Source of the DNA: Dehalococcoidia bacterium
GTDB lineage: Bacteria; Chloroflexota; Dehalococcoidia; GIF9; UBA5629
Length of the DNA: 64,000 nt
Reading direction: 5' to 3'
Assembly: GCA_050011565.1 (NCBI GenBank)
Contig: JBEKIW010000002.1
Location: forward strand, 32,001 to 96,000
Below the pieces are notes generated by a model that saw nothing but the letters and a program-made list of their open reading frames with translations, ran no database searches and had not been told where the DNA came from. Of this stretch, positions 1 to 64,000 are shown one piece after another. Position numbers and translations under genes: made by a program. Within the stretch, counting starts at the first letter, position 1. Every line of letters starts with the position of its first letter.

Positions 1-971
1 GCGGAAAACATGCCCCGCCGCTCGACATAAATATTCTGCAAACAAGCTTTAAGTGAATCTGATACAAGCAGGTAATCCAGTTGGTCTTTTCCTGTCCGAT
101 AGGTACCCCGCTGAGACGCCTCCAGCTCGAGATTGACATTGTATAGTCCCTTTTTCTCAAGCAGCGGCGACAGCGACGGACTGTCCGCCGGAGAGTTAAA
201 ATCCCCGGCAACGACAACATATTCTTGCTGCAGATTATGCTCATCAACCAGTTCGGCTACTCGCTCTACCTGCCCTCTGCGGCGCCGGTTGCTCTGAGGG
301 TCGTTCGCTGGACTGTATCCCATCGATTTGAAGTGATTCACCATCAGGTGAAGCAGTTTTTCCCCTGACAACTTAATCTGCGCCTCCAGGCAGTCACGAG
401 AGAAAGTCGGCATCGGTTGGTCGTTGTACGTCGTTTTTTCATTTATATGGCTGCATAGCCATAGCACAGGCAAGCGGGACATTAAGGACACATCTATACC
501 GCGTTCATCATTGCCATCGATAAGTAATATATATTCGTAGCCCGATTTGCCTGCCGGCTGGAGAAACTGTTTTAGCAGCAAGTCGTCATGGAACTTCTGT
601 AGTGCCTGCCGGTTTTCCACCTCGATCAGGCATATTACATCAGCGTTGATGTCGCTGATTACCCTGGCGGTGTTTTCCACGGCAGCATCGTCAACCTTGT
701 CGCGGGTGAGTTCAACCCAGCCCAGCCACTCTCCGACACCCGCTGCAGTACTGTGTTTGCCGCGTACATCGTTGATGGTGGCAAAGCCGCTTAGCTTCTT
801 CTTTAACTCGTCAATTCGGTTGTGGTCGAATACTTCTTTACTTAGTTCTGCTTGAAGAAGCGAAACATAGCCGAGCAGTTCCAGTGACTTCTCCTTTTTC
901 TCGCCGAAGATTCGCGGCCTGCTGAAGAGGTTTTCACAATTGAAGGTTGCTATACGTAGGTTATTTGCCAT
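1..971 (-). CDS. Endonuclease/exonuclease/phosphatase (EEP) family protein, 3' end runs off the window edge
   Basis: Not in ORF track. Manual translation from ATG at 971: MANNLRIATFNCENLFSRP...ADVICLIEVEN...VNHFKS...VVVAGDFNS...QLDYLLVS, the canonical EEP motifs; purine-rich RBS GAGGAAGGG upstream. Confidence 0.88.
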   Translation of the reverse strand, partial: MANNLRIATFNCENLFSRPRIFGEKKEKSLELLGYVSLLQAELSKEVFDHNRIDELKKKLSGFATINDVRGKHSTAAGVGEWLGWVELTRDKVDDAAVENTARVISDINADVICLIEVENRQALQKFHDDLLLKQFLQPAGKSGYEYILLIDGNDERGIDVSLMSRLPVLWLCSHINEKTTYNDQPMPTFSRDCLEAQIKLSGEKLLHLMVNHFKSMGYSPANDPQSNRRRRGQVERVAELVDEHNLQQEYVVVAGDFNSPADSPSLSPLLEKKGLYNVNLELEASQRGTYRTGKDQLDYLLVSDSLKACLQNIYVERRGMFS

Positions 972-1151
972 TTTCCCTTCCTCTCTTCCAATGCGCCGTC
1001 TCTGCCCCCTTTGCAACGTCGGCAACACCTTCAGTCTAGTTCTTATGCGAAGACTTGTCAATAGGCACAGCCGAAATTCTGTAACTGCCGCAACCTTATT
1101 GTCTGCGTGTGTTTCTATATATTCCCCATTACTTTGGAGGCAATTGTCGTA

Positions 1152-1180
1152 TTGACCGGACTTGAGCAAAGGAGTAGGAT
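1152..1180 (+). promoter_or_regulatory. Putative sigma70 promoter of the cNMP-binding gene
   Basis: TTGACC-17 nt-TAGGAT upstream of ATG 1251. Confidence 0.45.
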
Positions 1181-1250
1181 ACATTTGGTAGGGCATTTTT
1201 TGACAGATAGGCAGGGGGATAACTATTGCGAATCATAAGGGAGGATTGAG

Positions 1251-1757
1251 ATGGTTACTGCAGAGGTTTTGAAGGGATTTGAGCTCTTCAAAGGGCTGGC
1301 TGAAGACAGCCTGGCCAAAATCGCCGAACTCTGTCAGCTCTGTGCCATGCATGAAGGCGACCGTATTTTTGCGGAGGACACCAAGGCCAGAGACGTACAT
1401 CTATGCCGCAGCGGCAAGGTTGATATCTTGATCTGGGTGGGGCAGCCGTGGAACAGGAACATCGCAGTTCACCGCGCCGTGCCGGGAGAAGTATTCGGCT
1501 GGTCTGCTCTGGTAGCGCCTTACATCTATACTGCGTCTGCCGAGTGTGTGGAATCCGGAGAGGAAATTCGCCTTAAGGGCTCCGAATTGTTGACTGTGTT
1601 CGGTCAGAATCCTCTTATGGGATACACAATAATGGAGAATCTCAGTGCCAACGTCAGTCTCAGGTTAACACAGACGAGACAAAGATTAGTCGCCGAATGG
1701 ATGGGTTCGGCGTGGCCCTCGAATTCCAGTGCCTGGGGAGAACCCGGCAAAAGGTAG
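1251..1757 (+). CDS. Stand-alone cyclic-nucleotide-binding (Crp-type) domain protein without HTH
   Basis: LFKGL...IFAED...SGKVDI...PGEVFGWSALV...YTASAEC pattern of cNMP-binding domains; RBS GGAGG; 168 aa leaves no room for a Crp HTH. Confidence 0.8.
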   Translation: MVTAEVLKGFELFKGLAEDSLAKIAELCQLCAMHEGDRIFAEDTKARDVHLCRSGKVDILIWVGQPWNRNIAVHRAVPGEVFGWSALVAPYIYTASAECVESGEEIRLKGSELLTVFGQNPLMGYTIMENLSANVSLRLTQTRQRLVAEWMGSAWPSNSSAWGEPGKR

Positions 1758-1827
1758 TACGGATAACGCTATTTGCGCCTTCTTAGGAATTTATATTGGT
1801 CACCCTGTATATTGCAGACTGCTTCAG

Positions 1828-3783
1828 CTAAATGTGCGCGCTAATCCCAATGGCCGCCAGGTCAGCAAAGGCTTCCAACAGCCGGAACTGTTCGATAGTA
1901 ATCGGTCCCGCGCTGTCAGAGAACCATATTCCCATGACTCCTATGGCTCCCTTCGTGGTATTCAGCGGCAAATATCGTGCTTTAGCATCCGGGATTGTAT
2001 CAGTCCCGTATCCAGCGGCTTTTTGATTTTGGAAAGCCCAAACAGCTATTGCCACATCATTTTCTTTTATCGTAATTTTCGGTTTCTGAGCGTATGGCCT
2101 GAGTTTCCCCTTATTCTGAGTGTCAGGTAAAAAAATCACTACGTCGCCTCCAAACGTCTCCTTCACATGTTTGACGATGACATTTAATGTGTTATCCAGT
2201 CCGGAGCTAGCAGCCAGGTCTCGACTAAGAGCATATAAGGTAGCCGTCTCGGACTCGCGACGTCGCGCTGCTTTAATCTGGTTGCGAACCCGTGCCGTTA
2301 GCAAGCTGATAACCACACCTACTGCGAGCAATGCAATGAAGGTGAAAAGATATTGCGCATCGGCTACGGCGAATGAGACGGTTGGCGGGACGAAAAAGAA
2401 ATCAAAAGCTAACACACCTAGCAAAGAGACGAAAATTGATGGGCCAAATCCAAAGTAAACGGCCGAGATAATAACGCTAATAAGATAGAGCATAAACAGG
2501 TTAGTGGGGTCGAAAAAGGGGCGCAATAGCTCTCCAATTAAAGTGGCTACAATGACTAGCGCCAGTCCCTTGAGGTAGCCCCACCACCACTGCGTGGGCT
2601 GTGCGGCCGGCAAATTTTCTGGCGGCGCCGGCTCAGCCTTGCTACCCACAATATAGACATCAATATTCTCGCTTTGGCGAATTAGCTGGTCGGCCACTGA
2701 CCCTCGCAGCAATTCCAGCCATCGGCTACGCTCCGGTCTACCGACGACCACTTTACTGATATTATGCGCGTTTGCATATTCGACTACTGTCGCTGCCACA
2801 GAGTCTCCTTGAAGCTTCAGTACCTTAGCGCCAAGTCGCTCAGCCAGCCGCAATGTAGCCTCTAATCTATCCCGCTGCGCCGATGATAACGGAATGATGC
2901 CCGGCGTCTCGACATATACAGCAAACCATTCTGCATCCAACTGTGAAGCCAGAATTCTTCCGTTGCGCACTAGACGGTTACCCAGAGGACCCGGGCCTAT
3001 ACAAACTAGAAGGCGCTCAGCCGCCGGCCAAGGCCCGCGGACAGCATGTGTCTGCATATAGACCTGCGCTTGCTTATCCACATGTTCAGCAGCAATCCGC
3101 ATGGTCACCTCACGTAGTGCTATAAGATTGCCTTTGCGGAAAAAGTCGTTTATGGCATGCGCTATCTGCTCCAGTACATAGACCTTGCCTTGCTTCAAGC
3201 GTTCCAATAGTTCATCGGGGGGCAGGTCAACCAACTTAATCTCTGCCGCCATGTCGACTATTGTGTCGGGAATCGTTTCACGCACCCAGACACCAGCAAT
3301 TTGCGCCACCGTATTCCTCATACTCTCCACATGCTGTATATTGAGGGTGGTATAAACATCGATTCCCGCCTCAAGCAGTTCTTCAACGTCCTGATAACGC
3401 TTAGGATGACGCGAACCGTGAGCATTAGTATGGGCAAGTTCATCCACTAGCACCAGTTGTGGCCGGCGTGCCAGTACGGCGTCCAGGTCCATTTCAGTAA
3501 GGTTAATGCCGTGGTACTCTATCTGCTTTCTTGGAATAATCTCCAGCCCCTTCAGCAATGCATCCGTTTCAGCCCGCCCATGCGTCTCCACTAAGCCGAC
3601 AACCAGGTCTATCTCGTTTTTCCGTCGTTGAGCGGCTTCCAGCATGGCATATGTTTTACCGACTCCAGCGGCATAACCGAGGAAGATGGTTAGCTTTCCC
3701 TGCTTCTTCTCTCGTTCCTCAGCTTTGATACGCGCTAGCAATTCATCGGGGCTGGGACGCTTCTCAGACATTTTATTTGTCAT
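1828..3783 (-). CDS. kdpD: KdpD sensor (KdpD-N, USP, 4 TM, GAF) lacking the histidine-kinase domains
   Basis: GKLTIFLGYAAGVGKTYAML, LVDELAHTN, RHPKRYQDVEELL, FFRKGNLIALRE, four TM helices and GAF; ORF stops before any H-box or HATPase. Confidence 0.9.
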   Translation of the reverse strand: MTNKMSEKRPSPDELLARIKAEEREKKQGKLTIFLGYAAGVGKTYAMLEAAQRRKNEIDLVVGLVETHGRAETDALLKGLEIIPRKQIEYHGINLTEMDLDAVLARRPQLVLVDELAHTNAHGSRHPKRYQDVEELLEAGIDVYTTLNIQHVESMRNTVAQIAGVWVRETIPDTIVDMAAEIKLVDLPPDELLERLKQGKVYVLEQIAHAINDFFRKGNLIALREVTMRIAAEHVDKQAQVYMQTHAVRGPWPAAERLLVCIGPGPLGNRLVRNGRILASQLDAEWFAVYVETPGIIPLSSAQRDRLEATLRLAERLGAKVLKLQGDSVAATVVEYANAHNISKVVVGRPERSRWLELLRGSVADQLIRQSENIDVYIVGSKAEPAPPENLPAAQPTQWWWGYLKGLALVIVATLIGELLRPFFDPTNLFMLYLISVIISAVYFGFGPSIFVSLLGVLAFDFFFVPPTVSFAVADAQYLFTFIALLAVGVVISLLTARVRNQIKAARRRESETATLYALSRDLAASSGLDNTLNVIVKHVKETFGGDVVIFLPDTQNKGKLRPYAQKPKITIKENDVAIAVWAFQNQKAAGYGTDTIPDAKARYLPLNTTKGAIGVMGIWFSDSAGPITIEQFRLLEAFADLAAIGISAHI

Positions 3784-3829
3784 TCTAATTTCAAATCTTA
3801 TAATTTATTTTCGGCTAAATCCATTTTAT

Positions 3830-4405
3830 TTATTTCATTTGGTCCAGTGCTTGATTAAGCAGTAAAACGTTGACTCTGGGCTCACCCAAAATACCGAACT
3901 GGCGACCCTGGGTAAAACGGTCAATCAGTGCCAGGACCTGGGTTTCATTCAAGCCGCGCTCTCGAGCCACACGCGGAACCTGATAGAGTGCCGCCGCGAT
4001 ACTTATATGCGGGTCAAGTCCACTGGCAGAATAAGTTACCAAATCCACCGGGATAGGCTGTGTATTGTCCGGGTCGGCTGCCTTTAGTGCTTTAATCCGT
4101 TGTTGAATCCCATCCAGCAATGCCGGGTTCAACGGCCCGTAGTTTGAGCCCGAAGAGGACGCAGCATTATACAGAAATGGCGTGGTTGCTGAAGGACGAC
4201 CCCAGAAGTAACCGGCCTCATCAAACGGCTGACCTATAAGTTCGGAGCCAAGGTATTTGCCATCTTTGGATTCAATCAAGCTGCCATTTGCCTGATGATG
4301 AAAAACGACCTGAGAAATACCGGTCACTATCAAGGGATAAATTACTCCGGTAACGATAGTAAAGATAGCCAGAAATATTACGGCGCTCCGAAGCTGACGA
4401 CCCAT
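3830..4405 (-). CDS. kdpC: K+-transporting ATPase subunit C
   Basis: [45 protein letters not shown]. Confidence 0.97.
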
Positions 4406-4430
4406 AAAGAAAAACTCCTGTTTGACTGTC

Positions 4431-6557
4431 CTATACCAATCTCAAAGCTACTAACAGCATATCGATTAATTTGATGGCGATAAATGGCATTATTAACCCC
4501 CCCACTCCATAAACTAGCAGATTATTGCGCAGGAGTCTGGCTGCGCCAACCGGCCGGTACGGCACGCCGCGCAAAGCCAGCGGAATTAGAGCGACTATAA
4601 TCAGTGCATTGAAAATCACTGCCGATAAAACGGCGCTTTCAGGTGTAGCCAGACGCATTAAGTTCAGTGCCAGCAACGAGGGGTAGGTGCTGGCAAATGC
4701 CGCTGGGATAATAGCGAAATACTTGGACACATCGTTAGCGATGCTGAACGTGGTCAAAGCCCCGCGTGTCATCAGCAGTTGCTTTCCAATCTCTACAACC
4801 TCAATCAACTTAGTCGGATTGCTATCCAGGTCAATCATGTTGGCAGCCTCTCGAGCCGGCTGTGTCCCGGTGTTCATAGCCACAGCTACGTCGGCCTGCG
4901 CCAATGCCGGAGCATCATTGGTGCCATCGCCGGTCATAGCCACCAACCTCCCGCCGGCCTGGTGTTTACGTATCAACTCAAGCTTGGCTTCAGGAGTAGC
5001 CTGCGCTAAAAAGTCATCTACTCCCGCCTCGGCGGCGATGGCGGCTGCCGTGAGCGGGTTATCTCCGGTAATCATCACTGTTTTGATGCCCATCTTTCTC
5101 ATGTGCGCAAACCGTTCCTTAATGCCGCCTTTGACGATATCTTTGAGATGGGTCACGCCCAGGGCTTCGCCATTTCGTGCAACCACTAAAGGTGTGCCAC
5201 CGGCACGAGCTATATCATCGACCAGTGCCTTCAATTCTGTCGGCACTGTCTTATCTTGCTTTTCTATATAAGCTATGATTGCATCGGCAGCGCCCTTGCG
5301 GATGCTTACTCCATCTATGTCCACACCACTCATGCGAGTTTGCGCCGAAAATGGGATAAAGTGCATGCCACCCGGCACGTCTTCACTTCTGCTGCCGCGC
5401 AGACCATACTTCTCTTTTGCCAGCAGAACTATGCTGCGACCTTCAGGTGTCTCGTCGACCAGCGAAGCCAGTTGTGCCGCCTCTGCTAGCTCGCGGTCGC
5501 TGATCCCGCCAACAGGTATGAACTCTACCGCCTGACGGTTGCCCAGAGTGATGGTACCCGTCTTGTCTAACAACAGAACATCCACATCACCAGCGGCCTC
5601 TACGGCACGGCCGGATAGTGCAATCACGTTGCGCCTGATCAGACGGTCCACTCCGGCAATTCCAATAGCCGGCAGCAAGCCTCCGATAGTTGTCGGGATA
5701 AGGCAGACCAGCAGCGCCACTATCACTGTCAGCGTAATCGGAGTTCCCTGTTGATTCACTTGGACGCTATACAGGGAGAATGGTAGCAATGTGGCGCAAA
5801 CGACGAGAAAGATAATCGTGAATGCGGCCAATAGGATATTAAGTGCGATCTCGTTGGGCGTTTTTTGGCGCTTTGCCCCTTCAACCAGGCTAATCATATG
5901 GTCGAGGAAGCCTTCGCCGGGATTGGCCGTAACACGTACCACCACCCAGTCCGATAATAAACGTGTCCCGCCGGTAACAGCACTTCTGTCGCCTCCAGAT
6001 TCCCGAATAACAGGCGCGCTTTCGCCGGTAACCGCACTCTCATCCACCAATGCCACGCCTTCAATCACTTCGCCATCAACCGGGATGATATCGCCAGCCT
6101 CCACTAGAAATGCATCATCTCGACGCAGAGCAGTGGAAAGCACAATATCATAGCTGGCTCCGTGTTTTGGTCGACTCAGCTTTTTAGACTGTGTTTCTCG
6201 GCGGGTACGTCGCAGTGCGTCAGCCTGCGCCTTGCCACGGGCTTCGGCAATGGCTTCGGAGTAGTTGGCGAAGAACACGGTAAGCCAAAGAAATAAGGCT
6301 ATAGCTCCTATGAAACCCGCTGTGTCCTCTCCATGCCCTAAGAGCGCCTGCACCCACAGGGCGGTGGTCAGAACACTGCCTACTTCGACTACGAACATGA
6401 CAGGGTTGCGCACCATGCTTCGCGGGTCAAGCTTTTTAAAGGCATCGGTGAATGCGCGGCGATAGAGCTGCCGTCTGGCACCGAGCTGCCTTTTCGGAGA
6501 TATTGCTTCCTTTTCAGGCGGCTGTGTTTGAAAATCGGATGGGTGATTAGTCGACAT
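4431..6557 (-). CDS. kdpB: K+-transporting P-type ATPase subunit B
   Basis: [23 protein letters not shown] phosphorylation motif, [15 protein letters not shown]. Confidence 0.98.
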
Positions 6558-6563
6558 AGTTCA

Positions 6564-8303
6564 TCATCTTATCGTAAGGTATTCGGCTAATGGCCCAAGC
6601 GCCAGGGCAGGCAAAAAGCTGAGCGCGCCCACTATAATGACTACCACAATCAGCCAGATAATGAAAAGCGATGTATGCGTAGGTAAGGTACCGGAACTGA
6701 CAGGTACTTTCTTCTTTTGCACTAACGAACCGGCAATGGCCAGAGCCGGGATTGCCGCCCAATAGCGAGCAAAAAGCATAGCCAGTCCCAGAGCAGTGTT
6801 GTAGAAAGTTGAATTGGCACTTAGACCGGCGAAGGCGCTGCCGTTATTATTCCCCGTTGAAGAGAAGGCGTACAATATTTCACTGAAGCCATGAGCGCCT
6901 GGGTTGTAAACTGCGGCTCTCCCCGCTGATGTAGCTACAGCGATTGCCGTGCCTAAGAGCACGATTACCACCGGAATGAGAACCATCAAAGAAGCCATTT
7001 TCATCTCGTAGGCTTCAATCTTCTTTCCCAGGTACTCCGGCGTACGCCCAATCATCAGCCCGGCTACGAACACGGCAATTATGACAAAGGCCAGCATGCC
7101 GTAAAGACCGGAGCCGACCCCTCCATAAACTACCTCACCTAATTGCATGAGCCACATTGGCACCAGGCCGCCAAGCGGCGTAAATGAGTCATGCATGGCA
7201 TTCACTGATCCATTCGAGGCAGCAGTGGTACCGGTAGCCCACAGCGCCGAGTTGGTAATCCCAAAGCGCGCCTCCTTGCCCTCCATATTGCCGCCAGGCT
7301 GAATGTTGCTGGGTGTCTGGTCAACTCCAAGTGCACTTACGGCCGGGTTACCGCTCTGTTCCGCCCAAATAGTAATACCCAACAGCGCCACAAATATGAT
7401 AGTCATGGCTATTAGTATCGCCCAACCCTGGCGCGTATCGCCTATCATCTTGCCAAAGGTGTAACACAAGGCTGCGGGGATAAGCAGAATGGACAACATC
7501 TCTAAAAAGTTAGATAGGGGGGTAGGGTTCTCAAAAGGGTGCGCCGAGTTAACATTGAAGAAGCCGCCGCCATTCGTTCCCAACTGCTTTATCGCAATCT
7601 GTGAAGCTGCCGGCCCAACTGCTACTACTTGTTCATTTACAATCTGGCCGCTGGAGTCATGAGTTGATTGCAATAAGGACACGTTGGCACTTCCATTGAA
7701 CGTCTGCACCACACCCTGTGATACCAAAGCCAGCGCCAGGACGAGTGATAAAGGTAGTAATATATACAGAACACTTCGTGTGGTGTCCACCCAGAAATTA
7801 CCAATAGCTTTAGCTGAATGCCGCGCAAAGGAACGTACCAGCGCTATGAGTACCACCATGCCTGTAGCCGCCGATAGAAAATTCTGGACCGTTAATCCCA
7901 TCATTTGGGTCAGATAGCTCATGGTGGTCTCCCCACCGTAGCTCTGCCAGTTCGTATTGGTAACGAAACTGACTGCTGTGTTGAAGGCCAGGCCAGATGG
8001 GACCGCGCCCAAACTCTGGGGATTCAATGGCAGTATGGATTGTAGGCGTTGCAACAAATACAACAATAGTATGCCTACAAAATTAAATAGCAACACGGCG
8101 ACAGCATACGTCTTCCAGTCCATGTCTTCATCGGCATGTATACGCGCCAGACGATAGATAAACCGCTCAACAGGTTGGAGCACCGGAGAGAGAAATGTGC
8201 GTTCGCCCTGATAGACACGTGCCATAAAGGCACCTAGCGGTTTTACGAGCAACAAAAGGACCAGCAGATATAGCCCGGGTTGGAGCAGAATAGAGGCGGT
8301 CAT
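6564..8303 (-). CDS. kdpA: K+-transporting ATPase subunit A
   Basis: [52 protein letters not shown]. Start set at ATG 8303, which overlaps the kdpF stop (ATGA). Confidence 0.97.
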
Positions 8304-8392
8304 CCGAACCACTCCGGCTTAAGCAGCGCCAGAATGAGATAGATTAGCAAGCCGATACAAATCAGGCCGGAGATAATATAAAAAGCACCCAT
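8300..8392 (-). CDS. kdpF: K+-transporting ATPase subunit F (30 aa)
   Basis: Below ORF-track cutoff; [30 protein letters not shown] has the KdpF signature YL..ALL.PE.F; stop overlaps kdpA start. Confidence 0.92.
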
Positions 8393-8401
8393 GCTATGAT
8401 T

Positions 8402-8485
8402 TCACAACCGTTTAAAGATGGCTATCAGTCCCAGAGTGGCTAAAAAAAACAGCACAATTAAGCTCAGAAAAAGCAGGTCAGGCAT
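8402..8485 (-). CDS. 27-aa hydrophobic peptide upstream of kdpF (KdpZ-like accessory peptide)
   Basis: MPDLLFLSLIVLFFLATLGLIAIFKRL; single TM helix with basic C-terminus, 9 nt before the kdpF start. Confidence 0.65.
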   Translation of the reverse strand: MPDLLFLSLIVLFFLATLGLIAIFKRL

Positions 8486-8536
8486 AATTATCTATCACAC
8501 CAGTGTACTGCAATAAATATCCAATCCCTGACTGAA

Positions 8537-8566
8537 ATCATATACCTCAGGAAGTTTTGATGTCAA
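8537..8566 (-). promoter_or_regulatory. Near-consensus sigma70 promoter of the kdp operon
   Basis: Minus strand TTGACA-18 nt-TATGAT. Confidence 0.55.
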
Positions 8567-8664
8567 TGTAGAAGGTGGTAACGGGCCGATTTGAAATAGG
8601 TACCGCGTGTTGTGACCGCTAAGATAATCCGTTTATGGTCTTTTAGCACAACCTGATGAAGTGC

Positions 8665-8994
8665 TTAACGCTCTCTAACCTCGTCGTCTATCCACTTGAG
8701 GTAATCTTCATTGCCGCCAATGATAGGCAGGGCAATTATCTCAGGGACTTCATAGCTGTGCGCCGCCTTGACCAGGTCAACGATTTCCGATAGTAGCGAG
8801 GCTTTGGTCTTGATGATAAGAAGACTTTCCCGAGCTGAATCGAGCTTACCCTGCCACCAGAATGACGAGTCTACCCGCGGTACGATGTTTACGCAGGCGG
8901 CTTTCCTCCGGCTTAGTAGCAGCTCAGCTATTTTGTGTGCTTCCGGCTCAGACTTGGTGGTAACCAAGATGACAATCTTGCCAGTCTCTTTCAT
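8665..8994 (-). CDS. cutA: Divalent-cation tolerance protein CutA
   Basis: AACVNI, WWQGK, HSYEVPEIIALPI, YLKWI. Confidence 0.95.
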   Translation of the reverse strand: MKETGKIVILVTTKSEPEAHKIAELLLSRRKAACVNIVPRVDSSFWWQGKLDSARESLLIIKTKASLLSEIVDLVKAAHSYEVPEIIALPIIGGNEDYLKWIDDEVRER

Positions 8995-9911
8995 GCGCTC
9001 CTGCCCACCGCCAGCATCCTATCCACGGCGGCTTTTGCCTTAAGGCGAATCTTCTCCGGTACTTTTACTTCCGGCGCCATCTCTTCCAGTGACCACAATA
9101 CTTTCTCCAGGGTTATCAGCTTCATATTGGGACATATCGCCTGCTCCGAAACCGGTATAAACTTTTTCCCCGGATTCTCCTTTTTTAGCCTGTAAATTAT
9201 GCCCATCTCCGTTCCCACAATCATCTCCTGAACGTCTTCCCTTCTGGCAAACTTTATCATCCCGCTGGTGCTCAACACCTCGTCGGCTAGGGCTATCACA
9301 TCCGGCCTGCATTCCGGGTGAACTACAACCTTAGCCTCGGGATACTCATGCCTTAGTTTAACGATATATTCAGGCATTATCCGGGCATGGGTGGGACAGA
9401 AACCAGGCCAGAGAATCATTTTTTTAGCTGTTTTTGTGGAGATGTAGTGCCCCAAGTACTGGTCAGGGACGAAAATTATTTCTTTTGTGTCCAGGCTTTC
9501 CACAACGCCAACCGCATTAGCCGAAGTACAACAAATGTATGATTCAGCCTTAACCGCAGCCGAGGAATTAATATAGCAGACCACCGTAGCCTTAGGATGC
9601 TCCTTTTTCCTGGCACGTAGCTGTGGGGCGGTTATCATATTTGCCATGGGACAGCCGGCATGTTCGTCCGGCAGCAAGACTGTTTTGTCCGGGCAGAGAA
9701 TTGAGGCTGTTTCTGCCATGAAATGAACGCCGCAGAAGACTATAACGCTGGCATCAGTCTTAGCCGCATTCTGGCTGAGGTCGAGAGAATCGCCGACGAA
9801 ATCAGCTATGTCTTGAATCTCACCCAATTGATAGTTATGGGCAAGTATGACGGCATTTCGCTTTTTCTTGAATTTCAGAATTTTCTCGGTTAGCTCAGTC
9901 TGTCTATCCAT
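8991..9911 (-). CDS. nadA: Quinolinate synthase
   Basis: ILAHNYQ, GDSLDL, FCGVHFMAETA, AGCPMA, YINSSA, HPEC, CPNMK. Confidence 0.97.
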   Translation of the reverse strand: MDRQTELTEKILKFKKKRNAVILAHNYQLGEIQDIADFVGDSLDLSQNAAKTDASVIVFCGVHFMAETASILCPDKTVLLPDEHAGCPMANMITAPQLRARKKEHPKATVVCYINSSAAVKAESYICCTSANAVGVVESLDTKEIIFVPDQYLGHYISTKTAKKMILWPGFCPTHARIMPEYIVKLRHEYPEAKVVVHPECRPDVIALADEVLSTSGMIKFARREDVQEMIVGTEMGIIYRLKKENPGKKFIPVSEQAICPNMKLITLEKVLWSLEEMAPEVKVPEKIRLKAKAAVDRMLAVGRSA

Positions 9912-10695
9912 GGCTAACTACCCTCCAATCATTAGCGTAAACATTCATCCTCTTGCCTCTGGCGAAACCGATGAGCGTGATGCCCAGGTCACCGGCTAAC
10001 TTCACGCCCATATCAGTAGGCGCTGATTTGGAGATGAGCAGAGGGATATTTCTTTTAACCGCCTTAAGCAATATCTCTGAAGAAACCCTCCCGCTGGTTA
10101 TGATAATGCGGCCATCCGTCGATATATCTTCCAAAATGCATTCGCCAAAAATCTTGTCAATGGCATTATGACGGCCTATGTCCTCGCTGAAAATCAGAAT
10201 GTTTTTGGTATCAGATAATGCGGCGCTGTGAACACCACCCGTTGTCCTGAAAATCTGCGACCGGTGCTGAAACTCCCTTACCAGTTCGAAGACTTCGCCA
10301 GCCGATATGCTGGTTTTAGATTCAACTTTCTTCTGCCCGATGACGTCAGCGGCGCTGTAGAAAGAAGCGCCCCGACCACAGCCCGACGTAATCAGCCGCT
10401 TGAACACCAGCTCGCCAGCCTGTTTAGTCTCCTCCTCGGTCTCTACACGGACAACGCCTCTCTGCTCATCAACCGTTATCTTTTTGATTTCATCCTTACT
10501 TTTGAGCAGCCCTTCGGAGGACAGAAAACCGATGGCCAGATAGTCCAGGTGCGCGGGAGTACAAAGCAAAGTCACCAGCTCTTGATTGTTCAAAATGATG
10601 GTCAGAGGAAATTCCCTGACAACTATGTCATCGGAGCGGCTTTTCGCTTCCCCGGTGAGTCGCAATATGGGAACGCGCTCTACCTCGCCCGCCAT
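9904..10695 (-). CDS. fdhD: Formate dehydrogenase accessory sulfurtransferase FdhD
   Basis: LAIGFLSSEG, TSGCG, TGGVHSAA, EDIGRHNAIDK, TSGRVSSE. Confidence 0.93.
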   Translation of the reverse strand: MAGEVERVPILRLTGEAKSRSDDIVVREFPLTIILNNQELVTLLCTPAHLDYLAIGFLSSEGLLKSKDEIKKITVDEQRGVVRVETEEETKQAGELVFKRLITSGCGRGASFYSAADVIGQKKVESKTSISAGEVFELVREFQHRSQIFRTTGGVHSAALSDTKNILIFSEDIGRHNAIDKIFGECILEDISTDGRIIITSGRVSSEILLKAVKRNIPLLISKSAPTDMGVKLAGDLGITLIGFARGKRMNVYANDWRVVSHG

Positions 10696-10696
10696 A

Positions 10697-11131
10697 TTAC
10701 ACTACCTTTATCTGGTCTCCAGTCCTGACGGGTCCGCCTCGAATCACCCTGGCAAACACGCCCTCTTCCGGCATGATGCACTTGCCCACCTGCCGGTAGA
10801 TGGCACACCCGGTATGGCACTCCTTGCCGATTTGAGTGATTTCAAGGACGATTTGTTTACCGACCGATATCCTTGAGCCGACAGGAAGTGATATTAAGTC
10901 TATCTCCTCGGTGGTCAAATTTTCAGCGAAGTCACCCGGGTTGACGTCCAGCCCTAGAGCCCGCATCTTATCGATGCTTTCCACAGCCAGCAAGCTCACC
11001 TGGCGATGCGTGCAACAATCAGCATGAGCGTCGCCGACAAGGCCAAAGTCAGCCTGCAGAAGCCCTGCTCCTACGTCCTTCTTCTTTGTTCCCTTTTTAT
11101 CGCTTTTACAGACAGCGATTATTGTAGCCAT
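10697..11131 (-). CDS. MOSC domain protein (Moco sulfurase C-terminal-like)
   Basis: GLVGDAHA, RQVSLL, PGDFAENLT, LEITQIGKECH..C, CIMP.EGVF. Confidence 0.9.
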   Translation of the reverse strand: MATIIAVCKSDKKGTKKKDVGAGLLQADFGLVGDAHADCCTHRQVSLLAVESIDKMRALGLDVNPGDFAENLTTEEIDLISLPVGSRISVGKQIVLEITQIGKECHTGCAIYRQVGKCIMPEEGVFARVIRGGPVRTGDQIKVV

Positions 11132-11167
11132 GCGTATATGATAATTGCAGGTCTGGCTGAGATTTTT

Positions 11168-11323
11168 TTATAGCTCTTTACCTAGTATCTTTGCCTTGAG
11201 CGTCTCCCACTGTTCTCTGGTCAGGGTACACAGATTACCCTGTTCGCCTATTTCTACTTTGGTGTCGGTTACCTTGACCACCGGGCAGCAAGAGCCCTCT
11301 TTGCATAACGTTACGATTTTCAT
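11168..11323 (-). CDS. 51-aa Cys-containing hypothetical protein (possibly DUF397-like)
   Basis: Not in ORF track. MKIVTLCKEGSCCPVVKVTDTKVEIGEQGNLCTLTREQWETLKAKILGKEL; RBS GGAGG just upstream and a candidate promoter TCGACC-17-TATAAT further upstream. Confidence 0.75.
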   Translation of the reverse strand: MKIVTLCKEGSCCPVVKVTDTKVEIGEQGNLCTLTREQWETLKAKILGKEL

Positions 11324-11446
11324 CTTTCCTCCGTTTATAATTGTATTACTTGTACCCGAAGTGCGGGTTTCAATGTATTAATTATAGCCCTCTTTAACTA
11401 GTTGGTCGAATGAATGATAAATTCGTAGCATTTATCAATCCCCTCC

Positions 11447-11523
11447 TGTCATTGTGAGCGAAGCGTGGCAATCTCACGTTCCCCCACCGAGATTGCTTCG
11501 GGGATTTGCCCCTTGCAATGACA
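11447..11523 (+). repeat. 77-bp palindromic REP-like element (TGTCATTG...GCAATGACA), copy 1
   Basis: Terminal inverted repeats and internal GCAATCTC/GAGATTGC stem; 70/77 identical (hand count) to the reverse complement of 48863-48939. Confidence 0.9.
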
Positions 11524-11534
11524 ATATCCGAACC

Positions 11535-12605
11535 CTAAAACTTCCCGCTGTACTTCTCAAGAGACGCGTAGAAAGCTTTCCAGAACGGATCAACGATAGG
11601 GTGCTCCAGCTTCTCTTCCCGCCCCCCTCGTACCAGCACCACCCCGCGTTTCGGCTCGGTGAACTCACCGACAATAGAAGCTTTAATACCTTTTTGATGC
11701 AGCGCCTTTAATATATCCTTGGCTCTGTGTTCCCGGCAGGATATGATTAGAGTGCCTTCGCTGATGGAAGCATAAGGGTCGATGCCAAAATACTGGCATA
11801 TCTCCAGCACGCAATCCTCAACTACTATACTTTTCATTTCGACCCTGACCCCCAGATTGGCAGCCTGTGCAATTTCATATAGTCCGCCCCATATACCGCA
11901 TTCAGTGGCATCATGCATGGCAGTAACACCATTGTCTCTTATCCCGATACTCACCGCTGTCATGGCATCATCAACGACCGACATCTTGTAGAAAATCTGC
12001 TGAGCTTTCTTATTGAAATCCTTGCCGAACTCACGTTCAATAAGCTCGGGAAACATGGTGGCGAAAATGCCCGTCGCCTCAATAGCGGGGCCCTTGGTAA
12101 TGATTATCTTGTCTCCGGCACGCGCCAGCCTGGGAGTGACATACTCATCCTTACTGCCGATGCCAACCATGGTAGCGCCGCCAACCATGGGATAATGGCA
12201 GTTCTCATACCTGCCCGTATGTCCGGTGATAACTGAAATACCCAGCTTAACGCACTCACGGTGCATAGTTTTCCACATTATTTCCAGTTGCTCACCGGTC
12301 ATCTCCATTGGAAGATTCAAGTCAATGGACAGAAAGCCAGGTTTCAGTCCACTGGTCACAGAATCAGAGGCAATGATGTGAATGGCAAACCAGGCTGCCC
12401 TCTCCCATCCATATTCAGGCACAATAAATACGGGGTCACAGGTAAATGAAACCGCCCTATCTCCGATTTCCACAATGCCAACATCCACTCCGTTCTGAGG
12501 ACCTACCAGAACCTTGTCATTCTTAGCTCCCAGACGAGTAGATATAAGCTCATCAAAGAGCCTGGACGAAATTTTTCCTATCTCCGGCATTGCGCTCACC
12601 GACAC
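11535..12605 (-). CDS. AIR synthase-related protein (PurM/HypE/ThiL/SelD superfamily)
   Basis: GKIS, GP..GVD.G, CDP, SDSVTSG, ITGHT, AMHDATECGIWGGLYEIA, SISEGTL. Confidence 0.85.
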   Translation of the reverse strand: MSVSAMPEIGKISSRLFDELISTRLGAKNDKVLVGPQNGVDVGIVEIGDRAVSFTCDPVFIVPEYGWERAAWFAIHIIASDSVTSGLKPGFLSIDLNLPMEMTGEQLEIMWKTMHRECVKLGISVITGHTGRYENCHYPMVGGATMVGIGSKDEYVTPRLARAGDKIIITKGPAIEATGIFATMFPELIEREFGKDFNKKAQQIFYKMSVVDDAMTAVSIGIRDNGVTAMHDATECGIWGGLYEIAQAANLGVRVEMKSIVVEDCVLEICQYFGIDPYASISEGTLIISCREHRAKDILKALHQKGIKASIVGEFTEPKRGVVLVRGGREEKLEHPIVDPFWKAFYASLEKYSGKF

Positions 12606-12633
12606 ATATTCCTGATTTACAGACTGTCAGTGG

Positions 12634-13800
12634 TTAATTTGCGGTTTTCATAAGTGGTGACATGGCTCTGAGCTTGGAGATTATTCCAGGAAGTACATCC
12701 AGAACCTTACTTATGTCTTCTTCAGTAGTCCATTTCCCTAGGGTGAATCGCAAGGAGCTATGCGCTTGTAAATGCGGCAGCCCCATCGCCACCAGAACGT
12801 GCGATGGCTCGAGGTCCGCTGAGCTGCAGGCTGAACCCGTGGAGGCACAGATTCCATCCAAATCCAAATTTAACAGAATCGATTCCCCTTCCACATAATT
12901 GATGCTAACGTTTACATTGTTGGGCAACCTTTTAACGGGATGGCCATTCAGTTGCGTGTACTCGATGCCCTCCAGTATACCTTCGATTAGCCGGTCACGA
13001 AGAGCAGTTAATTTCTGAGCTTCCTCCAGCATCTCCTGCTGGGCGATTTCAGCAGCTTTGCCAAAGCCGACAATGCCAGGCACGTTCTCAGTGCTGGCTC
13101 GCCTACCTCTCTCCTGATTGCCGCCGTGCATAAAGGAGCTTATTCTGGTGCCCTTTCTGATATAAAGTACACCGACGCCCTTAGGCCCATAAAGCTTATG
13201 CGCCGAAATGGAAAGCAGGTCAACGTTCGACTTATTCACATCTAGCGGGATATGCCCTACCGTCTGCACGGCATCGGTATGGAAATAAATCTCAGCCTCT
13301 CTGGCGATATTTCCGATTTCGGCTATCGGTTCTATGGTGCCGCACTCATTGTTGGCATGCATGATTGAGACAAGGATAGTCCTTTTTGTAATTGCCTTCT
13401 TGACATCAGTGGGGTCAACCAGACCATAGCCGTCCACGGGAAGATAAGTTACCGAAAATCCCTGTTTCTCCAGAAACTTGCAGGTTTCCAGTACGGCATG
13501 ATGTTCGATTGAGCTGGTGATGATATGATTTCCTTTGGCTTGCCGTGACAACGCCACACCCTCAACGGCAAAGTTGTCCGCTTCCGTACCGCTGCCGGTA
13601 AAAACAATCTCCTCGCTTCTGGCACCGATAAGAGCCGCAACTTTACTGCGCGCTCTTTCAATAGCGTCTTTAGCCTCCTGGCCATATGAATGTATGCTGG
13701 ATGGATTACCGAACGAATCGGCAAAATAAGGCAACATCGCCTTCATTACCTCGGGATGTGTCGGCGTGGTGGCCGCATAATCCAGATATATTCTTTTCAC
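12634..13800 (-). CDS. iscS: Cysteine desulfurase (IscS/NifS type)
   Basis: IYLDYAATTP, FGNPSS, SGTEADN, HTDAVQ, SAHKLYGPKG, STGSACSS. Confidence 0.95.
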   Translation of the reverse strand: MKRIYLDYAATTPTHPEVMKAMLPYFADSFGNPSSIHSYGQEAKDAIERARSKVAALIGARSEEIVFTGSGTEADNFAVEGVALSRQAKGNHIITSSIEHHAVLETCKFLEKQGFSVTYLPVDGYGLVDPTDVKKAITKRTILVSIMHANNECGTIEPIAEIGNIAREAEIYFHTDAVQTVGHIPLDVNKSNVDLLSISAHKLYGPKGVGVLYIRKGTRISSFMHGGNQERGRRASTENVPGIVGFGKAAEIAQQEMLEEAQKLTALRDRLIEGILEGIEYTQLNGHPVKRLPNNVNVSINYVEGESILLNLDLDGICASTGSACSSADLEPSHVLVAMGLPHLQAHSSLRFTLGKWTTEEDISKVLDVLPGIISKLRAMSPLMKTAN

Positions 13801-13803
13801 GTG

Positions 13804-14046
13804 TTAGCCTTCAACAATATCTCCGACTATGGGGTCGACTCTAACCCCCTCCTCTTTAACCCAGCTAATTCCGGCGTCGATTTCCTTGTCCTCACCCTCC
13901 AGTTCCAGAACCACCCAACCCCTGTCTTCCGATACATCGGCACGACGTATGTTTGTCACTACTTCAAATTTATGCGATAGCTGATAAATGATAGGCTCCT
14001 TAATCAGCTTACGCGGAAAGGTGAACATTACTTGTCGCTTAGACAT
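13804..14046 (-). CDS. Stand-alone NIL domain protein
   Basis: EPIIYQL..KF.V.TNIRRADV...GWVVLELEG...I.W..E.GV.V, a NIL (ACT-like) pattern; RBS GGAGGG. Confidence 0.85.
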   Translation of the reverse strand: MSKRQVMFTFPRKLIKEPIIYQLSHKFEVVTNIRRADVSEDRGWVVLELEGEDKEIDAGISWVKEEGVRVDPIVGDIVEG

Positions 14047-14100
14047 CGTGCCCTCCTATCTTCATCTCCGATAAAGATTAACCCATCAGGCGCCTTGATT

Positions 14101-15336
14101 TCAAACCTGCACACCAAGCACCTCATTGAACGACTCTAAATTGGGCTGGACATGGAAGGTGTGAACGACATCTGAAACAATCTCTTGCGTCCTTGGTCCG
14201 GCCCCCGTAATAAAAGCGACCGTAAGTTGGTCCTTTTTAATGGCTCCGGCAGCAGCCAGCTTCTTAACCCCGGCAATCACTACTCCACCCGCAGCTTCAG
14301 CAAAAATACCCTCGGTCTGTGCCAGTAATTTCATCCCTTCAATAGCTTCTTCATCAGTGGCACTTGAAGCCCCACCGCCCGATTGCCTGGCGACCATTAA
14401 AGCGTAATAACCATCAGCCGGATTGCCAATGGCTATCGAAGTAACGATAGTACTCGGCGTCACCGGATGGACGTGAAGGCTGCCAGCTTCAAAGGCGTGT
14501 ACGATCGGTGAGCTGCCTGAAGCCTGGGTAAGGTACATATGGGTATTTACCGGCCCTATGAGCTTGAGGGTAGATAATTCTTGCAGTCCTTTCCAAATCC
14601 GGGTAAAAAGTAGACCTGAAGCCGCAGGCGCCACCACACACTCCGGCGGCCGCCAGCCTAATTGCTCAGCCACCTCAAATCCCAGTGTCTTGCTGCCCTC
14701 GGCATAGTATGGCCGGAGGTTTATGTTGATAAAGCCCCAGTTATATCTCTGCGCTAACTCGGCGCAGAGACGGTTGACATCATCGTAGCTTCCATCAACG
14801 GTAACTAGGTTCGGTTTATATATGGCTACACCGACGAGCTTGCCTGGTTCCACATTGGCCGGGACAAATACATAAGCTTTCATGTTCGCCTTGGCTGCAT
14901 GGGCCGCCACACTGGCAGCCAGATTGCCTGTTGAGGCGCAGGCCACAGTATCAAAACCGAACTCACGCGCCTTGGTGACGGCAACGGAAACTGCCCTGTC
15001 CTTAAAAGAATATGTGGGATTGAGGCAGTCATTCTTTATGTAAAGCTCGTTCAACCCCAGCTCACGCCCCAGGTTATCAGCTTTCAGCAAAGGGGTAAAG
15101 CCGGTGCCGATGTCAATCTCCCCCTTGCCTTCAACGGGTAGTAAATCCCGATAGCGCCACATGGTAGCAGGACCTTCGGAGATTTTCTCGTGACTGAGTA
15201 CGCCAGCCAAAGCCTTATAGTCGTAGTTAACCTCGACCGGGCTAAGGCAAAAATCGCAGACCTTCATCGGTTGTAAAGGGTATTCCTGTCCACATTTTCG
15301 ACAGCGCAAACCTGTGGCGTATGACAAATTACACAT
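14101..15336 (-). CDS. thrC: Threonine synthase-like PLP enzyme with N-terminal zinc ribbon
   Basis: CRKC...CDFC ribbon, GFTPL, NPTYSFKDR (PLP Lys), CASTGNLAASVAA, AEGSKT, IAIGNPADG. Confidence 0.85.
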   Translation of the reverse strand: MCNLSYATGLRCRKCGQEYPLQPMKVCDFCLSPVEVNYDYKALAGVLSHEKISEGPATMWRYRDLLPVEGKGEIDIGTGFTPLLKADNLGRELGLNELYIKNDCLNPTYSFKDRAVSVAVTKAREFGFDTVACASTGNLAASVAAHAAKANMKAYVFVPANVEPGKLVGVAIYKPNLVTVDGSYDDVNRLCAELAQRYNWGFININLRPYYAEGSKTLGFEVAEQLGWRPPECVVAPAASGLLFTRIWKGLQELSTLKLIGPVNTHMYLTQASGSSPIVHAFEAGSLHVHPVTPSTIVTSIAIGNPADGYYALMVARQSGGGASSATDEEAIEGMKLLAQTEGIFAEAAGGVVIAGVKKLAAAGAIKKDQLTVAFITGAGPRTQEIVSDVVHTFHVQPNLESFNEVLGVQV

Positions 15337-15381
15337 CTTACTATACGGAGCTATCTGACTATTCGGTTCGTATTAGTACAT

Positions 15382-15410
15382 AAGATACCTGCTATTTACC
15401 AAACGCGCAA
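15382..15410 (-). promoter_or_regulatory. Putative promoter of the thrC-like-NIL-iscS unit
   Basis: Minus strand TTGCGC-17 nt-TATCTT; coordinates approximate. Confidence 0.4.
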
Positions 15411-15453
15411 GCAGCCCGCTACAAATTCTACTGGTAATTGATAAGTACCGGCT

Positions 15454-16017
15454 CTAAGGCCAGCCCGGGTTAATAGTATTTTCGTAGGCGACCACAAGGT
15501 CTGCCTGCTTCATTATTATGTTTCCATTTGTAATTTCGTATGGAACTAATGCTTTGGGATAATCAACGCAAGCCCCCTGAATTCCATTACCTGTATCGGC
15601 TTTGAAAGTAGTGGCACACCGGTCGCATACCAGAGTATTGCCGTCCAGAGAGTAGCCTATGGAGCGACACGGCGGACAAACATCTGCCCGAACATATATC
15701 TTATTATTCAACAAGTATGCCATGAAATTCATTGTGCCAGCTTGTGCATTCACCGCAAACTGTGTATTCCAGTCACTCTCGATATCGCTCACCGGAATCG
15801 AGACTGAGTCACCATTGACCTGAGCCTCAATTATTTTAGCCTTTATTGGTCCTGATGGCTTCTGAGTCGTTGCCTGGATGGTCTGAGGTGCAGATGATGG
15901 AGTTGATGCTGATGGCTGTGTTCCAGTAGTTGACGGCACTGCGGCCGAGTTAGCACAGGCGACGGCTATCAACATCAGCATCAATGTCGAAAGACCTATC
16001 CCGATTTTCTTTAACAT
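15454..16017 (-). CDS. Lipoprotein with DUF2318-like (putative Fe-S) domain
   Basis: Lipobox IAVAC, S/T/P linker, DVCPPC...GY...LVCDRC...GAC..P..VPY motif of DUF2318. Confidence 0.75.
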   Translation of the reverse strand: MLKKIGIGLSTLMLMLIAVACANSAAVPSTTGTQPSASTPSSAPQTIQATTQKPSGPIKAKIIEAQVNGDSVSIPVSDIESDWNTQFAVNAQAGTMNFMAYLLNNKIYVRADVCPPCRSIGYSLDGNTLVCDRCATTFKADTGNGIQGACVDYPKALVPYEITNGNIIMKQADLVVAYENTINPGWP

Positions 16018-16119
16018 AAGTTATTTCCTCCCTGTTATTTATAGTTCAATGTTAGCTTTGTTAGAATGGCGAGCCTTGATTCAGATATGCATTATAAATT
16101 CCCTTTCTGCATTATATTT

Positions 16120-16710
16120 CTATCTACCACAACAGCCACAACCACCAGTTGGGCGAGGCTGGGTAGCGGGACTATTCTGAATTCCCGTTCCGCAGCAACC
16201 TGCGCCTGTCTGTCCGAGTGCGGGAGATGTCGTCTGATTGCCTACCGCGCAGCAACCGGCAACAGTCTGACCGGGTATAGCAGGCAGTTGATTAACGGGC
16301 CCGGCTGCTATCGACTCAGCTACGACAAATTGACTGACAAGCTGACCTAAGGAAACTTTGTATGTTCCCGGTGCATCCTTGAATATCACGAAGGTCAAAG
16401 TCTGGGTTTTTCCGGCAGGCACCAACACTTTGTCCGAAGACTCGGTAACATTGTTTATCTTGAGTTCCGACTTATAAGTATCATCAACACTGGTAACATT
16501 TGTTACCTCAGCAGTTATGACTACTTCGTCTCGGGCAGCAACCTCGGGTGGATTTATTGATAAGCCGGATAATTGAAACGCCGCCGCTTTGCCCGCTTCT
16601 GCCTCTGGCCTCGCGCCAAGTTCATTCAAACTGGTACATGACAGCATCAGTCCGGCAATGGCAAAAGTCGCTATAGGGAAAAGCACAATCTGTTTGGCTT
16701 TATTTGTCAT
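16120..16710 (-). CDS. Lipoprotein with CARDB/Ig-like domain and Cys-Cys repeat tail
   Basis: Lipobox LMLSC; LSINP.EV..VVITAEVTN...PGTYKV beta-sandwich; tail GQTVAGCC...GQTGAGCC...GGCGCCGR. Confidence 0.7.
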   Translation of the reverse strand: MTNKAKQIVLFPIATFAIAGLMLSCTSLNELGARPEAEAGKAAAFQLSGLSINPPEVAARDEVVITAEVTNVTSVDDTYKSELKINNVTESSDKVLVPAGKTQTLTFVIFKDAPGTYKVSLGQLVSQFVVAESIAAGPVNQLPAIPGQTVAGCCAVGNQTTSPALGQTGAGCCGTGIQNSPATQPRPTGGCGCCGR

Positions 16711-17399
16711 CTCTTTCTTGGCCTCCTTACTTTCTGGTTGATTTTCTTAACGATCTTCCCGTCTTGCAGAAATACCGTGGTATTGGCAAAATTGGCTATT
16801 TCAGGGTCGTGAGTAACCATAATGATGCCGTGCCCTTCTTTATGCAGTTGAGTAAACAATTTCAAAATTTCGCCACCTGTCTTCCGGTCCATATTGCCCG
16901 TTGGTTCGTCAGCCAGTATGAGTGACGGCATACTGACCAAGGCTCTGGCGATAGCTACTCTCTGTTGTTCACCGCCGCTCAATTGGCTGGGTTTATGTCC
17001 TGTCCTTTTCCCCAAACCAACCTTCTCCAATATTTCCAGAGCCCTGTCTTCCTCTTTGCCGGCTCCGCAAAACACCAGCGGCAAAAGCACATTTTCAAGC
17101 GCCGTAAGGGACGTGAGCAGATGGTACTGTTGAAAAACATAGGCAATTTTCCCCCGTCTAATATCGACTAATGCATTTTCATCTAAATTATCGATGCGCT
17201 TTTCGTCCAAAAGAACCTCACCACTCGTAGGACTGTCTAGGCCGCCTATAATATTCAAAAAGGTGCTTTTACCGCTGCCGGAAGGTCCCATAATGGCTAC
17301 AAAATTACCCTGTTCCACACTGAATGAAACTTTATCCAGGGCAACTACGCGAGCGGCTCCCTCGCCGTAAATCTTTGATATTTCTCTAAGTTCTAACAT
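16707..17399 (-). CDS. ABC transporter ATP-binding protein (LolD/MacB family)
   Basis: GPSGSGKST, LSGGEQQRVAIARAL, LADEPTGN, VTHD. Confidence 0.95.
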   Translation of the reverse strand: MLELREISKIYGEGAARVVALDKVSFSVEQGNFVAIMGPSGSGKSTFLNIIGGLDSPTSGEVLLDEKRIDNLDENALVDIRRGKIAYVFQQYHLLTSLTALENVLLPLVFCGAGKEEDRALEILEKVGLGKRTGHKPSQLSGGEQQRVAIARALVSMPSLILADEPTGNMDRKTGGEILKLFTQLHKEGHGIIMVTHDPEIANFANTTVFLQDGKIVKKINQKVRRPRKR

Positions 17400-17409
17400 A
17401 TCACTTACC

Positions 17410-18600
17410 TCACAAAGACCTGAAAGAATCTGCGACCTTAATCTGGGTGGCGCGAAATGCCGGATATACGGTGGCTATTACAGCTACAGCAATAGCCAGG
17501 ACCAATGCCAGGGCAAAATACTGGGGAACCAAAGCAATGGTCGTACCTTCAAAAACTAGAGGCCCTGCTATGTATGCCAACAAGGTTCCCACAATGTATC
17601 CTAAAATGCCCCCGATTATTCCAATGATGATAGCCTCGTAAATAAAGGCTTTCACTATCTGGCTTCGCGAAGCTCCTACAGCTCGCATTATCCCGATATC
17701 TTTGATTCTTTCATTGACCGAGGTCATCATGGTATTGACCACTCCAAACAGGCCAACAGCAAGTGTGATTCCGGCCAAAGTCAGCATGAACTTGCTCATC
17801 TTTTCCATCATCCCCATTTCAGTCGCCGCTATCTGTTTTACAGCAACTGCACGAACTCCTGGAATATCTTTATTTATGCCGTCGGCTATTGTTTCTACAG
17901 GGCAGGCGTTGCAAAGAGCTCGAATGTCTACCGATGAAACCAGACCCTCCCTACCGGAAGCCTTTTGTAGAGTATCTATCGGAACAAACACCTGATAATC
18001 ATCATTTGAGCCCGTCTCCTCGAGGATACCGGCGACCGTTACATTAGTTCCATCGAGCGGGATAACGTCTCCTATGTTAAGCTTCAAAATCTCAGCAGCA
18101 ATGGCACCCACCAGCGCCTGGTCTTTTTGTTCCAGATATTTCCCTTCGTGAACTTTCCACCACGTCTTGATTTTGATCTCCTCCTGCGGGTCTATTCCGA
18201 CTACCATCACCGATGTATCTCCTATCTTGGTATTGATGTACAGGTTTGGAGCAATTGTTGCAATATTTCCCTCGTCTTCTATCTTCATCGCCTTTCTTAT
18301 TTCACCATCAGCTATCTGTCTAATCAAGGGTAATTTTTCTTCAGAAATGTAGTTATCTCCAACGGCCAGCATACCAAGTCTCACATCGCCTAGCTTCATA
18401 TCCAAATTGTTTATTGCCGGTATGACTGCCAGATTAGGCCCATATTTCTCCAGCTGATTATATATTCTGGCTTGCCCGGCACTGGCAACTGTTAGTATAC
18501 CGACAACTGTCGCCGTTCCGATAATCACACCAATGGTGGCATACAATACCCGCCTTTTCCTTCGAATCACATCCTTCACAACCACTTGATATAGTTTCAT
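17410..18600 (-). CDS. ABC transporter permease (MacB/FtsX family) with an extracytoplasmic CxxC
   Basis: N-terminal TM, large external domain, SVNERIKDIGIMRAVGA, C-terminal TMs; RALCNACP motif. Confidence 0.92.
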   Translation of the reverse strand: MKLYQVVVKDVIRRKRRVLYATIGVIIGTATVVGILTVASAGQARIYNQLEKYGPNLAVIPAINNLDMKLGDVRLGMLAVGDNYISEEKLPLIRQIADGEIRKAMKIEDEGNIATIAPNLYINTKIGDTSVMVVGIDPQEEIKIKTWWKVHEGKYLEQKDQALVGAIAAEILKLNIGDVIPLDGTNVTVAGILEETGSNDDYQVFVPIDTLQKASGREGLVSSVDIRALCNACPVETIADGINKDIPGVRAVAVKQIAATEMGMMEKMSKFMLTLAGITLAVGLFGVVNTMMTSVNERIKDIGIMRAVGASRSQIVKAFIYEAIIIGIIGGILGYIVGTLLAYIAGPLVFEGTTIALVPQYFALALVLAIAVAVIATVYPAFRATQIKVADSFRSL

Positions 18601-18638
18601 CGTCTCTCCTTCCGGTTCCGTTTTGCCCTAATTTTTGA

Positions 18639-18681
18639 ATATTAACAGCCAACTATGAAGATATTATGAATTTATGATGAA
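18639..18681 (-). promoter_or_regulatory. Three TTCAT(A/C) direct repeats at 11-bp period plus extended -10 (OmpR/PhoB-type promoter)
   Basis: Minus strand TTCATC-ATAAA-TTCATA-ATATC-TTCATA, then 9 nt to TAATAT preceded by TG-n. Confidence 0.6.
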
Positions 18682-18698
18682 AATCCGGTGAACCTTTC

Positions 18699-19853
18699 TC
18701 ACTTAGGTCTTAATTTGTGGTTAAGCGCCTGTTCTAAATCTTCAACCAAATCATCAATGTTTTCCAAGCCGACTGATAACCGTACCAGGTCATCGCTGAT
18801 ACCTATTTTTTTTCTGTAATCTGCGGGCATCGAGGCATGGCTCATTGTTCCCGGGTGCTCCGCCAGAGAAGCGACACCGCCAAGTGATTCCGCTATCTCA
18901 AAAACTTCTAATTTTCTGAGAAAGTTATTGGCTGCTTCCTGACCGCCTTTTAATTCAAAAGAGACCACTCCGCCGAACCCCTTCATCTGTCTCTTGGCTA
19001 TTTCATGGCCAGGATGAGTTTTAATGCCGGGATAAAACACTTTGCTGACCGCTTTGTTTTTCTGAAGATAACTTGCTATAGCTGTAGCATTTTTCTCGTG
19101 TTTTTCCATCCGCAGCGGCAATGTTTGAATTCCCCGGAGCACCAGCCAGCAGTCAAAAGGCGAGGCACAGGTTCCCATAGCATTGAGTAAAAATTGAACT
19201 CTCCGGGTCAACTCATCAGTAGTAGTGATGACAGCGCCGCCGACCACATCGCAATGCCCGTTAAGATACTTGGTTGTGGAATGGACCACCAGGTCGACCC
19301 CGTATTCAATGGGTCGGAAAAAATACGGAGTGGCAAATGTATTATCGATAACGGTTAAAATGTTACGTTTCTTAGCAATGCCTACCACCATCTCAACATC
19401 GGTTATATTAAGTAACGGATTCGATGGCGTCTCTATCCATATTATCCTGGTATTTGGTTTTATGGCTCGTTCAATGGCCTGTCTATTATTCATTCTCAGG
19501 AAGGTAACCTCTAGACCCAGCTCAGACATTACATCTTGAAATAGCCTGTAAGTGCCTCCATAGACATCGTCGGCTGATATTACATGGTCGCCTGCCTTCA
19601 AAAGGTGCGCCACCGTCGTCTCGGCCGCCATGCCGGTGGCAAAAGCAAATCCCGCTTTCCCACCTTCGAGTTGGGCAAGGGTGTCCTCCAAAACTTTTCT
19701 CGTCGGATTGGCTGTTCGAGAATAATCATAGCCCCTCGTTTTACCCACATCTTCAAAGGCAAAGGTCGATGTTTGATAAATAGGCACCGAGACAGCACCG
19801 CATGTCTTATCCGGCCTTTCTCCGGCATGAATGGCCAACGTTTCAAATCTCAT
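18699..19853 (-). CDS. metB: Cystathionine gamma-synthase/lyase family PLP enzyme
   Basis: PIYQTSTF, YDYSRTANPTR, DDVYGGT, ETPSNP, DNTFATP, HSTTKYLNGH, AESLGG. Exact specificity (MetB/MccB/MetC) not resolvable by eye. Confidence 0.8.
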   Translation of the reverse strand: MRFETLAIHAGERPDKTCGAVSVPIYQTSTFAFEDVGKTRGYDYSRTANPTRKVLEDTLAQLEGGKAGFAFATGMAAETTVAHLLKAGDHVISADDVYGGTYRLFQDVMSELGLEVTFLRMNNRQAIERAIKPNTRIIWIETPSNPLLNITDVEMVVGIAKKRNILTVIDNTFATPYFFRPIEYGVDLVVHSTTKYLNGHCDVVGGAVITTTDELTRRVQFLLNAMGTCASPFDCWLVLRGIQTLPLRMEKHEKNATAIASYLQKNKAVSKVFYPGIKTHPGHEIAKRQMKGFGGVVSFELKGGQEAANNFLRKLEVFEIAESLGGVASLAEHPGTMSHASMPADYRKKIGISDDLVRLSVGLENIDDLVEDLEQALNHKLRPK

Positions 19854-19935
19854 ATTCCACCTCCGTCACCGAAATTACTCATAATATTATCTTGATCTTT
19901 TTTAACTCGTCTTTAGTAACTGCTATGTCATGGGC

Positions 19936-20865
19936 TCAAATACCCTGAAAAAGCCAGGTGGATATATAACGCTCACCCGTGTCAGGTAAAATAACCACAA
20001 CGAGCTTACCCTTATTCTCCGGCCTTTTGGCAACCTCCAGAGCCGCCCAGGTTGCTGCGCCGGAGGAGATGCCCGCCAGTATACCCTCTTCTTTGGCTAA
20101 CCTTCTGGCTGTCGCACCGGCATCATCATTGGTTACTTTAATGATTTCGTCGACCAATTCCAGTTTCAATACTTCCGGAACAAAACCGGCGCCGATGCCC
20201 TGTATTTTATGAGGTCCGGGTTTGCCACCGGAAAGGACCGGCGAATCGGTAGGCTCGACAGCTACAACCTTAAATTCAGGTTTCCTCTTCTTTATTACTT
20301 CACCCACACCGGTGATAGTGCCACCCGTACCAACACCGGCAACCAGAATGTCTATCTTGCCATCCGTATCTTTCCAAATCTCCTCAGCCGTGGTCTCACG
20401 ATGGATTTTGGGATTGGCCGGATTTTTAAATTGCTGCGGCATAAAGTAATTTCTGTTTTCAGCTGCTAGCTGTTCTGCTTTCCGTATTGCTCCAGGCATG
20501 CCTTCTACCCCGGGCGTCAGCACCAGTTCGGCACCAAATATAGAGAGAATATGCCTCCGCTCTATCGACATCGTTTCCGGCATAGTCAGTATCAACCGGT
20601 AGCCACGCGAGGCACAGACAAAGGCAAGAGCAATACCGGTGTTTCCGCTGGTAGGCTCGATAATTACCGTATCCTTTTTTATCAAACCATGCTCTTCAGC
20701 AGCCCTAATCATTGACACAGCAATCCTGTCCTTAACGCTGCTGCAAGGATTAAAGGACTCCAGCTTGGCTACAACTTCGGCACTGGCACCTCGAGTCAGC
20801 CGATTTAATCTAACGAGAGGGGTATTGCCTATAAGCCCCGTAATGTCTTTTGCTATCTTTGCCAT
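19936..20865 (-). CDS. cysK: Cysteine synthase A
   Basis: [59 protein letters not shown]. Confidence 0.97.
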
Positions 20866-20887
20866 TAATTAATCTCCCGACTTTCTT

Positions 20888-21334
20888 TCAAATGTCATAC
20901 ATCAACATATCTACGACTTTTTTCTTCTTTTGCATCTCTACCAGATCCTGTAAGGTTTTAGATTCCAGAACTCCATCCATTGCCTTCTTTAGTTCAATCC
21001 AGACGTCGCGCGTGGCACAAAGTTCAGAACGTGAGCAAACTTTAGGATCATTAATACAGTCGACCAGTGCAATTGAGCCTTCAAGCAGTCCCAGTACTTC
21101 GCTGAGCTTCACCTGCTGAGGTGGTCTGGCCAGCTGAACTCCACCATGTGCGCCCCGGGTGCTTCTTATCATCCCCACCGATATCAATGGAGCAATTATA
21201 TGCTCTAGATAGAGCAGCGAAATTTGCTGTCTCCGGGCAATGTCCTTTAATGGAATTGGCTCTTTCCCATCATGCAGCGCTAAATCCAACAGCACCCTCG
21301 TTCCGTACCGACCTCTGGTAGATAGCTTCATCAT
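20888..21334 (-). CDS. Rrf2 family transcriptional regulator with three Cys (IscR-like)
   Basis: MKLSTRGRYG, RS.RGAHGG..LAR, LEG, C-x6-C-x5-C cluster ligands. Confidence 0.93.
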   Translation of the reverse strand: MMKLSTRGRYGTRVLLDLALHDGKEPIPLKDIARRQQISLLYLEHIIAPLISVGMIRSTRGAHGGVQLARPPQQVKLSEVLGLLEGSIALVDCINDPKVCSRSELCATRDVWIELKKAMDGVLESKTLQDLVEMQKKKKVVDMLMYDI

Positions 21335-21344
21335 CCCACCTTGT

Positions 21345-21369
21345 TATGTTGAGTATTTTAGTCAACATA
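21345..21369. promoter_or_regulatory. Rrf2/IscR-type palindromic operator
   Basis: TATGTTGA-GTATTTTAG-TCAACATA, perfect 8-bp arms, directly downstream of the -10 box. Confidence 0.75.
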
Positions 21370-21397
21370 GTATAGAATACAAGTAAAAAAATGTCAA
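21369..21397 (-). promoter_or_regulatory. Sigma70 promoter of the Rrf2-cysK-metB operon
   Basis: Minus strand TTGACA-17 nt-TATACT. Confidence 0.8.
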
Positions 21398-21522
21398 GTT
21401 TCTGTGTGTGGTGCTAAGATTTTTAGCTCGCCCGGACATCTCCTACAACGGTCATAACACCTTTTCCACGTATTTGCATCCTCTGCCCTCTTGCTTTATC
21501 ATACTGACATAGCCGAATCGAA

Positions 21523-23679
21523 ATGGATAATAGCTCTCTCTTACGAAAAGCAAAGGAATATTTGCCTCCGGAGAAGGTGGCTTTAGTTAAAGCCGCTTAC
21601 GAATTCGCCTTGAACGCCCATAAGGGGCAGGTACGGAAATCCGGCGACCCCTATCTAGACCACCCGTTACAAACAGCTACAATGTTAGCGGAACTTCAGC
21701 TTGATGCCACTACCTTAGCCGCAGCCTTACTACACGATGTGCCGGAAGACTGCGGAGTGCCCATGGCAGAAATCGAGGCTAAATTCGGGCCTGAGGTAAG
21801 CAAGCTTGTCGATGGCGTAACCAAGCTGGGTAAATTATCCTTACACCGCGGTGAAGCCAAAAAACGAGAATCTCAGGCCCAGAACCTGCGCAAGATGCTT
21901 ATAGCCATGGCAGAGGACTTGAGGGTGGTGTTCATAAAACTAGCCGACAGGCTGCACAATATGCATACTTTAGCCGCCCTGTCACCGGAGAAACGGCGCA
22001 GCATTGCTCAAGAGACACTGGAGATATATGCACCTCTTGCCCACCGCCTGGGTATCTGGCAAATAAAGTGGCAACTGGAAGATTTGGCTTTCCGTTATCT
22101 GGAACCGCGCCAATATCATAGAGTGGCACGCTTGATAGCCACTCGTCGGACACAACGAGAGGTCTTTATAAATGAGATTGCCGAGACAGTAAAGCAAGAA
22201 CTGGATAAGGCTGACATAAAAGCAGAAATCATAGGCAGGCCGAAGCACCTCTACAGTATCTACAATAAACTTAACCGATATGCAGCTCAAGGCAGGGATT
22301 TCAACGACATTCATGACCTCTTTGCTTTCAGGATACTAGTTGATACAATCCCGGATTGTTATAAAGCGCTAGGCGTCATCCAAAACTTGTGGCATCCTTT
22401 TCCAGAAGAGTTCAACGACTTCATCGCTAATCCTAAAGACAACGGATATCAGTCATTGCACACTACGGTGCTATGTCAGGGCACAACTCCGCTAGAAATA
22501 CAAATTCGCACCCATGCCATGCACCGAAGCGCTGACTTCGGCGTGGCGGCACACTGGCGCTATAAGGAAGGCGCCAGCCAGGACACGCAGTTTGAAGACA
22601 AGATAGCCTGGTTGCGCCAGTTAAATGAGTGGCAGAGCGAGCTTGGCAGTGAGGAATTCCTCGAATCCTTAAAAACTGAGGTCTTCATTGACCAGGTCAT
22701 TGTTTATACCCCCAAAGGCGAAATAAAAGCTCTACCTAAAGGCGCCACCCCACTGGATTTCGCCTATCGCATCCATACCGAGTTGGGACACCGCTGCATA
22801 GGCGCCAAGGTGAACGGCAGGCTGGTGCCTTTGAACTACGAGCTGAAAAATAGCGAGATTATAGACATTATGACCGCCAAGGCTGGGAAAGCACCCAGCC
22901 TTGACTGGCTTAACCCCGATTTAGGATTTATCAAGACTTCTCACGCCCGAGAAAAAATCCGACAATGGTTTAAAAAGCAGGAAAGAACACAGAATATAGA
23001 ACGCGGCAAGCAGATTCTAGAAAGAGAACTCAAGCGGCTAGATATAACCATAACCAATATAGAAGAAACAGCACGCATATTCAATTGCGAAAGTGCCGAC
23101 GATTTTCTGGCAGCTATTGGCTATGGTGGTATAACTCCACACCAATTGGCGCTCAAGCTCGCTATTGAACCGGAAGAAATCCCTGCTATAACCAGAACCG
23201 CACGCACTGAGAAAACGACTACTGCCGGAATTCAGGTCCTGGGCGTGGGCGACTTACTCACTCAATTAGCTCCCTGTTGCAATCCTTTGCCTGGAGACCA
23301 CATTATCGGTTATATTACTCGGAGCCACGGGATTACGGTGCACCGCAAGGACTGCATCAATGTCATCAATGTAGAGGATAAAAAGCGACTCATCGAGGTG
23401 AGCTGGGGCGAGATACAAGATGTATACCCCGTCGATATTCAAATCGATGCCTGGGACAGAGTAGGATTGCTCCGGGATGTCACGACTGTTATTGCCGAGG
23501 TTAAAGTAAATATATCGAGTATGAGCACAACATATCACAACGAAATTACCTCTACATTTGCTACTCTTGAAATCGCAAACATGGCTCAATTAACACAACT
23601 ACTTTCCAAAATACAGGGTGTGCGTGGTATTATAAGCGCCACCAGAATAAGCCACGCCAAAGCCAGTCTTAGTTCTTAG
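21523..23679 (+). CDS. relA: Bifunctional (p)ppGpp synthetase/hydrolase RelA/SpoT
   Basis: H.GQ.RKSG.PY, ALLHD, IKLADRLHNM, GRPKHLYSI, NGYQSLHT, EIQIRT, TGS and ACT domains. Confidence 0.97.
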   Translation: MDNSSLLRKAKEYLPPEKVALVKAAYEFALNAHKGQVRKSGDPYLDHPLQTATMLAELQLDATTLAAALLHDVPEDCGVPMAEIEAKFGPEVSKLVDGVTKLGKLSLHRGEAKKRESQAQNLRKMLIAMAEDLRVVFIKLADRLHNMHTLAALSPEKRRSIAQETLEIYAPLAHRLGIWQIKWQLEDLAFRYLEPRQYHRVARLIATRRTQREVFINEIAETVKQELDKADIKAEIIGRPKHLYSIYNKLNRYAAQGRDFNDIHDLFAFRILVDTIPDCYKALGVIQNLWHPFPEEFNDFIANPKDNGYQSLHTTVLCQGTTPLEIQIRTHAMHRSADFGVAAHWRYKEGASQDTQFEDKIAWLRQLNEWQSELGSEEFLESLKTEVFIDQVIVYTPKGEIKALPKGATPLDFAYRIHTELGHRCIGAKVNGRLVPLNYELKNSEIIDIMTAKAGKAPSLDWLNPDLGFIKTSHAREKIRQWFKKQERTQNIERGKQILERELKRLDITITNIEETARIFNCESADDFLAAIGYGGITPHQLALKLAIEPEEIPAITRTARTEKTTTAGIQVLGVGDLLTQLAPCCNPLPGDHIIGYITRSHGITVHRKDCINVINVEDKKRLIEVSWGEIQDVYPVDIQIDAWDRVGLLRDVTTVIAEVKVNISSMSTTYHNEITSTFATLEIANMAQLTQLLSKIQGVRGIISATRISHAKASLSS

Positions 23680-23692
23680 AAAGGAGACAGGA

Positions 23693-23992
23693 TTGCCCAA
23701 AAGTATATCAGCGAAAAAAACGGCACGGACAGCAGAAAGAAAGCGACTTCGAAATAAGTCTCTTAAAAGTGCTACCAAGACCCATTTAACCCGGGCACAG
23801 AAGCTTATTGCAGGCAACGAGCTTGAGGCGGCACAACAGGCAGTTGCAGATACGATAAGCGCCCTTGACAGAGATGCCAAGAAGGGGGTCATTCATCGAA
23901 ATACGGCTGCAAGACGGAAGTCACGCCTAATGAAAAAGTTTAATCAAGCCAAGCTTTCCGGCACTGCTCAACGCAAGACTGACAAAGCCTGA
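23693..23992 (+). CDS. rpsT: 30S ribosomal protein S20
   Basis: SAKK..R..E.KRLRN, KGVIHRNTAARRKSRL; RBS AAGGAG before TTG. Confidence 0.95.
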   Translation: MPKSISAKKTARTAERKRLRNKSLKSATKTHLTRAQKLIAGNELEAAQQAVADTISALDRDAKKGVIHRNTAARRKSRLMKKFNQAKLSGTAQRKTDKA

Positions 23993-24028
23993 AAAAACTA
24001 TTTTGACTAATTTGCGCCACTATTCATT

Positions 24029-24673
24029 ATGACTCCTAAAGCGCTGTCACCAAAACAGGGACGTATACTCCAGTTCATCCGGAAATTTATCGATACCAGA
24101 GGCTATCCACCCACGGTCAGAGATATCGTTGGTGGCTGCAAGATAAGCTCTACCTCGGTGGTTGCCTATAACTTGGCCAGGCTGGAAACAGCAGGATACA
24201 TTCGCCGCCACGCCGACATATCACGCGGCATAGAAGTTGTGGCAAATCAGCCGGGTAACCGCCACAATGTCACTATACCGGTAATCGGCGAAATAGCCGC
24301 CGGTGAGCCGATACCGGTTCCTCAATCGGACACCTGGGAAACTGTTGCCCCCGAAGAACTGGTCATCACTGAAGATTTGACACGTGGCAAACAGAGAGTC
24401 TACGCTCTCAGGGTGAGAGGGAACTCAATGATTGACGCACTGATAAAGGACGGCGATATTGTTTTAATGGAGTATGTAACCAGTGCTGAAAATGGCGACA
24501 TGGTAGCTGTCTGGCTCAAGGCCGAAAAGGAAGTTACCCTCAAAAGACTGTTCAGAGAGACCAACCGTATCCGACTCGAACCGGCTAATACTCAGGTGCA
24601 ACCCATCTATACCGCCCCGGATAATGTGGAGGTTCAGGGTAAGGTAATTACCGTTATTCGTCAGCTAGTCTGA
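24029..24673 (+). CDS. lexA: SOS repressor LexA
   Basis: GYPPTVRDI HTH, IAAG cleavage site, LRVRGNSM (Ser), VTLKR (Lys). Confidence 0.95.
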   Translation: MTPKALSPKQGRILQFIRKFIDTRGYPPTVRDIVGGCKISSTSVVAYNLARLETAGYIRRHADISRGIEVVANQPGNRHNVTIPVIGEIAAGEPIPVPQSDTWETVAPEELVITEDLTRGKQRVYALRVRGNSMIDALIKDGDIVLMEYVTSAENGDMVAVWLKAEKEVTLKRLFRETNRIRLEPANTQVQPIYTAPDNVEVQGKVITVIRQLV

Positions 24674-24728
24674 TGTGAATCTTCGGTTTGACTTTCAGCA
24701 GTAAAGTAAAGTAGTGTAAATAGGAAAA

Positions 24729-25292
24729 ATGCTGATTTCTCAGTTTCAAGCTGTTGGGCATGACCTCTGTGCCCGGGGTCTGGTATCCTCTCTCAGTGGC
24801 AATCTCAGTATCAGGCTGGGAGAACGCCTGTGCATCACCCACCGAGGCAGCATGCTGAGCCGCCTTGAAGAACATGACCTCGTGGAAACCGGAATAAATA
24901 AAAACGACCGCTTCACGCCCTTAGCCTCAACAGAACTGGCAGTCCATCGTTCCATATATAAACGGACGCCGGCTTCGGCCGTAGTCCATGCCCACCCCGC
25001 TTACGCAGTTGTCTTATCTTTTTCCGAACAGGAAATTATCCCCTGTGATGTCGAAGGCAGCCTGATATTACCAAAAGTGCCGGTTCTGGGTTGGAAAACA
25101 AATGTTAAGCCCGGAGAGCTTGCTGAAGAAATAGCCGTAGCGCTTATGACGCACAAAATCGTTCTAGTACATGGTCATGGAAGCTTTGCCGCTGCTCAAT
25201 TGCTTGAAGAAGCTTACCACTATACCACCACTTTAGAAGAAAGTTGCCGGCTTTTATACCTGCTTAAAACTCTACGAATAGAGTTCCGCTAA
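24729..25292 (+). CDS. Class II aldolase/adducin family protein (FucA-like)
   Basis: SGNLSIR, ASTELAVH..IY, VVHAHP, HGHG. Confidence 0.9.
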   Translation: MLISQFQAVGHDLCARGLVSSLSGNLSIRLGERLCITHRGSMLSRLEEHDLVETGINKNDRFTPLASTELAVHRSIYKRTPASAVVHAHPAYAVVLSFSEQEIIPCDVEGSLILPKVPVLGWKTNVKPGELAEEIAVALMTHKIVLVHGHGSFAAAQLLEEAYHYTTTLEESCRLLYLLKTLRIEFR

Positions 25293-25338
25293 CCTTTCAA
25301 CTTTTCAAATCAGCAGATAACCGGCGCCGGCAAAAAGA

Positions 25339-26286
25339 TTAGCTCCGCCTGGTCTGTACCAATTTTGAATATGCCGGTGTGCACCAATGAAGATATTTGG
25401 GATTTTTACCCTTTATTACGTCAAAATATAGGCGCTGAAGTTCCTTGGTTATTTTCCCTATTTCACCGTTGCCAACCCGGCGATGGTCAACTTCCAGGAT
25501 AGGGCTTACGTGGGCGGCGGTGCCGCTAAAAAATGCCTCATCAGCAACATAAAGCTCGCTGCGGTCAACCGACCTTTCCACAACCTCCATACCAAGCTCA
25601 TTTCGGGCCAAGTACATAACCGTGTCTCGAGTAATACCCATCAGAATATTATCCGAGCTCGGTGGCGTTACCAGCTTACCCTCCAGGACGAGGAAGATAT
25701 TCTCACCGCTGCCTTCAGAGACATGACCGTCGTGGTTCAATAAAATTGCTTCGTCGAAACCAAGTTCATTGGCTTCGGTCTTGGCCAGGGCACTATTTAC
25801 ATAGATGCCCGTAATCTTACCTCTGGCTGGAATCATAGTATCGTCAACGCGCCTCCAGGAAGAGGTACAGCATCGGACGCCTTTATCAGCATCCAAATAA
25901 GCGGGCAGAGTAGCCACTATGATAAGGAAATCGTCTTCTAAATCATGTAATTTAACTCCGATAGCTTCGGAGCTTTTATAGGCCAGGGGGCGGATATAGA
26001 CATCCTCATGGTAGCCGCTCTTTTCCACCAGTTTAACGGTCAATTCTGCCATTTCGTCAACCGAATAATGTGGATTTATCTTCAAAATGCGACAGCCTTT
26101 GTGCATGCGCCCATAGTGGTCTTTAACGCGGAACAAAAATAATTGCTTTTGCTCCTCATTCCAGTTGCCGCGAATGCCCTCGAAACAAGCGGTACCATAA
26201 TGCAGAGCATGAGTTAGAATTCCGACTTTAGCTTCGGCAAGAGGCATAAATTGCTTTCGGAAATAAGTGTATGGAGGCATCACCAC
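25339..26286 (-). CDS. ilvE: Branched-chain amino acid aminotransferase
   Basis: HALHYGTACFEGIR, YIRP, KITGIYVNS, SEGSGENIF, ILMGITR, GTAA. Confidence 0.93.
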   Translation of the reverse strand: MVMPPYTYFRKQFMPLAEAKVGILTHALHYGTACFEGIRGNWNEEQKQLFLFRVKDHYGRMHKGCRILKINPHYSVDEMAELTVKLVEKSGYHEDVYIRPLAYKSSEAIGVKLHDLEDDFLIIVATLPAYLDADKGVRCCTSSWRRVDDTMIPARGKITGIYVNSALAKTEANELGFDEAILLNHDGHVSEGSGENIFLVLEGKLVTPPSSDNILMGITRDTVMYLARNELGMEVVERSVDRSELYVADEAFFSGTAAHVSPILEVDHRRVGNGEIGKITKELQRLYFDVIKGKNPKYLHWCTPAYSKLVQTRRS

Positions 26287-26358
26287 ACTCCTTTTATCTA
26301 AATTTCATTGCGGAAAAGTTGGACTTAATTATAACTTTGACTCTTGCTAAAGACAAGC

Positions 26359-27582
26359 TTAGCGAGAAAGCGATGGCGTTTCGAGTATGTAATCACCTGC
26401 ACGCCTATCGAATATATCTTTAAGTAGCAACGTGCGTCCGGTTTGAATTGCGGTAAAGCCATATTTGTTGCGTATACGGTCTATAGCCTTATCCAGATGC
26501 CCCTGTCGCTGCGGCTTGGAATCAAGTAGATTGAGCTGTTTGCCATAACTGACTAAGTTTGATACTCCAATGCCAATAAGCCGCACCGGGTTCCTCTTTC
26601 CACTCAGAGCCTTTTCAAGCAATTTAACTGCTCTGTCGAAAATTAATTCATCGGCATCTATTGCCTCTTTGGAACTGAGGCGTCGTGTAATAGTGTCAAA
26701 ATCGGAATACCTCAATTTTAAGGTTATAGTTCTGGCGTGCTTGGTCTCTTGACGCAGCTCAGCGCCGACTCGCTCACAAAGATAACGTAGCATAGCTTGA
26801 ATAAAAACTTTATCGGAGGTATCTTCAGCAAAAGTGGTTTCTCTGCTGATAGATTTGGCCTGGCCGGGTGTTTCTACCTCTCGGTTATCAATGCCATTGG
26901 CATAATGATGAATCATCAATCCGAAACTACCAAAACGATTCTTGATAACCTCAGGTGGCAAAACTGCTAACTGACCAATGGTTTTTATCCCCATCGTCTT
27001 TAAGGATTGCTCTGTTTTTTTACCAACACCGGGTAAGCTGGCAACAGGTAACAGCGTTAAGAAGTCCTTTTCTTGTCCCGCAGCCACTTCAACCAGGCCA
27101 TCCGGCTTACCTGAATCCGAAGCAATCTTAGCCACCACTTTACAACTGGCTATACCTACCGAAGCAATCAGCTTGAGCTCCTTCTTAACACGTTCCTTCA
27201 TGCTGGATGCTAGCTGATATGGGGTACCAAAAATTTCACAGCCGGTAATATCAAGATAAGCTTCATCCAGCCCTGCCGGCTCCAAGCAGGGTGAGAAGTC
27301 AGCCAGAATCCCCATAAACTTTTTTGAAGCGTCGCGATAAGCGGAAAAACTACCTTGAAGGAAAATAGCCTGAGGACAGAGACGATAAGCCTGGGCTAGA
27401 GGCATGCCAGCTTGAATACCAAAAACACGGGCTTCGTAGGAAGCTGAGGCTACCACCCCGCGTCGGTCAGGCCGCCCACCGACAACTACCGGCTTACCAA
27501 CCAGGTCCGGAGCCAGCGCTTGCTCCACAGAGACAAAGAAAGCATCGAGGTCGATATGTAAAATACGGCGATTCACGTCCAA
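26359..27582 (-). CDS. dinB: DNA polymerase IV
   Basis: ILHIDLDAFFVSVEQ, VVASASYEAR, LDEAYLD, AKIASD..KPDG, KSISRETTF. Confidence 0.96.
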   Translation of the reverse strand: MDVNRRILHIDLDAFFVSVEQALAPDLVGKPVVVGGRPDRRGVVASASYEARVFGIQAGMPLAQAYRLCPQAIFLQGSFSAYRDASKKFMGILADFSPCLEPAGLDEAYLDITGCEIFGTPYQLASSMKERVKKELKLIASVGIASCKVVAKIASDSGKPDGLVEVAAGQEKDFLTLLPVASLPGVGKKTEQSLKTMGIKTIGQLAVLPPEVIKNRFGSFGLMIHHYANGIDNREVETPGQAKSISRETTFAEDTSDKVFIQAMLRYLCERVGAELRQETKHARTITLKLRYSDFDTITRRLSSKEAIDADELIFDRAVKLLEKALSGKRNPVRLIGIGVSNLVSYGKQLNLLDSKPQRQGHLDKAIDRIRNKYGFTAIQTGRTLLLKDIFDRRAGDYILETPSLSR

Positions 27583-27631
27583 GGCGATTCTAGATTAGAG
27601 GCAAAAAGCTGACAAGAAGAACTTTAAATTA

Positions 27632-27645
27632 CGAAAATCAGTTCG
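27632..27645. promoter_or_regulatory. Candidate LexA (SOS) box upstream of dinB
   Basis: CGAAAATCAGTTCG, one mismatch from the Gram-positive-type CGAAC-N4-GTTCG, just upstream of a TTGTCA-17-TAGAAT promoter (27587-27615, minus). Confidence 0.5.
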
Positions 27646-27686
27646 AGGCCTAATTCTCACGCTAGCGGGACGTAAATGTTCCGCCT

Positions 27687-28169
27687 TTAAACAAACTTTG
27701 GAAATGGCACTTTCTTGGCGTCCATTCCAAGCTCTTTCAGCCCCTTGTTCCGTAATGTTTCCAGGAGTGACTTCAGTTTTTGGCGCTCGGCCTCAGAAAG
27801 TGAAGATAATATTTTTTGAACAGACTTCCTCTTCAGCGCCTGTTTATAAGCCTGCTGGCCCTTCTCAGTCAAGGTGACCCTTACCCAATTTTTTCTGTGT
27901 AAGTCTTTGGTTCTCTTCACCAGCCCGGCCTTTGCCATTCTATCCAAAATTCCGGAAACTGAATGAGGCCGCCGGAATATCATTCGTGATATCTGAGCCG
28001 GTGTTGCCTTATCTCCGATAGCTTTGATAACAAATAAGACCTCAGCCTGTGTGGCTGGAAGGCCGTATTGACGCAGTTCCTCTTCCCTGGAATTAAATAT
28101 TATGTCACTCACTTGATGCAGCAAAACCCACAAGTTGTAATCTCGGTCTACATCTGAAACTTCTGGCAT
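27687..28169 (-). CDS. MarR family transcriptional regulator
   Basis: TQAEVLFVI, SVSGILDRM.KAGLVKR..D...N...V.LTEKG winged helix; RBS AAGGAG. Confidence 0.92.
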   Translation of the reverse strand: MPEVSDVDRDYNLWVLLHQVSDIIFNSREEELRQYGLPATQAEVLFVIKAIGDKATPAQISRMIFRRPHSVSGILDRMAKAGLVKRTKDLHRKNWVRVTLTEKGQQAYKQALKRKSVQKILSSLSEAERQKLKSLLETLRNKGLKELGMDAKKVPFPKFV

Positions 28170-28391
28170 GACGCTCTCCTTCTTTAAATTTGCAATCTAA
28201 TTACTGATAGGTTCCATCGTCCAATCGGTAAATTAGCTCCGCAGGATGAAAAATCCTATCTGCGAATTGATTCTATCATAATAACGTGGAAAAAAACAAA
28301 AAAACCTTTAGATAGCATTTCCATCGTTCTGTAGTACACCAAGCGGTTAAAATAATAATGCCCCAGTACTAAAGTACCATTTAACAAAGAA

Positions 28392-28601
28392 CTATCCATT
28401 GTCAGTTTTACTTGTCGACTGGGCTCTTGAGACCAGGGTCTTTATTCGGCGCTCCAGGGTACCTCGCTCTAAAAGAACAAGCCTCTGGCATTTAAGGCAT
28501 TTTATCCGTATGTCCACCCCCAATTTCACCACCTGCCATTCATCACCCCCACAAGGATGCTTCTTGCGTAAGCGAACTACATCGCCAACCTCTATATCCA
28601 T
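28392..28601 (-). CDS. DUF951 family protein
   Basis: VGDVVRLRKKHPCG...W.V...G.DIRIKC..C...VLL.R. Confidence 0.9.
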   Translation of the reverse strand: MDIEVGDVVRLRKKHPCGGDEWQVVKLGVDIRIKCLKCQRLVLLERGTLERRIKTLVSRAQSTSKTDNG

Positions 28602-28606
28602 ATCGC

Positions 28607-29413
28607 TCAGTGGATAACCCGGCCAACTAACTTGTTAATGTCATCCCGCAGTCCTTGTGCACTTTGCCGGGCGGCTTGAGCAAAGTCTTTTCCTTTTGAA
28701 GCGTAAAGAACCTGTCGAGAGACGGCGATAATCGCTTTTTCTCCCCGAGCGTCAATTCCATTTTTAATCGCCGAGGACAGGTCACCACCCTGAGCCCCAA
28801 TACCCGGTATAAGTAGTGGCATCTCCGGACACAGTTGTCGAATAGCTTTCAACTCATCGGGATAAGTAGCCCCGACTACCAGGCCAATATTGCCACGTGT
28901 ATCCCATTCCCTGGCTTTCCTGGCCACCGCCTCATACAGCGGCGTGCCCTGGGCATCTGCCAGGCTCTGAAAATCTACCGCTCCGGGGTTAGAAGTCCGG
29001 CATAGGATAAAAATACCTTTATCTTCATATTCGAGGAACGGTTGGACCGAATCATAACCCAGGTAAGGATTAATTGTAGCGGCATCAAAGCCAAAGGTTT
29101 TAAAAAAGGCTTTGGCATAGGCTCTAGCCGTGTTGCCGATATCGCCTCGCTTGCCATCGCCTATTACCGGAATGAAATCGGGTATATGCTCAATGGTCTT
29201 CTGCAAAACTTTAAGCCCATCAATGCCTAAAGCTTCGTAAAAGGCAAGGTTTGGCTTATAAGCACATACCAGGTCAGCCGTAGCATCCACGATAGCCTTA
29301 TTGAAATCAAAAAGGCCCGCTTTAGGCATGAGTGTTACATCCGGGTCGAGCCCAATACAAAGCAGACTTTTATTTTGTCTGGCGGCTGACAGTAACTTAT
29401 CAATAAATTTCAT
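28607..29413 (-). CDS. pyrF: Orotidine-5'-phosphate decarboxylase (type 2)
   Basis: LCIGLDP, YKPNLAFYE, DGKRGDIGNT, RTSNPG, VVGATYP, LIPGIGAQGG. Confidence 0.96.
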   Translation of the reverse strand: MKFIDKLLSAARQNKSLLCIGLDPDVTLMPKAGLFDFNKAIVDATADLVCAYKPNLAFYEALGIDGLKVLQKTIEHIPDFIPVIGDGKRGDIGNTARAYAKAFFKTFGFDAATINPYLGYDSVQPFLEYEDKGIFILCRTSNPGAVDFQSLADAQGTPLYEAVARKAREWDTRGNIGLVVGATYPDELKAIRQLCPEMPLLIPGIGAQGGDLSSAIKNGIDARGEKAIIAVSRQVLYASKGKDFAQAARQSAQGLRDDINKLVGRVIH

Positions 29414-29565
29414 GTCTAACCCGAATTATAACCTAAGAAGACAAAGCTTCCAAGCCATGTGGTAATAGTGCCCATGATACAGGATATCCGCGATCTGCGC
29501 GTCTTAATAAAAACAGTAGACTGCACAGGCTATTCCCTTTCTACCATATCGTAGAATCTTACTTT

Positions 29566-29594
29566 TTGACAGTGTAACAGGAGTCGGGTATGAT
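29566..29594 (+). promoter_or_regulatory. Sigma70 promoter upstream of the glutaredoxin gene
   Basis: TTGACA-17 nt-TATGAT. Confidence 0.65.
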
Positions 29595-29730
29595 TCTAAG
29601 ATATCGCAATGTTGGGGCATATAATTCTCTAGCTAGTACAAGAATCGTAGACCCTCTTTCCGGCGAGGTTTATAGATAAAACATATTGTTCACTAAATAA
29701 AATTAAGCACAGTAATAAGGAGATAAGAAA

Positions 29731-30012
29731 ATGGCTCTAACACATGTACCTGGCAAGAACACAGGACATCTGGTTTTGTACGCTTTAAGTACCTGCCCCT
29801 GGTGCAAAAAGACAAAGAAATTGCTGGACGACCTCGGTGTAGAATACCATTATGCCGATATCGACCTGCTAACGGGTAGCGAGAAGGATGAGGCCGTAAA
29901 AATAGTAAAGAAATGGAACCCACGTAGTTCGTTCCCCACACTGGTAGTAAACGATAGTCTATGCATAGTCGGTTTTGAGGAAGACAAAATTCGGAAGGCT
30001 TTAAAACTATGA
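29731..30012 (+). CDS. Glutaredoxin (NrdH/methanoredoxin-like)
   Basis: [25 protein letters not shown]; RBS AAGGAG. Confidence 0.93.
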
Positions 30013-30521
30013 CGGGAGAGATAGCAGTAACCTCAGACGAAATTGATAAATTATATGAGAGGTTAAAAGCCGAAGCTAAGGCTGGCGACTACCATCTCAA
30101 TCCGGAGGTTACGTTCACCAAGGAACTGGTTAAGGGACTGCTCATTAATCAAAAGAGGTACGGGTACCCTGCTTGCCCCTGCAGGCTGTCGTCAGGAAAA
30201 AGGGAGGATGACCTTGATATTATCTGTCCTTGCGATTATCGAGACCCCGACCTCGGTGACTATGATACATGTTACTGCGGCCTCTATGTTTCGGATGCTG
30301 TGGTAAAAGGTAAAAAACAGATTGGTACCATACCGGAGCGGCGCCCTCCGGTTGCAGAAAGAAAACTGTCAAAACCAAAACCGGAGCCGGGTGCCGTCAT
30401 GTCCTTGCCTCTACCGGTATGGCGATGCAAAGTCTGTGGCTATCTATGTGCCAGAGATGCCCCACCCGAGGTATGCCCCATCTGCAAAGCTACAAAGGAC
30501 CGGTTTGAACGTTTTATGTAG
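30009..30521 (+). CDS. Ferredoxin:thioredoxin reductase catalytic-subunit homolog fused to a rubredoxin-like domain
   Basis: CPC, CPC and CYC cluster motifs plus C-terminal WRCKVCGY...CPIC; 4-nt overlap with glutaredoxin. Confidence 0.9.
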
Positions 30522-30588
30522 CTATATGACTTGTAATTGCTTCCCGACTGAATAGTCAGCCCAACCTCTTAATCAGACTTAGCAAATA

Positions 30589-31983
30589 ATGTCTAATCTG
30601 CCACTAGAAATTATCAGTGTGGTGAATAGTCAAATGAATTACCAGCGGGCCGAAGATTACATTCTTAGTTTCACCGACTACGAGAAAATGCCGGGTATCG
30701 CCTACACATCGGCTAACTATGACTTAAGGCGAATGGAAAAGCTTCTGCAACCGTTAGGGAATCCACATCTAGGGACAAGAACAGTTCATATAGCCGGCAC
30801 CAAGGGCAAAGGTAGCACAGCAGCCATGATTTCCCAAACACTTATCGCTGCCGGCTACAAGACAGGGCTATTTACCTCGCCGCATCTTCATACATTAAGA
30901 GAGCGAATAAGAATTAACGGCGCTATGATTTCCGAGTCTGATTTCGCTGTCCTGGTAACGGAGTTGAAACCAATCGTCGAATCGGTAAACAAGCAGGCTG
31001 CCTTCGGTGAGCTGACCACTTTTGAGATATTGACAGCCGTTGTTTTCACCTATTTCAAAAAGAATCGCGTGGATTTTCAGGTGTTGGAGGTCGGATTGGG
31101 AGGCAGACTGGATGCCACTAATGTGGTCAAACCTGATGTCTGCGTTATTACCTCGCTTAGCCTCGACCATACCGAGATTTTGGGCAACAGTGTCGCTAAG
31201 ATAGCCGCTGAAAAGGCAGGCATTATCAAGGCGGGATGTATTGTAATCAATGCGCCGCAAGTCGATGACGCAGCCCGGGTAATCAAGCAAGTTTGCCGTC
31301 AACAGCGAGCAAAGTTAATTCAAGTCGGACGGGATGTGACCTGGCACAAGACAAGCGGTGACCTGTATGGGCAGACCCTGACAGTTTCCACCAAAAGCGG
31401 ACATTATGACCTGACTATCCCGCTTCTCGGCGACTACCAACTGGAGAATGCAGCCGCGGCGTTAGCCGTCATAGAAGCTCTGGTATACCTTGGGGCCGAT
31501 ATTTCGTTCCAGAACATAGAGAAGGGGTTCAGCCAGGTAAGCTGGCCGGGCAGGCTTCAGATATTAAACCGCAAGCCAACGGTAGTCGTTGACGGAGCTC
31601 ACAATGCCTATTCAATGAGTAAATTGGTAACAGCGATTAAAGAATATTTTGACTACAAAATGTGTTTTGTTATTTTTGGGACTTCGTGTGACAAAGATAT
31701 CTCCGGAATGGCACAAGAACTCCAACCACTCAGCCACCATATCATCATTACCAGTTCTTCTCATCCCAGAGCGGCTCCCATCCAATTACTAGCCGAAAAG
31801 TTTAATACTTTGGGCGTTAAAGCGATGGTGGCGGGAAATGTAACGGAGGCACTATCCAAGGCTCTAGCTTTAGCCAAAAAGACCGACCTGATTCTGATTA
31901 CCGGTTCGCTCTTCGTCGTGGCCGAGGCAATTGATTACATTACGAAGGCAAGAGCACCGATGGCGTTCGATGGTACTAAGTAG
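30589..31983 (+). CDS. folC: Folylpolyglutamate/dihydrofolate synthase
   Basis: HIAGTKGKGST, TSPHL, EVGLGGRLDATNV, WPGRLQ, DGAHN, TGSLF. True start probably ATG 30634. Confidence 0.95.
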   Translation: MSNLPLEIISVVNSQMNYQRAEDYILSFTDYEKMPGIAYTSANYDLRRMEKLLQPLGNPHLGTRTVHIAGTKGKGSTAAMISQTLIAAGYKTGLFTSPHLHTLRERIRINGAMISESDFAVLVTELKPIVESVNKQAAFGELTTFEILTAVVFTYFKKNRVDFQVLEVGLGGRLDATNVVKPDVCVITSLSLDHTEILGNSVAKIAAEKAGIIKAGCIVINAPQVDDAARVIKQVCRQQRAKLIQVGRDVTWHKTSGDLYGQTLTVSTKSGHYDLTIPLLGDYQLENAAAALAVIEALVYLGADISFQNIEKGFSQVSWPGRLQILNRKPTVVVDGAHNAYSMSKLVTAIKEYFDYKMCFVIFGTSCDKDISGMAQELQPLSHHIIITSSSHPRAAPIQLLAEKFNTLGVKAMVAGNVTEALSKALALAKKTDLILITGSLFVVAEAIDYITKARAPMAFDGTK

Positions 31984-32227
31984 AGGGCGTAACCGCCTCT
32001 TTAGCCAATACTCCGGCGAAAAGCCGTTGTAATGCCATCATATGGCTACAAGTACCGCGTTGGGAAAAGAACGGACAGGTGCAATGCCACTTCCTGCCTT
32101 TATAACTTACAGTATAATTATTGTGGTCGCCGCGGAAATCTGCAGCGAACTCTGACAGTGTCACGCGGTCAGGTTCTTGAGCATAGCGTTTGGCTTTCTC
32201 TGCCTTGCCGATTAAGCTGGACTGCAA
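31976..32227 (-). CDS. Small SWIM zinc-finger protein
   Basis: WHCTCPFF...TCSH (CxC-x8-CxH); RBS GGAGG. Confidence 0.8.
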   Translation of the reverse strand: MQSSLIGKAEKAKRYAQEPDRVTLSEFAADFRGDHNNYTVSYKGRKWHCTCPFFSQRGTCSHMMALQRLFAGVLAKEAVTPST

Positions 32228-32342
32228 AATAAAACCTCCGCAACCAAGTATATAACGCGTCTGTGAAAAAGTCTATGAATGCAATTTCCTTGCCTTTCAG
32301 CCTAATCAAAAGCTAAAATACATAGAATCGGGAAAAACATAG

Positions 32343-33698
32343 ATGCAGGATGAGCTTGCCAACGCACTGAAGACACAGGGCGCTGACTATATCGAGATTC
32401 GGGTTGAGGAAAACAAAGCAACCCGCCTTGTCTACCACGGAAAAAGATTGGAAGAGGTAGGCAGAACATCCAGCCTTGGCGGCAATGTGCGGGCTCTGGT
32501 CAAAGGTGGCTGGGGCTTTGTCAGCTTCAATAACATCCAGAATCTTCGAGACAATGTGGAGCTGGCCATAAAAGAGGCCAGACTTATCGGCAAAGAAGAT
32601 TTTCGCCTCAGCCCAACGGAACCGATAATCGACGTGGGAACAGCCGGAGAAAAAGGTCAACCGCCCGTTTCACTGGCATCAAAGAAACAACTGCTCGATG
32701 AATACAATGATATCATTCTGAGTACACCTAAGATCCAGACATCAAGCATCGGGTGCCAGGACAGTCAAAAGAAGATAACTTTTGCCAACTCCGAAGGCAC
32801 TTATATAGAGCAAACAAGAGCCGACATCAATCTGCGTCTAACAGCTATAGCTGCGGAAAACGGGGAAGTCCAGCAGATTGGGTTGAGTATAGGTAGTCCC
32901 GGCGATTTTTCAGCCATAGAGGGTTTGCAGCAGCAAGTAAAACAAATGGCGCAGCGAGCAGTAAAGCTTCTTTCAGCGCCTCAAGCCAAAGGAGGCGAAT
33001 ATACAATTGTCCTGGACCCAATCCTGGCCGGCGTATTTGCTCACGAAGCCTTCGGGCATTTATCTGAGGCAGACCACGTTTATGAAAACAGGCGACTGCA
33101 AGAAATTATGGTGCTGGGCAGAAAATTCGGCGATAAATATCTCAATATTATAGATGGCGCCGCTGTTCCCGGGCTGCGGGGGAGCTATAAATATGACGAT
33201 GAAGGAGTTCCGTCAACAAAAACATGCCTTATACGTGAAGGCATACTCGAGAGCAGACTGCACTCTCGAGAGACGGCTGCCAAGATGCAAGAAAAAACTA
33301 CGGGAAATGCCCGGGCAATCAGCTATTCTTTCCCGCCGATTGTCAGGATGACTAACACCTACATTGAACCGGGAAGCCTATCTTTTGAAGATATTATCAG
33401 CGATATCAAAGAAGGAGTATATGCCAGGGACTGGTATGGAGGGACAACCAGCCTGGAGATGTTCACCTTCTCGGCTGCGGAAGCTTATATGATTCGGAAC
33501 GGCAAGATAGCAGAATTGCTTCGCCCTGTAGTACTCAGCGGCAACGTCTTCGTCACTCTGGGCAACATAGATGCCATCGGCAATGATTTGGAGATGAATC
33601 AGGGCGGCGGCTGTGGTAAACGCGGACAGATGCCCCTGCCTGTTTCAAATGGCAGTCCACATATAAGAATTCGTCGATGTCTGGTAGGAGGCAGCTAG
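32343..33698 (+). CDS. tldD: TldD family metalloprotease
   Basis: HEAFGHLSEAD (HExxGH), YDDEG, RMTNTYI, GCGK.GQ. Confidence 0.93.
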   Translation: MQDELANALKTQGADYIEIRVEENKATRLVYHGKRLEEVGRTSSLGGNVRALVKGGWGFVSFNNIQNLRDNVELAIKEARLIGKEDFRLSPTEPIIDVGTAGEKGQPPVSLASKKQLLDEYNDIILSTPKIQTSSIGCQDSQKKITFANSEGTYIEQTRADINLRLTAIAAENGEVQQIGLSIGSPGDFSAIEGLQQQVKQMAQRAVKLLSAPQAKGGEYTIVLDPILAGVFAHEAFGHLSEADHVYENRRLQEIMVLGRKFGDKYLNIIDGAAVPGLRGSYKYDDEGVPSTKTCLIREGILESRLHSRETAAKMQEKTTGNARAISYSFPPIVRMTNTYIEPGSLSFEDIISDIKEGVYARDWYGGTTSLEMFTFSAAEAYMIRNGKIAELLRPVVLSGNVFVTLGNIDAIGNDLEMNQGGGCGKRGQMPLPVSNGSPHIRIRRCLVGGS

Positions 33699-35003
33699 GT
33701 GGAAGAGATTTTATCGGCAGCCAAAAAAATAGCTGAGCAGGCTGAAGTATTTCAAGTCTCTTCCAGAATAACCCCGGTCAACTTTGAAGCCAATCGATTG
33801 AAAGAAATTCAAGCCAAGGAAAGCACAATTAATGCTCTGAGGCTTATTAAGGGAGGCAAGGTCGGCTTCGCTCAGGCTAATGGTTTTATCGAACCCAAAA
33901 AGTTAGTTGAAATGGCGGAGGAAACATGTCAATTCGGTACGCCAGCCAAATTCAACTTTCCCAGCCCGAAGGTTTATCCGAAAATAGATGTCTTCGATCC
34001 ACAGGTAGAAAAGGTAAATATAGAGAGTATGGTCCAGCTCGGAGAACAGCTTATTGCTGCCGTTACACGGCACACCCCTTCTATCGTGTGTGAAGCAATG
34101 GTTACCAGGGGAATTATCACGGTTAATATCATTAATTCCGAAGGTGGCAATGCCAGTTACAGCAAAAGCTTCTTCAACGTGAGCCTCGAAGGTGTTCTTA
34201 TCAAAAATGAGGACATGCTTTTCGTTGGCGATAGCCTGAGTTCATGCCACCCCATCGTTGATTTCAAGCCGATAGCTGAAGAAGTAATAATGCAGTTAGA
34301 CCTGGCCAAGAGAAACGCCAGCCTGCCAACCAAGTTGATGCCTGCGATTTTCACGCCGCGTGGAGTAGCCAGCGCACTAACCTCGCCGTTGATTTCAGCT
34401 CTCAATGGTAAAATAGTATTTGACGGTGCTTCGCCCTTGAAGGATAAGCTGGGACTTCATGTTTTTGATAAAAACTTTTCGTTGTGGGATGATGCCACTC
34501 TGCCCTATCAGGTAGCCAGCTATCCCTGCGACGACGAAGGTGTGCCAGGCCAACGAACTTCGCTTATAGACAGCGGAGTTGTATCACATTTCATTTATGA
34601 CCTGCATACAGCGGCTCTGGCTAACACGCAAAGCACTGGTAATGGAGAACGCCATGGTGGCGTGCCGGCGCCTTCTCCGAGCTCCTTAATCATAGACAAG
34701 GGCGACACTTCTTTTGGGGACATGATAAAAGATATAAAAGAGGGTTTAATAGTAGACACGCTGATAGGTGCCGAGCAGGGAAATATACTAAACGGGGATT
34801 TTAGTGGAAATGTTTTACTTGGCTACAAGATAGAGAATGGAGAAATAACAGGTAGAGTGAAGGATACGATGGTCGCCGGTAATGTTTATCAGCTTTTAAA
34901 ACAAATCGAAGCCATAGGGAAAGACGCCAGGTGGGTGGAAGGTTTTCTATTGACTCCCTGCCTCTACTGCTCTGGTTTATCGGTAGCGTCGAAGACAGGC
35001 TGA
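33699..35003 (+). CDS. pmbA: PmbA/TldE family protein
   Basis: DDEGVP, STGNG, NGDFS, IENGEI, AGN; no HExxH; directly follows tldD. Confidence 0.9.
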   Translation: MEEILSAAKKIAEQAEVFQVSSRITPVNFEANRLKEIQAKESTINALRLIKGGKVGFAQANGFIEPKKLVEMAEETCQFGTPAKFNFPSPKVYPKIDVFDPQVEKVNIESMVQLGEQLIAAVTRHTPSIVCEAMVTRGIITVNIINSEGGNASYSKSFFNVSLEGVLIKNEDMLFVGDSLSSCHPIVDFKPIAEEVIMQLDLAKRNASLPTKLMPAIFTPRGVASALTSPLISALNGKIVFDGASPLKDKLGLHVFDKNFSLWDDATLPYQVASYPCDDEGVPGQRTSLIDSGVVSHFIYDLHTAALANTQSTGNGERHGGVPAPSPSSLIIDKGDTSFGDMIKDIKEGLIVDTLIGAEQGNILNGDFSGNVLLGYKIENGEITGRVKDTMVAGNVYQLLKQIEAIGKDARWVEGFLLTPCLYCSGLSVASKTG

Positions 35004-35008
35004 ACCTG

Positions 35009-35866
35009 ATGAAAAGTGCAGTTAAGTTTTACAAGGAACCACATCGAAAGGCATGCGACCTGCTCGCTGTCTGGCCTGGAATTGGAAATGTGGCGCTTAT
35101 AATTGCCAGGTACATCAAAGACAAGCTGAAAGCTGAGGAGATCGGAGAAATCGAGCCATTCGATTTCTTCGATCCTATTGGCATTATGGTCAAAAGCAAT
35201 ATAATAGAGGCCCCTCAATTTCCAGAAAGTAAATTCTACTACTGGCAGAACCCCAACTCAGACAGAGATCTGCTCTTGTTTATCAGTGACGAGCAGCCCA
35301 GTTTCAAGGGTTATGACCTGGCTGGTTGTGTGCTGGACGTCAGTCAGAAACTCAAAGTCAAAAGGGTGTATACCTGCGCTGCAGCCATTGCTAGAATTCA
35401 CCACACTGAAAAACCTAAGGTTTGGGGGGCTGCTACAAACCAGAAACTACTCGAGGTACTAAGAAAACACGACGTCATCCTCCGCGGCGACATTCAAATT
35501 GCCGGGCTTAACGGCTTGTTCTTGGGAGTAGCCAAAGAGAGGGGTTTTGATGGTATCTGTCTACTGGGTGAGGTGCCTACTTACACCACTCGAATACCTA
35601 ACCCTAAAGCCGCTCTGGCGGTGCTTGATATCCTGGCCAAGATATTAGCCATTGATATCAATCTGTCCGAACTGGCGAAACTGGCCAAAGAATCAGACGA
35701 GCAGATGAAAAAATTGGCCGCTGAAGCCATGGAGGAATTCATAGACCGTTACACCAAACCTGTGTGGCCGCCGGAAGAGGAGGAGATAGGAGAAATCGAG
35801 GAAATCGAGGAGGAGGAAGAAGAGGAGGAGGACAACGAAAACGGGGACGAGGAGGAAGACAAATAG
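35009..35866 (+). CDS. PAC2 (proteasome assembly chaperone) family protein with acidic C-terminal tail
   Basis: WPGIGNVA, F..P, D.LLF..DEQP, I.GLNGL.LG, GICLLGE, PNPKAA. ORF track starts at 34931; ATG 35009 is more plausible. Confidence 0.85.
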   Translation: MKSAVKFYKEPHRKACDLLAVWPGIGNVALIIARYIKDKLKAEEIGEIEPFDFFDPIGIMVKSNIIEAPQFPESKFYYWQNPNSDRDLLLFISDEQPSFKGYDLAGCVLDVSQKLKVKRVYTCAAAIARIHHTEKPKVWGAATNQKLLEVLRKHDVILRGDIQIAGLNGLFLGVAKERGFDGICLLGEVPTYTTRIPNPKAALAVLDILAKILAIDINLSELAKLAKESDEQMKKLAAEAMEEFIDRYTKPVWPPEEEEIGEIEEIEEEEEEEEDNENGDEEEDK

Positions 35867-36799
35867 ATGCCAGCCGAATTATCCCCAAGAATGCGTTATA
35901 TATCAGAAGTATTAGATTCAAGCAAGAATGTAAATAGCTCTAAACTGGTATCTCTATCAGACCTCAACAGTGAGGAAATGGAATTTTTGGCAGAAATATG
36001 GACAGATGCAGATTTAGAGCGACGGCGGGAGATTATTTCTCAGCTTGTCCATCTCAGTGAATTTGACTTTAAGCTTGATTTCAGCGGTGTTTTCGTAGTG
36101 TCTCTCGGCGACCCCGATGAAACAATCAGAGCACAAGCTGTGGCCGGTCTGGACGGAGAAGATAATTATCTGCTTATCAAGCCATTAGTGCACGCTTTAA
36201 AGGAAGACATTTCTGCCAAAGTAAGAGCAGCAGCAGCTATAGCTCTTGGTAAATTTGCTCTTCAGGGCGAACTGGGTAACCTGCCGAGCTATTACCGCGA
36301 AAAGATATATAATTCTTTGTTGGAAGTCCTGGATAAAAAGACCGAGTTGACCGAGGTAAAACGTCGAGCCCTGGAGGCCATCTCTCCATTTAGTTTGCCT
36401 CGAGTTAAAGAACTCATAGAAACCGCCTATCACACCGATGATATCAAGCTCAGAGCCAGTGCTATATATGCCATGGGACGCAACTGCGATTTAGCCTGGC
36501 TACCTACTGTGTTAGCTGAGTTAAACAGTGAGGAAGTCGAGATACGCTACGAGGCAGCCAGCGCTTCTGGCGAACTCGGTGCCGAAGAAGCTGTGCCCCT
36601 TATCATAGAGATGACTGAAAACGAGGACCAGCAGGTCCAGGAAGCTGCTATAAAAGCTTTAGGTGAGATAGGTAACGAGCCAGCCAAGCAAGCCCTCGAT
36701 AAGCTGACTAAAAATCCGCAACCCAGTATCCGCGATGCAGCCAAATCAGCCTTAAAGGAGATACAGCATTGCGAAGACCCTCTATCTTTACAGCTTTAA
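35867..36799 (+). CDS. HEAT-repeat (PBS lyase-like) protein
   Basis: Repeated IRAQAVAGL, VRAAAAIALG, LRASAIYAMG, IRYEAASASGELG, VQEAAIKALGEIG. Confidence 0.92.
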   Translation: MPAELSPRMRYISEVLDSSKNVNSSKLVSLSDLNSEEMEFLAEIWTDADLERRREIISQLVHLSEFDFKLDFSGVFVVSLGDPDETIRAQAVAGLDGEDNYLLIKPLVHALKEDISAKVRAAAAIALGKFALQGELGNLPSYYREKIYNSLLEVLDKKTELTEVKRRALEAISPFSLPRVKELIETAYHTDDIKLRASAIYAMGRNCDLAWLPTVLAELNSEEVEIRYEAASASGELGAEEAVPLIIEMTENEDQQVQEAAIKALGEIGNEPAKQALDKLTKNPQPSIRDAAKSALKEIQHCEDPLSLQL

Positions 36800-37356
36800 C
36801 CAAGCCACCATTACTAACCGGCGATAAAGTTAAGCTGCGTCCGAAGCGTGTACAGGACGCTACCAATGATTATAGCTGGCGACAAGATGCTGAGCTCTGC
36901 CGCCTGGATGCAACCCCTCCAATACTATGCTCTTTTGAAGAGTTTTTGGAAAACTACCTTGAAGATTTACACCGGTTAAATCGAAGCTATCGTTTCGCCA
37001 TCGAAACTCCAGATGGCAGGCACATCGGCAATTGCAGTTATTTTAATCTAGACGAAGTTAAAAAAGAGGCAGAGATGGGCATCATGATAGGCGACCGGGC
37101 TTACTGGAACCGTGGCTACGGGGCTGATACCATAATTACTTCGCTTAATCACTTTTTTTCCCGAACTAATATCAAAAGAGTTCACCTGAAGACGTTAATG
37201 TGGAACATCAGAGCACAAAAATGTTTTGAAAAATGCGGTTTCACCCCCTACGGGCAGATGATTGATGGGGACTACACCTTTATGCTGATGGAGACTCGGT
37301 GCCCCAACCAAAATTCAGCGAAAATAGAACGGCACTCTAATCCGTCACCATACTAA
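36769..37356 (+). CDS. RimJ/RimL-type GNAT N-acetyltransferase
   Basis: V.LRP, GRHIG, AEMGIMIG...YWNRGYG, N.RA..CFEKCGF; AAGGAG 8 nt before the TTG start. Confidence 0.88.
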   Translation: MRRPSIFTALTKPPLLTGDKVKLRPKRVQDATNDYSWRQDAELCRLDATPPILCSFEEFLENYLEDLHRLNRSYRFAIETPDGRHIGNCSYFNLDEVKKEAEMGIMIGDRAYWNRGYGADTIITSLNHFFSRTNIKRVHLKTLMWNIRAQKCFEKCGFTPYGQMIDGDYTFMLMETRCPNQNSAKIERHSNPSPY

Positions 37357-38279
37357 TACACAAAAACCGGTTTCTGGTCGGTAATGATTCTCCTGGTGAC
37401 GGCTAGCTGACGGCGCAAATGCTTCGGCAAAATGAATAAAGATTGATGTGTCAGACCATCGTATGATTTTAGCCTCTTCGACAGCCGAGCCGAAATCCTA
37501 CAGTCCACATCCTCGGGTGACAATTCAGCAGGTTTGACACTCTGTGACGCTGTGGCGAACCCCCACAGGTCAACGAAGGAAGGAACATAAGTTTGATACG
37601 GACAGACTATCTTGAAAACACTTTTCAAAGTGTTGATTATGGCAGTGAAATTTTTTGAGTTAGTCCAGCCGGCGGCCCCGGACTGGACAGACATAATACC
37701 CCCAACATTCAGCTTGTCTTTGACCAGTTCGTAAAACTCTCGAGTGTATAACAAGCACGCCGGACCCTCTTCCAACGGTTCAACGAGGTCAATAATAATA
37801 ACGTCAAATTTATCGTTAGTCGTCTGTAAGTACATCCGGGCATCGGCAAAATTAAGTTCTAAGCGTGAGTCATTAAAAGAGCCCTCGTGAAAGAACGGAA
37901 GATAACGGCGGCAGATGTCTATGACTTCGCTGTCAATGTCCACCATAACTGCTTTTTTTATGGTGTTATGGGCCAATACCTCGCGCAGAGTGGCCCCCTC
38001 GCCGCCTCCGGCAATAAAAGCTGTCTTAGGACCTGGATGGCTGAACATCGCCGGATGAACTAATGCCTCGTGATAGATGAATTCATCCAGCTCGCTGGAC
38101 TGAATTTTCCCATCCAGCACCAGGCAGACGCCAAAGCTCCGGGTATCTATAATCTCTATAGACTGGAACTTGGTTCGTCCTGAATATATTACCTTCTTAA
38201 TTTTGTGGAGCTGCGCCAGATTGGGACTGACCTCATCATACAGCCATTTACGTTTGTCAGGATTGTCCGGGTCTTTCAT
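37353..38279 (-). CDS. speE: Polyamine aminopropyltransferase (spermidine synthase)
   Basis: LVLDGKIQS, DEFIYHEALVHP, GGGEGATLREVL, VDID, FDVIIID. Confidence 0.95.
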   Translation of the reverse strand: MKDPDNPDKRKWLYDEVSPNLAQLHKIKKVIYSGRTKFQSIEIIDTRSFGVCLVLDGKIQSSELDEFIYHEALVHPAMFSHPGPKTAFIAGGGEGATLREVLAHNTIKKAVMVDIDSEVIDICRRYLPFFHEGSFNDSRLELNFADARMYLQTTNDKFDVIIIDLVEPLEEGPACLLYTREFYELVKDKLNVGGIMSVQSGAAGWTNSKNFTAIINTLKSVFKIVCPYQTYVPSFVDLWGFATASQSVKPAELSPEDVDCRISARLSKRLKSYDGLTHQSLFILPKHLRRQLAVTRRIITDQKPVFVY

Positions 38280-38653
38280 TTCAGCTCACAGCCAACTTGA
38301 TTATTTTGCAAGATGCCCCTTTTCAATTCGATAAAAGAGGGATTCTTCGACCCCAGCTTTTCCACAAGCGGGTTGATAGCTAGCTCTGGTTTAACGGAAT
38401 CACCACAGGTAAAAATGTCTATAGCGGCATAACGGTGTTCCGGCCAGGTATGAATGCATATATGAGATTCAGAGATAACCAGCACGCCGCTTATCCCCTG
38501 TGGACTAAAGGCATGAAAACATTCATTCACTACAGTGGCACCAATTTGTTCAGCAGCATCATGAAGACAACGTCTGAGAAAATCTACATCGTTAAGCACC
38601 TCCACATTACAGTCTTTCAGTTCCAGCAGTAACTGTCGTCCTAGAGCATTCAA
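38276..38653 (-). CDS. speD: S-adenosylmethionine decarboxylase proenzyme
   Basis: FSPQGISGV, SESHI self-cleavage site, HTWPE, DIFTCG; RBS GGAGGG. Confidence 0.95.
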   Translation of the reverse strand: MNALGRQLLLELKDCNVEVLNDVDFLRRCLHDAAEQIGATVVNECFHAFSPQGISGVLVISESHICIHTWPEHRYAAIDIFTCGDSVKPELAINPLVEKLGSKNPSFIELKRGILQNNQVGCELK

Positions 38654-38731
38654 ATCACCGTCCCTCCTTTAAATTATTGTTTATTGAAGTTCTCACCCCC
38701 TATCTTCTGAGAATCAAAGGAACAGCCAGTA

Positions 38732-38805
38732 ATTGTATATTTTGTAAAAATGATTTTCAAGACCCTGTAAACCCTATTGACAAAAGCGACTTGACCCTGT
38801 AAAAT
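38732..38805. promoter_or_regulatory. Back-to-back sigma70 promoters (speDE on minus, Cys-rich gene on plus) with an 11-bp direct repeat
   Basis: Minus TTGAAA-17-TACAAT (38732-38760); plus TTGACA-17-TAAAAT (38777-38805); GACCCTGTAAA at 38761 and 38793. Confidence 0.7.
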
Positions 38806-38862
38806 CCTTTTACAAAGGGTGGTCGAACCTTTAAAAGCAAAACTCAAAATGGAGGTGTTGAT

Positions 38863-39579
38863 TTGAGAATTATTGGTATTTTGTTAGCTATCGTATTAGC
38901 CGTATCTCTCGTGTTGCCAACGGTCGCATTGGCACAGGACGAGTATGCCGGATTGTCAAACTGCGCGTGGGACAAGGTAAAGTGGCAAGACAATGAGAAC
39001 TCCTGGGGCTTATATCTGCAGCATTGGGGCAGGACTCCTATTCAAGCCATGACACGGCTGAGGGGCCTGTGCGGTCCTAAGGCCCTGTGTGCTGACCTTG
39101 GCACAAATTGCCCCGCCAACAAAGACTTGAATGCCTGTTTGGGTGGTTGTCCAGCTTGTAGAGAGGTTGAACCGGGAGCTCTAGCCACCTGCTCTGACCC
39201 GGTGAAATGCAATGCATCATTGTCCAGTGCAGCATGTCCGGCTACCGGTCAAGTAGACATAGGATATACCTGCCCTGCCACGTCGGTGGTAGCTGCTCCT
39301 GCTGGGGATCCAGTCCTTAGCCTGCCACATTGCGGTTTCTGCTGGGGAATCAGCCTCGCTTTGGCAGAAAAGAGCTGGGCTGGCGCTGACATTGGTACAA
39401 ACCCAAGAATAAACAATAATCACCTCAACCATTTCGGAACCAGCGAATGCACCGGCGGTAACCACGGTGGTGACTGGGGAGTTACCGGCGCCCCGCACAC
39501 TGAGTGCTGCTCACTCACTTGGGCACTGCAGGACAACTGCTTCGGTAAACCGTACGGCGACAAATGCGCACCGAATTAG
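38863..39579 (+). CDS. Secreted cysteine-rich hypothetical protein (18 Cys)
   Basis: Sec signal peptide ending VALA-Q, RBS GGAGGT, own promoter and terminator; no family recognised. Confidence 0.8.
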   Translation: MRIIGILLAIVLAVSLVLPTVALAQDEYAGLSNCAWDKVKWQDNENSWGLYLQHWGRTPIQAMTRLRGLCGPKALCADLGTNCPANKDLNACLGGCPACREVEPGALATCSDPVKCNASLSSAACPATGQVDIGYTCPATSVVAAPAGDPVLSLPHCGFCWGISLALAEKSWAGADIGTNPRINNNHLNHFGTSECTGGNHGGDWGVTGAPHTECCSLTWALQDNCFGKPYGDKCAPN

Positions 39580-39636
39580 AACTATAGTACAGATAAGATA
39601 TATTTTAGATTAAGTAAGAAATCCAGAGTGTTTTAC

Positions 39637-39675
39637 CCTGACCGAGGATGCGGTCAATCCTCGGTCAGGTTTTCT
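39637..39675 (+). terminator. Intrinsic terminator
   Basis: 13-bp perfect stem CCTGACCGAGGAT/ATCCTCGGTCAGG followed by TTTTCT. Confidence 0.85.
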
Positions 39676-39785
39676 ATTGGGTATACGTGACGTTTGATAA
39701 AACGGCTATAGCTAATTGAGATCATGGTTTCTAACCTAACTAAGCTAAAATCTCACTATTATTTACCTCCATAAAACAGAGGGTT

Positions 39786-40025
39786 ATGTTGTCAGACGAG
39801 ACTGGGTTCACTACTGTGTACGTCGCCAGGAGTCAGCCCGAGGCGGAAATTGTAAAGGGACGCCTCAATTGCGAGGATGTTCCGGCCATACTTCGATATG
39901 AGTCTGCTGGAATTGTCTACGGCCTTACGGTTGATGGTCTAGGTCAGGTGGAAGTGCGGGTACCGTCTCATTTAGCTGAGCGAGCCATAGAAATTCTTGC
40001 CGTCGACGAAAACGAGGAGCACTAG
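39786..40025 (+). CDS. DUF2007 (putative signal-transducing) family protein
   Basis: EAEIVKGRL..E.VPA, G.V..RVP...AERA.EIL. Confidence 0.8.
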   Translation: MLSDETGFTTVYVARSQPEAEIVKGRLNCEDVPAILRYESAGIVYGLTVDGLGQVEVRVPSHLAERAIEILAVDENEEH

Positions 40026-41077
40026 GCTTTCAGGCCAAGCTCTGAATACAGAGTCTCAAAATCAAAACAGCTATCCAGTACCTCTCCAAACATCTCCAGC
40101 TTCCGACGGCTTCTAAAACTAGCCTTGCTTAATGCCTGCTCAATGCCGGCTATAGCCGCGGGAGTGTCCTGTTTAACCATGATTATCGGCACGTGCTTCT
40201 CTTGAGCCTGAACAATAACAAACGGTAAAGGCTTCACATTATTAGCAACAATCAAGCATCTGGTTGGAGTTTCCAAAGCAGCCAGCTGCATGTCGGCACG
40301 TTCGCCACGAACGACTACTGCTTTATTTTCCTTCCGATTGAAATACATTACTCCTGAGTCAACAGTCATAGCCCCCACCATTACATTTTCCACTATCTCA
40401 TCAGTCTTTTCCGGGGAAGTCAGGATTTCGCCGCCGAGAACTTGAGCTAAGTCCCCGGTGCTTAGGCCAAGCAAGCTCCGAACCTCCGGGAGTAGGCCCA
40501 GGACTTTAATTCCTGCCTTGTTAAATGAAGCTGACAACTGATGCCCTGCCGTTTCTATTTTAGACCTCGGCACGAGGTTAATAATAACTCCCACCAGATG
40601 TTTGACTTTTTTACTTATCTGTACAATCTTCGACACATCAAAACCAGGGGAATAATGAATCACTATAATCAATCCTGCCTCAAGGGCATCGGCAACTGTA
40701 TAGCAAGCAAGAGTAGAGACTTTATCTACACCTAAATCGCTAAGCCCCTTCATAACAACGACATCTTTGTCACGTGATATTTTACGATATGCCTGCTTAA
40801 GGTTCTGCGAGAAATTTGTTGGGTCTTCGGTCAAGTTTCGCCACAATTCATGCTGGGACAAACGAAGGGGACAAATCAACTCCTCGGATTCAGCCAACCT
40901 CAAGCTGTCCTTAATGAAGGCAGCATCTTCACAACCGTCAGTGTGGCCGCTTTCAATAAGATGGACGGGCTCCATAAAACCTACTTTTAACCCACGGTCA
41001 AGCAATTTTCTACCAATACCGGCACACAAGGCTGTTTTGCCTGCAGATTCCGTAGATGTTATATATAGAGCGACCAC
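40022..41077 (-). CDS. BioD-like P-loop plus DRTGG domain protein (phosphotransacetylase N-terminal type, no catalytic domain)
   Basis: LYITSTESAGKT, VMVGAM, VVRGERADMQLAALE. Confidence 0.85.
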   Translation of the reverse strand: MVALYITSTESAGKTALCAGIGRKLLDRGLKVGFMEPVHLIESGHTDGCEDAAFIKDSLRLAESEELICPLRLSQHELWRNLTEDPTNFSQNLKQAYRKISRDKDVVVMKGLSDLGVDKVSTLACYTVADALEAGLIIVIHYSPGFDVSKIVQISKKVKHLVGVIINLVPRSKIETAGHQLSASFNKAGIKVLGLLPEVRSLLGLSTGDLAQVLGGEILTSPEKTDEIVENVMVGAMTVDSGVMYFNRKENKAVVVRGERADMQLAALETPTRCLIVANNVKPLPFVIVQAQEKHVPIIMVKQDTPAAIAGIEQALSKASFRSRRKLEMFGEVLDSCFDFETLYSELGLKA

Positions 41078-41125
41078 ATTACCTCCTAAGAATGAACCTT
41101 GTAATTATATTATCTCGCATCACTC

Positions 41126-41154
41126 TTTACAACCGAGACAAAGCAGCTTATAAT
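41126..41154 (+). promoter_or_regulatory. Sigma70 promoter of greA
   Basis: TTTACA-17 nt-TATAAT. Confidence 0.7.
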
Positions 41155-41173
41155 ATGTTCTGAACTCAACGAC

Positions 41174-41204
41174 AACTGAGGGTTACCAGACTCTCAGTTT
41201 TTTT
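41174..41204 (+). terminator. Intrinsic terminator/attenuator inside the greA 5' leader
   Basis: AACTGAGGGT-TACCAG-ACTCTCAGTT stem running into a T tract, between promoter and RBS. Confidence 0.7.
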
Positions 41205-41231
41205 AGTAGCTTTCCATACAGGAGTAATCAC

Positions 41232-41699
41232 ATGGGGCAAAAGAAAATCCTTATTACTCAAGAGGGGTTAGCTAAACTACACTCTGAGCTGGACCACTTA
41301 CTTTCGGTACGAAGGCAAGAGATAGCCGGCAAAATTAAGCGCGCCCGAGAAATGGGAGGCACTGAGAACAACGCTGAATACGAAGATGCCAAAAATGACC
41401 AGGCTTTTGTCGAGGGCAGAATATTGATGCTGGAGAACATCGTTAATAACGCAACAGTCATCGAATCGCCAGCCTTACCGGGTGTAGTAGAAATGGGTGA
41501 TAAGGTGCTCATCCAAAACCAGGACGGCAAGATAGAGCAATTCACCATTGTGGGTAGCGCCGAAGCCAGTCCTGTTGAGGGTAAAATTTCCAATGAATCA
41601 CCGGTAGGAAAAGCCCTGCTGGGTAAAAAAATCGGCGACGAGGTCGAGGTCACCACACCGGCCGGGTTGCTTAAGCTCCTGATAATGGACGTAAGTTGA
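41232..41699 (+). CDS. greA: Transcription elongation factor GreA
   Basis: ENNAEYEDAK, EGRI..LE, IVG..EA, ISNESPVGKALLG. Confidence 0.96.
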   Translation: MGQKKILITQEGLAKLHSELDHLLSVRRQEIAGKIKRAREMGGTENNAEYEDAKNDQAFVEGRILMLENIVNNATVIESPALPGVVEMGDKVLIQNQDGKIEQFTIVGSAEASPVEGKISNESPVGKALLGKKIGDEVEVTTPAGLLKLLIMDVS

Positions 41700-41745
41700 C
41701 TATTCGCTCCTTAGAATATTCCTTCATCACGGACTGCTGCGTACC

Positions 41746-43251
41746 ATGGCCAGACTAAAGCATATAGCCCAACAGCGCCTGGATAAGTTAGAAAAAATTC
41801 GGGGTCAGGGAATAAATCCGTACCCTCGTTCTTATCACCGCAGCCATACTACCCAAGAAGCGGTAGCCCTTTACCAGCAGACAGAATCAAGTCCGAATAA
41901 CATACCCAGTCCGGAATTCAATCTCGCCGGTAGAATTACAGCCATTCGATTCATAGGTAAGATTGCTTTCTTCGACATCCGCGATGGTTCAGGCAAAATT
42001 CAAGTTTTTTTCAGCCATGACATCATCGGCAATGAAAAGTATGAATTTCTCCATGAAATAGATATCGGTGACATTATCGGTGTCACTGGCAAGCTTTTCA
42101 GGACCAGGGCAGGCGAAATCAGTATTGAGGTCAAAGACTTCACCCTGTTGGCTAAATCTCTGCAGCCGCTGCCGGAGAAATGGCATGGGTTGGTGGATGT
42201 TGAGAAGCGGTACCGGCAACGTTACCTCGACCTGATATCCAACGAAGAAGTTAAGCCCATTTTTAGATTGCGCAGCCAGGTTATCTCAGCTTTGAGACGT
42301 TTCTTAAACGAGCGAGGATTTATCGAGGTGGAGACACCGGTACTGCAGCCGGTGGCGGGAGGAGCCCTGGCCCGGCGCTTCAAAACACACCATCAAGCGC
42401 TGGACCAGGACCTGCACCTTCGCATTGCGCTGGAGCTTTATTTGAAACGTCTAATAGTAGGCGGCTTCGATAAGGTTTACGAGATCGGCCGCGTATTCCG
42501 CAATGAAGGCATATCCACAAAACATAACCCCGAGTTTACCATGTTGGAAATCTACGAAGCCTATGCTGACTACAATGATATGATGACGCTGTTTGAAGAT
42601 ATGGTAAGCTACATTGCCCGAGAAATCGTGGACAAGACCAGGATTAAATTCGGCGAAGAGTCCATCAACCTCGAATCTCCCTGGCGCCATATCTACCTGC
42701 GTGAAGCCATAAAAGAGCGCTGTGGCATTGACTTTGAGGATTATCCGGATGCTGACTCACTGCGCCGGAGGATGGAACAACTGGGGCCGGAAGTCGACCC
42801 TCAAAAAGACAGAGGTCGTTTAGTTGATGAGCTTATATCCACATTCGTTGAGCCTGGTTTAATGCAGCCCACGTTTCTCGTGGATTATCCCGTAGAAATG
42901 TCTCCTCTGGCTAAGAGAAAGCAAGACAATGAACGCCTGGTCGAGCGCTTTGAGGCTTTTATCGGCGGCATGGAAGTCGCCAACGCCTTTACCGAGCTAA
43001 ACGACCCCATTGAGCAAAGAGAGCGTTTCCGCAAACAGAAGGAAATGCAATCCGCAGAGTCAGTTAAAACGAAATCGGGTGAAGAAGAACGCGAGGTAGA
43101 TGTCATCGATGAGGACTTTCTCCTGGCCATGGAATATGGCATGCCGCCTACCGGCGGTCTGGGAGTAGGCATCGACCGTTTGGCCATGTTGTTCTCTGAT
43201 AAACAGTCCATACGTGAGGTTATCCTCTTCCCGCAGCTAAAAACAAAATAG
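41746..43251 (+). CDS. lysS: Lysine-tRNA ligase (class II)
   Basis: LPEKWHGL, RYRQRYLDLI, FRNEGIS..HNPEFT, GMPPTGGLGVGIDRL. Confidence 0.98.
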   Translation: MARLKHIAQQRLDKLEKIRGQGINPYPRSYHRSHTTQEAVALYQQTESSPNNIPSPEFNLAGRITAIRFIGKIAFFDIRDGSGKIQVFFSHDIIGNEKYEFLHEIDIGDIIGVTGKLFRTRAGEISIEVKDFTLLAKSLQPLPEKWHGLVDVEKRYRQRYLDLISNEEVKPIFRLRSQVISALRRFLNERGFIEVETPVLQPVAGGALARRFKTHHQALDQDLHLRIALELYLKRLIVGGFDKVYEIGRVFRNEGISTKHNPEFTMLEIYEAYADYNDMMTLFEDMVSYIAREIVDKTRIKFGEESINLESPWRHIYLREAIKERCGIDFEDYPDADSLRRRMEQLGPEVDPQKDRGRLVDELISTFVEPGLMQPTFLVDYPVEMSPLAKRKQDNERLVERFEAFIGGMEVANAFTELNDPIEQRERFRKQKEMQSAESVKTKSGEEEREVDVIDEDFLLAMEYGMPPTGGLGVGIDRLAMLFSDKQSIREVILFPQLKTK

Positions 43252-43266
43252 CAAAGTGAATTCATC

Positions 43267-44532
43267 GTGCTGGATACAAAGTTAATCCGCGACAATCCTG
43301 AAATAGTCCGCGAAGCTATGGAAAAGCGAGGCGAGAAGGCTCCGCTTGACCAAATAATGAGCCTCGACGAGCAACGCCGGCAGCTCCTCCACGAGATGGA
43401 GACTCTCAGGGCACAACGTAATGAGGTCAGTAAACAAATAGGTAAAATGGCGGACAAGCCAACAAAGCTTATTGCCGAAATGCGCCAGCTCGGTGAAAAG
43501 GTAACTTCCCTCGAGGCCGAAATATCCCGGGTAGAATCCGAACTAAATGACCTTCTCCTGCGATTGCCTAACATCCCGGCGGCTGATGTGCCTGTGGGCA
43601 AAGATACACAGGACAACATAGTGGTGCGCTCCTGGGGTAAACCAACGGATATTTCATTTACTCCGTTACCGCACTGGGAGCTAGCGGAGAAGCTAGATAT
43701 TATCGATTTCCAGCGTGGAGTCAAGCTTTCCGGCAGTCGCTTTTATGTACTTAAAGGCCAGGGCGCTCATCTCCAGCGTGCCCTCATCACCTTCATGCTG
43801 GACCTCCACGTCAAAGAGCACGGCTACACAGAAATCTATCCGCCTTTCATGGTAAAACGTGAATGTATGGTTGGCTCGGGCAATTTACCCAAATTTGCCG
43901 ATAACCTGTACCACGATGAAGAGGATGATTTCTGGTTTGTGCCTACCGCTGAGGTGCCCTTGACCAATTTACATCGCGATGAAGTCCTGCCGCCCGGTAC
44001 TTTACCTCTCTATTATGTCGCTTACACCGCTTGCTTCCGCCGAGAGAAAATGGCAGCCGGCAAAGACACCAGAGGTATCAAGAGAGGACACCAATTTGAT
44101 AAAGTTGAGCTCTACAAGTTCACTGAGCCGGAAACCTCTGATATGGAGCTGGAGAAGTTAGTTGTGAATGCTGAAGATGTAAGCCGCCGACTGGGCATAC
44201 CTTACCGTGTAGTACAATTATGCACCGGGGACCTGGGCTTTGCCTCGGCTAAATCATTCGATATTGAAATGTGGGCTCCCGGCAGCGGCGAATGGTTAGA
44301 GGTCAGTTCATGCAGCAATTGCGGTGACTTCCAAGCGAGGCGGGCAAACATTCGCTATCGCCCCGATGCTAAAGCTAAGCCAAGCTTTGTCCATACTCTT
44401 AACGGTTCGGGATTGGCTTTACCCCGGGTACTTATTGCGCTGCTGGAGAACTACCAGCAAGCTGATGGCAGCATAAAAGTGCCCGAGGTACTGATACCAT
44501 TTATGGGCACGGAGATTATCAACAAGGTCTGA
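43267..44532 (+). CDS. serS: Serine-tRNA ligase
   Basis: PTAEVP, CFRRE, DTRG..R.HQFDKVE, EVSSCSNC.DFQARR, HTLNGSGLA. Confidence 0.98.
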   Translation: MLDTKLIRDNPEIVREAMEKRGEKAPLDQIMSLDEQRRQLLHEMETLRAQRNEVSKQIGKMADKPTKLIAEMRQLGEKVTSLEAEISRVESELNDLLLRLPNIPAADVPVGKDTQDNIVVRSWGKPTDISFTPLPHWELAEKLDIIDFQRGVKLSGSRFYVLKGQGAHLQRALITFMLDLHVKEHGYTEIYPPFMVKRECMVGSGNLPKFADNLYHDEEDDFWFVPTAEVPLTNLHRDEVLPPGTLPLYYVAYTACFRREKMAAGKDTRGIKRGHQFDKVELYKFTEPETSDMELEKLVVNAEDVSRRLGIPYRVVQLCTGDLGFASAKSFDIEMWAPGSGEWLEVSSCSNCGDFQARRANIRYRPDAKAKPSFVHTLNGSGLALPRVLIALLENYQQADGSIKVPEVLIPFMGTEIINKV

Positions 44533-44537
44533 GAGCT

Positions 44538-44891
44538 ATGCCGGACAATTCAAAGCCCCGCTACGCCTGCCCTCGATGCTCAACTAAAATCAAGTCCCAA
44601 TTCGGAAACTGCCCTAATTGTGGCTATATCGGTGGCATGGAAGATAAGGATATCTATCTACGAGGTAAAAATGCCGCCGGCAAACCGGTAAAAGTCGACC
44701 CTCCGACCCCACAGGCTGACAGCACCAGGCAGAAAAAATCTAGAAGTACCGAAATACTGGCTAGATATACGTGCCCCCGCTGCGGCGCCAAAGCTGGCAA
44801 GGCATTCGGCCGCTGCCAGAATTATCGCAGTTGCGGCTATTCCGGACCTATGAAAACCAGCGCTGTCAGCAAGCCTAAACCAAAATCATAA
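44538..44891 (+). CDS. Soluble basic protein with two zinc ribbons
   Basis: YACPRC...CPNCGY.G.M and YTCPRC...CQNYRSCGY.G.M internal duplication; starts 5 nt after the serS stop. Confidence 0.75.
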   Translation: MPDNSKPRYACPRCSTKIKSQFGNCPNCGYIGGMEDKDIYLRGKNAAGKPVKVDPPTPQADSTRQKKSRSTEILARYTCPRCGAKAGKAFGRCQNYRSCGYSGPMKTSAVSKPKPKS

Positions 44892-45049
44892 TTATCAGAA
44901 CACTTACCATTACCTCTTCAAATCAACAGGTAAATTTATTAACACCTTTTTTCTTTTTAAGTTACTGACGTGTATAATCTAGGGCAAATATTTAGGCGCC
45001 TATCTAAACGAAAGATTGAACAGAACATAAAGGTAAAAAAAGGACCCGT

Positions 45050-46732
45050 GTGCAAAAGATAATATTGTGTCCCAGATGCCGCGTACAGGTAAAAAGGGAT
45101 AATTTAGGCGAGCTCCTGTGTCCCAATTGCAACCTGCGGCTATGTCCCAAGGCTCACATTTTTGACGGCAAAATATGTCCCTATTGCGGCTGGGAAGACC
45201 CTAACTACAGCCTGTGGCTGAAAGCACAGAAAGCCCGGCTACGTAGTCCTGAATCCAGGACAAAGGACGAGGCCACTGAAATCAAGACCCAGTACATCTG
45301 CTCTAATTGTGGCATTAGCGTGGACACAACTAAAGTGGATTGCCCCAACTGCGGTTTACTCGGGGCTAAATATCGGGCGGCAAAGGCTGCACCAACAGGA
45401 GCTATATCAACGCCAGCCAGGTCCACGGCGCCGATGAAACCCATCCTGGACAGTATACCACGTGAAACAAAGCAGAAAAGGGTCGGTGAACCAGCCAAAA
45501 GCACTTTTGTAAAAGAGGTAGCCGGGACTGAAGGGACACATTGGCAATTTCCCCCGTTAAGACAGTTTGTAAGGCCGGTTCTGGCCAGCACGCTGGCGGG
45601 TATTGTTATTACCGGGCTCGTCTTTGCCGGAATTTATACCGCTCGATTCTTCACCCGGGATGCTACACCCGGGATTCTGCCGCCAGTCACAGCTATCACA
45701 CCATCCAATACTTATATGCTGAGCACGAATGTGGTTCCCGAAACAGGTGGCGAAATCAGGATAGTATCTCCCTCATCCGGCAATGGCACGTTTGACCCGG
45801 GTAGCCAGGTCACATTAACAGCCGTGCCCAGCGACTGCCATACCTTTAGCTATTGGGATGGCGTCGCGGATTCGTCGGAGACTGTCACCATTACCATGGA
45901 CTCGGATAAAACTATCACCGCAAATTTTCGACTCAAAGATGCGACATCGCCGGTCATTTCAGAAGTCAAAGCCGATAGTAACTCAGATATAAGCACCACT
46001 ATAACCTGGTTAACGGATAAGCCTGCCACCGGTCAGGTTGATTATGGGAAGACAAAAGACTACGGCCTGAGCGCCATATCGAATGATGAACTGACCACCA
46101 ACCACAAGGTCCGGATGACCGGACTCGAACCTAACACAACATACTATTTCTCGGTGAAGTCAACGGACAACTGCGGAAACGAAGCCAACGAAACTAAAAT
46201 GATTACTACCGCCCGTGAAATAACATTTGGCGAGAGGGTTGGGGAACGTGCTCTAGACTTCACCTTGCCCTACTACAATGACGATAACCCCGAATCGCCA
46301 AATAAGGCAGGCAAAACCGAGACGTTAAGTACATATATAGGGAAAAAGAAGATATTGCTTAACTTCTGGAGTACGTACTGCGGAGCCTGCATAGGCGAAT
46401 TTCCCTATATCCGGGGAATATATGAAGATGAAAATTTGGCGGACAGTAACTCTGCAAATTCAGATTTTGTGGTACTTACTGTATGCATTGACAGCAAAAT
46501 TGACGAGGCGCCGGACCGTATAAAGTCACTTGAAGGCAAATTTAGTAGCGACACCGGGCCTTTCACATTTCCCATCCTGTTCGATTCAGTGGGGCAAACT
46601 AAGAAAGACTACCACATCTGGACTATACCTGAAACCATTTTTATCGACTCAGACGGAATTATCAGAGAAATCAAGCTTGGACGGTTCCAAAATATAGAGG
46701 AAATAGAAGCTATACTCAAATCTCTTGACTAA
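45050..46732 (+). CDS. Zinc-ribbon / TM / InlB-B-repeat-like / Fn3 / TlpA-type thioredoxin multidomain membrane protein
   Basis: CxxC ribbons; TM VLASTLAGIVITGLVFAGIY; GSQVTLTAVP...FSYWDG...ITANF repeat; ITWLTDKPA...H.V...GLEPNTTYYF Fn3; ALDFTL...LLNFWSTYCGAC...IPETIFIDSDG. Confidence 0.85.
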   Translation: MQKIILCPRCRVQVKRDNLGELLCPNCNLRLCPKAHIFDGKICPYCGWEDPNYSLWLKAQKARLRSPESRTKDEATEIKTQYICSNCGISVDTTKVDCPNCGLLGAKYRAAKAAPTGAISTPARSTAPMKPILDSIPRETKQKRVGEPAKSTFVKEVAGTEGTHWQFPPLRQFVRPVLASTLAGIVITGLVFAGIYTARFFTRDATPGILPPVTAITPSNTYMLSTNVVPETGGEIRIVSPSSGNGTFDPGSQVTLTAVPSDCHTFSYWDGVADSSETVTITMDSDKTITANFRLKDATSPVISEVKADSNSDISTTITWLTDKPATGQVDYGKTKDYGLSAISNDELTTNHKVRMTGLEPNTTYYFSVKSTDNCGNEANETKMITTAREITFGERVGERALDFTLPYYNDDNPESPNKAGKTETLSTYIGKKKILLNFWSTYCGACIGEFPYIRGIYEDENLADSNSANSDFVVLTVCIDSKIDEAPDRIKSLEGKFSSDTGPFTFPILFDSVGQTKKDYHIWTIPETIFIDSDGIIREIKLGRFQNIEEIEAILKSLD

Positions 46733-46897
46733 TTTACTGATTTTTCTATATTGCTCAACTACACTTTAGCCCGATGCCGGCAAATTGCTCCCCTATGTGA
46801 AAGTTTTTAGTAATTTTTAGCTAAGTGTATAATTATATAGAGTAGATATACAGAATGCATAGTAAAGTTTATAAGGAAAGCAACTCAAACGACCAGG

Positions 46898-48808
46898 GTG
46901 CCGAAAAAATCGGAGAACGGTAATAGCGTGCAACCTAGAATAACTCTATGCTCTGTTTGCCACTCACAAATGCCCGCCGGCCAGTCTCTCTGTAAAAACT
47001 GCGGCTCAACGCTATGCCCGCATTGCCGAGAGCTTCTGCCGCAAAGGTCGAGGTATTGTCCGAAATGTGGATTCCTCAGTATTGCAGAAGAACAAAGCCC
47101 GGTCAGAAAATCAGCCCCATCATCCATATCAGCCAGGCCCCAAGCTATCCCGATTCCGCGCGTCTCTGTTGCTGCGTCACAACCTATGGCACAGGCCGCC
47201 GTACCCCAGCAGCCATTCGGGACTCCTCCGGTGCCGCATCAGCGTAACTGTCCCAAATGCGGCGCCACCATTGACCATGAGTTGGGGCGCTGCTCCGGCT
47301 GCGGCCTGCTTTATGGAGGCAAACATCGGGTGATGCAACAACAAACGCCGCCGGCGACAGCACCGGCACGCCCTGCACTTCCACCTAGACCACAAAGTTT
47401 TATGAGGCAACAACCGCCGGCAGCCAAGGCTAGGCCTCAATACGGTAATCCCATGCCTGGCGTTCCTGTGCCAAGTGTGCCCAGCTTTGGAAGGAGTCCA
47501 ACAAATTATGGTTCGCCCGGTCTTCCGCCACAGGGCGGCATACTAATGCCAATACCAAGTGTGGCCCCGGCGACTGTCGGCGCTGCGCCTACCAGCGTAC
47601 CCATGGCACCAAGGCCTTATCGATATCAAGCGGCACCGCCAGTTTCTGACACGCGGCTTGCTCCAGTCTCGCGCAAGGGGGGATTATCCGGCTTCGCTAT
47701 TACTATGATTATTATCATGTGCCTTCTTATCGGCGGCGGCATCTACTACTTCCTCAACCGAACCGGGACGACATCGACTCCAGATAATGCCGTAAGCACC
47801 TCAACTCTTACAATGCAAAACCCCCCTATTACATCGACAACCGAAACGGGCGCTACTATTAAATGGACGACCGACAAACCGTCTACTAGCCTGGTTAAAA
47901 TAACCGATGCGAGTGGTGCGGCTATTAAAACAATACCCGAGGAAACCTTGTCCTCCAGCCACTCTATAACTATAAGCGGCCTTAGTCCCAGCACGACGTA
48001 CCACTACACTGTGGTATCTACAGATGCTGCCGGCATTGAAACAACATCCGAGGGGAAACTGACAACGACAACCGCAGCCACAACTGACAAGACCGCGCCA
48101 ACAATCTCAGGAGTTAACGTTTCCAACATTACTGAATCCGGCGCTGTCATCACCTGGATAACGGATGAACCTGCCACCAGCCAGGTTAAATACGAAAAAA
48201 CTGAAAAAACTAGCTCGACGACGCCAGTAAATAAGAATCTCACTACCAGCCACAGTGTCATACTAACCAAACTCGACTCCGGCACAGCGTATAGCTTCAC
48301 TATAATATCCAAAGACGCCGCTGGTAACGAGGCTACGTCCTCAGCCAGCCAAACATTCACGACTCTCACTCCTATCCCGGTCGGTACTCAAGTCGGCAAC
48401 CGCGCCCCAGACTTCACGCTTCAAAACCTCGACGGACAGAATGTGACCTTAAGCAGTTACAGAGGTAAGACCGTCATGATTAACTTCTGGGCCGTCTGGT
48501 GCGACCCCTGTGTCAAGGAATTGCCTTCCATCCAGAATGTTTCTAAGGAATGGTCCAGTAAAGGACTGGTCGTACTCGCTATCGCCGTAAATAACAACGA
48601 ACAACTTGACACCGTTGAACAATACATTACACAAAAGAGCTATACTTTTCCGGTGCTGTTCGATGCGCCAGGTCAGGCTGAAAGTCTTTACAACGTCAGT
48701 ACACTGCCCACAACCTTTTTCATCGATACCGAAGGCGTCATCAGGAAAATGCAGGTGGGGTCTTTCCAGGACCAGGACGGCATAGAATCCATACTCAACT
48801 CCCTCTAA
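46898..48808 (+). CDS. Double zinc-ribbon / Pro-rich / TM / 2xFn3 / TlpA-type thioredoxin multidomain membrane protein
   Basis: Six CxxC in ribbons; P/Q/A-rich linker; TM FAITMIIIMCLLIGGGIYYFL; two W.TD.P Fn3 domains; APDFTL...INFWAVWCDPC...LPTTFFIDTEG. Confidence 0.88.
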   Translation: MPKKSENGNSVQPRITLCSVCHSQMPAGQSLCKNCGSTLCPHCRELLPQRSRYCPKCGFLSIAEEQSPVRKSAPSSISARPQAIPIPRVSVAASQPMAQAAVPQQPFGTPPVPHQRNCPKCGATIDHELGRCSGCGLLYGGKHRVMQQQTPPATAPARPALPPRPQSFMRQQPPAAKARPQYGNPMPGVPVPSVPSFGRSPTNYGSPGLPPQGGILMPIPSVAPATVGAAPTSVPMAPRPYRYQAAPPVSDTRLAPVSRKGGLSGFAITMIIIMCLLIGGGIYYFLNRTGTTSTPDNAVSTSTLTMQNPPITSTTETGATIKWTTDKPSTSLVKITDASGAAIKTIPEETLSSSHSITISGLSPSTTYHYTVVSTDAAGIETTSEGKLTTTTAATTDKTAPTISGVNVSNITESGAVITWITDEPATSQVKYEKTEKTSSTTPVNKNLTTSHSVILTKLDSGTAYSFTIISKDAAGNEATSSASQTFTTLTPIPVGTQVGNRAPDFTLQNLDGQNVTLSSYRGKTVMINFWAVWCDPCVKELPSIQNVSKEWSSKGLVVLAIAVNNNEQLDTVEQYITQKSYTFPVLFDAPGQAESLYNVSTLPTTFFIDTEGVIRKMQVGSFQDQDGIESILNSL

Positions 48809-48825
48809 TAATTCTGCATATACAT

Positions 48826-48850
48826 GTAGCCCCGAGGCTTTAGCCTCGGG
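48826..48850 (+). repeat. GTAG-tagged REP-like hairpin
   Basis: GTAGC-CCCGAGGCT-TT-AGCCTCGGG, perfect palindrome after a GTAG tag. Confidence 0.6.
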
Positions 48851-48862
48851 CAACCGACTATT

Positions 48863-48939
48863 TGTCATTGCGAGGGGCAAAGCCCCGAAGCAATCTCGGT
48901 GGGGAGGTGTGAGATTGCCACGCTTCGCTCGCAATGACA
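48863..48939 (-). repeat. 77-bp palindromic REP-like element, copy 2 (inverted)
   Basis: Reverse complement matches 11447-11523 at 70/77 positions. Confidence 0.9.
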
Positions 48940-49036
48940 GATGGTAATTGCCTGTGCTCCGTGCATACCCCGTCAGAACTAAGGTAAAATCGTGGTTGCC
49001 AAACATACTTCTATTCCCTATACTAGGTTGGTTTTG

Positions 49037-49124
49037 GGAGGGGTGGCCGAGTGGACGATGGCGACGGTCTTGAAAACCGTTTTCGTGAAAGCGAACGTGG
49101 GTTCGAATCCCACCCCCTCCGCCA
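49037..49124 (+). tRNA. tRNA-Ser (anticodon UGA)
   Basis: Acceptor GGAGGGG/CCCCTCC, G discriminator and encoded CCA, anticodon arm ACGGT-CTTGAAA-ACCGT, long variable arm, GGTTCGAATCC T-loop; TTGCCA-17-TATACT promoter upstream. Confidence 0.97.
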
Positions 49125-49125
49125 T

Positions 49126-49193
49126 ATCGCCGTAATTAAAATTAATCGCTGTAATGACGGATAATCGCCGTAATCTGAATTAATCTTTGTAAT
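49126..49193 (+). repeat. Four tandem units at 19-bp period with core ATC(G/T)(C/T)(C/T)GTAAT
   Basis: ATCGCCGTAAT at 49126, ATCGCTGTAAT at 49145, ATCGCCGTAAT at 49164, ATCTTTGTAAT at 49183. Confidence 0.8.
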
Positions 49194-49216
49194 CATATGT
49201 AAAAGGAGACAACCGG

Positions 49217-50389
49217 ATGAAAATCCACGAATACCAGGCCAAGGCGCTGCTGTCCGAATTCGGCATCCCTGTACCCAAAGGTGCTATAGCCAGCACGCCA
49301 GCCGAAGCCGAAACGATAGCCGCTCAGCTTGGAGGTAAGGTGGCCATCAAAGCCCAGGTCTATGCCGGCGGCAGAGGCAAAGCCGGCAGCATAAAGGTGG
49401 CCAACACCCCCGAAGAGGCGGAAAAGCTGGCAGGACAGATAATCGGCACCAGGCTGGTGACACATCAAACAGGTCCGGAAGGCATACCTGTAAGCAAAGT
49501 CCTTGTGGAGAAGGCAGTCAGAGTACAGCGCGAGCTTTATCTCAGCATCATCGTAGATAATGCCAGCCGGATGCCGGTAATGATGGCCAGCGAAGCCGGC
49601 GGCATGGACATCGAGGAGGTAGCTCGAACAAGCCCGGAGAAAATCCTCAAGGTCTATGTCGACCCGTCGGCCGGTTTTCAAGCCTTCCAGGGGCGCAAGC
49701 TGGCCTACGGTATGAACTTAAGCCCGGCCCAGATAAGACCAGCCGCCAGTCTGATGGCAAACCTGTATAAGCTCTTTCAAGCCAAAGACTGCTCCCTGGC
49801 CGAAATTAACCCTCTGGTCGTCACCTCTGACGGTGAAATTATGGCTCTCGATGCCAAGCTGAACTTCGATGACAATGCCCTTTTCCGTCACAGCGATATA
49901 GAGCTGCTTCACGACGTGGAACAGGAAGACCCGCTTGAAGTTAAGGCTAACGACTTAGGTGTCAAGAACTACATCAAAATGGACGGCAATATCGGCTGCA
50001 TGGTTAACGGAGCCGGCCTGGCCATGGCGGTTATGGACCTTATCACCCAGGCCGGCGGCATTCCAGCCAATTTTCTAGATATCGGCACAGTTAATAATAC
50101 CGACCGGGTGGTCGCCGCCTTTAAGGTTTTCACCACCGACCCCAGCGTTAAGGCGATTTTGGTGAACATATTTGGCGGTATAGCCAGAGTAGATGTCATC
50201 GCCCGGGGAATAGTTGAAGCCCACCAGCAAATGGACATCCGGCTTCCACTGGTTGTCAGGTTAGCCGGCACCAATGTCGATGAAGGAAAAAGTATACTGT
50301 CACAATCCAAAATAAAGTTCATCGAGGCAACGAACTTCTATGATGCTGCCCGCAAAGCAGTAGCCGCAGCCAAGGGGGACAAAATTTGA
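49217..50389 (+). CDS. sucC: Succinyl-CoA synthetase beta subunit
   Basis: [46 protein letters not shown]. Confidence 0.96.
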
Positions 50390-51273
50390 GCATCCTTATC
50401 GATAAAAAGACGCGCTTGCTGGTGCAGGGCATTACCGGTGGCGAGGGCAGCTTTCACACGCAGCGATGTATCGAGTATGGCACCAAAGTTGTCGCCGGCG
50501 TTACCCCGGGAAAGGGAGGCAGTGAGGCATTAGGCGTACCCGTCTTCAACACCGTAGCCGCGGCAGTAGAAAAAACCGGAGCCAACGCCAGCCTGATTTT
50601 CGTACCGGCAGCTTTTGCCGCTGACGCCATACTGGAAGCTGCCGATGCCGGCATTCCGCTGGTGGTGTGCATCACCGAGGGTATACCTATCCTGGATATG
50701 GTGATGGTACACAATTATCTCAAAGATAAATCAACCCGACTTATCGGCCCCAACTGCCCCGGCCTCATATCCCCCGGAAAATGCAAGGCAGGGCTTATGG
50801 CCGGCGAAATCCATCTGCCGGGCAATGTCGGCGTCGTCTCCCGCAGCGGCACGCTGACCTATGAAACAGTTGCCCAGCTAACCGGCCTGGGCATCGGCCA
50901 GTCTACATGCGTCGGTATCGGCGGCGACCCTCTACCCGGCAGCACTTTCGTGGACATACTTGAACTGTTCCAAAAAGACAAAGATACTAAGGCGGTAGTG
51001 CTCATCGGCGAAATCGGCGGCACCGCAGAGCAGGATGCTGCCAGATTCGTTAAGGGAAAAATGACCAAGCCGGTGGTCGCCTTCGTTGCCGGAGCCACAG
51101 CCCCACCGGGCAGGCGAATGGGCCATGCCGGAGCTATTATCAGCGGCAACTCAGGCAGAGCACAGGACAAGATAGCCGCGCTGGCCGCTGCTGGAGCTAC
51201 CATAGCCAAAAGCCCGGCTGAAATCGGACTCACCACGCAGAAGGTGTTACAGAAATGGAACGTTACCCACTAA
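50386..51273 (+). CDS. sucD: Succinyl-CoA synthetase alpha subunit
   Basis: [41 protein letters not shown]. Confidence 0.96.
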
Positions 51274-52697
51274 TTGAGGGGATTAATAGTCCATTAACAG
51301 CTGCCGAAGCTTTTGAGCTGTTTCACAGCCAGCCTCACAGCTTTTTCCTCGATGGCGGAATGGACCCGCAGAGGTTGGGCAGGTACTCCTTTATCGGCAT
51401 CGACCCCTTCCTGGTGATGAGCAGCCGTGGCAACCGGGTCACCATCGTACAGCAGGACAGGCAAGAAAATGAAAAGGCGAATCCATTCGACGTTCTGGGT
51501 AGGCTACTGGAGACATATCGACTGGACTCTTTACCGTCACCGATTCCTTTCTGCGGCGGTGCCGTGGGCTCTCTCAGCTACGACCTGTGCCATTTCATCG
51601 AGCGCCTCCCCACCGCAGCCACAGATGACCTGATGCTGCCGGAAAGCTATTTCGGCTTTTACGATACTATAATCGCTTTCGATAACCTTGAGAACAAAGT
51701 CTATATAGTTTCCACAGGCTTCCCTGAGCTCGACGAGAAACGCAGGCTCAAAAGAGCCGGACTGCGCCTCGAGGAGATGAAAAGCCGACTATCTGCTCCC
51801 CCTCCACACATCACGAAAGAGAATTCAGCGAGCAGCAGGAAAACGACTGAAGCTGTCCTGAAATCAAATTTCACGCCTGAAGGCTATATGGAGGCGGTCA
51901 ACAGAGTCAGGGAATATATCGCCGCCGGCGATGTCTTTCAGGTCAACCTTTCCCAACGCTTCGAGACCGAGCTGACCGTTACCCCTTATGAACTCTACCG
52001 GCGTTTACGACAGATTAACCCCGCTCCCTTTGCCGGCTACCTGAACTTCGACGGCATAACCGTTATCAGCGCCTCGCCGGAGAGATTTCTCCGCGTAGAT
52101 GGTGATTGGGTGGAGACACGCCCCATAAAAGGCACCAGGCCGCGAGGCAAAGACTCGGTTGAAGATGCCATGCTGGCACAAGAGTTGCTCAACAGCGCCA
52201 AAGACCGCGCCGAGAACGTTATGATTGTCGACCTGGAGAGAAACGACCTGGGCAGAGTTTGCCAGTACGGCACCGTAAAGGTAACCGAACTGGCCATCCT
52301 GGAGACCTTTCCTACCGTCTTTCATCTGACTTCCACCGTTATCGGTAAGCTGCGCCCTGACAAAAACCGCATTGACCTGCTTAAAGCTACCTTCCCCGGC
52401 GGTTCCATCAGCGGCGCCCCCAAGGTGCGAGCTATGGAAATTATCGATGAGCTTGAGCCCACGAGGAGAAGCGTCTACACCGGCGCCATCGGCTATTTGA
52501 GCTTCGGCCGCAACCTCGACCTGAACATAGTCATACGCACCTTTATAATCAAAGGCAATAAAGCTTACTTCCAGGTCGGAGGCGGCATCATCTATGATTC
52601 CAACGCCGAGGCGGAATATCAGGAAACTCTGGATAAGGCGAAGGCGCTGATTCAGGCACTGCGTCTGGCACCGAGAGTAGCTGTGAAGAGCAAATGA
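51255..52697 (+). CDS. pabB: Aminodeoxychorismate synthase component I
   Basis: [20 protein letters not shown] (PabB-type PIKGT), [23 protein letters not shown]. Confidence 0.9.
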
Positions 52698-53275
52698 TAC
52701 TCGTCATTGATAACTACGACTCGTTCGTCTACAACCTGGCCCAATATCTGGGCGAGCTGGGTTGGCAACCGATGGTATATCGCAACGATAAAATAACTCT
52801 AGCTGAAATTGAGGAACTGGCTCCCAGCCATATAGTTATTTCTCCGGGGCCATGTACACCGCTGGAGGCCGGCATTTCCAACGACGTCATACTTCACTTC
52901 GGCGGCAAAATCCCCATCTTCGGTGTCTGCCTCGGGCACCAGTGCATCGGCCACGTATATGGTAGTATCATCGGACGGGCCTCTATGCCGGTCCACGGCA
53001 AGACTTCTCTAATATATCACGATGGCGAAGCTATCTACGAGGGTATTGAAAATCCTTTCCCGGCAGCCCGCTATCATTCGCTGATTATCAAACCGGAAGC
53101 ACTCCCCTCCTGCCTTAAGGTCACTGCCAGAACCGAGGAAGGAGAGATAATGGGTGTACGGCATAAAAACTATGTAGTCGAAGGCGCCCAGATACACCCT
53201 GAGTCTATACTTACCGAGGCAGGACACGACCTGCTGGCTAACTTCCTCCGCTTCACCCAGCCCGTATGGCCCTAG
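52694..53275 (+). CDS. pabA: Aminodeoxychorismate/anthranilate synthase glutamine amidotransferase
   Basis: IDNYDSF, ISPGP, GVCLGHQ, RYHSL, HPES. Confidence 0.93.
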   Translation: MILVIDNYDSFVYNLAQYLGELGWQPMVYRNDKITLAEIEELAPSHIVISPGPCTPLEAGISNDVILHFGGKIPIFGVCLGHQCIGHVYGSIIGRASMPVHGKTSLIYHDGEAIYEGIENPFPAARYHSLIIKPEALPSCLKVTARTEEGEIMGVRHKNYVVEGAQIHPESILTEAGHDLLANFLRFTQPVWP

Positions 53276-53284
53276 AGTCCACAA

Positions 53285-54151
53285 ATGGAAGAGATTATTT
53301 ACCTCAACGGCGACCTGATTTCAGGCTCTCAGGCTAAGCTATCGCCCTTCAATTTCGGCTTCCTCTACGGCTACGGACTATTCGAGACTATGCGCTCATA
53401 CGGCGGCTCTATCTTTCGCCTCGACCGCCATCTCGCCCGACTTCATGAAGCGGCAAAAACATTGGGCATAGCCGATGAGCTGACCGCGTTCGACCTGGAA
53501 AAAGCCTGCCACGACGTTCTAAAAGCCAATGACCTCGCTGAAGCCCGTCTCCGGCTTACGGTAACCGCCAGCGAAGGCGACATAATTCCCAATCCGGAAA
53601 CCTGCAGCGGTATCACCGTATTCATTGTTGCCCGAAAGCTGGCACCACCACTGCCGGAAAACTACCAGCGAGGCTATTCGGCAATACTATCAACCTACCG
53701 GCGAAACAGCCACTCACCGCTCTCACGGCTAAAGTCCACCAGCTATCTGGAAAACGTCTTAGCCCGACAGGAAGCCAGGGCTGCCGGCTTTGATGAAGTA
53801 GTACTGCTCAACGAAACAGGCTTCGTGGCTGAAGGCGGCACCACCAATATATTCCTGCTAAGCTGCCAGATGCTGATTACGCCCTCTATCGAAAGCGGCG
53901 CACTGCCCGGAATCACCAGAGAGGCTGTACTGGAACTGGCTAAATCAATGGGAATAACGACGGTTGTGAAACAGGTTGAGCTGGGGGAGTTGCTCACCGC
54001 CAGAGAAGCCTTTTTGACCAACTCAATAATTGAAATTATGCCACTAATCCGGCTGGACAATAAGCACATCGGCTCCGGAAAACTAGGCCCGGTAACCCAG
54101 CAGCTTATGTCAAGTTACCGGGAACTGGTAGCCGATAAACTCAGGAGGTAA
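53285..54151 (+). CDS. pabC: Aminotransferase class IV, probable 4-amino-4-deoxychorismate lyase
   Basis: GFLYGYGLFETMR, KSTSY, EG..TNIF, LPGITR, FLTNS; follows pabBA. Confidence 0.8.
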   Translation: MEEIIYLNGDLISGSQAKLSPFNFGFLYGYGLFETMRSYGGSIFRLDRHLARLHEAAKTLGIADELTAFDLEKACHDVLKANDLAEARLRLTVTASEGDIIPNPETCSGITVFIVARKLAPPLPENYQRGYSAILSTYRRNSHSPLSRLKSTSYLENVLARQEARAAGFDEVVLLNETGFVAEGGTTNIFLLSCQMLITPSIESGALPGITREAVLELAKSMGITTVVKQVELGELLTAREAFLTNSIIEIMPLIRLDNKHIGSGKLGPVTQQLMSSYRELVADKLRR

Positions 54152-54157
54152 TTACCA

Positions 54158-56167
54158 GTGGCAACAAGAAAATATTCAAAACTTTTTGAGCCGATTGGCA
54201 TCGGAAAAGTGAAGATTAAGAACAGAATTGCTATGGCGCCTATGGCTATCGGGGGACTGACTACCCAAGAAGGTGGATTTGCCCAGAGGGCAATCGATTA
54301 CTACGTGGAAAGGGCCAAAGGAGGCGTGGGGCTTATAATAACCGGAGCCGCCCTGGTCGATAATGAAATTGAGAAACTTCCCACGCGTGGCACGCTGTCA
54401 GCAGCACAGAATCGCGACCATTTCATTGAAACCGCTTCTGAGTTGACACAAAAAGTGCACGCACACGGCGCCAGGATTTTTGCCCAACTGACAGCCGGAC
54501 TCGGCCGCGTTTTATTTGTACTGGGGGACTCGGTACCGGTGGCACCCTCTGCTATCCCGCATTACTGGAACCCGACTATAACCTGCCGAGAGCTAACCAT
54601 CGAGGAAATCAAGAGACTGGTAATAAAGTGCGGCGACGCCGCGGAGGCGGTCAAAGCCGCAGGGTTCGATGGTATAGATTTCCACGGGCTGCATGAGGGC
54701 TACCTGGTTGACCAGTTCGCCATCGCCATGTTCAACCGGAGGCAGGATAAATACGGCGGAGATTTAAAGCAAAGGTTGACGCTGCCCATTGAAATACTGC
54801 GCGAGATGAAAAATAGAGCGGGCAGGGACTTTCCCGTTCAACTGAGGTTGAGTGTAAAAAGCTACGTCAAAGACTGGCGTCAGGGAGGTCTACCTTGTGA
54901 AGAATTCAAGGAGGCCGCCCGCGATACGGAGGAAGGGCTTGAAGTTGCCAGGATACTGGAAGAGGCCGGCTTTGACGCCTTTGATGCTGATGCCGGCACT
55001 TACGATGCCTGGTATTGGGCACATCCCCCGAATTATTTTGAGCACGGTTGTTATCTACATCTGACTGAAAGGCTCAAGAAAGCAGTAAAAGTCCCGGTCA
55101 TCGTCGCTGGCAGGATGGAACTGCCGGAGCTGGCGGAGCAGGCAGTAGTCGAAGGCAAGGCTGACATGGTCGTGCTCGGCAGAGGCCTCCTGGCTGATCC
55201 GTACTGGCCGAACAAGGTGATGGCAGCAAAGACTAAGAATATACGTCCCTGCCTGGCCTGCCATCAGGGCTGCCTCGGCAGATTGATTTCCCTGGAGGGA
55301 CCGCTTTCCTGTGCGGTTAATCCTGCCTGCGGGAATGAAAGAGACCTGGCCCTCCAACCCGCCGGTGACATAAAGAAGGTGATAGTTATCGGCGGCGGAG
55401 TTGCCGGTATGGAAGCTGCCAGGGTGGCTGCCATCAGGGGACACACGGTAACACTTTACGAAAAGAATGACAGGCTCGGCGGGCACGTTCTTACCGCTTC
55501 AGTCCCGTCCTTCAAAAAAGATGAGGCGCGGCTTCTTGACTGGTATAAAACAGAGTTAGGTGAACTTAAGGTCAAGATTAACCTGGGTAAGAAAGTCTCT
55601 CCTGAGCTGCTGCAGGGAGAAAAACCCGATGTAGTAATTATTGCCACCGGGTCAAAACCTCTCATTCCGGATGTGCCCGGCATAAACAAAGAGAAGGTAA
55701 CCACGGCGATTGACCTTCTTCTGGGCAAGGAGAAAGCCGGGAAAGCGGTGGTAATTGTGGGTGGCGGGCTTATAGGTTGTGAGACTGCGCTCTGGTTGGC
55801 GCAGCAAGGTAAGCAGGTGACTATAGTAGAGGCGTTAAAGGGCCTCATGCAATCCGGCAGCACTGTGCCACGTCCCAACATGATGATGCTCCGCGACCTT
55901 TTAAAATTTCACAAAGTAAATGTGCTAACAGATACGGGCCTCTTCGAGGTTACGGATGATGGCGTTATAGTAATCGAAAAATCCTCGAATAAAACCAAGC
56001 TGCCTGCAGACACCGTGGTTATCGCTGTGGGGCTTATTCCTGACCGGGAGCTCTACAGCTCGCTCAAAGACAGTGTTCCCAACCTTCACCTCGTCGGGGA
56101 TGCCGTAGAGGCTCGGAATATCATGCACGCCATCTGGGACGGATTCGAAGCGGCACGCCATATCTGA
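54158..56167 (+). CDS. NADH:flavin oxidoreductase (enoate-reductase-like OYE with Fe-S and FAD domains)
   Basis: KNRIAMAPM, GFDGI.FH..HEGYL, N.R.D.YGG, RPCLACHQGC...CAVNP, GGGVAGMEAAR. Confidence 0.93.
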   Translation: MATRKYSKLFEPIGIGKVKIKNRIAMAPMAIGGLTTQEGGFAQRAIDYYVERAKGGVGLIITGAALVDNEIEKLPTRGTLSAAQNRDHFIETASELTQKVHAHGARIFAQLTAGLGRVLFVLGDSVPVAPSAIPHYWNPTITCRELTIEEIKRLVIKCGDAAEAVKAAGFDGIDFHGLHEGYLVDQFAIAMFNRRQDKYGGDLKQRLTLPIEILREMKNRAGRDFPVQLRLSVKSYVKDWRQGGLPCEEFKEAARDTEEGLEVARILEEAGFDAFDADAGTYDAWYWAHPPNYFEHGCYLHLTERLKKAVKVPVIVAGRMELPELAEQAVVEGKADMVVLGRGLLADPYWPNKVMAAKTKNIRPCLACHQGCLGRLISLEGPLSCAVNPACGNERDLALQPAGDIKKVIVIGGGVAGMEAARVAAIRGHTVTLYEKNDRLGGHVLTASVPSFKKDEARLLDWYKTELGELKVKINLGKKVSPELLQGEKPDVVIIATGSKPLIPDVPGINKEKVTTAIDLLLGKEKAGKAVVIVGGGLIGCETALWLAQQGKQVTIVEALKGLMQSGSTVPRPNMMMLRDLLKFHKVNVLTDTGLFEVTDDGVIVIEKSSNKTKLPADTVVIAVGLIPDRELYSSLKDSVPNLHLVGDAVEARNIMHAIWDGFEAARHI

Positions 56168-56285
56168 ATTCAGACTGTTTGCCTGTGTTCGCTGGCTCAT
56201 CCCTTAACTTGCTAACGCTAATTCTATTTTAATGATAGAATATGGCTGCCGCCGTGGTACGAGATAGAGGACAAGAGGCAACAGT

Positions 56286-56696
56286 GTGAACATAGATTTC
56301 GCCTTCATTTGCGATTATGCTGATGTGACCAATAAAATTAACGCCCTTGGAATCGGCTTTGACACGATTTTCGCACCCAAAGTACCCACCAAACACCCTA
56401 ATTTCTTTGTGGTCGTACAATTACGGACAAATTTGGTCGAAGCCGGCGATAAGAATCTGGAGGTCTTTTTAATCGATGAGGACGGCAAGGAAATTGTCCC
56501 ACCGCTTAGAACTAAATTCAATATACCCAAGCCTCAGGCAGGAACGGAAAGCATAGGCCGCTTAGCCATGCGGTTTGATAACACTGAATTTCCGAAATAC
56601 GGCTCTTATTCCCTGCACGTAGTGGTGGAAGGGCATGAGATGGTCCGTATCCCGCTGAAGATCAGCCCGCCTCCATCAGCAGAACGAATCCAATAG
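56286..56696 (+). CDS. Conserved hypothetical beta-rich protein (DUF6941-like)
   Basis: FICDYA...KINALG.GFD.I...FP.YG.Y...V.V.G pattern; family recalled, not searched. Confidence 0.65.
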   Translation: MNIDFAFICDYADVTNKINALGIGFDTIFAPKVPTKHPNFFVVVQLRTNLVEAGDKNLEVFLIDEDGKEIVPPLRTKFNIPKPQAGTESIGRLAMRFDNTEFPKYGSYSLHVVVEGHEMVRIPLKISPPPSAERIQ

Positions 56697-56737
56697 CCGC
56701 CAGCTTCCCTATCTCGTAATCGAAAAAGTGGTCTGCT

Positions 56738-58168
56738 TCATTCCTGTTTTGGGAAGCTGACTTGCTTAATTTGCTCGATGACCGACTTAGGGTGAACCCA
56801 GTTGTACAACATTTCATGAAGCAATCCTTCCCCCAAAAACGGTCCTTCATCAAATATTGTGCTAGAATCACTGAGGGAATGGCGTATGAAATGTCCGTCG
56901 AAGTCGACACATCCTTTGCCGATACCACGCGCCTTGAGACGATTCGTTTCCTTCGTACTTGTCAAATCTGCTTTTAATCCATTTTCATTGCAAAGAGCAA
57001 CAAATCTTTGAGGGTTGAAACAGAGCCTAATAATCTTCCTACAGAATAATAAATCCATAAGAGATTGGTTAGGAATTTGTCGCAGTATTATCGGGTACAA
57101 AATCACCGAGCTAAATCCTTCTCTCCAGTCACTTAGTTTAATAGTATCTAGAATCACATGTAGATCTTTCGGATATGGTGCCCGATAAAGTGTTGAAGGA
57201 TTGATGAAAGAATGGTAAGCATATAGGCGCAAATCGTATTCGCCAAGCATCAGCATTTCCTTATCTTCTGCATTAATAGCGCCTAGTGCCAAGCAATTAT
57301 CTATTTGATCGACTGCGAATTCCTTTCTCTCAGACTTGTCTAGAAGTTCGACTACTTTATCAGAGAAATGTTGAATCTTGGCTTCATTGGCTAAGATTAA
57401 TAAGTCCGTTTGCGGATTCGATGGGTTCTCATGGATTCCAGGAACGGCATTTATAAGCTTTTGGCTCTTCTCAAGCATTTTGCGCTGTCGAAAGAAACGC
57501 TCCATTTGTTTGATTCCAGTCTTTCCATAGGTATCGAAGAATCTGAAATATGCATCCATTGTTCCAGATTCAATAGTTTCAAGCATTTCATCGTTTACTT
57601 TACCTGATTTAATTTCGATGCAAATAACTTTCAAAGTTTTATCATTCTCAAAGTAAGATAACTTAAGAACATCGCAAATAGGTGAGAAAGAACAAAAGTC
57701 TAATGGAATAGCAATTACATTTGGATCTTCATTTAATTGGTTAACGTATATTAATACAGATTGAATATTTTGATGAGTTATATTCCCGAACTTTGGACCT
57801 TTGAATATCTTTTTGACATTACTTCTATCCATTCCAACAGCTAACCAAACGAGGGCGTTATATGATACCTCTAGAAGATATTTCCAGTATTCCAGTTTTA
57901 CAGTTTGATTCTTTCCGGAATCAGGAACGCCTGTAACGTTTATTTGTGTGATAAGGTTTTCAATGCGCAGGATTCCATCAACTAAAATTTTCAAAGCAGT
58001 CTTATGGGCTTTAAAACATTCCCTCATAAAATCGGGATAATTTTTATGTATCTTCTCTAATGTCGAGTATTTAGGAATATCGGTGACACTTCTTGTGAAT
58101 AGCCGCCTACATTCAAGGAGATCATTTTGAATTGAATTTTCGATTGCCTTATAATCAATTTTCGCCAT
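56738..58168 (-). CDS. AT-rich hypothetical protein with a candidate PD-(D/E)xK nuclease motif
   Basis: 476-aa open ORF, visibly more AT-rich than its neighbours; ICDVLKL...VICIEIKSG. Confidence 0.65.
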   Translation of the reverse strand: MAKIDYKAIENSIQNDLLECRRLFTRSVTDIPKYSTLEKIHKNYPDFMRECFKAHKTALKILVDGILRIENLITQINVTGVPDSGKNQTVKLEYWKYLLEVSYNALVWLAVGMDRSNVKKIFKGPKFGNITHQNIQSVLIYVNQLNEDPNVIAIPLDFCSFSPICDVLKLSYFENDKTLKVICIEIKSGKVNDEMLETIESGTMDAYFRFFDTYGKTGIKQMERFFRQRKMLEKSQKLINAVPGIHENPSNPQTDLLILANEAKIQHFSDKVVELLDKSERKEFAVDQIDNCLALGAINAEDKEMLMLGEYDLRLYAYHSFINPSTLYRAPYPKDLHVILDTIKLSDWREGFSSVILYPIILRQIPNQSLMDLLFCRKIIRLCFNPQRFVALCNENGLKADLTSTKETNRLKARGIGKGCVDFDGHFIRHSLSDSSTIFDEGPFLGEGLLHEMLYNWVHPKSVIEQIKQVSFPKQE

Positions 58169-58278
58169 TTGCGTTCTCTATACACGAGCGACTTTAATTG
58201 CTCTTATCTCAGTTAAATGTTAGCTTTTGAAGTGAATAAATTAATGCTTATATGCATTTCCTACGCAGTCAGTTTCAA

Positions 58279-59565
58279 CTACAAAGAATTGAAAGCTTTC
58301 CAGTTGGCATCGATTGTCGACTGAATGTCATCATTAGTGTGAGCCGTGGAAACAAAGGCGGCTTCGAACTGGGAGGGCGGTAAATATACGCCCTGCGACA
58401 GCATGTGGTGGAAGAATCTGGCATAAAGCTTGGTGTCCGCCCTGGTGGCAGTTTCGTAGTCGGTGACCGGGTCTATGGCGAAGAATACGGTGAACATCGA
58501 GCCGATTCGAGCCAGCTGTATATCCACCCCGGCTTTATTTGCCGCTTCCGTGATGCCTTTCTCAAGAAGCGACGTTTTTCTCTCAAGCTCCCTGTAAGCG
58601 CTTGATTCCTTCAAAATGGTAATGGTCTCGATGCCGGCGCTCATGGCTAACGGATTTCCGGCGAGTGTCCCCGCCTGATAGACCGGCCCTGAAGGCGCCA
58701 TCATCTGCATAATATCTCTGCGTCCGCCATAGGCTCCTACAGGCAACCCGCCACCTATAATCTTACCCAGGCAGGTCAAGTCCGGAGATATGTTATACAG
58801 GCTTTGGGCACCGCCGTAAGCCACCCGAAAACCGGTTATAACCTCATCAAAAATGAGCAGCGCTCCGGACTGGCGAGTCAAACTGCGGAGGTGTTCCAGG
58901 AACCCGGGCTGCGGCAAGACGACACCCATGTTGCCGGCTATAGGCTCGACTATGACAGCAGCAATGTCGGAGGCGAAATCCTTAAAAAGCTGCTCTACCG
59001 CCTCCAGATTATTGTAAGGGGCGACAAGAGTATCGGCGGTTACGGCTGCGGGCACGCCAGGAGAGCTGGGTATGCCCAGGGTGGCCATTCCCGACCCTGC
59101 CTTAGCCAGCAATCCGTCCGAATGGCCGTGATAGCAGCCGGCGAATTTCAGCACCTTGTTTCTGCCAGTAAAGGCGCGAGCCAGCCTGATGGCGCTCATG
59201 ATGGCTTCTGTGCCAGAGTTAACGAAGCGTACCATCTGGATGGACGGCATGGCCTCACTGATTAGCTTTGCCAGGGTCGTTTCCAGTTGAGTCGGCGCTC
59301 CGAAGCTGGAGCCATGCTCCACCGCCTTTTCGATGGCTTTTACCACGCGTGGATGAGCATGTCCCAGTATGAGGGGCCCCCAGGAGCCGACGTAATCTAT
59401 GAATTCATTGCCGTCCTCATCATACAGTCTGGAGCCTTTACCTCGTTTGATGAAAAGCGGCGTACCGCCAACCGCCTTGAAGGCGCGCACCGGGCTGTCG
59501 ACGCCTCCCGGCAGATAGCGCTGGGCTTGTTTAAACAGGCGTTTGGAGCGGTTGATATTTTTCAT
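58279..59565 (-). CDS. hemL: Glutamate-1-semialdehyde 2,1-aminomutase
   Basis: [51 protein letters not shown]. Confidence 0.97.
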
Positions 59566-59591
59566 AACTTTATTTTAGATTAGTATTCTAT

Positions 59592-59631
59592 TTTCACCCT
59601 CACCCCAGCCCTCTCCCATCAAGGGAGAGGG
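59592..59631 (+). repeat. CCCTCACCC-type REP-like hairpin, copy 1
   Basis: CCCTCTCCC-ATCAA-GGGAGAGGG stem; 37/40 identical to 62349-62388. Confidence 0.85.
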
Positions 59632-59658
59632 AACGGAAATAAAATCAAAGATTAAAGG

Positions 59659-60630
59659 TTACAGCCAGCGGGCGGCCTCTTTGGCGTAATAGGTTATGAT
59701 GATATCGGCCCCGGCTCTCTTGATGGCGGTGAGCATTTCCAGGACGATTCTCTTCTCATCCAGCCAGCCTTGCTGTGCCGCTGCCTTCACCATGGCATAT
59801 TCGCCGCTGACACTATAGGCAGCTAAAGGATGATTGAAGGTATCACGCACCTTGCTGATTACATCCAGATAAGGCAGGGCGGGTTTGACCATGACGATGT
59901 CCGCCCCCTCGGCGATATCCTGCTCCACCTCTCTTAAAGCCTCCCGCCAGTTTGGCGGGTCCATCTGATACGAGCGGCGGTCGCCGAACTGTGGCGCCGA
60001 CTCGGCGGCTTCACGAAAAGGCCCATAAAAGGCAGAGGCATACTTGGCGGCATAAGCCATAATAGGTATATTTTGAAACCCGCTTCCATCCAGCGCCTGC
60101 CGCATCGCCTTTACCCTGCCGTCCATCATATCCGAAGGAGCTACTATATCAGCGCCAGCTTCCGCGTACGACAAAGCCGTTCTGGCAAGTACTTCCAGAG
60201 TTTTGTCATTATCGACATCGCCATCAACGACAACACCGCAGTGGCCGTGGCTGGTATATTCGCAGAGGCAGACGTCGGTGATTACAAGCAGCTCCGGGGT
60301 CGCCTTTTTAATGGCTCGTATTGCCTGCTGAATCACTCCTTTGGGGTGATAGGCTGAGGAGCCGACTTCGTCCTTCTTTTTGGGTACGCCGAACAGTATT
60401 ATCGCCGGAATGCCAAGTTTGGCGATGTCTTCTACTTCTTTCGGCAGCAGGTCGTTGGAAAAACGGTATTGTCCGGGCATTGAGGTTATTTTCTGTTTTA
60501 TCTTGCTGCCCTCGACAACAAAGAGTGGATATATCAGGTCGCCTACGTCGACTTTGGTCTCTCGAATCAGCGCCCTCAGGGCTTCAGTGCGTCGGAGGCG
60601 TCTAAGACGCAGGTTTGGAAAACTATTCAA
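59659..60630 (-). CDS. hemB: Porphobilinogen synthase (Zn-type)
   Basis: [43 protein letters not shown]. Confidence 0.97.
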
Positions 60631-62156
60631 CTTCGTTCCCCCTTTCCTTGGAAGTAACGTTCTACGGCTAATACCAGGCCGGGCATGGTGTGCTCCCTGG
60701 CCACTATATCAGCCTTCAATCCTTTGTCAGCCAGAGCCGCAGCGGTGTTCGGGCCGATGCAAGCCAGCCTGGATTGTTTTATAACCTCCCATTTTTGACC
60801 TATTATGTCCAGCAGGCCGTTCACTGTCGAGGCGCTGGTGAAGGTGATTACATCGATTTCGCCGCTGAAAAGCATCTGTTTTGCCTGCGAAATTGATTTG
60901 GTAACCGTGGCCGTCCTGTAGGCGGTTACCTGGTGAACTTTAGCTCCAAGCTTAATGAGCCCTTCGGATAATTCATTGCCGGCTATATCAGCCCGAGGCA
61001 GAAGTATTCGCCGTCCGGCGACATCCTGCTTGTTCAGCCCGGCGAGTAAACCCCGGCTGGTATATATCTTCGGGACGTAATCGGGACGCAGGCCTCTTGC
61101 CTCAAGGGCTCCAGCCGTAGCCGGTCCGATGGCTCCAATTTTAGCGCCGCCGAACTTACGCGAATCCAGTTTCTTCGCCTTCAGTCTTTTCCAGAATATC
61201 TCCACAGCATTAACGCTGGTGAATACTACCCAGTGGTAGCTTTCCAGGTCCAGGATAGCCTGGTCAAGCTCCTTCCAGGTGCGCGGCGGGCTGATTTTTA
61301 TAACCGGCATTTCAACGGGCATGGCGCCACGTTCTGAGAGAAGCCGGCTCAGTTCTTTAGTCTGGTGCTCGGCCCTGGTTACCAGGATTCGCTTGCCGAA
61401 AAGAGGCAGGTTATCGAACCAGCGAATTTGCTCGCGGAGCTTGACCACTTCGCCGATTACTATCACCGCCGGTGGCTCGAATCCTTCTTTTTGAGCACGA
61501 CTGCCAATATCCTTCAGCGTACCGACCAGTGTGCGCTGCGCTGGACTGGTGCCCTGGCTTATGACCGCTACCGGAGTAGACGGAGGTCTGCCGTTCTGTA
61601 TCAATTGTGTGACTATCTGTTCCAGGTTACCCATCCCCATGAGAAAGACCAGCGTATCGCCGGCGGTGCTTATCCTGTCCCAGGCAATGCTCGACTCGTC
61701 TTTTTCCGGGTCTTCATGTCCGGTGATGACAGTGAATGAGGAAGTCAGGCGTCGGTGCGTCACCGGTATGCCGGCATAAGCCGGGACGGAATAGGCCGAT
61801 GAAACTCCGGGCACTACCTCGAAAGGGATATCGTTGGCAGCCAGTACTTCCGCCTCCTCGCCACCCCGTCCCAGGACGAAGGGGTCGCCGCCTTTAAGTC
61901 TGACAACTTTCTGGCCCTCCCGGGCTTTGTTTATCAGAAGCAGGTTTATCTCCTTCTGCTCCATGGCATGGCATCCGCGCCCCTTGCCCACATATATCTT
62001 CTCGCTGCCAGGAGTGGCCTCCCCAAGTAGACTGTCGTCGACCAGACGGTCGTAGATGATGACATCGGCTTCCCTTATACATTCCAGCCCCTTCACCGTA
62101 ATCAGACCCGGGTCACCGGGGCCGGCGCCCACCAGATAGACCTTGCCATGTTTCAT
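60627..62156 (-). CDS. cobA: Uroporphyrinogen-III C-methyltransferase / uroporphyrinogen-III synthase fusion (CobA-HemD)
   Basis: [22 protein letters not shown], then ILVTR, FTSVNAV, IGPATA, FTSASTV. Confidence 0.95.
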
Positions 62157-62228
62157 TTACGTTTAGCTATTCTACCATATCACCTTTCTGGCTCACAGAC
62201 AGACACGATTGGAGCAGTAGCCACGACG

Positions 62229-62343
62229 GTCACCCGTAGGCGGGTGACACGTAGGTAAAAATGTATACATGTAGCTTTGCCGCTCATTCTGAGCTTGTCG
62301 AAGAATATACCCCTGCTCAGGATAAACTCCGCGTGGCAATTTC
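62229..62343. repeat. Mosaic of decayed palindromic repeat fragments
   Basis: GTCACCCG-TAGG-CGGGTGAC hairpin; TATACATGTAGC shared with 48819-48830; CTGAGC...GCTCAG pairing; GCGTGGCAAT fragment of the 77-bp family. Confidence 0.55.
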
Positions 62344-62348
62344 AAAGG

Positions 62349-62388
62349 TTTCACCCTCACCCTAACCCTCTCCCGTCAAGGGAGAGGG
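62349..62388 (+). repeat. CCCTCACCC-type REP-like hairpin, copy 2
   Basis: CCCTCTCCC-GTCAA-GGGAGAGGG stem; 37/40 identical to 59592-59631. Confidence 0.85.
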
Positions 62389-62469
62389 GAATAGAACCTG
62401 AGAATTAAGGTCGCTGCCAGGTTTTTCCGAGGCAAGCTTTTATGATAAAGTGTATAGCCGAAATCGAGA

Positions 62470-63636
62470 TTGAAAAACTCATTAGCATATACTCTTATAA
62501 CGTTGTACATCGTAGCCTTCGTCGGCTACGCCGGTTTCAGCTTTATGTTTCCGGTCATACCGCTCTATGCCGCGGACATCGGAGCGCCGGTATCCGAGGT
62601 CGGTGTTATAGTAGCCACGATGTCCTACGTCACGGCTATCTTTCTGATTCCGTTCGGTATGCTCTCAGACAAATTCGGTCGTCCAAAACTTTTGATTGGT
62701 GGCTTGATCATTTTCACTTTGACCCCGCTGCTCTACCCGCTGGCTCATAGCACCGGGCAGCTCATTCTGGTCAGGGCGATTCACGGCCTGGGTGCAGCAG
62801 CCTTCCTGCCCGCAGCCATCGCCCTGGTAGTGGACTTAACACCACCTAGCAGACGAGGCACGGCTATCGGCTGGTACACGGCATCGCTACAACTGGGACT
62901 GATGGCCGGACCTATAACCGGCGGCTTCCTGGCTGGCCGGTTCGGCTTCAATGCCGCCTTTTACGGCTGCGCCGCCATCTCATTCGTGGGTCTGGCTCTG
63001 GCCTTTTCTAGGCTCCGTGATATCGCACACGAGCCTGTGGCTACTCCAGAAGTAAATCTCTCACCGTGGAGCTGGCTGGGCCATCCACTGGCCATCGCCG
63101 TCATGCTGGCACCATTGCTGGTGGCTTTAGGCTCGGGCACCATCAGCAGCTATATTCCGCTTTACGGACAGCGGTTCGATTTGACCGAGGCCGATGCCGG
63201 CGCCATCATCACCTCCCTTTACGCCAGCTCAGCCTTGCTGCGGGCGCCCTCCGGCAGGTTGGCCGATAAAATAGACCGGAAGCTGCTGCTCGGCTGTGGC
63301 GTGGGCATAAGCGCCGTAGCCGTTTCGCTTTTCCCCTTCTTTCACGGCCTGGCACAGTTTATCGTTATCGGCATCATCTTCGGTATCGGCATGGGCCTGG
63401 CTATGCCAGCCAGCCTGGCCATGGCCGCCGATTTTTCGTCAGCTAGCGGTAGAGCCTTATCCATGGCCATACCCACCTGCTCCTTTAATATCGGCTTGGC
63501 CATGGGACCTACCATCATGGGATTTGTGGCCAACGCCAGAGGTTATGAGACCATGTTCCTGTCCTGTGCCGCCAGCCTGGCCTTAGGTCTAATCATCATG
63601 CTCGGCTTGATGCGAGCTCAAAGGGTGCCGGCATGA
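62470..63636 (+). CDS. Major facilitator superfamily transporter
   Basis: About 12 TM helices, G.LSDKFGR motif A, RAIHGLG, GRLADKIDRK. Confidence 0.93.
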   Translation: MKNSLAYTLITLYIVAFVGYAGFSFMFPVIPLYAADIGAPVSEVGVIVATMSYVTAIFLIPFGMLSDKFGRPKLLIGGLIIFTLTPLLYPLAHSTGQLILVRAIHGLGAAAFLPAAIALVVDLTPPSRRGTAIGWYTASLQLGLMAGPITGGFLAGRFGFNAAFYGCAAISFVGLALAFSRLRDIAHEPVATPEVNLSPWSWLGHPLAIAVMLAPLLVALGSGTISSYIPLYGQRFDLTEADAGAIITSLYASSALLRAPSGRLADKIDRKLLLGCGVGISAVAVSLFPFFHGLAQFIVIGIIFGIGMGLAMPASLAMAADFSSASGRALSMAIPTCSFNIGLAMGPTIMGFVANARGYETMFLSCAASLALGLIIMLGLMRAQRVPA

Positions 63637-64000
63637 AGGTGGTGCTACATATATGCTGCGGCGTTTGTGCTGCCGGCGCAGCGGAAGCGCTGAACAGAGA
63701 GGGACATCAGGTCATCGGCTTTTTCTACAATCCTAATATTCACCCCTCGGAAGAGTACCAAAAAAGACTGGATGTCGCCGCCAAAGTAGCTAAACAGTTG
63801 AATTTCCCGTTGGAAGCCGGGCCTTACACGCCGGAAGAATGGTTTAACCTGACCGGTTCCTTGAAGGACGAACCTGAAGGCGGCAGGAGATGCCAGGTCT
63901 GCTACAGGCTGCGTCTGGAAAAGACCTACGACTACATGGTGGCTTGCGGTGCCGATGCCTTCACCACCACGCTGACAATCAGCCCCCACAAGTCGGCACA
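63633..64000 (+). CDS. queH: Epoxyqueuosine reductase QueH, 3' end runs off the window edge
   Basis: Not in ORF track. MKVVLHICCGVC...FFYNPNIHPSEEY.KR...EPEGGRRCQVCY.LRL...FTTTLTISPHK; ATGA overlap with the MFS stop. Confidence 0.92.
   Translation, partial: MKVVLHICCGVCAAGAAEALNREGHQVIGFFYNPNIHPSEEYQKRLDVAAKVAKQLNFPLEAGPYTPEEWFNLTGSLKDEPEGGRRCQVCYRLRLEKTYDYMVACGADAFTTTLTISPHKSA

Follow-up and report, generated by a model that had tools for sequence, protein, structure and literature searches.

A MacB-type ABC module with an invariant permease CxxC and a short DUF2318 putative lipoprotein in a Dehalococcoidia cysteine and Fe-S gene cluster: a possible FTR1/P19-independent variant of the Fet accessory system

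The window analysed here, a stretch of 64,000 nucleotides of contig JBEKIW010000002.1, comes from the 2.0-Mb genome (99.2% complete) of a Dehalococcoidia bacterium (GIF9; UBA5629; GCA_050011565.1). It encodes a four-gene ABC module on the minus strand, spanning positions 15454–18600 by open reading frame, and the ORF coordinates support the number and position of these genes as given in an initial annotation made from the sequence alone. The module is part of a 13-gene cluster with an Rrf2 repressor gene at its head (Table 1). A setting among cysteine and Fe-S supply genes, also claimed earlier, is confirmed by the presence of CysK, an enzyme of the cystathionine gamma-lyase/synthase family, NifS (TIGR03402, 601.7 bits, above cut-off), a NIL protein and the Rrf2 regulator. 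Pattern scans found no minus-strand terminator-like sites in the intergenic gaps between 21334 and 10697 and a terminator-like hairpin after the last gene, consistent with co-transcription of the cluster from one promoter; a weak promoter-like site (9/12) before the permease gene speaks against it.

Table 1. Genes and sequence features of the cluster (positions within the window)
Feature	Position	Strand	Basis or remark
Terminator-like hairpin	10601..10620	-	After the cluster's last gene; pattern scan
ThrC-like protein (Zn-ribbon N-terminus), NIL protein, NifS, AIR-synthase/HypE-like protein, 51-aa CC protein, MOSC protein	10697..15336	-	Profile matches; downstream of the ABC module
DUF2318/FtrD-like putative lipoprotein, 187 aa, predicted Rieske fold	15454..16017	-	PF10080 54.6 bits, cut-off 26.3
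Motif CPPC-x13-CDRC-x15-C (Cys114, 117, 131, 134, 150)	15568..15678	-	Invariant in 26/26
Putative lipoprotein with Ig-like (CARDB-like) domain and disordered CC-pair tail, 196 aa	16120..16710	-	Lipobox reading, AF2 model
ABC ATPase, 230 aa, MacB/LolD/FtsE-like	16707..17399	-	ABC_tran 129.1 bits
MacB/FtsX-type ABC permease, 396 aa, single gene	17410..18600	-	Pfam FtsX 75.1 bits, MacB_PCD 69 bits
CNAC codons (Cys230, Cys233), periplasmic Porter subdomain	17902..17913	-	The permease's sole two Cys
Cys/Met PLP enzyme, cystathionine gamma-lyase/synthase family	18699-19853	-	Cys_Met_Meta_PP 526.6 bits; upstream of the ABC module
CysK	19936-20865	-	TIGR01139 cysK 486.8 bits, above cut-off; upstream of the ABC module
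Rrf2-family regulator (Cys C93, C100, C106), cluster's first gene	20888..21334	-	Rrf2 130.5 bits
Palindromic operator, TGTTGAC-N7-GTCAACA type	21347..21367	.	PWM 32.9; just downstream of the -10 box
Region's best promoter-like site, TTGACA-17-TATACT, 11/12	21369..21397	-	Pattern scan

The permease has the features of MacB-type transporters, namely an FtsX C-terminal domain, a MacB periplasmic core between TM1 and TM2 and a partner ABC ATPase (Pfam scores above cut-off), matches solved MacB, LolE, LolC, LolF, YtrF and FtsX chains by profile, and probably acts as a homodimer. The CNAC motif (residues 230–233) that had been placed in its external domain does lie there, in the MacB periplasmic domain that separates TM1 from TM2; the aligned site in MacB (5LIL) is a strand-to-helix junction within the Porter subdomain's second half and has no cysteine. 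A check of CxxC conservation, suggested with the initial annotation, showed the motif to be invariant in all 50 aligned relatives from Dehalococcoidia and Methanosarcinaceae and, in a second lineage, in all 45 permeases; a Pelobacter permease encoded on plasmid pPRO1 has it too. A non-conserved CxxC would have refuted the initial annotation, and this was not the case. It was not found in FetB or FetC, nor in the four MacB paralogues of the same genome, and among the permeases compared CxxCP is confined to those paired with short DUF2318 proteins. For the partner ATPase, the translation shows Walker A, signature and Walker B motifs, and the best NCBIfam matches of this protein are to the N-terminal part of MacB, LolD and DarD, every one below its equivalog cut-off.

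The DUF2318-like character of the terminal putative lipoprotein, with CPPC, CDRC and a further cysteine, is substantiated by the PF10080 match and by conformity with the published motif spacing CxxC-x13-CxxC-x14/15-C (PMC6083913). Sequences from the window, Methanosarcinaceae, Pelobacter and Pasteurella (FetA) all keep the five cysteines. A putative lipobox cysteine (Cys21) behind a hydrophobic stretch is invariant in all 26 DUF2318 proteins, and none of the 26 N-termini contains a twin-arginine, hence no Tat signal, so that the protein has to gain any cofactor outside the cell. The AF2 model (pLDDT > 90 for residues 55–187) has as its best Foldseek match the Rieske ferredoxin 4nbc_F (E 1e-4, TM 0.73), and in a wide VIA-align search the best 45 matches were all Rieske domains (best Z 11.0, 103 of 106 residues aligned, rmsd 2.5). 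The fold is thus predicted to be of Rieske type with four cysteines replacing Cys2His2, the two CxxC knuckles of the model sitting where Rieske proteins hold their cluster ligands.

The second putative lipoprotein has no Pfam or NCBIfam match. Its annotation as carrying a CC-repeat tail holds: it has eight cysteines, including pairs at GCCAVG, GCCGTG and the terminal GCGCCGR, and both the first CC pair and the putative lipobox Cys25, which follows a hydrophobic stretch, are invariant in all 15 CC-tail proteins. The AF2 model combines a beta domain (residues 45–131, pLDDT ~96) with a tail (residues 140–196) below 50; relatives match CARDB, and CARDB is also the best Atlas cluster (score 0.89). 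In related loci this protein is multiplied or replaced, in some by a fusion of an Ig domain with an AhpC/TSA (thioredoxin-fold) domain, found in eight loci (seven above the Pfam cut-off), which has one cysteine plus CGCC instead of the canonical CxxC active site. Other replacements are a SurA-like protein with a CC motif and, in Pelobacter, an HMA metal-binding domain protein. All cysteine-bearing parts of the module in the window face outward, and each contains conserved cysteines.

The cluster's first gene passes the Rrf2 superfamily model alone, scoring below the NCBIfam equivalog cut-offs for both CymR (131.9 against 195) and IscR (108.6 against 207.55). Its three clustered cysteines, probably Fe-S ligands, are invariant in 21 of 21 sequences. 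According to the PWM scan, the palindromic operator is the sole strong site in the 2.0-Mb genome, the next site scoring 15.0, within shuffle expectation. Related loci have the motif 31–43 nt upstream of the Rrf2 start, and nine of 11 held-out loci score above the background 99th percentile. In four loci (L052, L061, L065 and L068) an operator of this type (17.8 to 28.1) precedes an Rrf2 gene directly before permease, ATPase and DUF2318 genes; L055 shares this gene order, without a recognisable operator (-7.1). The three-Cys Rrf2 protein, the autoregulatory palindrome overlapping the promoter and the downstream NifS recall IscR-type regulation, and the operator consensus core GACT-N5-AGTC resembles the E. 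coli IscR type 1 motif, although the second half-site in the window, ACTC, departs from this core. Differences from IscR-type systems are the sub-threshold IscR and CymR scores and an operon that adds cysteine/homocysteine synthesis genes and the ABC module.

Co-occurrence of all four genes had been proposed as a check, and it stood for three of them: of the 54 loci whose upstream sequence reaches at least 2.2 kb, 50 have both permease and ATPase together with DUF2318, whereas a CC-tail or Ig-domain lipoprotein was found in just 21 and is thus optional. The tie to cysteine and Fe-S supply proved stronger than first claimed. Of the 29 bacterial loci with 4 kb or more on each side, 21 have sulfur or Fe-S genes flanking the module, with NifU among the downstream genes in relatives; a second lineage has different neighbours, namely the sulfur-insertion genes HcyBio, NIL-ferredoxin, MnmA, ThiI-like, Thi4 and CysK along with OAH-sulfhydrylase-like and MetX-like genes; and the Rrf2 regulator has its single strong operator in the genome here. 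The loci come mostly from one class, so the conserved synteny is partly inheritance. Other contexts also occur. Among plasmids, the permease most similar to that of the window (E 2e-47) is encoded on Pelobacter propionicus pPRO1, where the order is HMA protein, DUF2318, CxxC permease and ATPase. That locus belongs to a copper/heavy-metal resistance island and neighbours genes for a CsoR-type regulator, a P-type ATPase, TolC and an RND adaptor. BlaI/BlaR-like sensors adjoin the copies in Methanosarcinaceae and one in Chloroflexota, two-component systems adjoin five or six loci, and CutA1 lies close to the module in five. The sensor, two-component and resistance-island contexts suit stress defence as well as supply.

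The initial annotation noted that FTR1 and p19 were absent, and this extends genome-wide: searches with PF03239 (FTR1) and PF10634 (P19) gave no match in the whole genome, which has a FeoB-like gene elsewhere. Twelve of 14 other genomes with short-form DUF2318 likewise have no FTR1 match, whereas FTR1 occurs in all nine genomes of the same bacterial class with the long form, usually in one reading frame with it. In one of these, examined in detail (G028), an FTR1::DUF2318 fusion is flanked by FeoB and a DtxR/FeoA regulator and is followed by two FtsX permeases and an ATPase. FetABCDEF are accessory genes of the FetMP (FTR1/P19) iron uptake cluster in Campylobacter jejuni and 33 other species (PMC6083913, PMC10783030); deletions of fetA, fetB, fetC or fetD impair growth of C. 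jejuni under iron limitation, and the authors propose that reducing power passes from FetBCD via FetA to FetE/F (PMC10783030).

The window module resembles this system in the DUF2318 five-Cys motif, shared with P. multocida FetA, in the adjacent MacB/FtsX-type permease and ABC ATPase, and in having all cysteine-bearing parts outward-facing. Thioredoxin-fold partners in related loci parallel FetE/FetF, while the window itself has the CC-tail protein instead. It differs from Fet in its genome's lack of a match to FTR1 (FetM) or P19 (FetP) and in having, like related loci, one permease gene rather than FetB plus FetC as in P. multocida and E. coli. The permease CxxCP is invariant here, whereas in those two species FetB has one cysteine and FetC none, and FetA is an 8-TM protein, with YHS in both species, in contrast to a 187-aa putative lipoprotein without a YHS match. 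The Ig-domain CC-tail lipoprotein as third partner and control by Rrf2 rather than Fur are further differences. FetA-like matches occur in 834 plasmid records, and many E. coli plasmids carry the DUF2318 and MacB-type ABC pair; among the titles and abstracts listed by full-text literature searches, none dealt with the short DUF2318 form.

Comparison with other systems places the module among, and apart from, known machines. With the type VII mechanotransmission transporters MacB, LolCDE, FtsEX and HrtBA it shares FtsX and MacB_PCD domains, a LolD/FtsE-like ATPase (separate or fused in this group) and work on the outer face of the membrane, but none of the solved relatives in the MacB 5LIL alignment has the CxxC, the conserved partner here is a predicted Rieske-fold cysteine protein, and the window module has no nearby gene for a membrane fusion protein, TolC, LolA or a hydrolase partner. 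The predicted DUF2318 fold spans a whole Rieske ferredoxin, with two ligand loops at comparable spacing; in contrast to Rieske [2Fe-2S] proteins, it has CxxC/CxxC as putative ligands instead of CxH/CxxH, a fifth conserved cysteine and a predicted Sec-type lipoprotein signal without Tat motif. In NosDFY-NosL, which delivers copper to nitrous oxide reductase, cytoplasmic ATP powers a periplasmic domain, with metal passing from a lipoprotein chaperone to a metal-sulfur centre outside the membrane. By analogy, the window module may work on the same principle, although NosDFY has an ABC-2 type rather than an FtsX/MacB permease, handles copper and has no sequence relation to the module proteins.

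The initial annotation's reading of the module as a putative system to capture, export or install a thiophilic metal or Fe-S cluster is partly supported. We tentatively propose, at a probability of roughly 0.45, that the module is a pared-down, FTR1/P19-independent variant of the FetABCDEF accessory system built around lipoproteins, an ATP-powered relay that handles thiolate-bound iron or an Fe-S centre outside the membrane and serves Fe-S and sulfur metabolism. The transporter would be a homodimeric MacB-type machine with one CxxC in each periplasmic Porter subdomain, and ATP hydrolysis in the cytoplasm would shift these domains. Through presumed contact between the proteins, this movement would load or unload the thiolate-bound iron or Fe-S centre on the Sec-exported, all-Cys DUF2318 lipoprotein of predicted Rieske fold. 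The Ig-domain lipoprotein with its flexible CC tail may be an optional capture or hand-over arm, a role that the Ig-thioredoxin-fold fusion, the SurA-like CC protein or the HMA protein could fill in relatives. Module, cysteine/homocysteine synthesis genes and NifS would share one promoter guarded by the three-Cys, Fe-S-type Rrf2 repressor, so that a shortage of Fe-S clusters would switch the module on, and it would supply iron, or iron plus sulfur, to Fe-S and cysteine metabolism. Several points count against this proposal. No MacB-type transporter is known to carry a substrate across the membrane, nor is a transmembrane substrate path known in this type, so the module alone cannot explain import, and no partner importer linked to it was found. 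Canonical FetB and FetC have no CxxC, so whatever function the module shares with Fet does not require the motif, and eight of the 29 long-flank bacterial loci have no sulfur or Fe-S neighbour. The pPRO1 resistance island, the sensor and two-component contexts, the partly inherited synteny and the weak promoter-like site before the permease weigh on the same side.

The same proteins could instead form a thiol-disulfide redox relay, in which the ABC transporter brings reducing power outside, for example as cysteine or another thiol exported from the neighbouring enzymes, and electrons pass through a chain of CxxC motifs, DUF2318 and CC or thioredoxin-fold proteins, in the way suggested for FetBCD, FetA and FetEF. 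We consider this unlikely, but it is the alternative to which we give most weight. Cysteine-forming enzymes lie on both sides of the module, thioredoxin-fold fusions occur in eight related loci, and CPPC and CEPC are similar to redox-active motifs. Against this, the fusions lack the canonical active site, a CcdA/DsbD-type electron conduit is encoded elsewhere in the genome, and knuckle-type CxxC pairs on a predicted Rieske fold suggest a metal site. The MacB architecture, for which no substrate path through the membrane is known, also counts against it, and strict anaerobes in reduced habitats would need little extra outside reductant. The proposed FetBCD to FetA to FetE/F route (PMC10783030) is a further point in its favour.

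Defence against toxic thiophilic metals (Cu, Ag, Hg, Cd) would have the outward cysteines sequester metal and the ABC motor expel it or hand it on, with expression alongside Fe-S and cysteine genes reflecting metal damage to Fe-S clusters. Vicinal CC pairs are classical soft-metal ligands, and the pPRO1 island, the BlaI/BlaR-like and two-component sensors and the nearby CutA1 all agree with such a role. We nevertheless regard it as improbable. A clear resistance context exists at one locus only, a screen of the families that recur across 71 genome loci, and of the window cluster, found no metal-sensing regulator such as CsoR, MerR or ArsR, and the FTR1 fusions with FeoB and DtxR neighbours point to iron, as do the sole genetic data for the family, the iron-limitation phenotypes (PMC10783030). 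Least probable, in our estimate, is scavenging of reduced sulfur, whereby persulfides formed on the Cys-rich lipoproteins outside the cell would trap sulfur from sulfide, polysulfide or metal sulfides and the ABC module would release it for CysK, homocysteine synthesis and NifS-independent sulfur insertion. The neighbours make it attractive: two lineages place the module next to users of sulfide or persulfide, one having CysK, the CGL-family enzyme, ThrC-like plus NIL proteins and NifS and the other its own set from HcyBio to MetX-like genes listed above, and cysteine regulons typically include sulfur-source transporters. H2S, however, crosses membranes freely, known persulfide carriers rely on single active-site cysteines rather than Cys4 knuckles in a Rieske fold, the wider DUF2318 family is tied to iron permeases, and no rhodanese, TusA or DsrE domain was found among the scanned recurring families of the loci.

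Beyond the Fet-like relay, a more specific possibility, to which we assign a low likelihood, is an iron-sulfur cluster machine outside the cytoplasmic membrane in which the CxxC motor loads or strips a [2Fe-2S]-type cluster on the Sec-exported, all-Cys, Rieske-fold lipoprotein. Such a machine might take dissolved environmental FeS clusters as a joint iron and sulfur source, or might assemble an Fe-S protein on the outer face, which would be a first for bacteria; in either version, the same chemistry would explain the contribution of FetABCDEF to FTR1/P19 iron uptake in pathogens. C. jejuni depends on the DUF2318 and MacB-type ABC pair to grow when iron is limiting (PMC10783030), and the conservation of this pair here without FTR1 or P19 indicates a functional unit of its own, in a simpler stand-alone form consisting of soluble lipoprotein domains and one permease gene. 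New features are the invariant permease motif and a modelled DUF2318 fold that may point to an all-Cys Rieske-type metal site. Placement of the module among sulfide- and Fe-S-dependent enzymes in strict anaerobes suggests extracytoplasmic metal handling linked to Fe-S supply.

The four central genes, which encode a MacB/FtsX-type permease, an ABC ATPase and two lipoproteins, belong to a run of thirteen head-to-tail genes extending from 21334 to 10697 on the minus strand. The initial annotation of these four genes was right in all details: the permease carries CNAC at residues 230–233 and no other cysteines, the DUF2318 lipoprotein has the motif CPPC-x13-CDRC-x15-C, and the remaining lipoprotein has several CC pairs in its C-terminal tail. 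An Rfam scan of 9000–23000 at E up to 1 returned a chance-level microRNA as its sole match, and no riboswitch in the gaps of about 100 nt flanking the module. Homologues of the 51-aa ORF occur at four related loci (L008, L010, L053 and L054), in three of them near a MOSC gene, and at L010 (9210–13876) the NifS and AIR-synthase-like pair is duplicated in tandem, both copies having identical phmmer scores.

Genes of the cluster in order of transcription (window positions)
Gene	Product	Position	Strand
1	Rrf2 regulator		minus
2	CysK		minus
3	Cystathionine gamma-lyase/synthase family enzyme		minus
4	MacB/FtsX-type permease	17410–18600	minus
5	ABC ATPase	16707–17399	minus
6	196-aa lipoprotein without family match	16120–16710	minus
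7	187-aa PF10080 (DUF2318, renamed FtrD-like) lipoprotein	15454–16017	minus
8	ThrC-like enzyme with zinc-ribbon N-terminus	14101–15336	minus
9	80-aa stand-alone NIL protein	13804–14046	minus
10	NifS		minus
11	AIR-synthase/HypE-like protein		minus
12	51-aa protein with a CC pair, starting MKIVTLCKEGSCCP, without family match, just upstream of MOSC	11168–11323	minus
13	MOSC protein		minus

A scan of one genome per species recovered 71 loci with relatives of the window DUF2318 lipoprotein, mostly from Dehalococcoidia assemblies and including four from Methanosarcinaceae. The proposed co-occurrence of all four genes holds for the permease, ATPase and DUF2318 protein, which are found together at 50 of the 54 loci having at least 2.2 kb upstream (the exceptions being one masked stretch, one locus that reaches the contig start and two arranged otherwise), but not for the CC-tail protein, a relative of which is present at 21 of the 54, at times in two or three copies. 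The CC-tail protein is thus not a fixed member of the module. As most loci come from one class, the synteny is in part inheritance. The permease CxxC, for which a conservation check had been suggested, shows no variation among the 50 full-length permeases that were aligned, the window's included, while the four other MacB-type permeases of the same genome are without it. The five DUF2318 cysteines and the lipobox cysteine are likewise invariant (26/26 sequences), as is the first CC pair of the CC-tail protein (15/15), the number of pairs per protein ranging from one to six.

AlphaFold2 predicts the DUF2318 lipoprotein with confidence from residue 55 onward, and two independent aligners matched the model to Rieske proteins. 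Foldseek ranked Rieske ferredoxins first (E 1e-4, TM 0.73 on target), and in a Foldseek-independent search of 48,161 chains the top 45 rows were all Rieske, the best with a Z of 11.0 over 103 of 106 residues. In contrast to true Rieske proteins, the two CxxC pairs of DUF2318 stand in for CxH and CxxH. A search of PDB sequences with the DUF2318 profile gave chance-level matches only (eS27 zinc ribbon, E 0.25; NmerA, E 0.36) and hence no solved relative by sequence. None of the 26 DUF2318 N-termini has a twin-arginine motif, suggesting that any cofactor would be inserted after Sec export. The CC-tail protein is predicted to form an eight-strand Ig-like domain (residues 45–131, pLDDT about 96), with the tail beyond it disordered, and relatives of this domain match CARDB. 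The tail was also considered as a sorting signal or peptide precursor, an idea dropped for want of any supporting feature. A predicted assembly of the DUF2318 domain with a pair of permeases, run without controls, scored 0.00, which speaks neither for nor against contact.

DUF2318 proteins within the class fall into two size groups with different relations to iron permeases. PF10080 exceeded the cut-off in 24 of 301 sampled genomes, matching either short frames of 160–225 aa or long frames of 400–470 aa. FTR1 and P19 had been reported as missing from the window; neither gave a match anywhere in the window genome, which does have a FeoB-like gene. Among the other short-form genomes, 12 of 14 had no FTR1 match (completeness 88–99%); FTR1 was found in all nine long-form genomes, mostly in the same reading frame. 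One long-form locus has, in this order, FeoB, an FTR1::DUF2318 fusion, two FtsX permeases, an ATPase and a DtxR/FeoA regulator, and the fusion ties the DUF2318 domain to iron permeation. The fusions at L084:5224–6489 and L085:6948–8228, in two genomes of the class (G028 and G018), are proteins of about 425 aa with an FTR1 part (Pfam positions 1–218 of 284) and a C-terminal DUF2318; at L084 the gene sits between FeoB and the DtxR/FeoA regulator, with the two FtsX permeases and the ATPase after it.

Among 1.84 billion representatives, a profile search matched only 291 clusters at E up to 0.001, some of them forming another group of short DUF2318 proteins, anchored in the membrane. Metagenomes were scanned for this second group with a seq­uence subset of seven, the full 24-sequence alignment being too diverse, and 80 loci were recovered, in the gene order DUF2318, permease, ATPase. 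Permeases of this second lineage are 32–34% identical to the window permease, and CxxCP is invariant in 45 of 45; their nearest relatives in a phylum-wide search (47–52% identical) belong to other classes of the same phylum. The permease CxxC motif thus marks the partners of short DUF2318 proteins. Accessory proteins of the second lineage are also cysteine-rich, for example a SurA-like protein with SCCRSGCGG. Ahead of DUF2318 in this lineage stand three accessory genes (L150:3555–4487, L119:1134–1778 and L095:764–1081), whose products are a SurA-like protein that combines a CC motif with an N-terminal zinc ribbon, a membrane protein that has multiple zinc ribbons and is Cys-rich in its outer part, and a 106-aa Cys-rich protein without family match.

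The only DUF2318 system found in a full-text literature search is the fetMP-fetABCDEF iron uptake cluster of C. jejuni, in which FetM is FTR1 and FetP is P19. According to the Fet papers, FetA joins DUF2318 and a YHS domain to an eight-helix membrane protein, FetBCD form an ABC transporter, the thioredoxins of the cluster are FetE and FetF, and the Fet proteins have no known biochemical function (PMC10783030, PMC6083913); strains deleted for fetA, fetB, fetC or fetD are impaired in growth when iron is limiting (PMC10783030). In a comparison with Fet clusters from one Pasteurella multocida record and one E. coli plasmid, the five DUF2318 cysteines of FetA align with those of the window protein, whereas at the position of the permease CxxC FetB has a 25-residue insertion and a single Cys, and FetC has no Cys. 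A FetA-like DUF2318 match is present in 834 plasmid records (796 from E. coli, the majority typed conjugative), and the Fet cluster is therefore widely plasmid-borne.

Thioredoxin-like partners are a further likeness to Fet. At eight related Dehalococcoidia loci the Ig domain is fused to an AhpC/TSA-Redoxin thioredoxin fold (7/8 over the Pfam cut-off), paralleling FetE/F, with one Cys and a CGCC in place of the canonical active site. In L014:7643–8575 and seven similar genes this part lacks the canonical CxxC, and the conserved single Cys is followed by CGCC about 32 residues later, an echo of the GCGCCGR end of the window CC tail. Unlinked to the module, contig C3 of the same genome (95520–100666) encodes a CcdA/DsbD-type membrane protein, with a tandem pair of thioredoxin-fold genes a few kb away; the membrane protein is a general path of reducing equivalents to the outer face.

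Sulfur and Fe-S genes are frequent neighbours. Of the 29 bacterial loci whose flanks reach at least 4 kb in each direction, 21 encode one or more homologues of the sulfur or Fe-S genes that surround the window module and 15 encode at least three, with serine acetyltransferase, NifU, NadA, Thi4, a Mrp/NBP35-type Fe-S carrier and HcyBio also recurrent. The second lineage has its own set, comprising HcyBio, NIL-ferredoxin, MnmA, a PP-loop ATPase, a ThiI-like protein, Thi4, CysK, an O-acetylhomoserine sulfhydrylase-like enzyme and a MetX-like hydrolase. The ThrC-like and NIL gene pair is repeated in 17 to 21 related loci and may represent the MetM/MetO route to homocysteine, MetO being a NIL protein. 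This route, from O-phosphohomoserine, is a table entry in PMC13759103.

Control of the cluster by the Rrf2 protein, whose three cysteines are kept in 21 of 21 sequences, is suggested by a palindrome of the type TGTTGAC-N7-GTCAACA upstream of its gene, just after the -10 box. A weight matrix built from nine sites placed 9 of 11 held-out loci above the 99th percentile of background and, applied to the window genome as a whole, gave a single strong site, at 21347 (score 32.9), the second-best (15.0) being at the level of shuffled sequence. Fifteen sites in the 71 loci score 16 or higher, and every one is found shortly before an Rrf2 gene: 14 are no more than 45 nt from the gene start, and the one at L049 is about 250 nt upstream. 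No site of at least 16 precedes the permease, ThrC-like or NifS genes, nor does one occur in the 71 loci except before Rrf2, so the idea that the module has an Rrf2 site of its own is rejected. The best promoter-like site of the region precedes Rrf2, a weak one precedes the permease, a terminator-like hairpin is located after MOSC, and a pattern scan found no terminator-like site in the intergenic gaps between Rrf2 and MOSC. We infer from these sequence features that the cluster is probably one Rrf2-controlled transcript. A search of RNA sequencing runs for the module listed none. The arrangement differs between loci: at five of them (L052, L055, L061, L065 and L068) Rrf2 stands immediately before the permease and ATPase genes, which are accompanied there by two or three genes for DUF2318 proteins.

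Other genomic contexts cut against a role in iron or Fe-S supply, and bear on three rival explanations, each partly compatible with a metal relay. Sulfur scavenging is one, set beside the neighbour genes described here; none of the sulfur genes is found at 8 of the 29 bacterial long-flank loci or at the three Methanosarcinaceae long-flank loci. Defence against soft toxic metals is another. A tblastn search of plasmids with the window DUF2318 protein gave no match, and plasmid searches were then made with the permease and a Pelobacter DUF2318 query. The best plasmid relative of the window permease, on Pelobacter propionicus pPRO1 (E 2e-47), has CxxCP, and its module is preceded by an HMA-domain protein and neighboured by genes for a CsoR-type regulator, a heavy-metal P-type ATPase, TolC and an RND adaptor. 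The pPRO1 genes form an operon-like row inside a metal-resistance island (L080:6030–9417), consisting of the HMA-domain protein, a 154-aa DUF2318, the CxxC permease, the ATPase and an M23 peptidase. The third rival is a thiol-disulfide relay, with the thioredoxin-fold fusions speaking for it and their non-canonical cysteines against it. Regulatory contexts also vary: Methanosarcinaceae copies have an M48 peptidase and a repressor of BlaI type as neighbours, in one Chloroflexota genome a short DUF2318 gene comes after a BlaI/BlaR pair with no ABC transporter adjacent, and a two-component system lies upstream at five or six loci. The BlaI-like repressor and M48/M56 BlaR-like peptidase stand beside DUF2318 at L069:3849–4906 and L086:4386–5795, in Methanosarcinaceae and one Chloroflexota genome.

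The common denominator of these loci is a MacB-type motor plus, on the outer face, a five-Cys protein with the Rieske fold, to which at least one cysteine-rich or metal-binding accessory is added. The accessories are interchangeable: a CC tail, a thioredoxin fold bearing CGCC, a SurA-like protein that has a CC motif, or an HMA domain. MacB-type transporters pass ATP-driven movement to periplasmic domains and are not known to carry substrates across the membrane. Given such motors, ATP-driven transfer of a thiolate-bound metal centre between outward-facing sites would be the most economical mechanism, and the Fet genetics, FTR1 fusions, Rieske-type fold and Fe-S-type regulator and neighbours make an iron or iron-sulfur unit the best candidate. 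We tentatively favour an ATP-driven relay of such a thiolate-bound centre, iron or iron-sulfur, on the outer face, at a probability of roughly 0.45. A full-text literature search found no description of the short form, the invariant permease motif, independence from FTR1/P19, a Rieske-type DUF2318 model, FTR1::DUF2318 fusions or the Rrf2 operator; for the cysteines of FetB and FetC, the supplements of the Fet papers (PMC10783030, PMC6083913) may carry relevant alignments. The module is a new variant of a known, functionally unexplained system.
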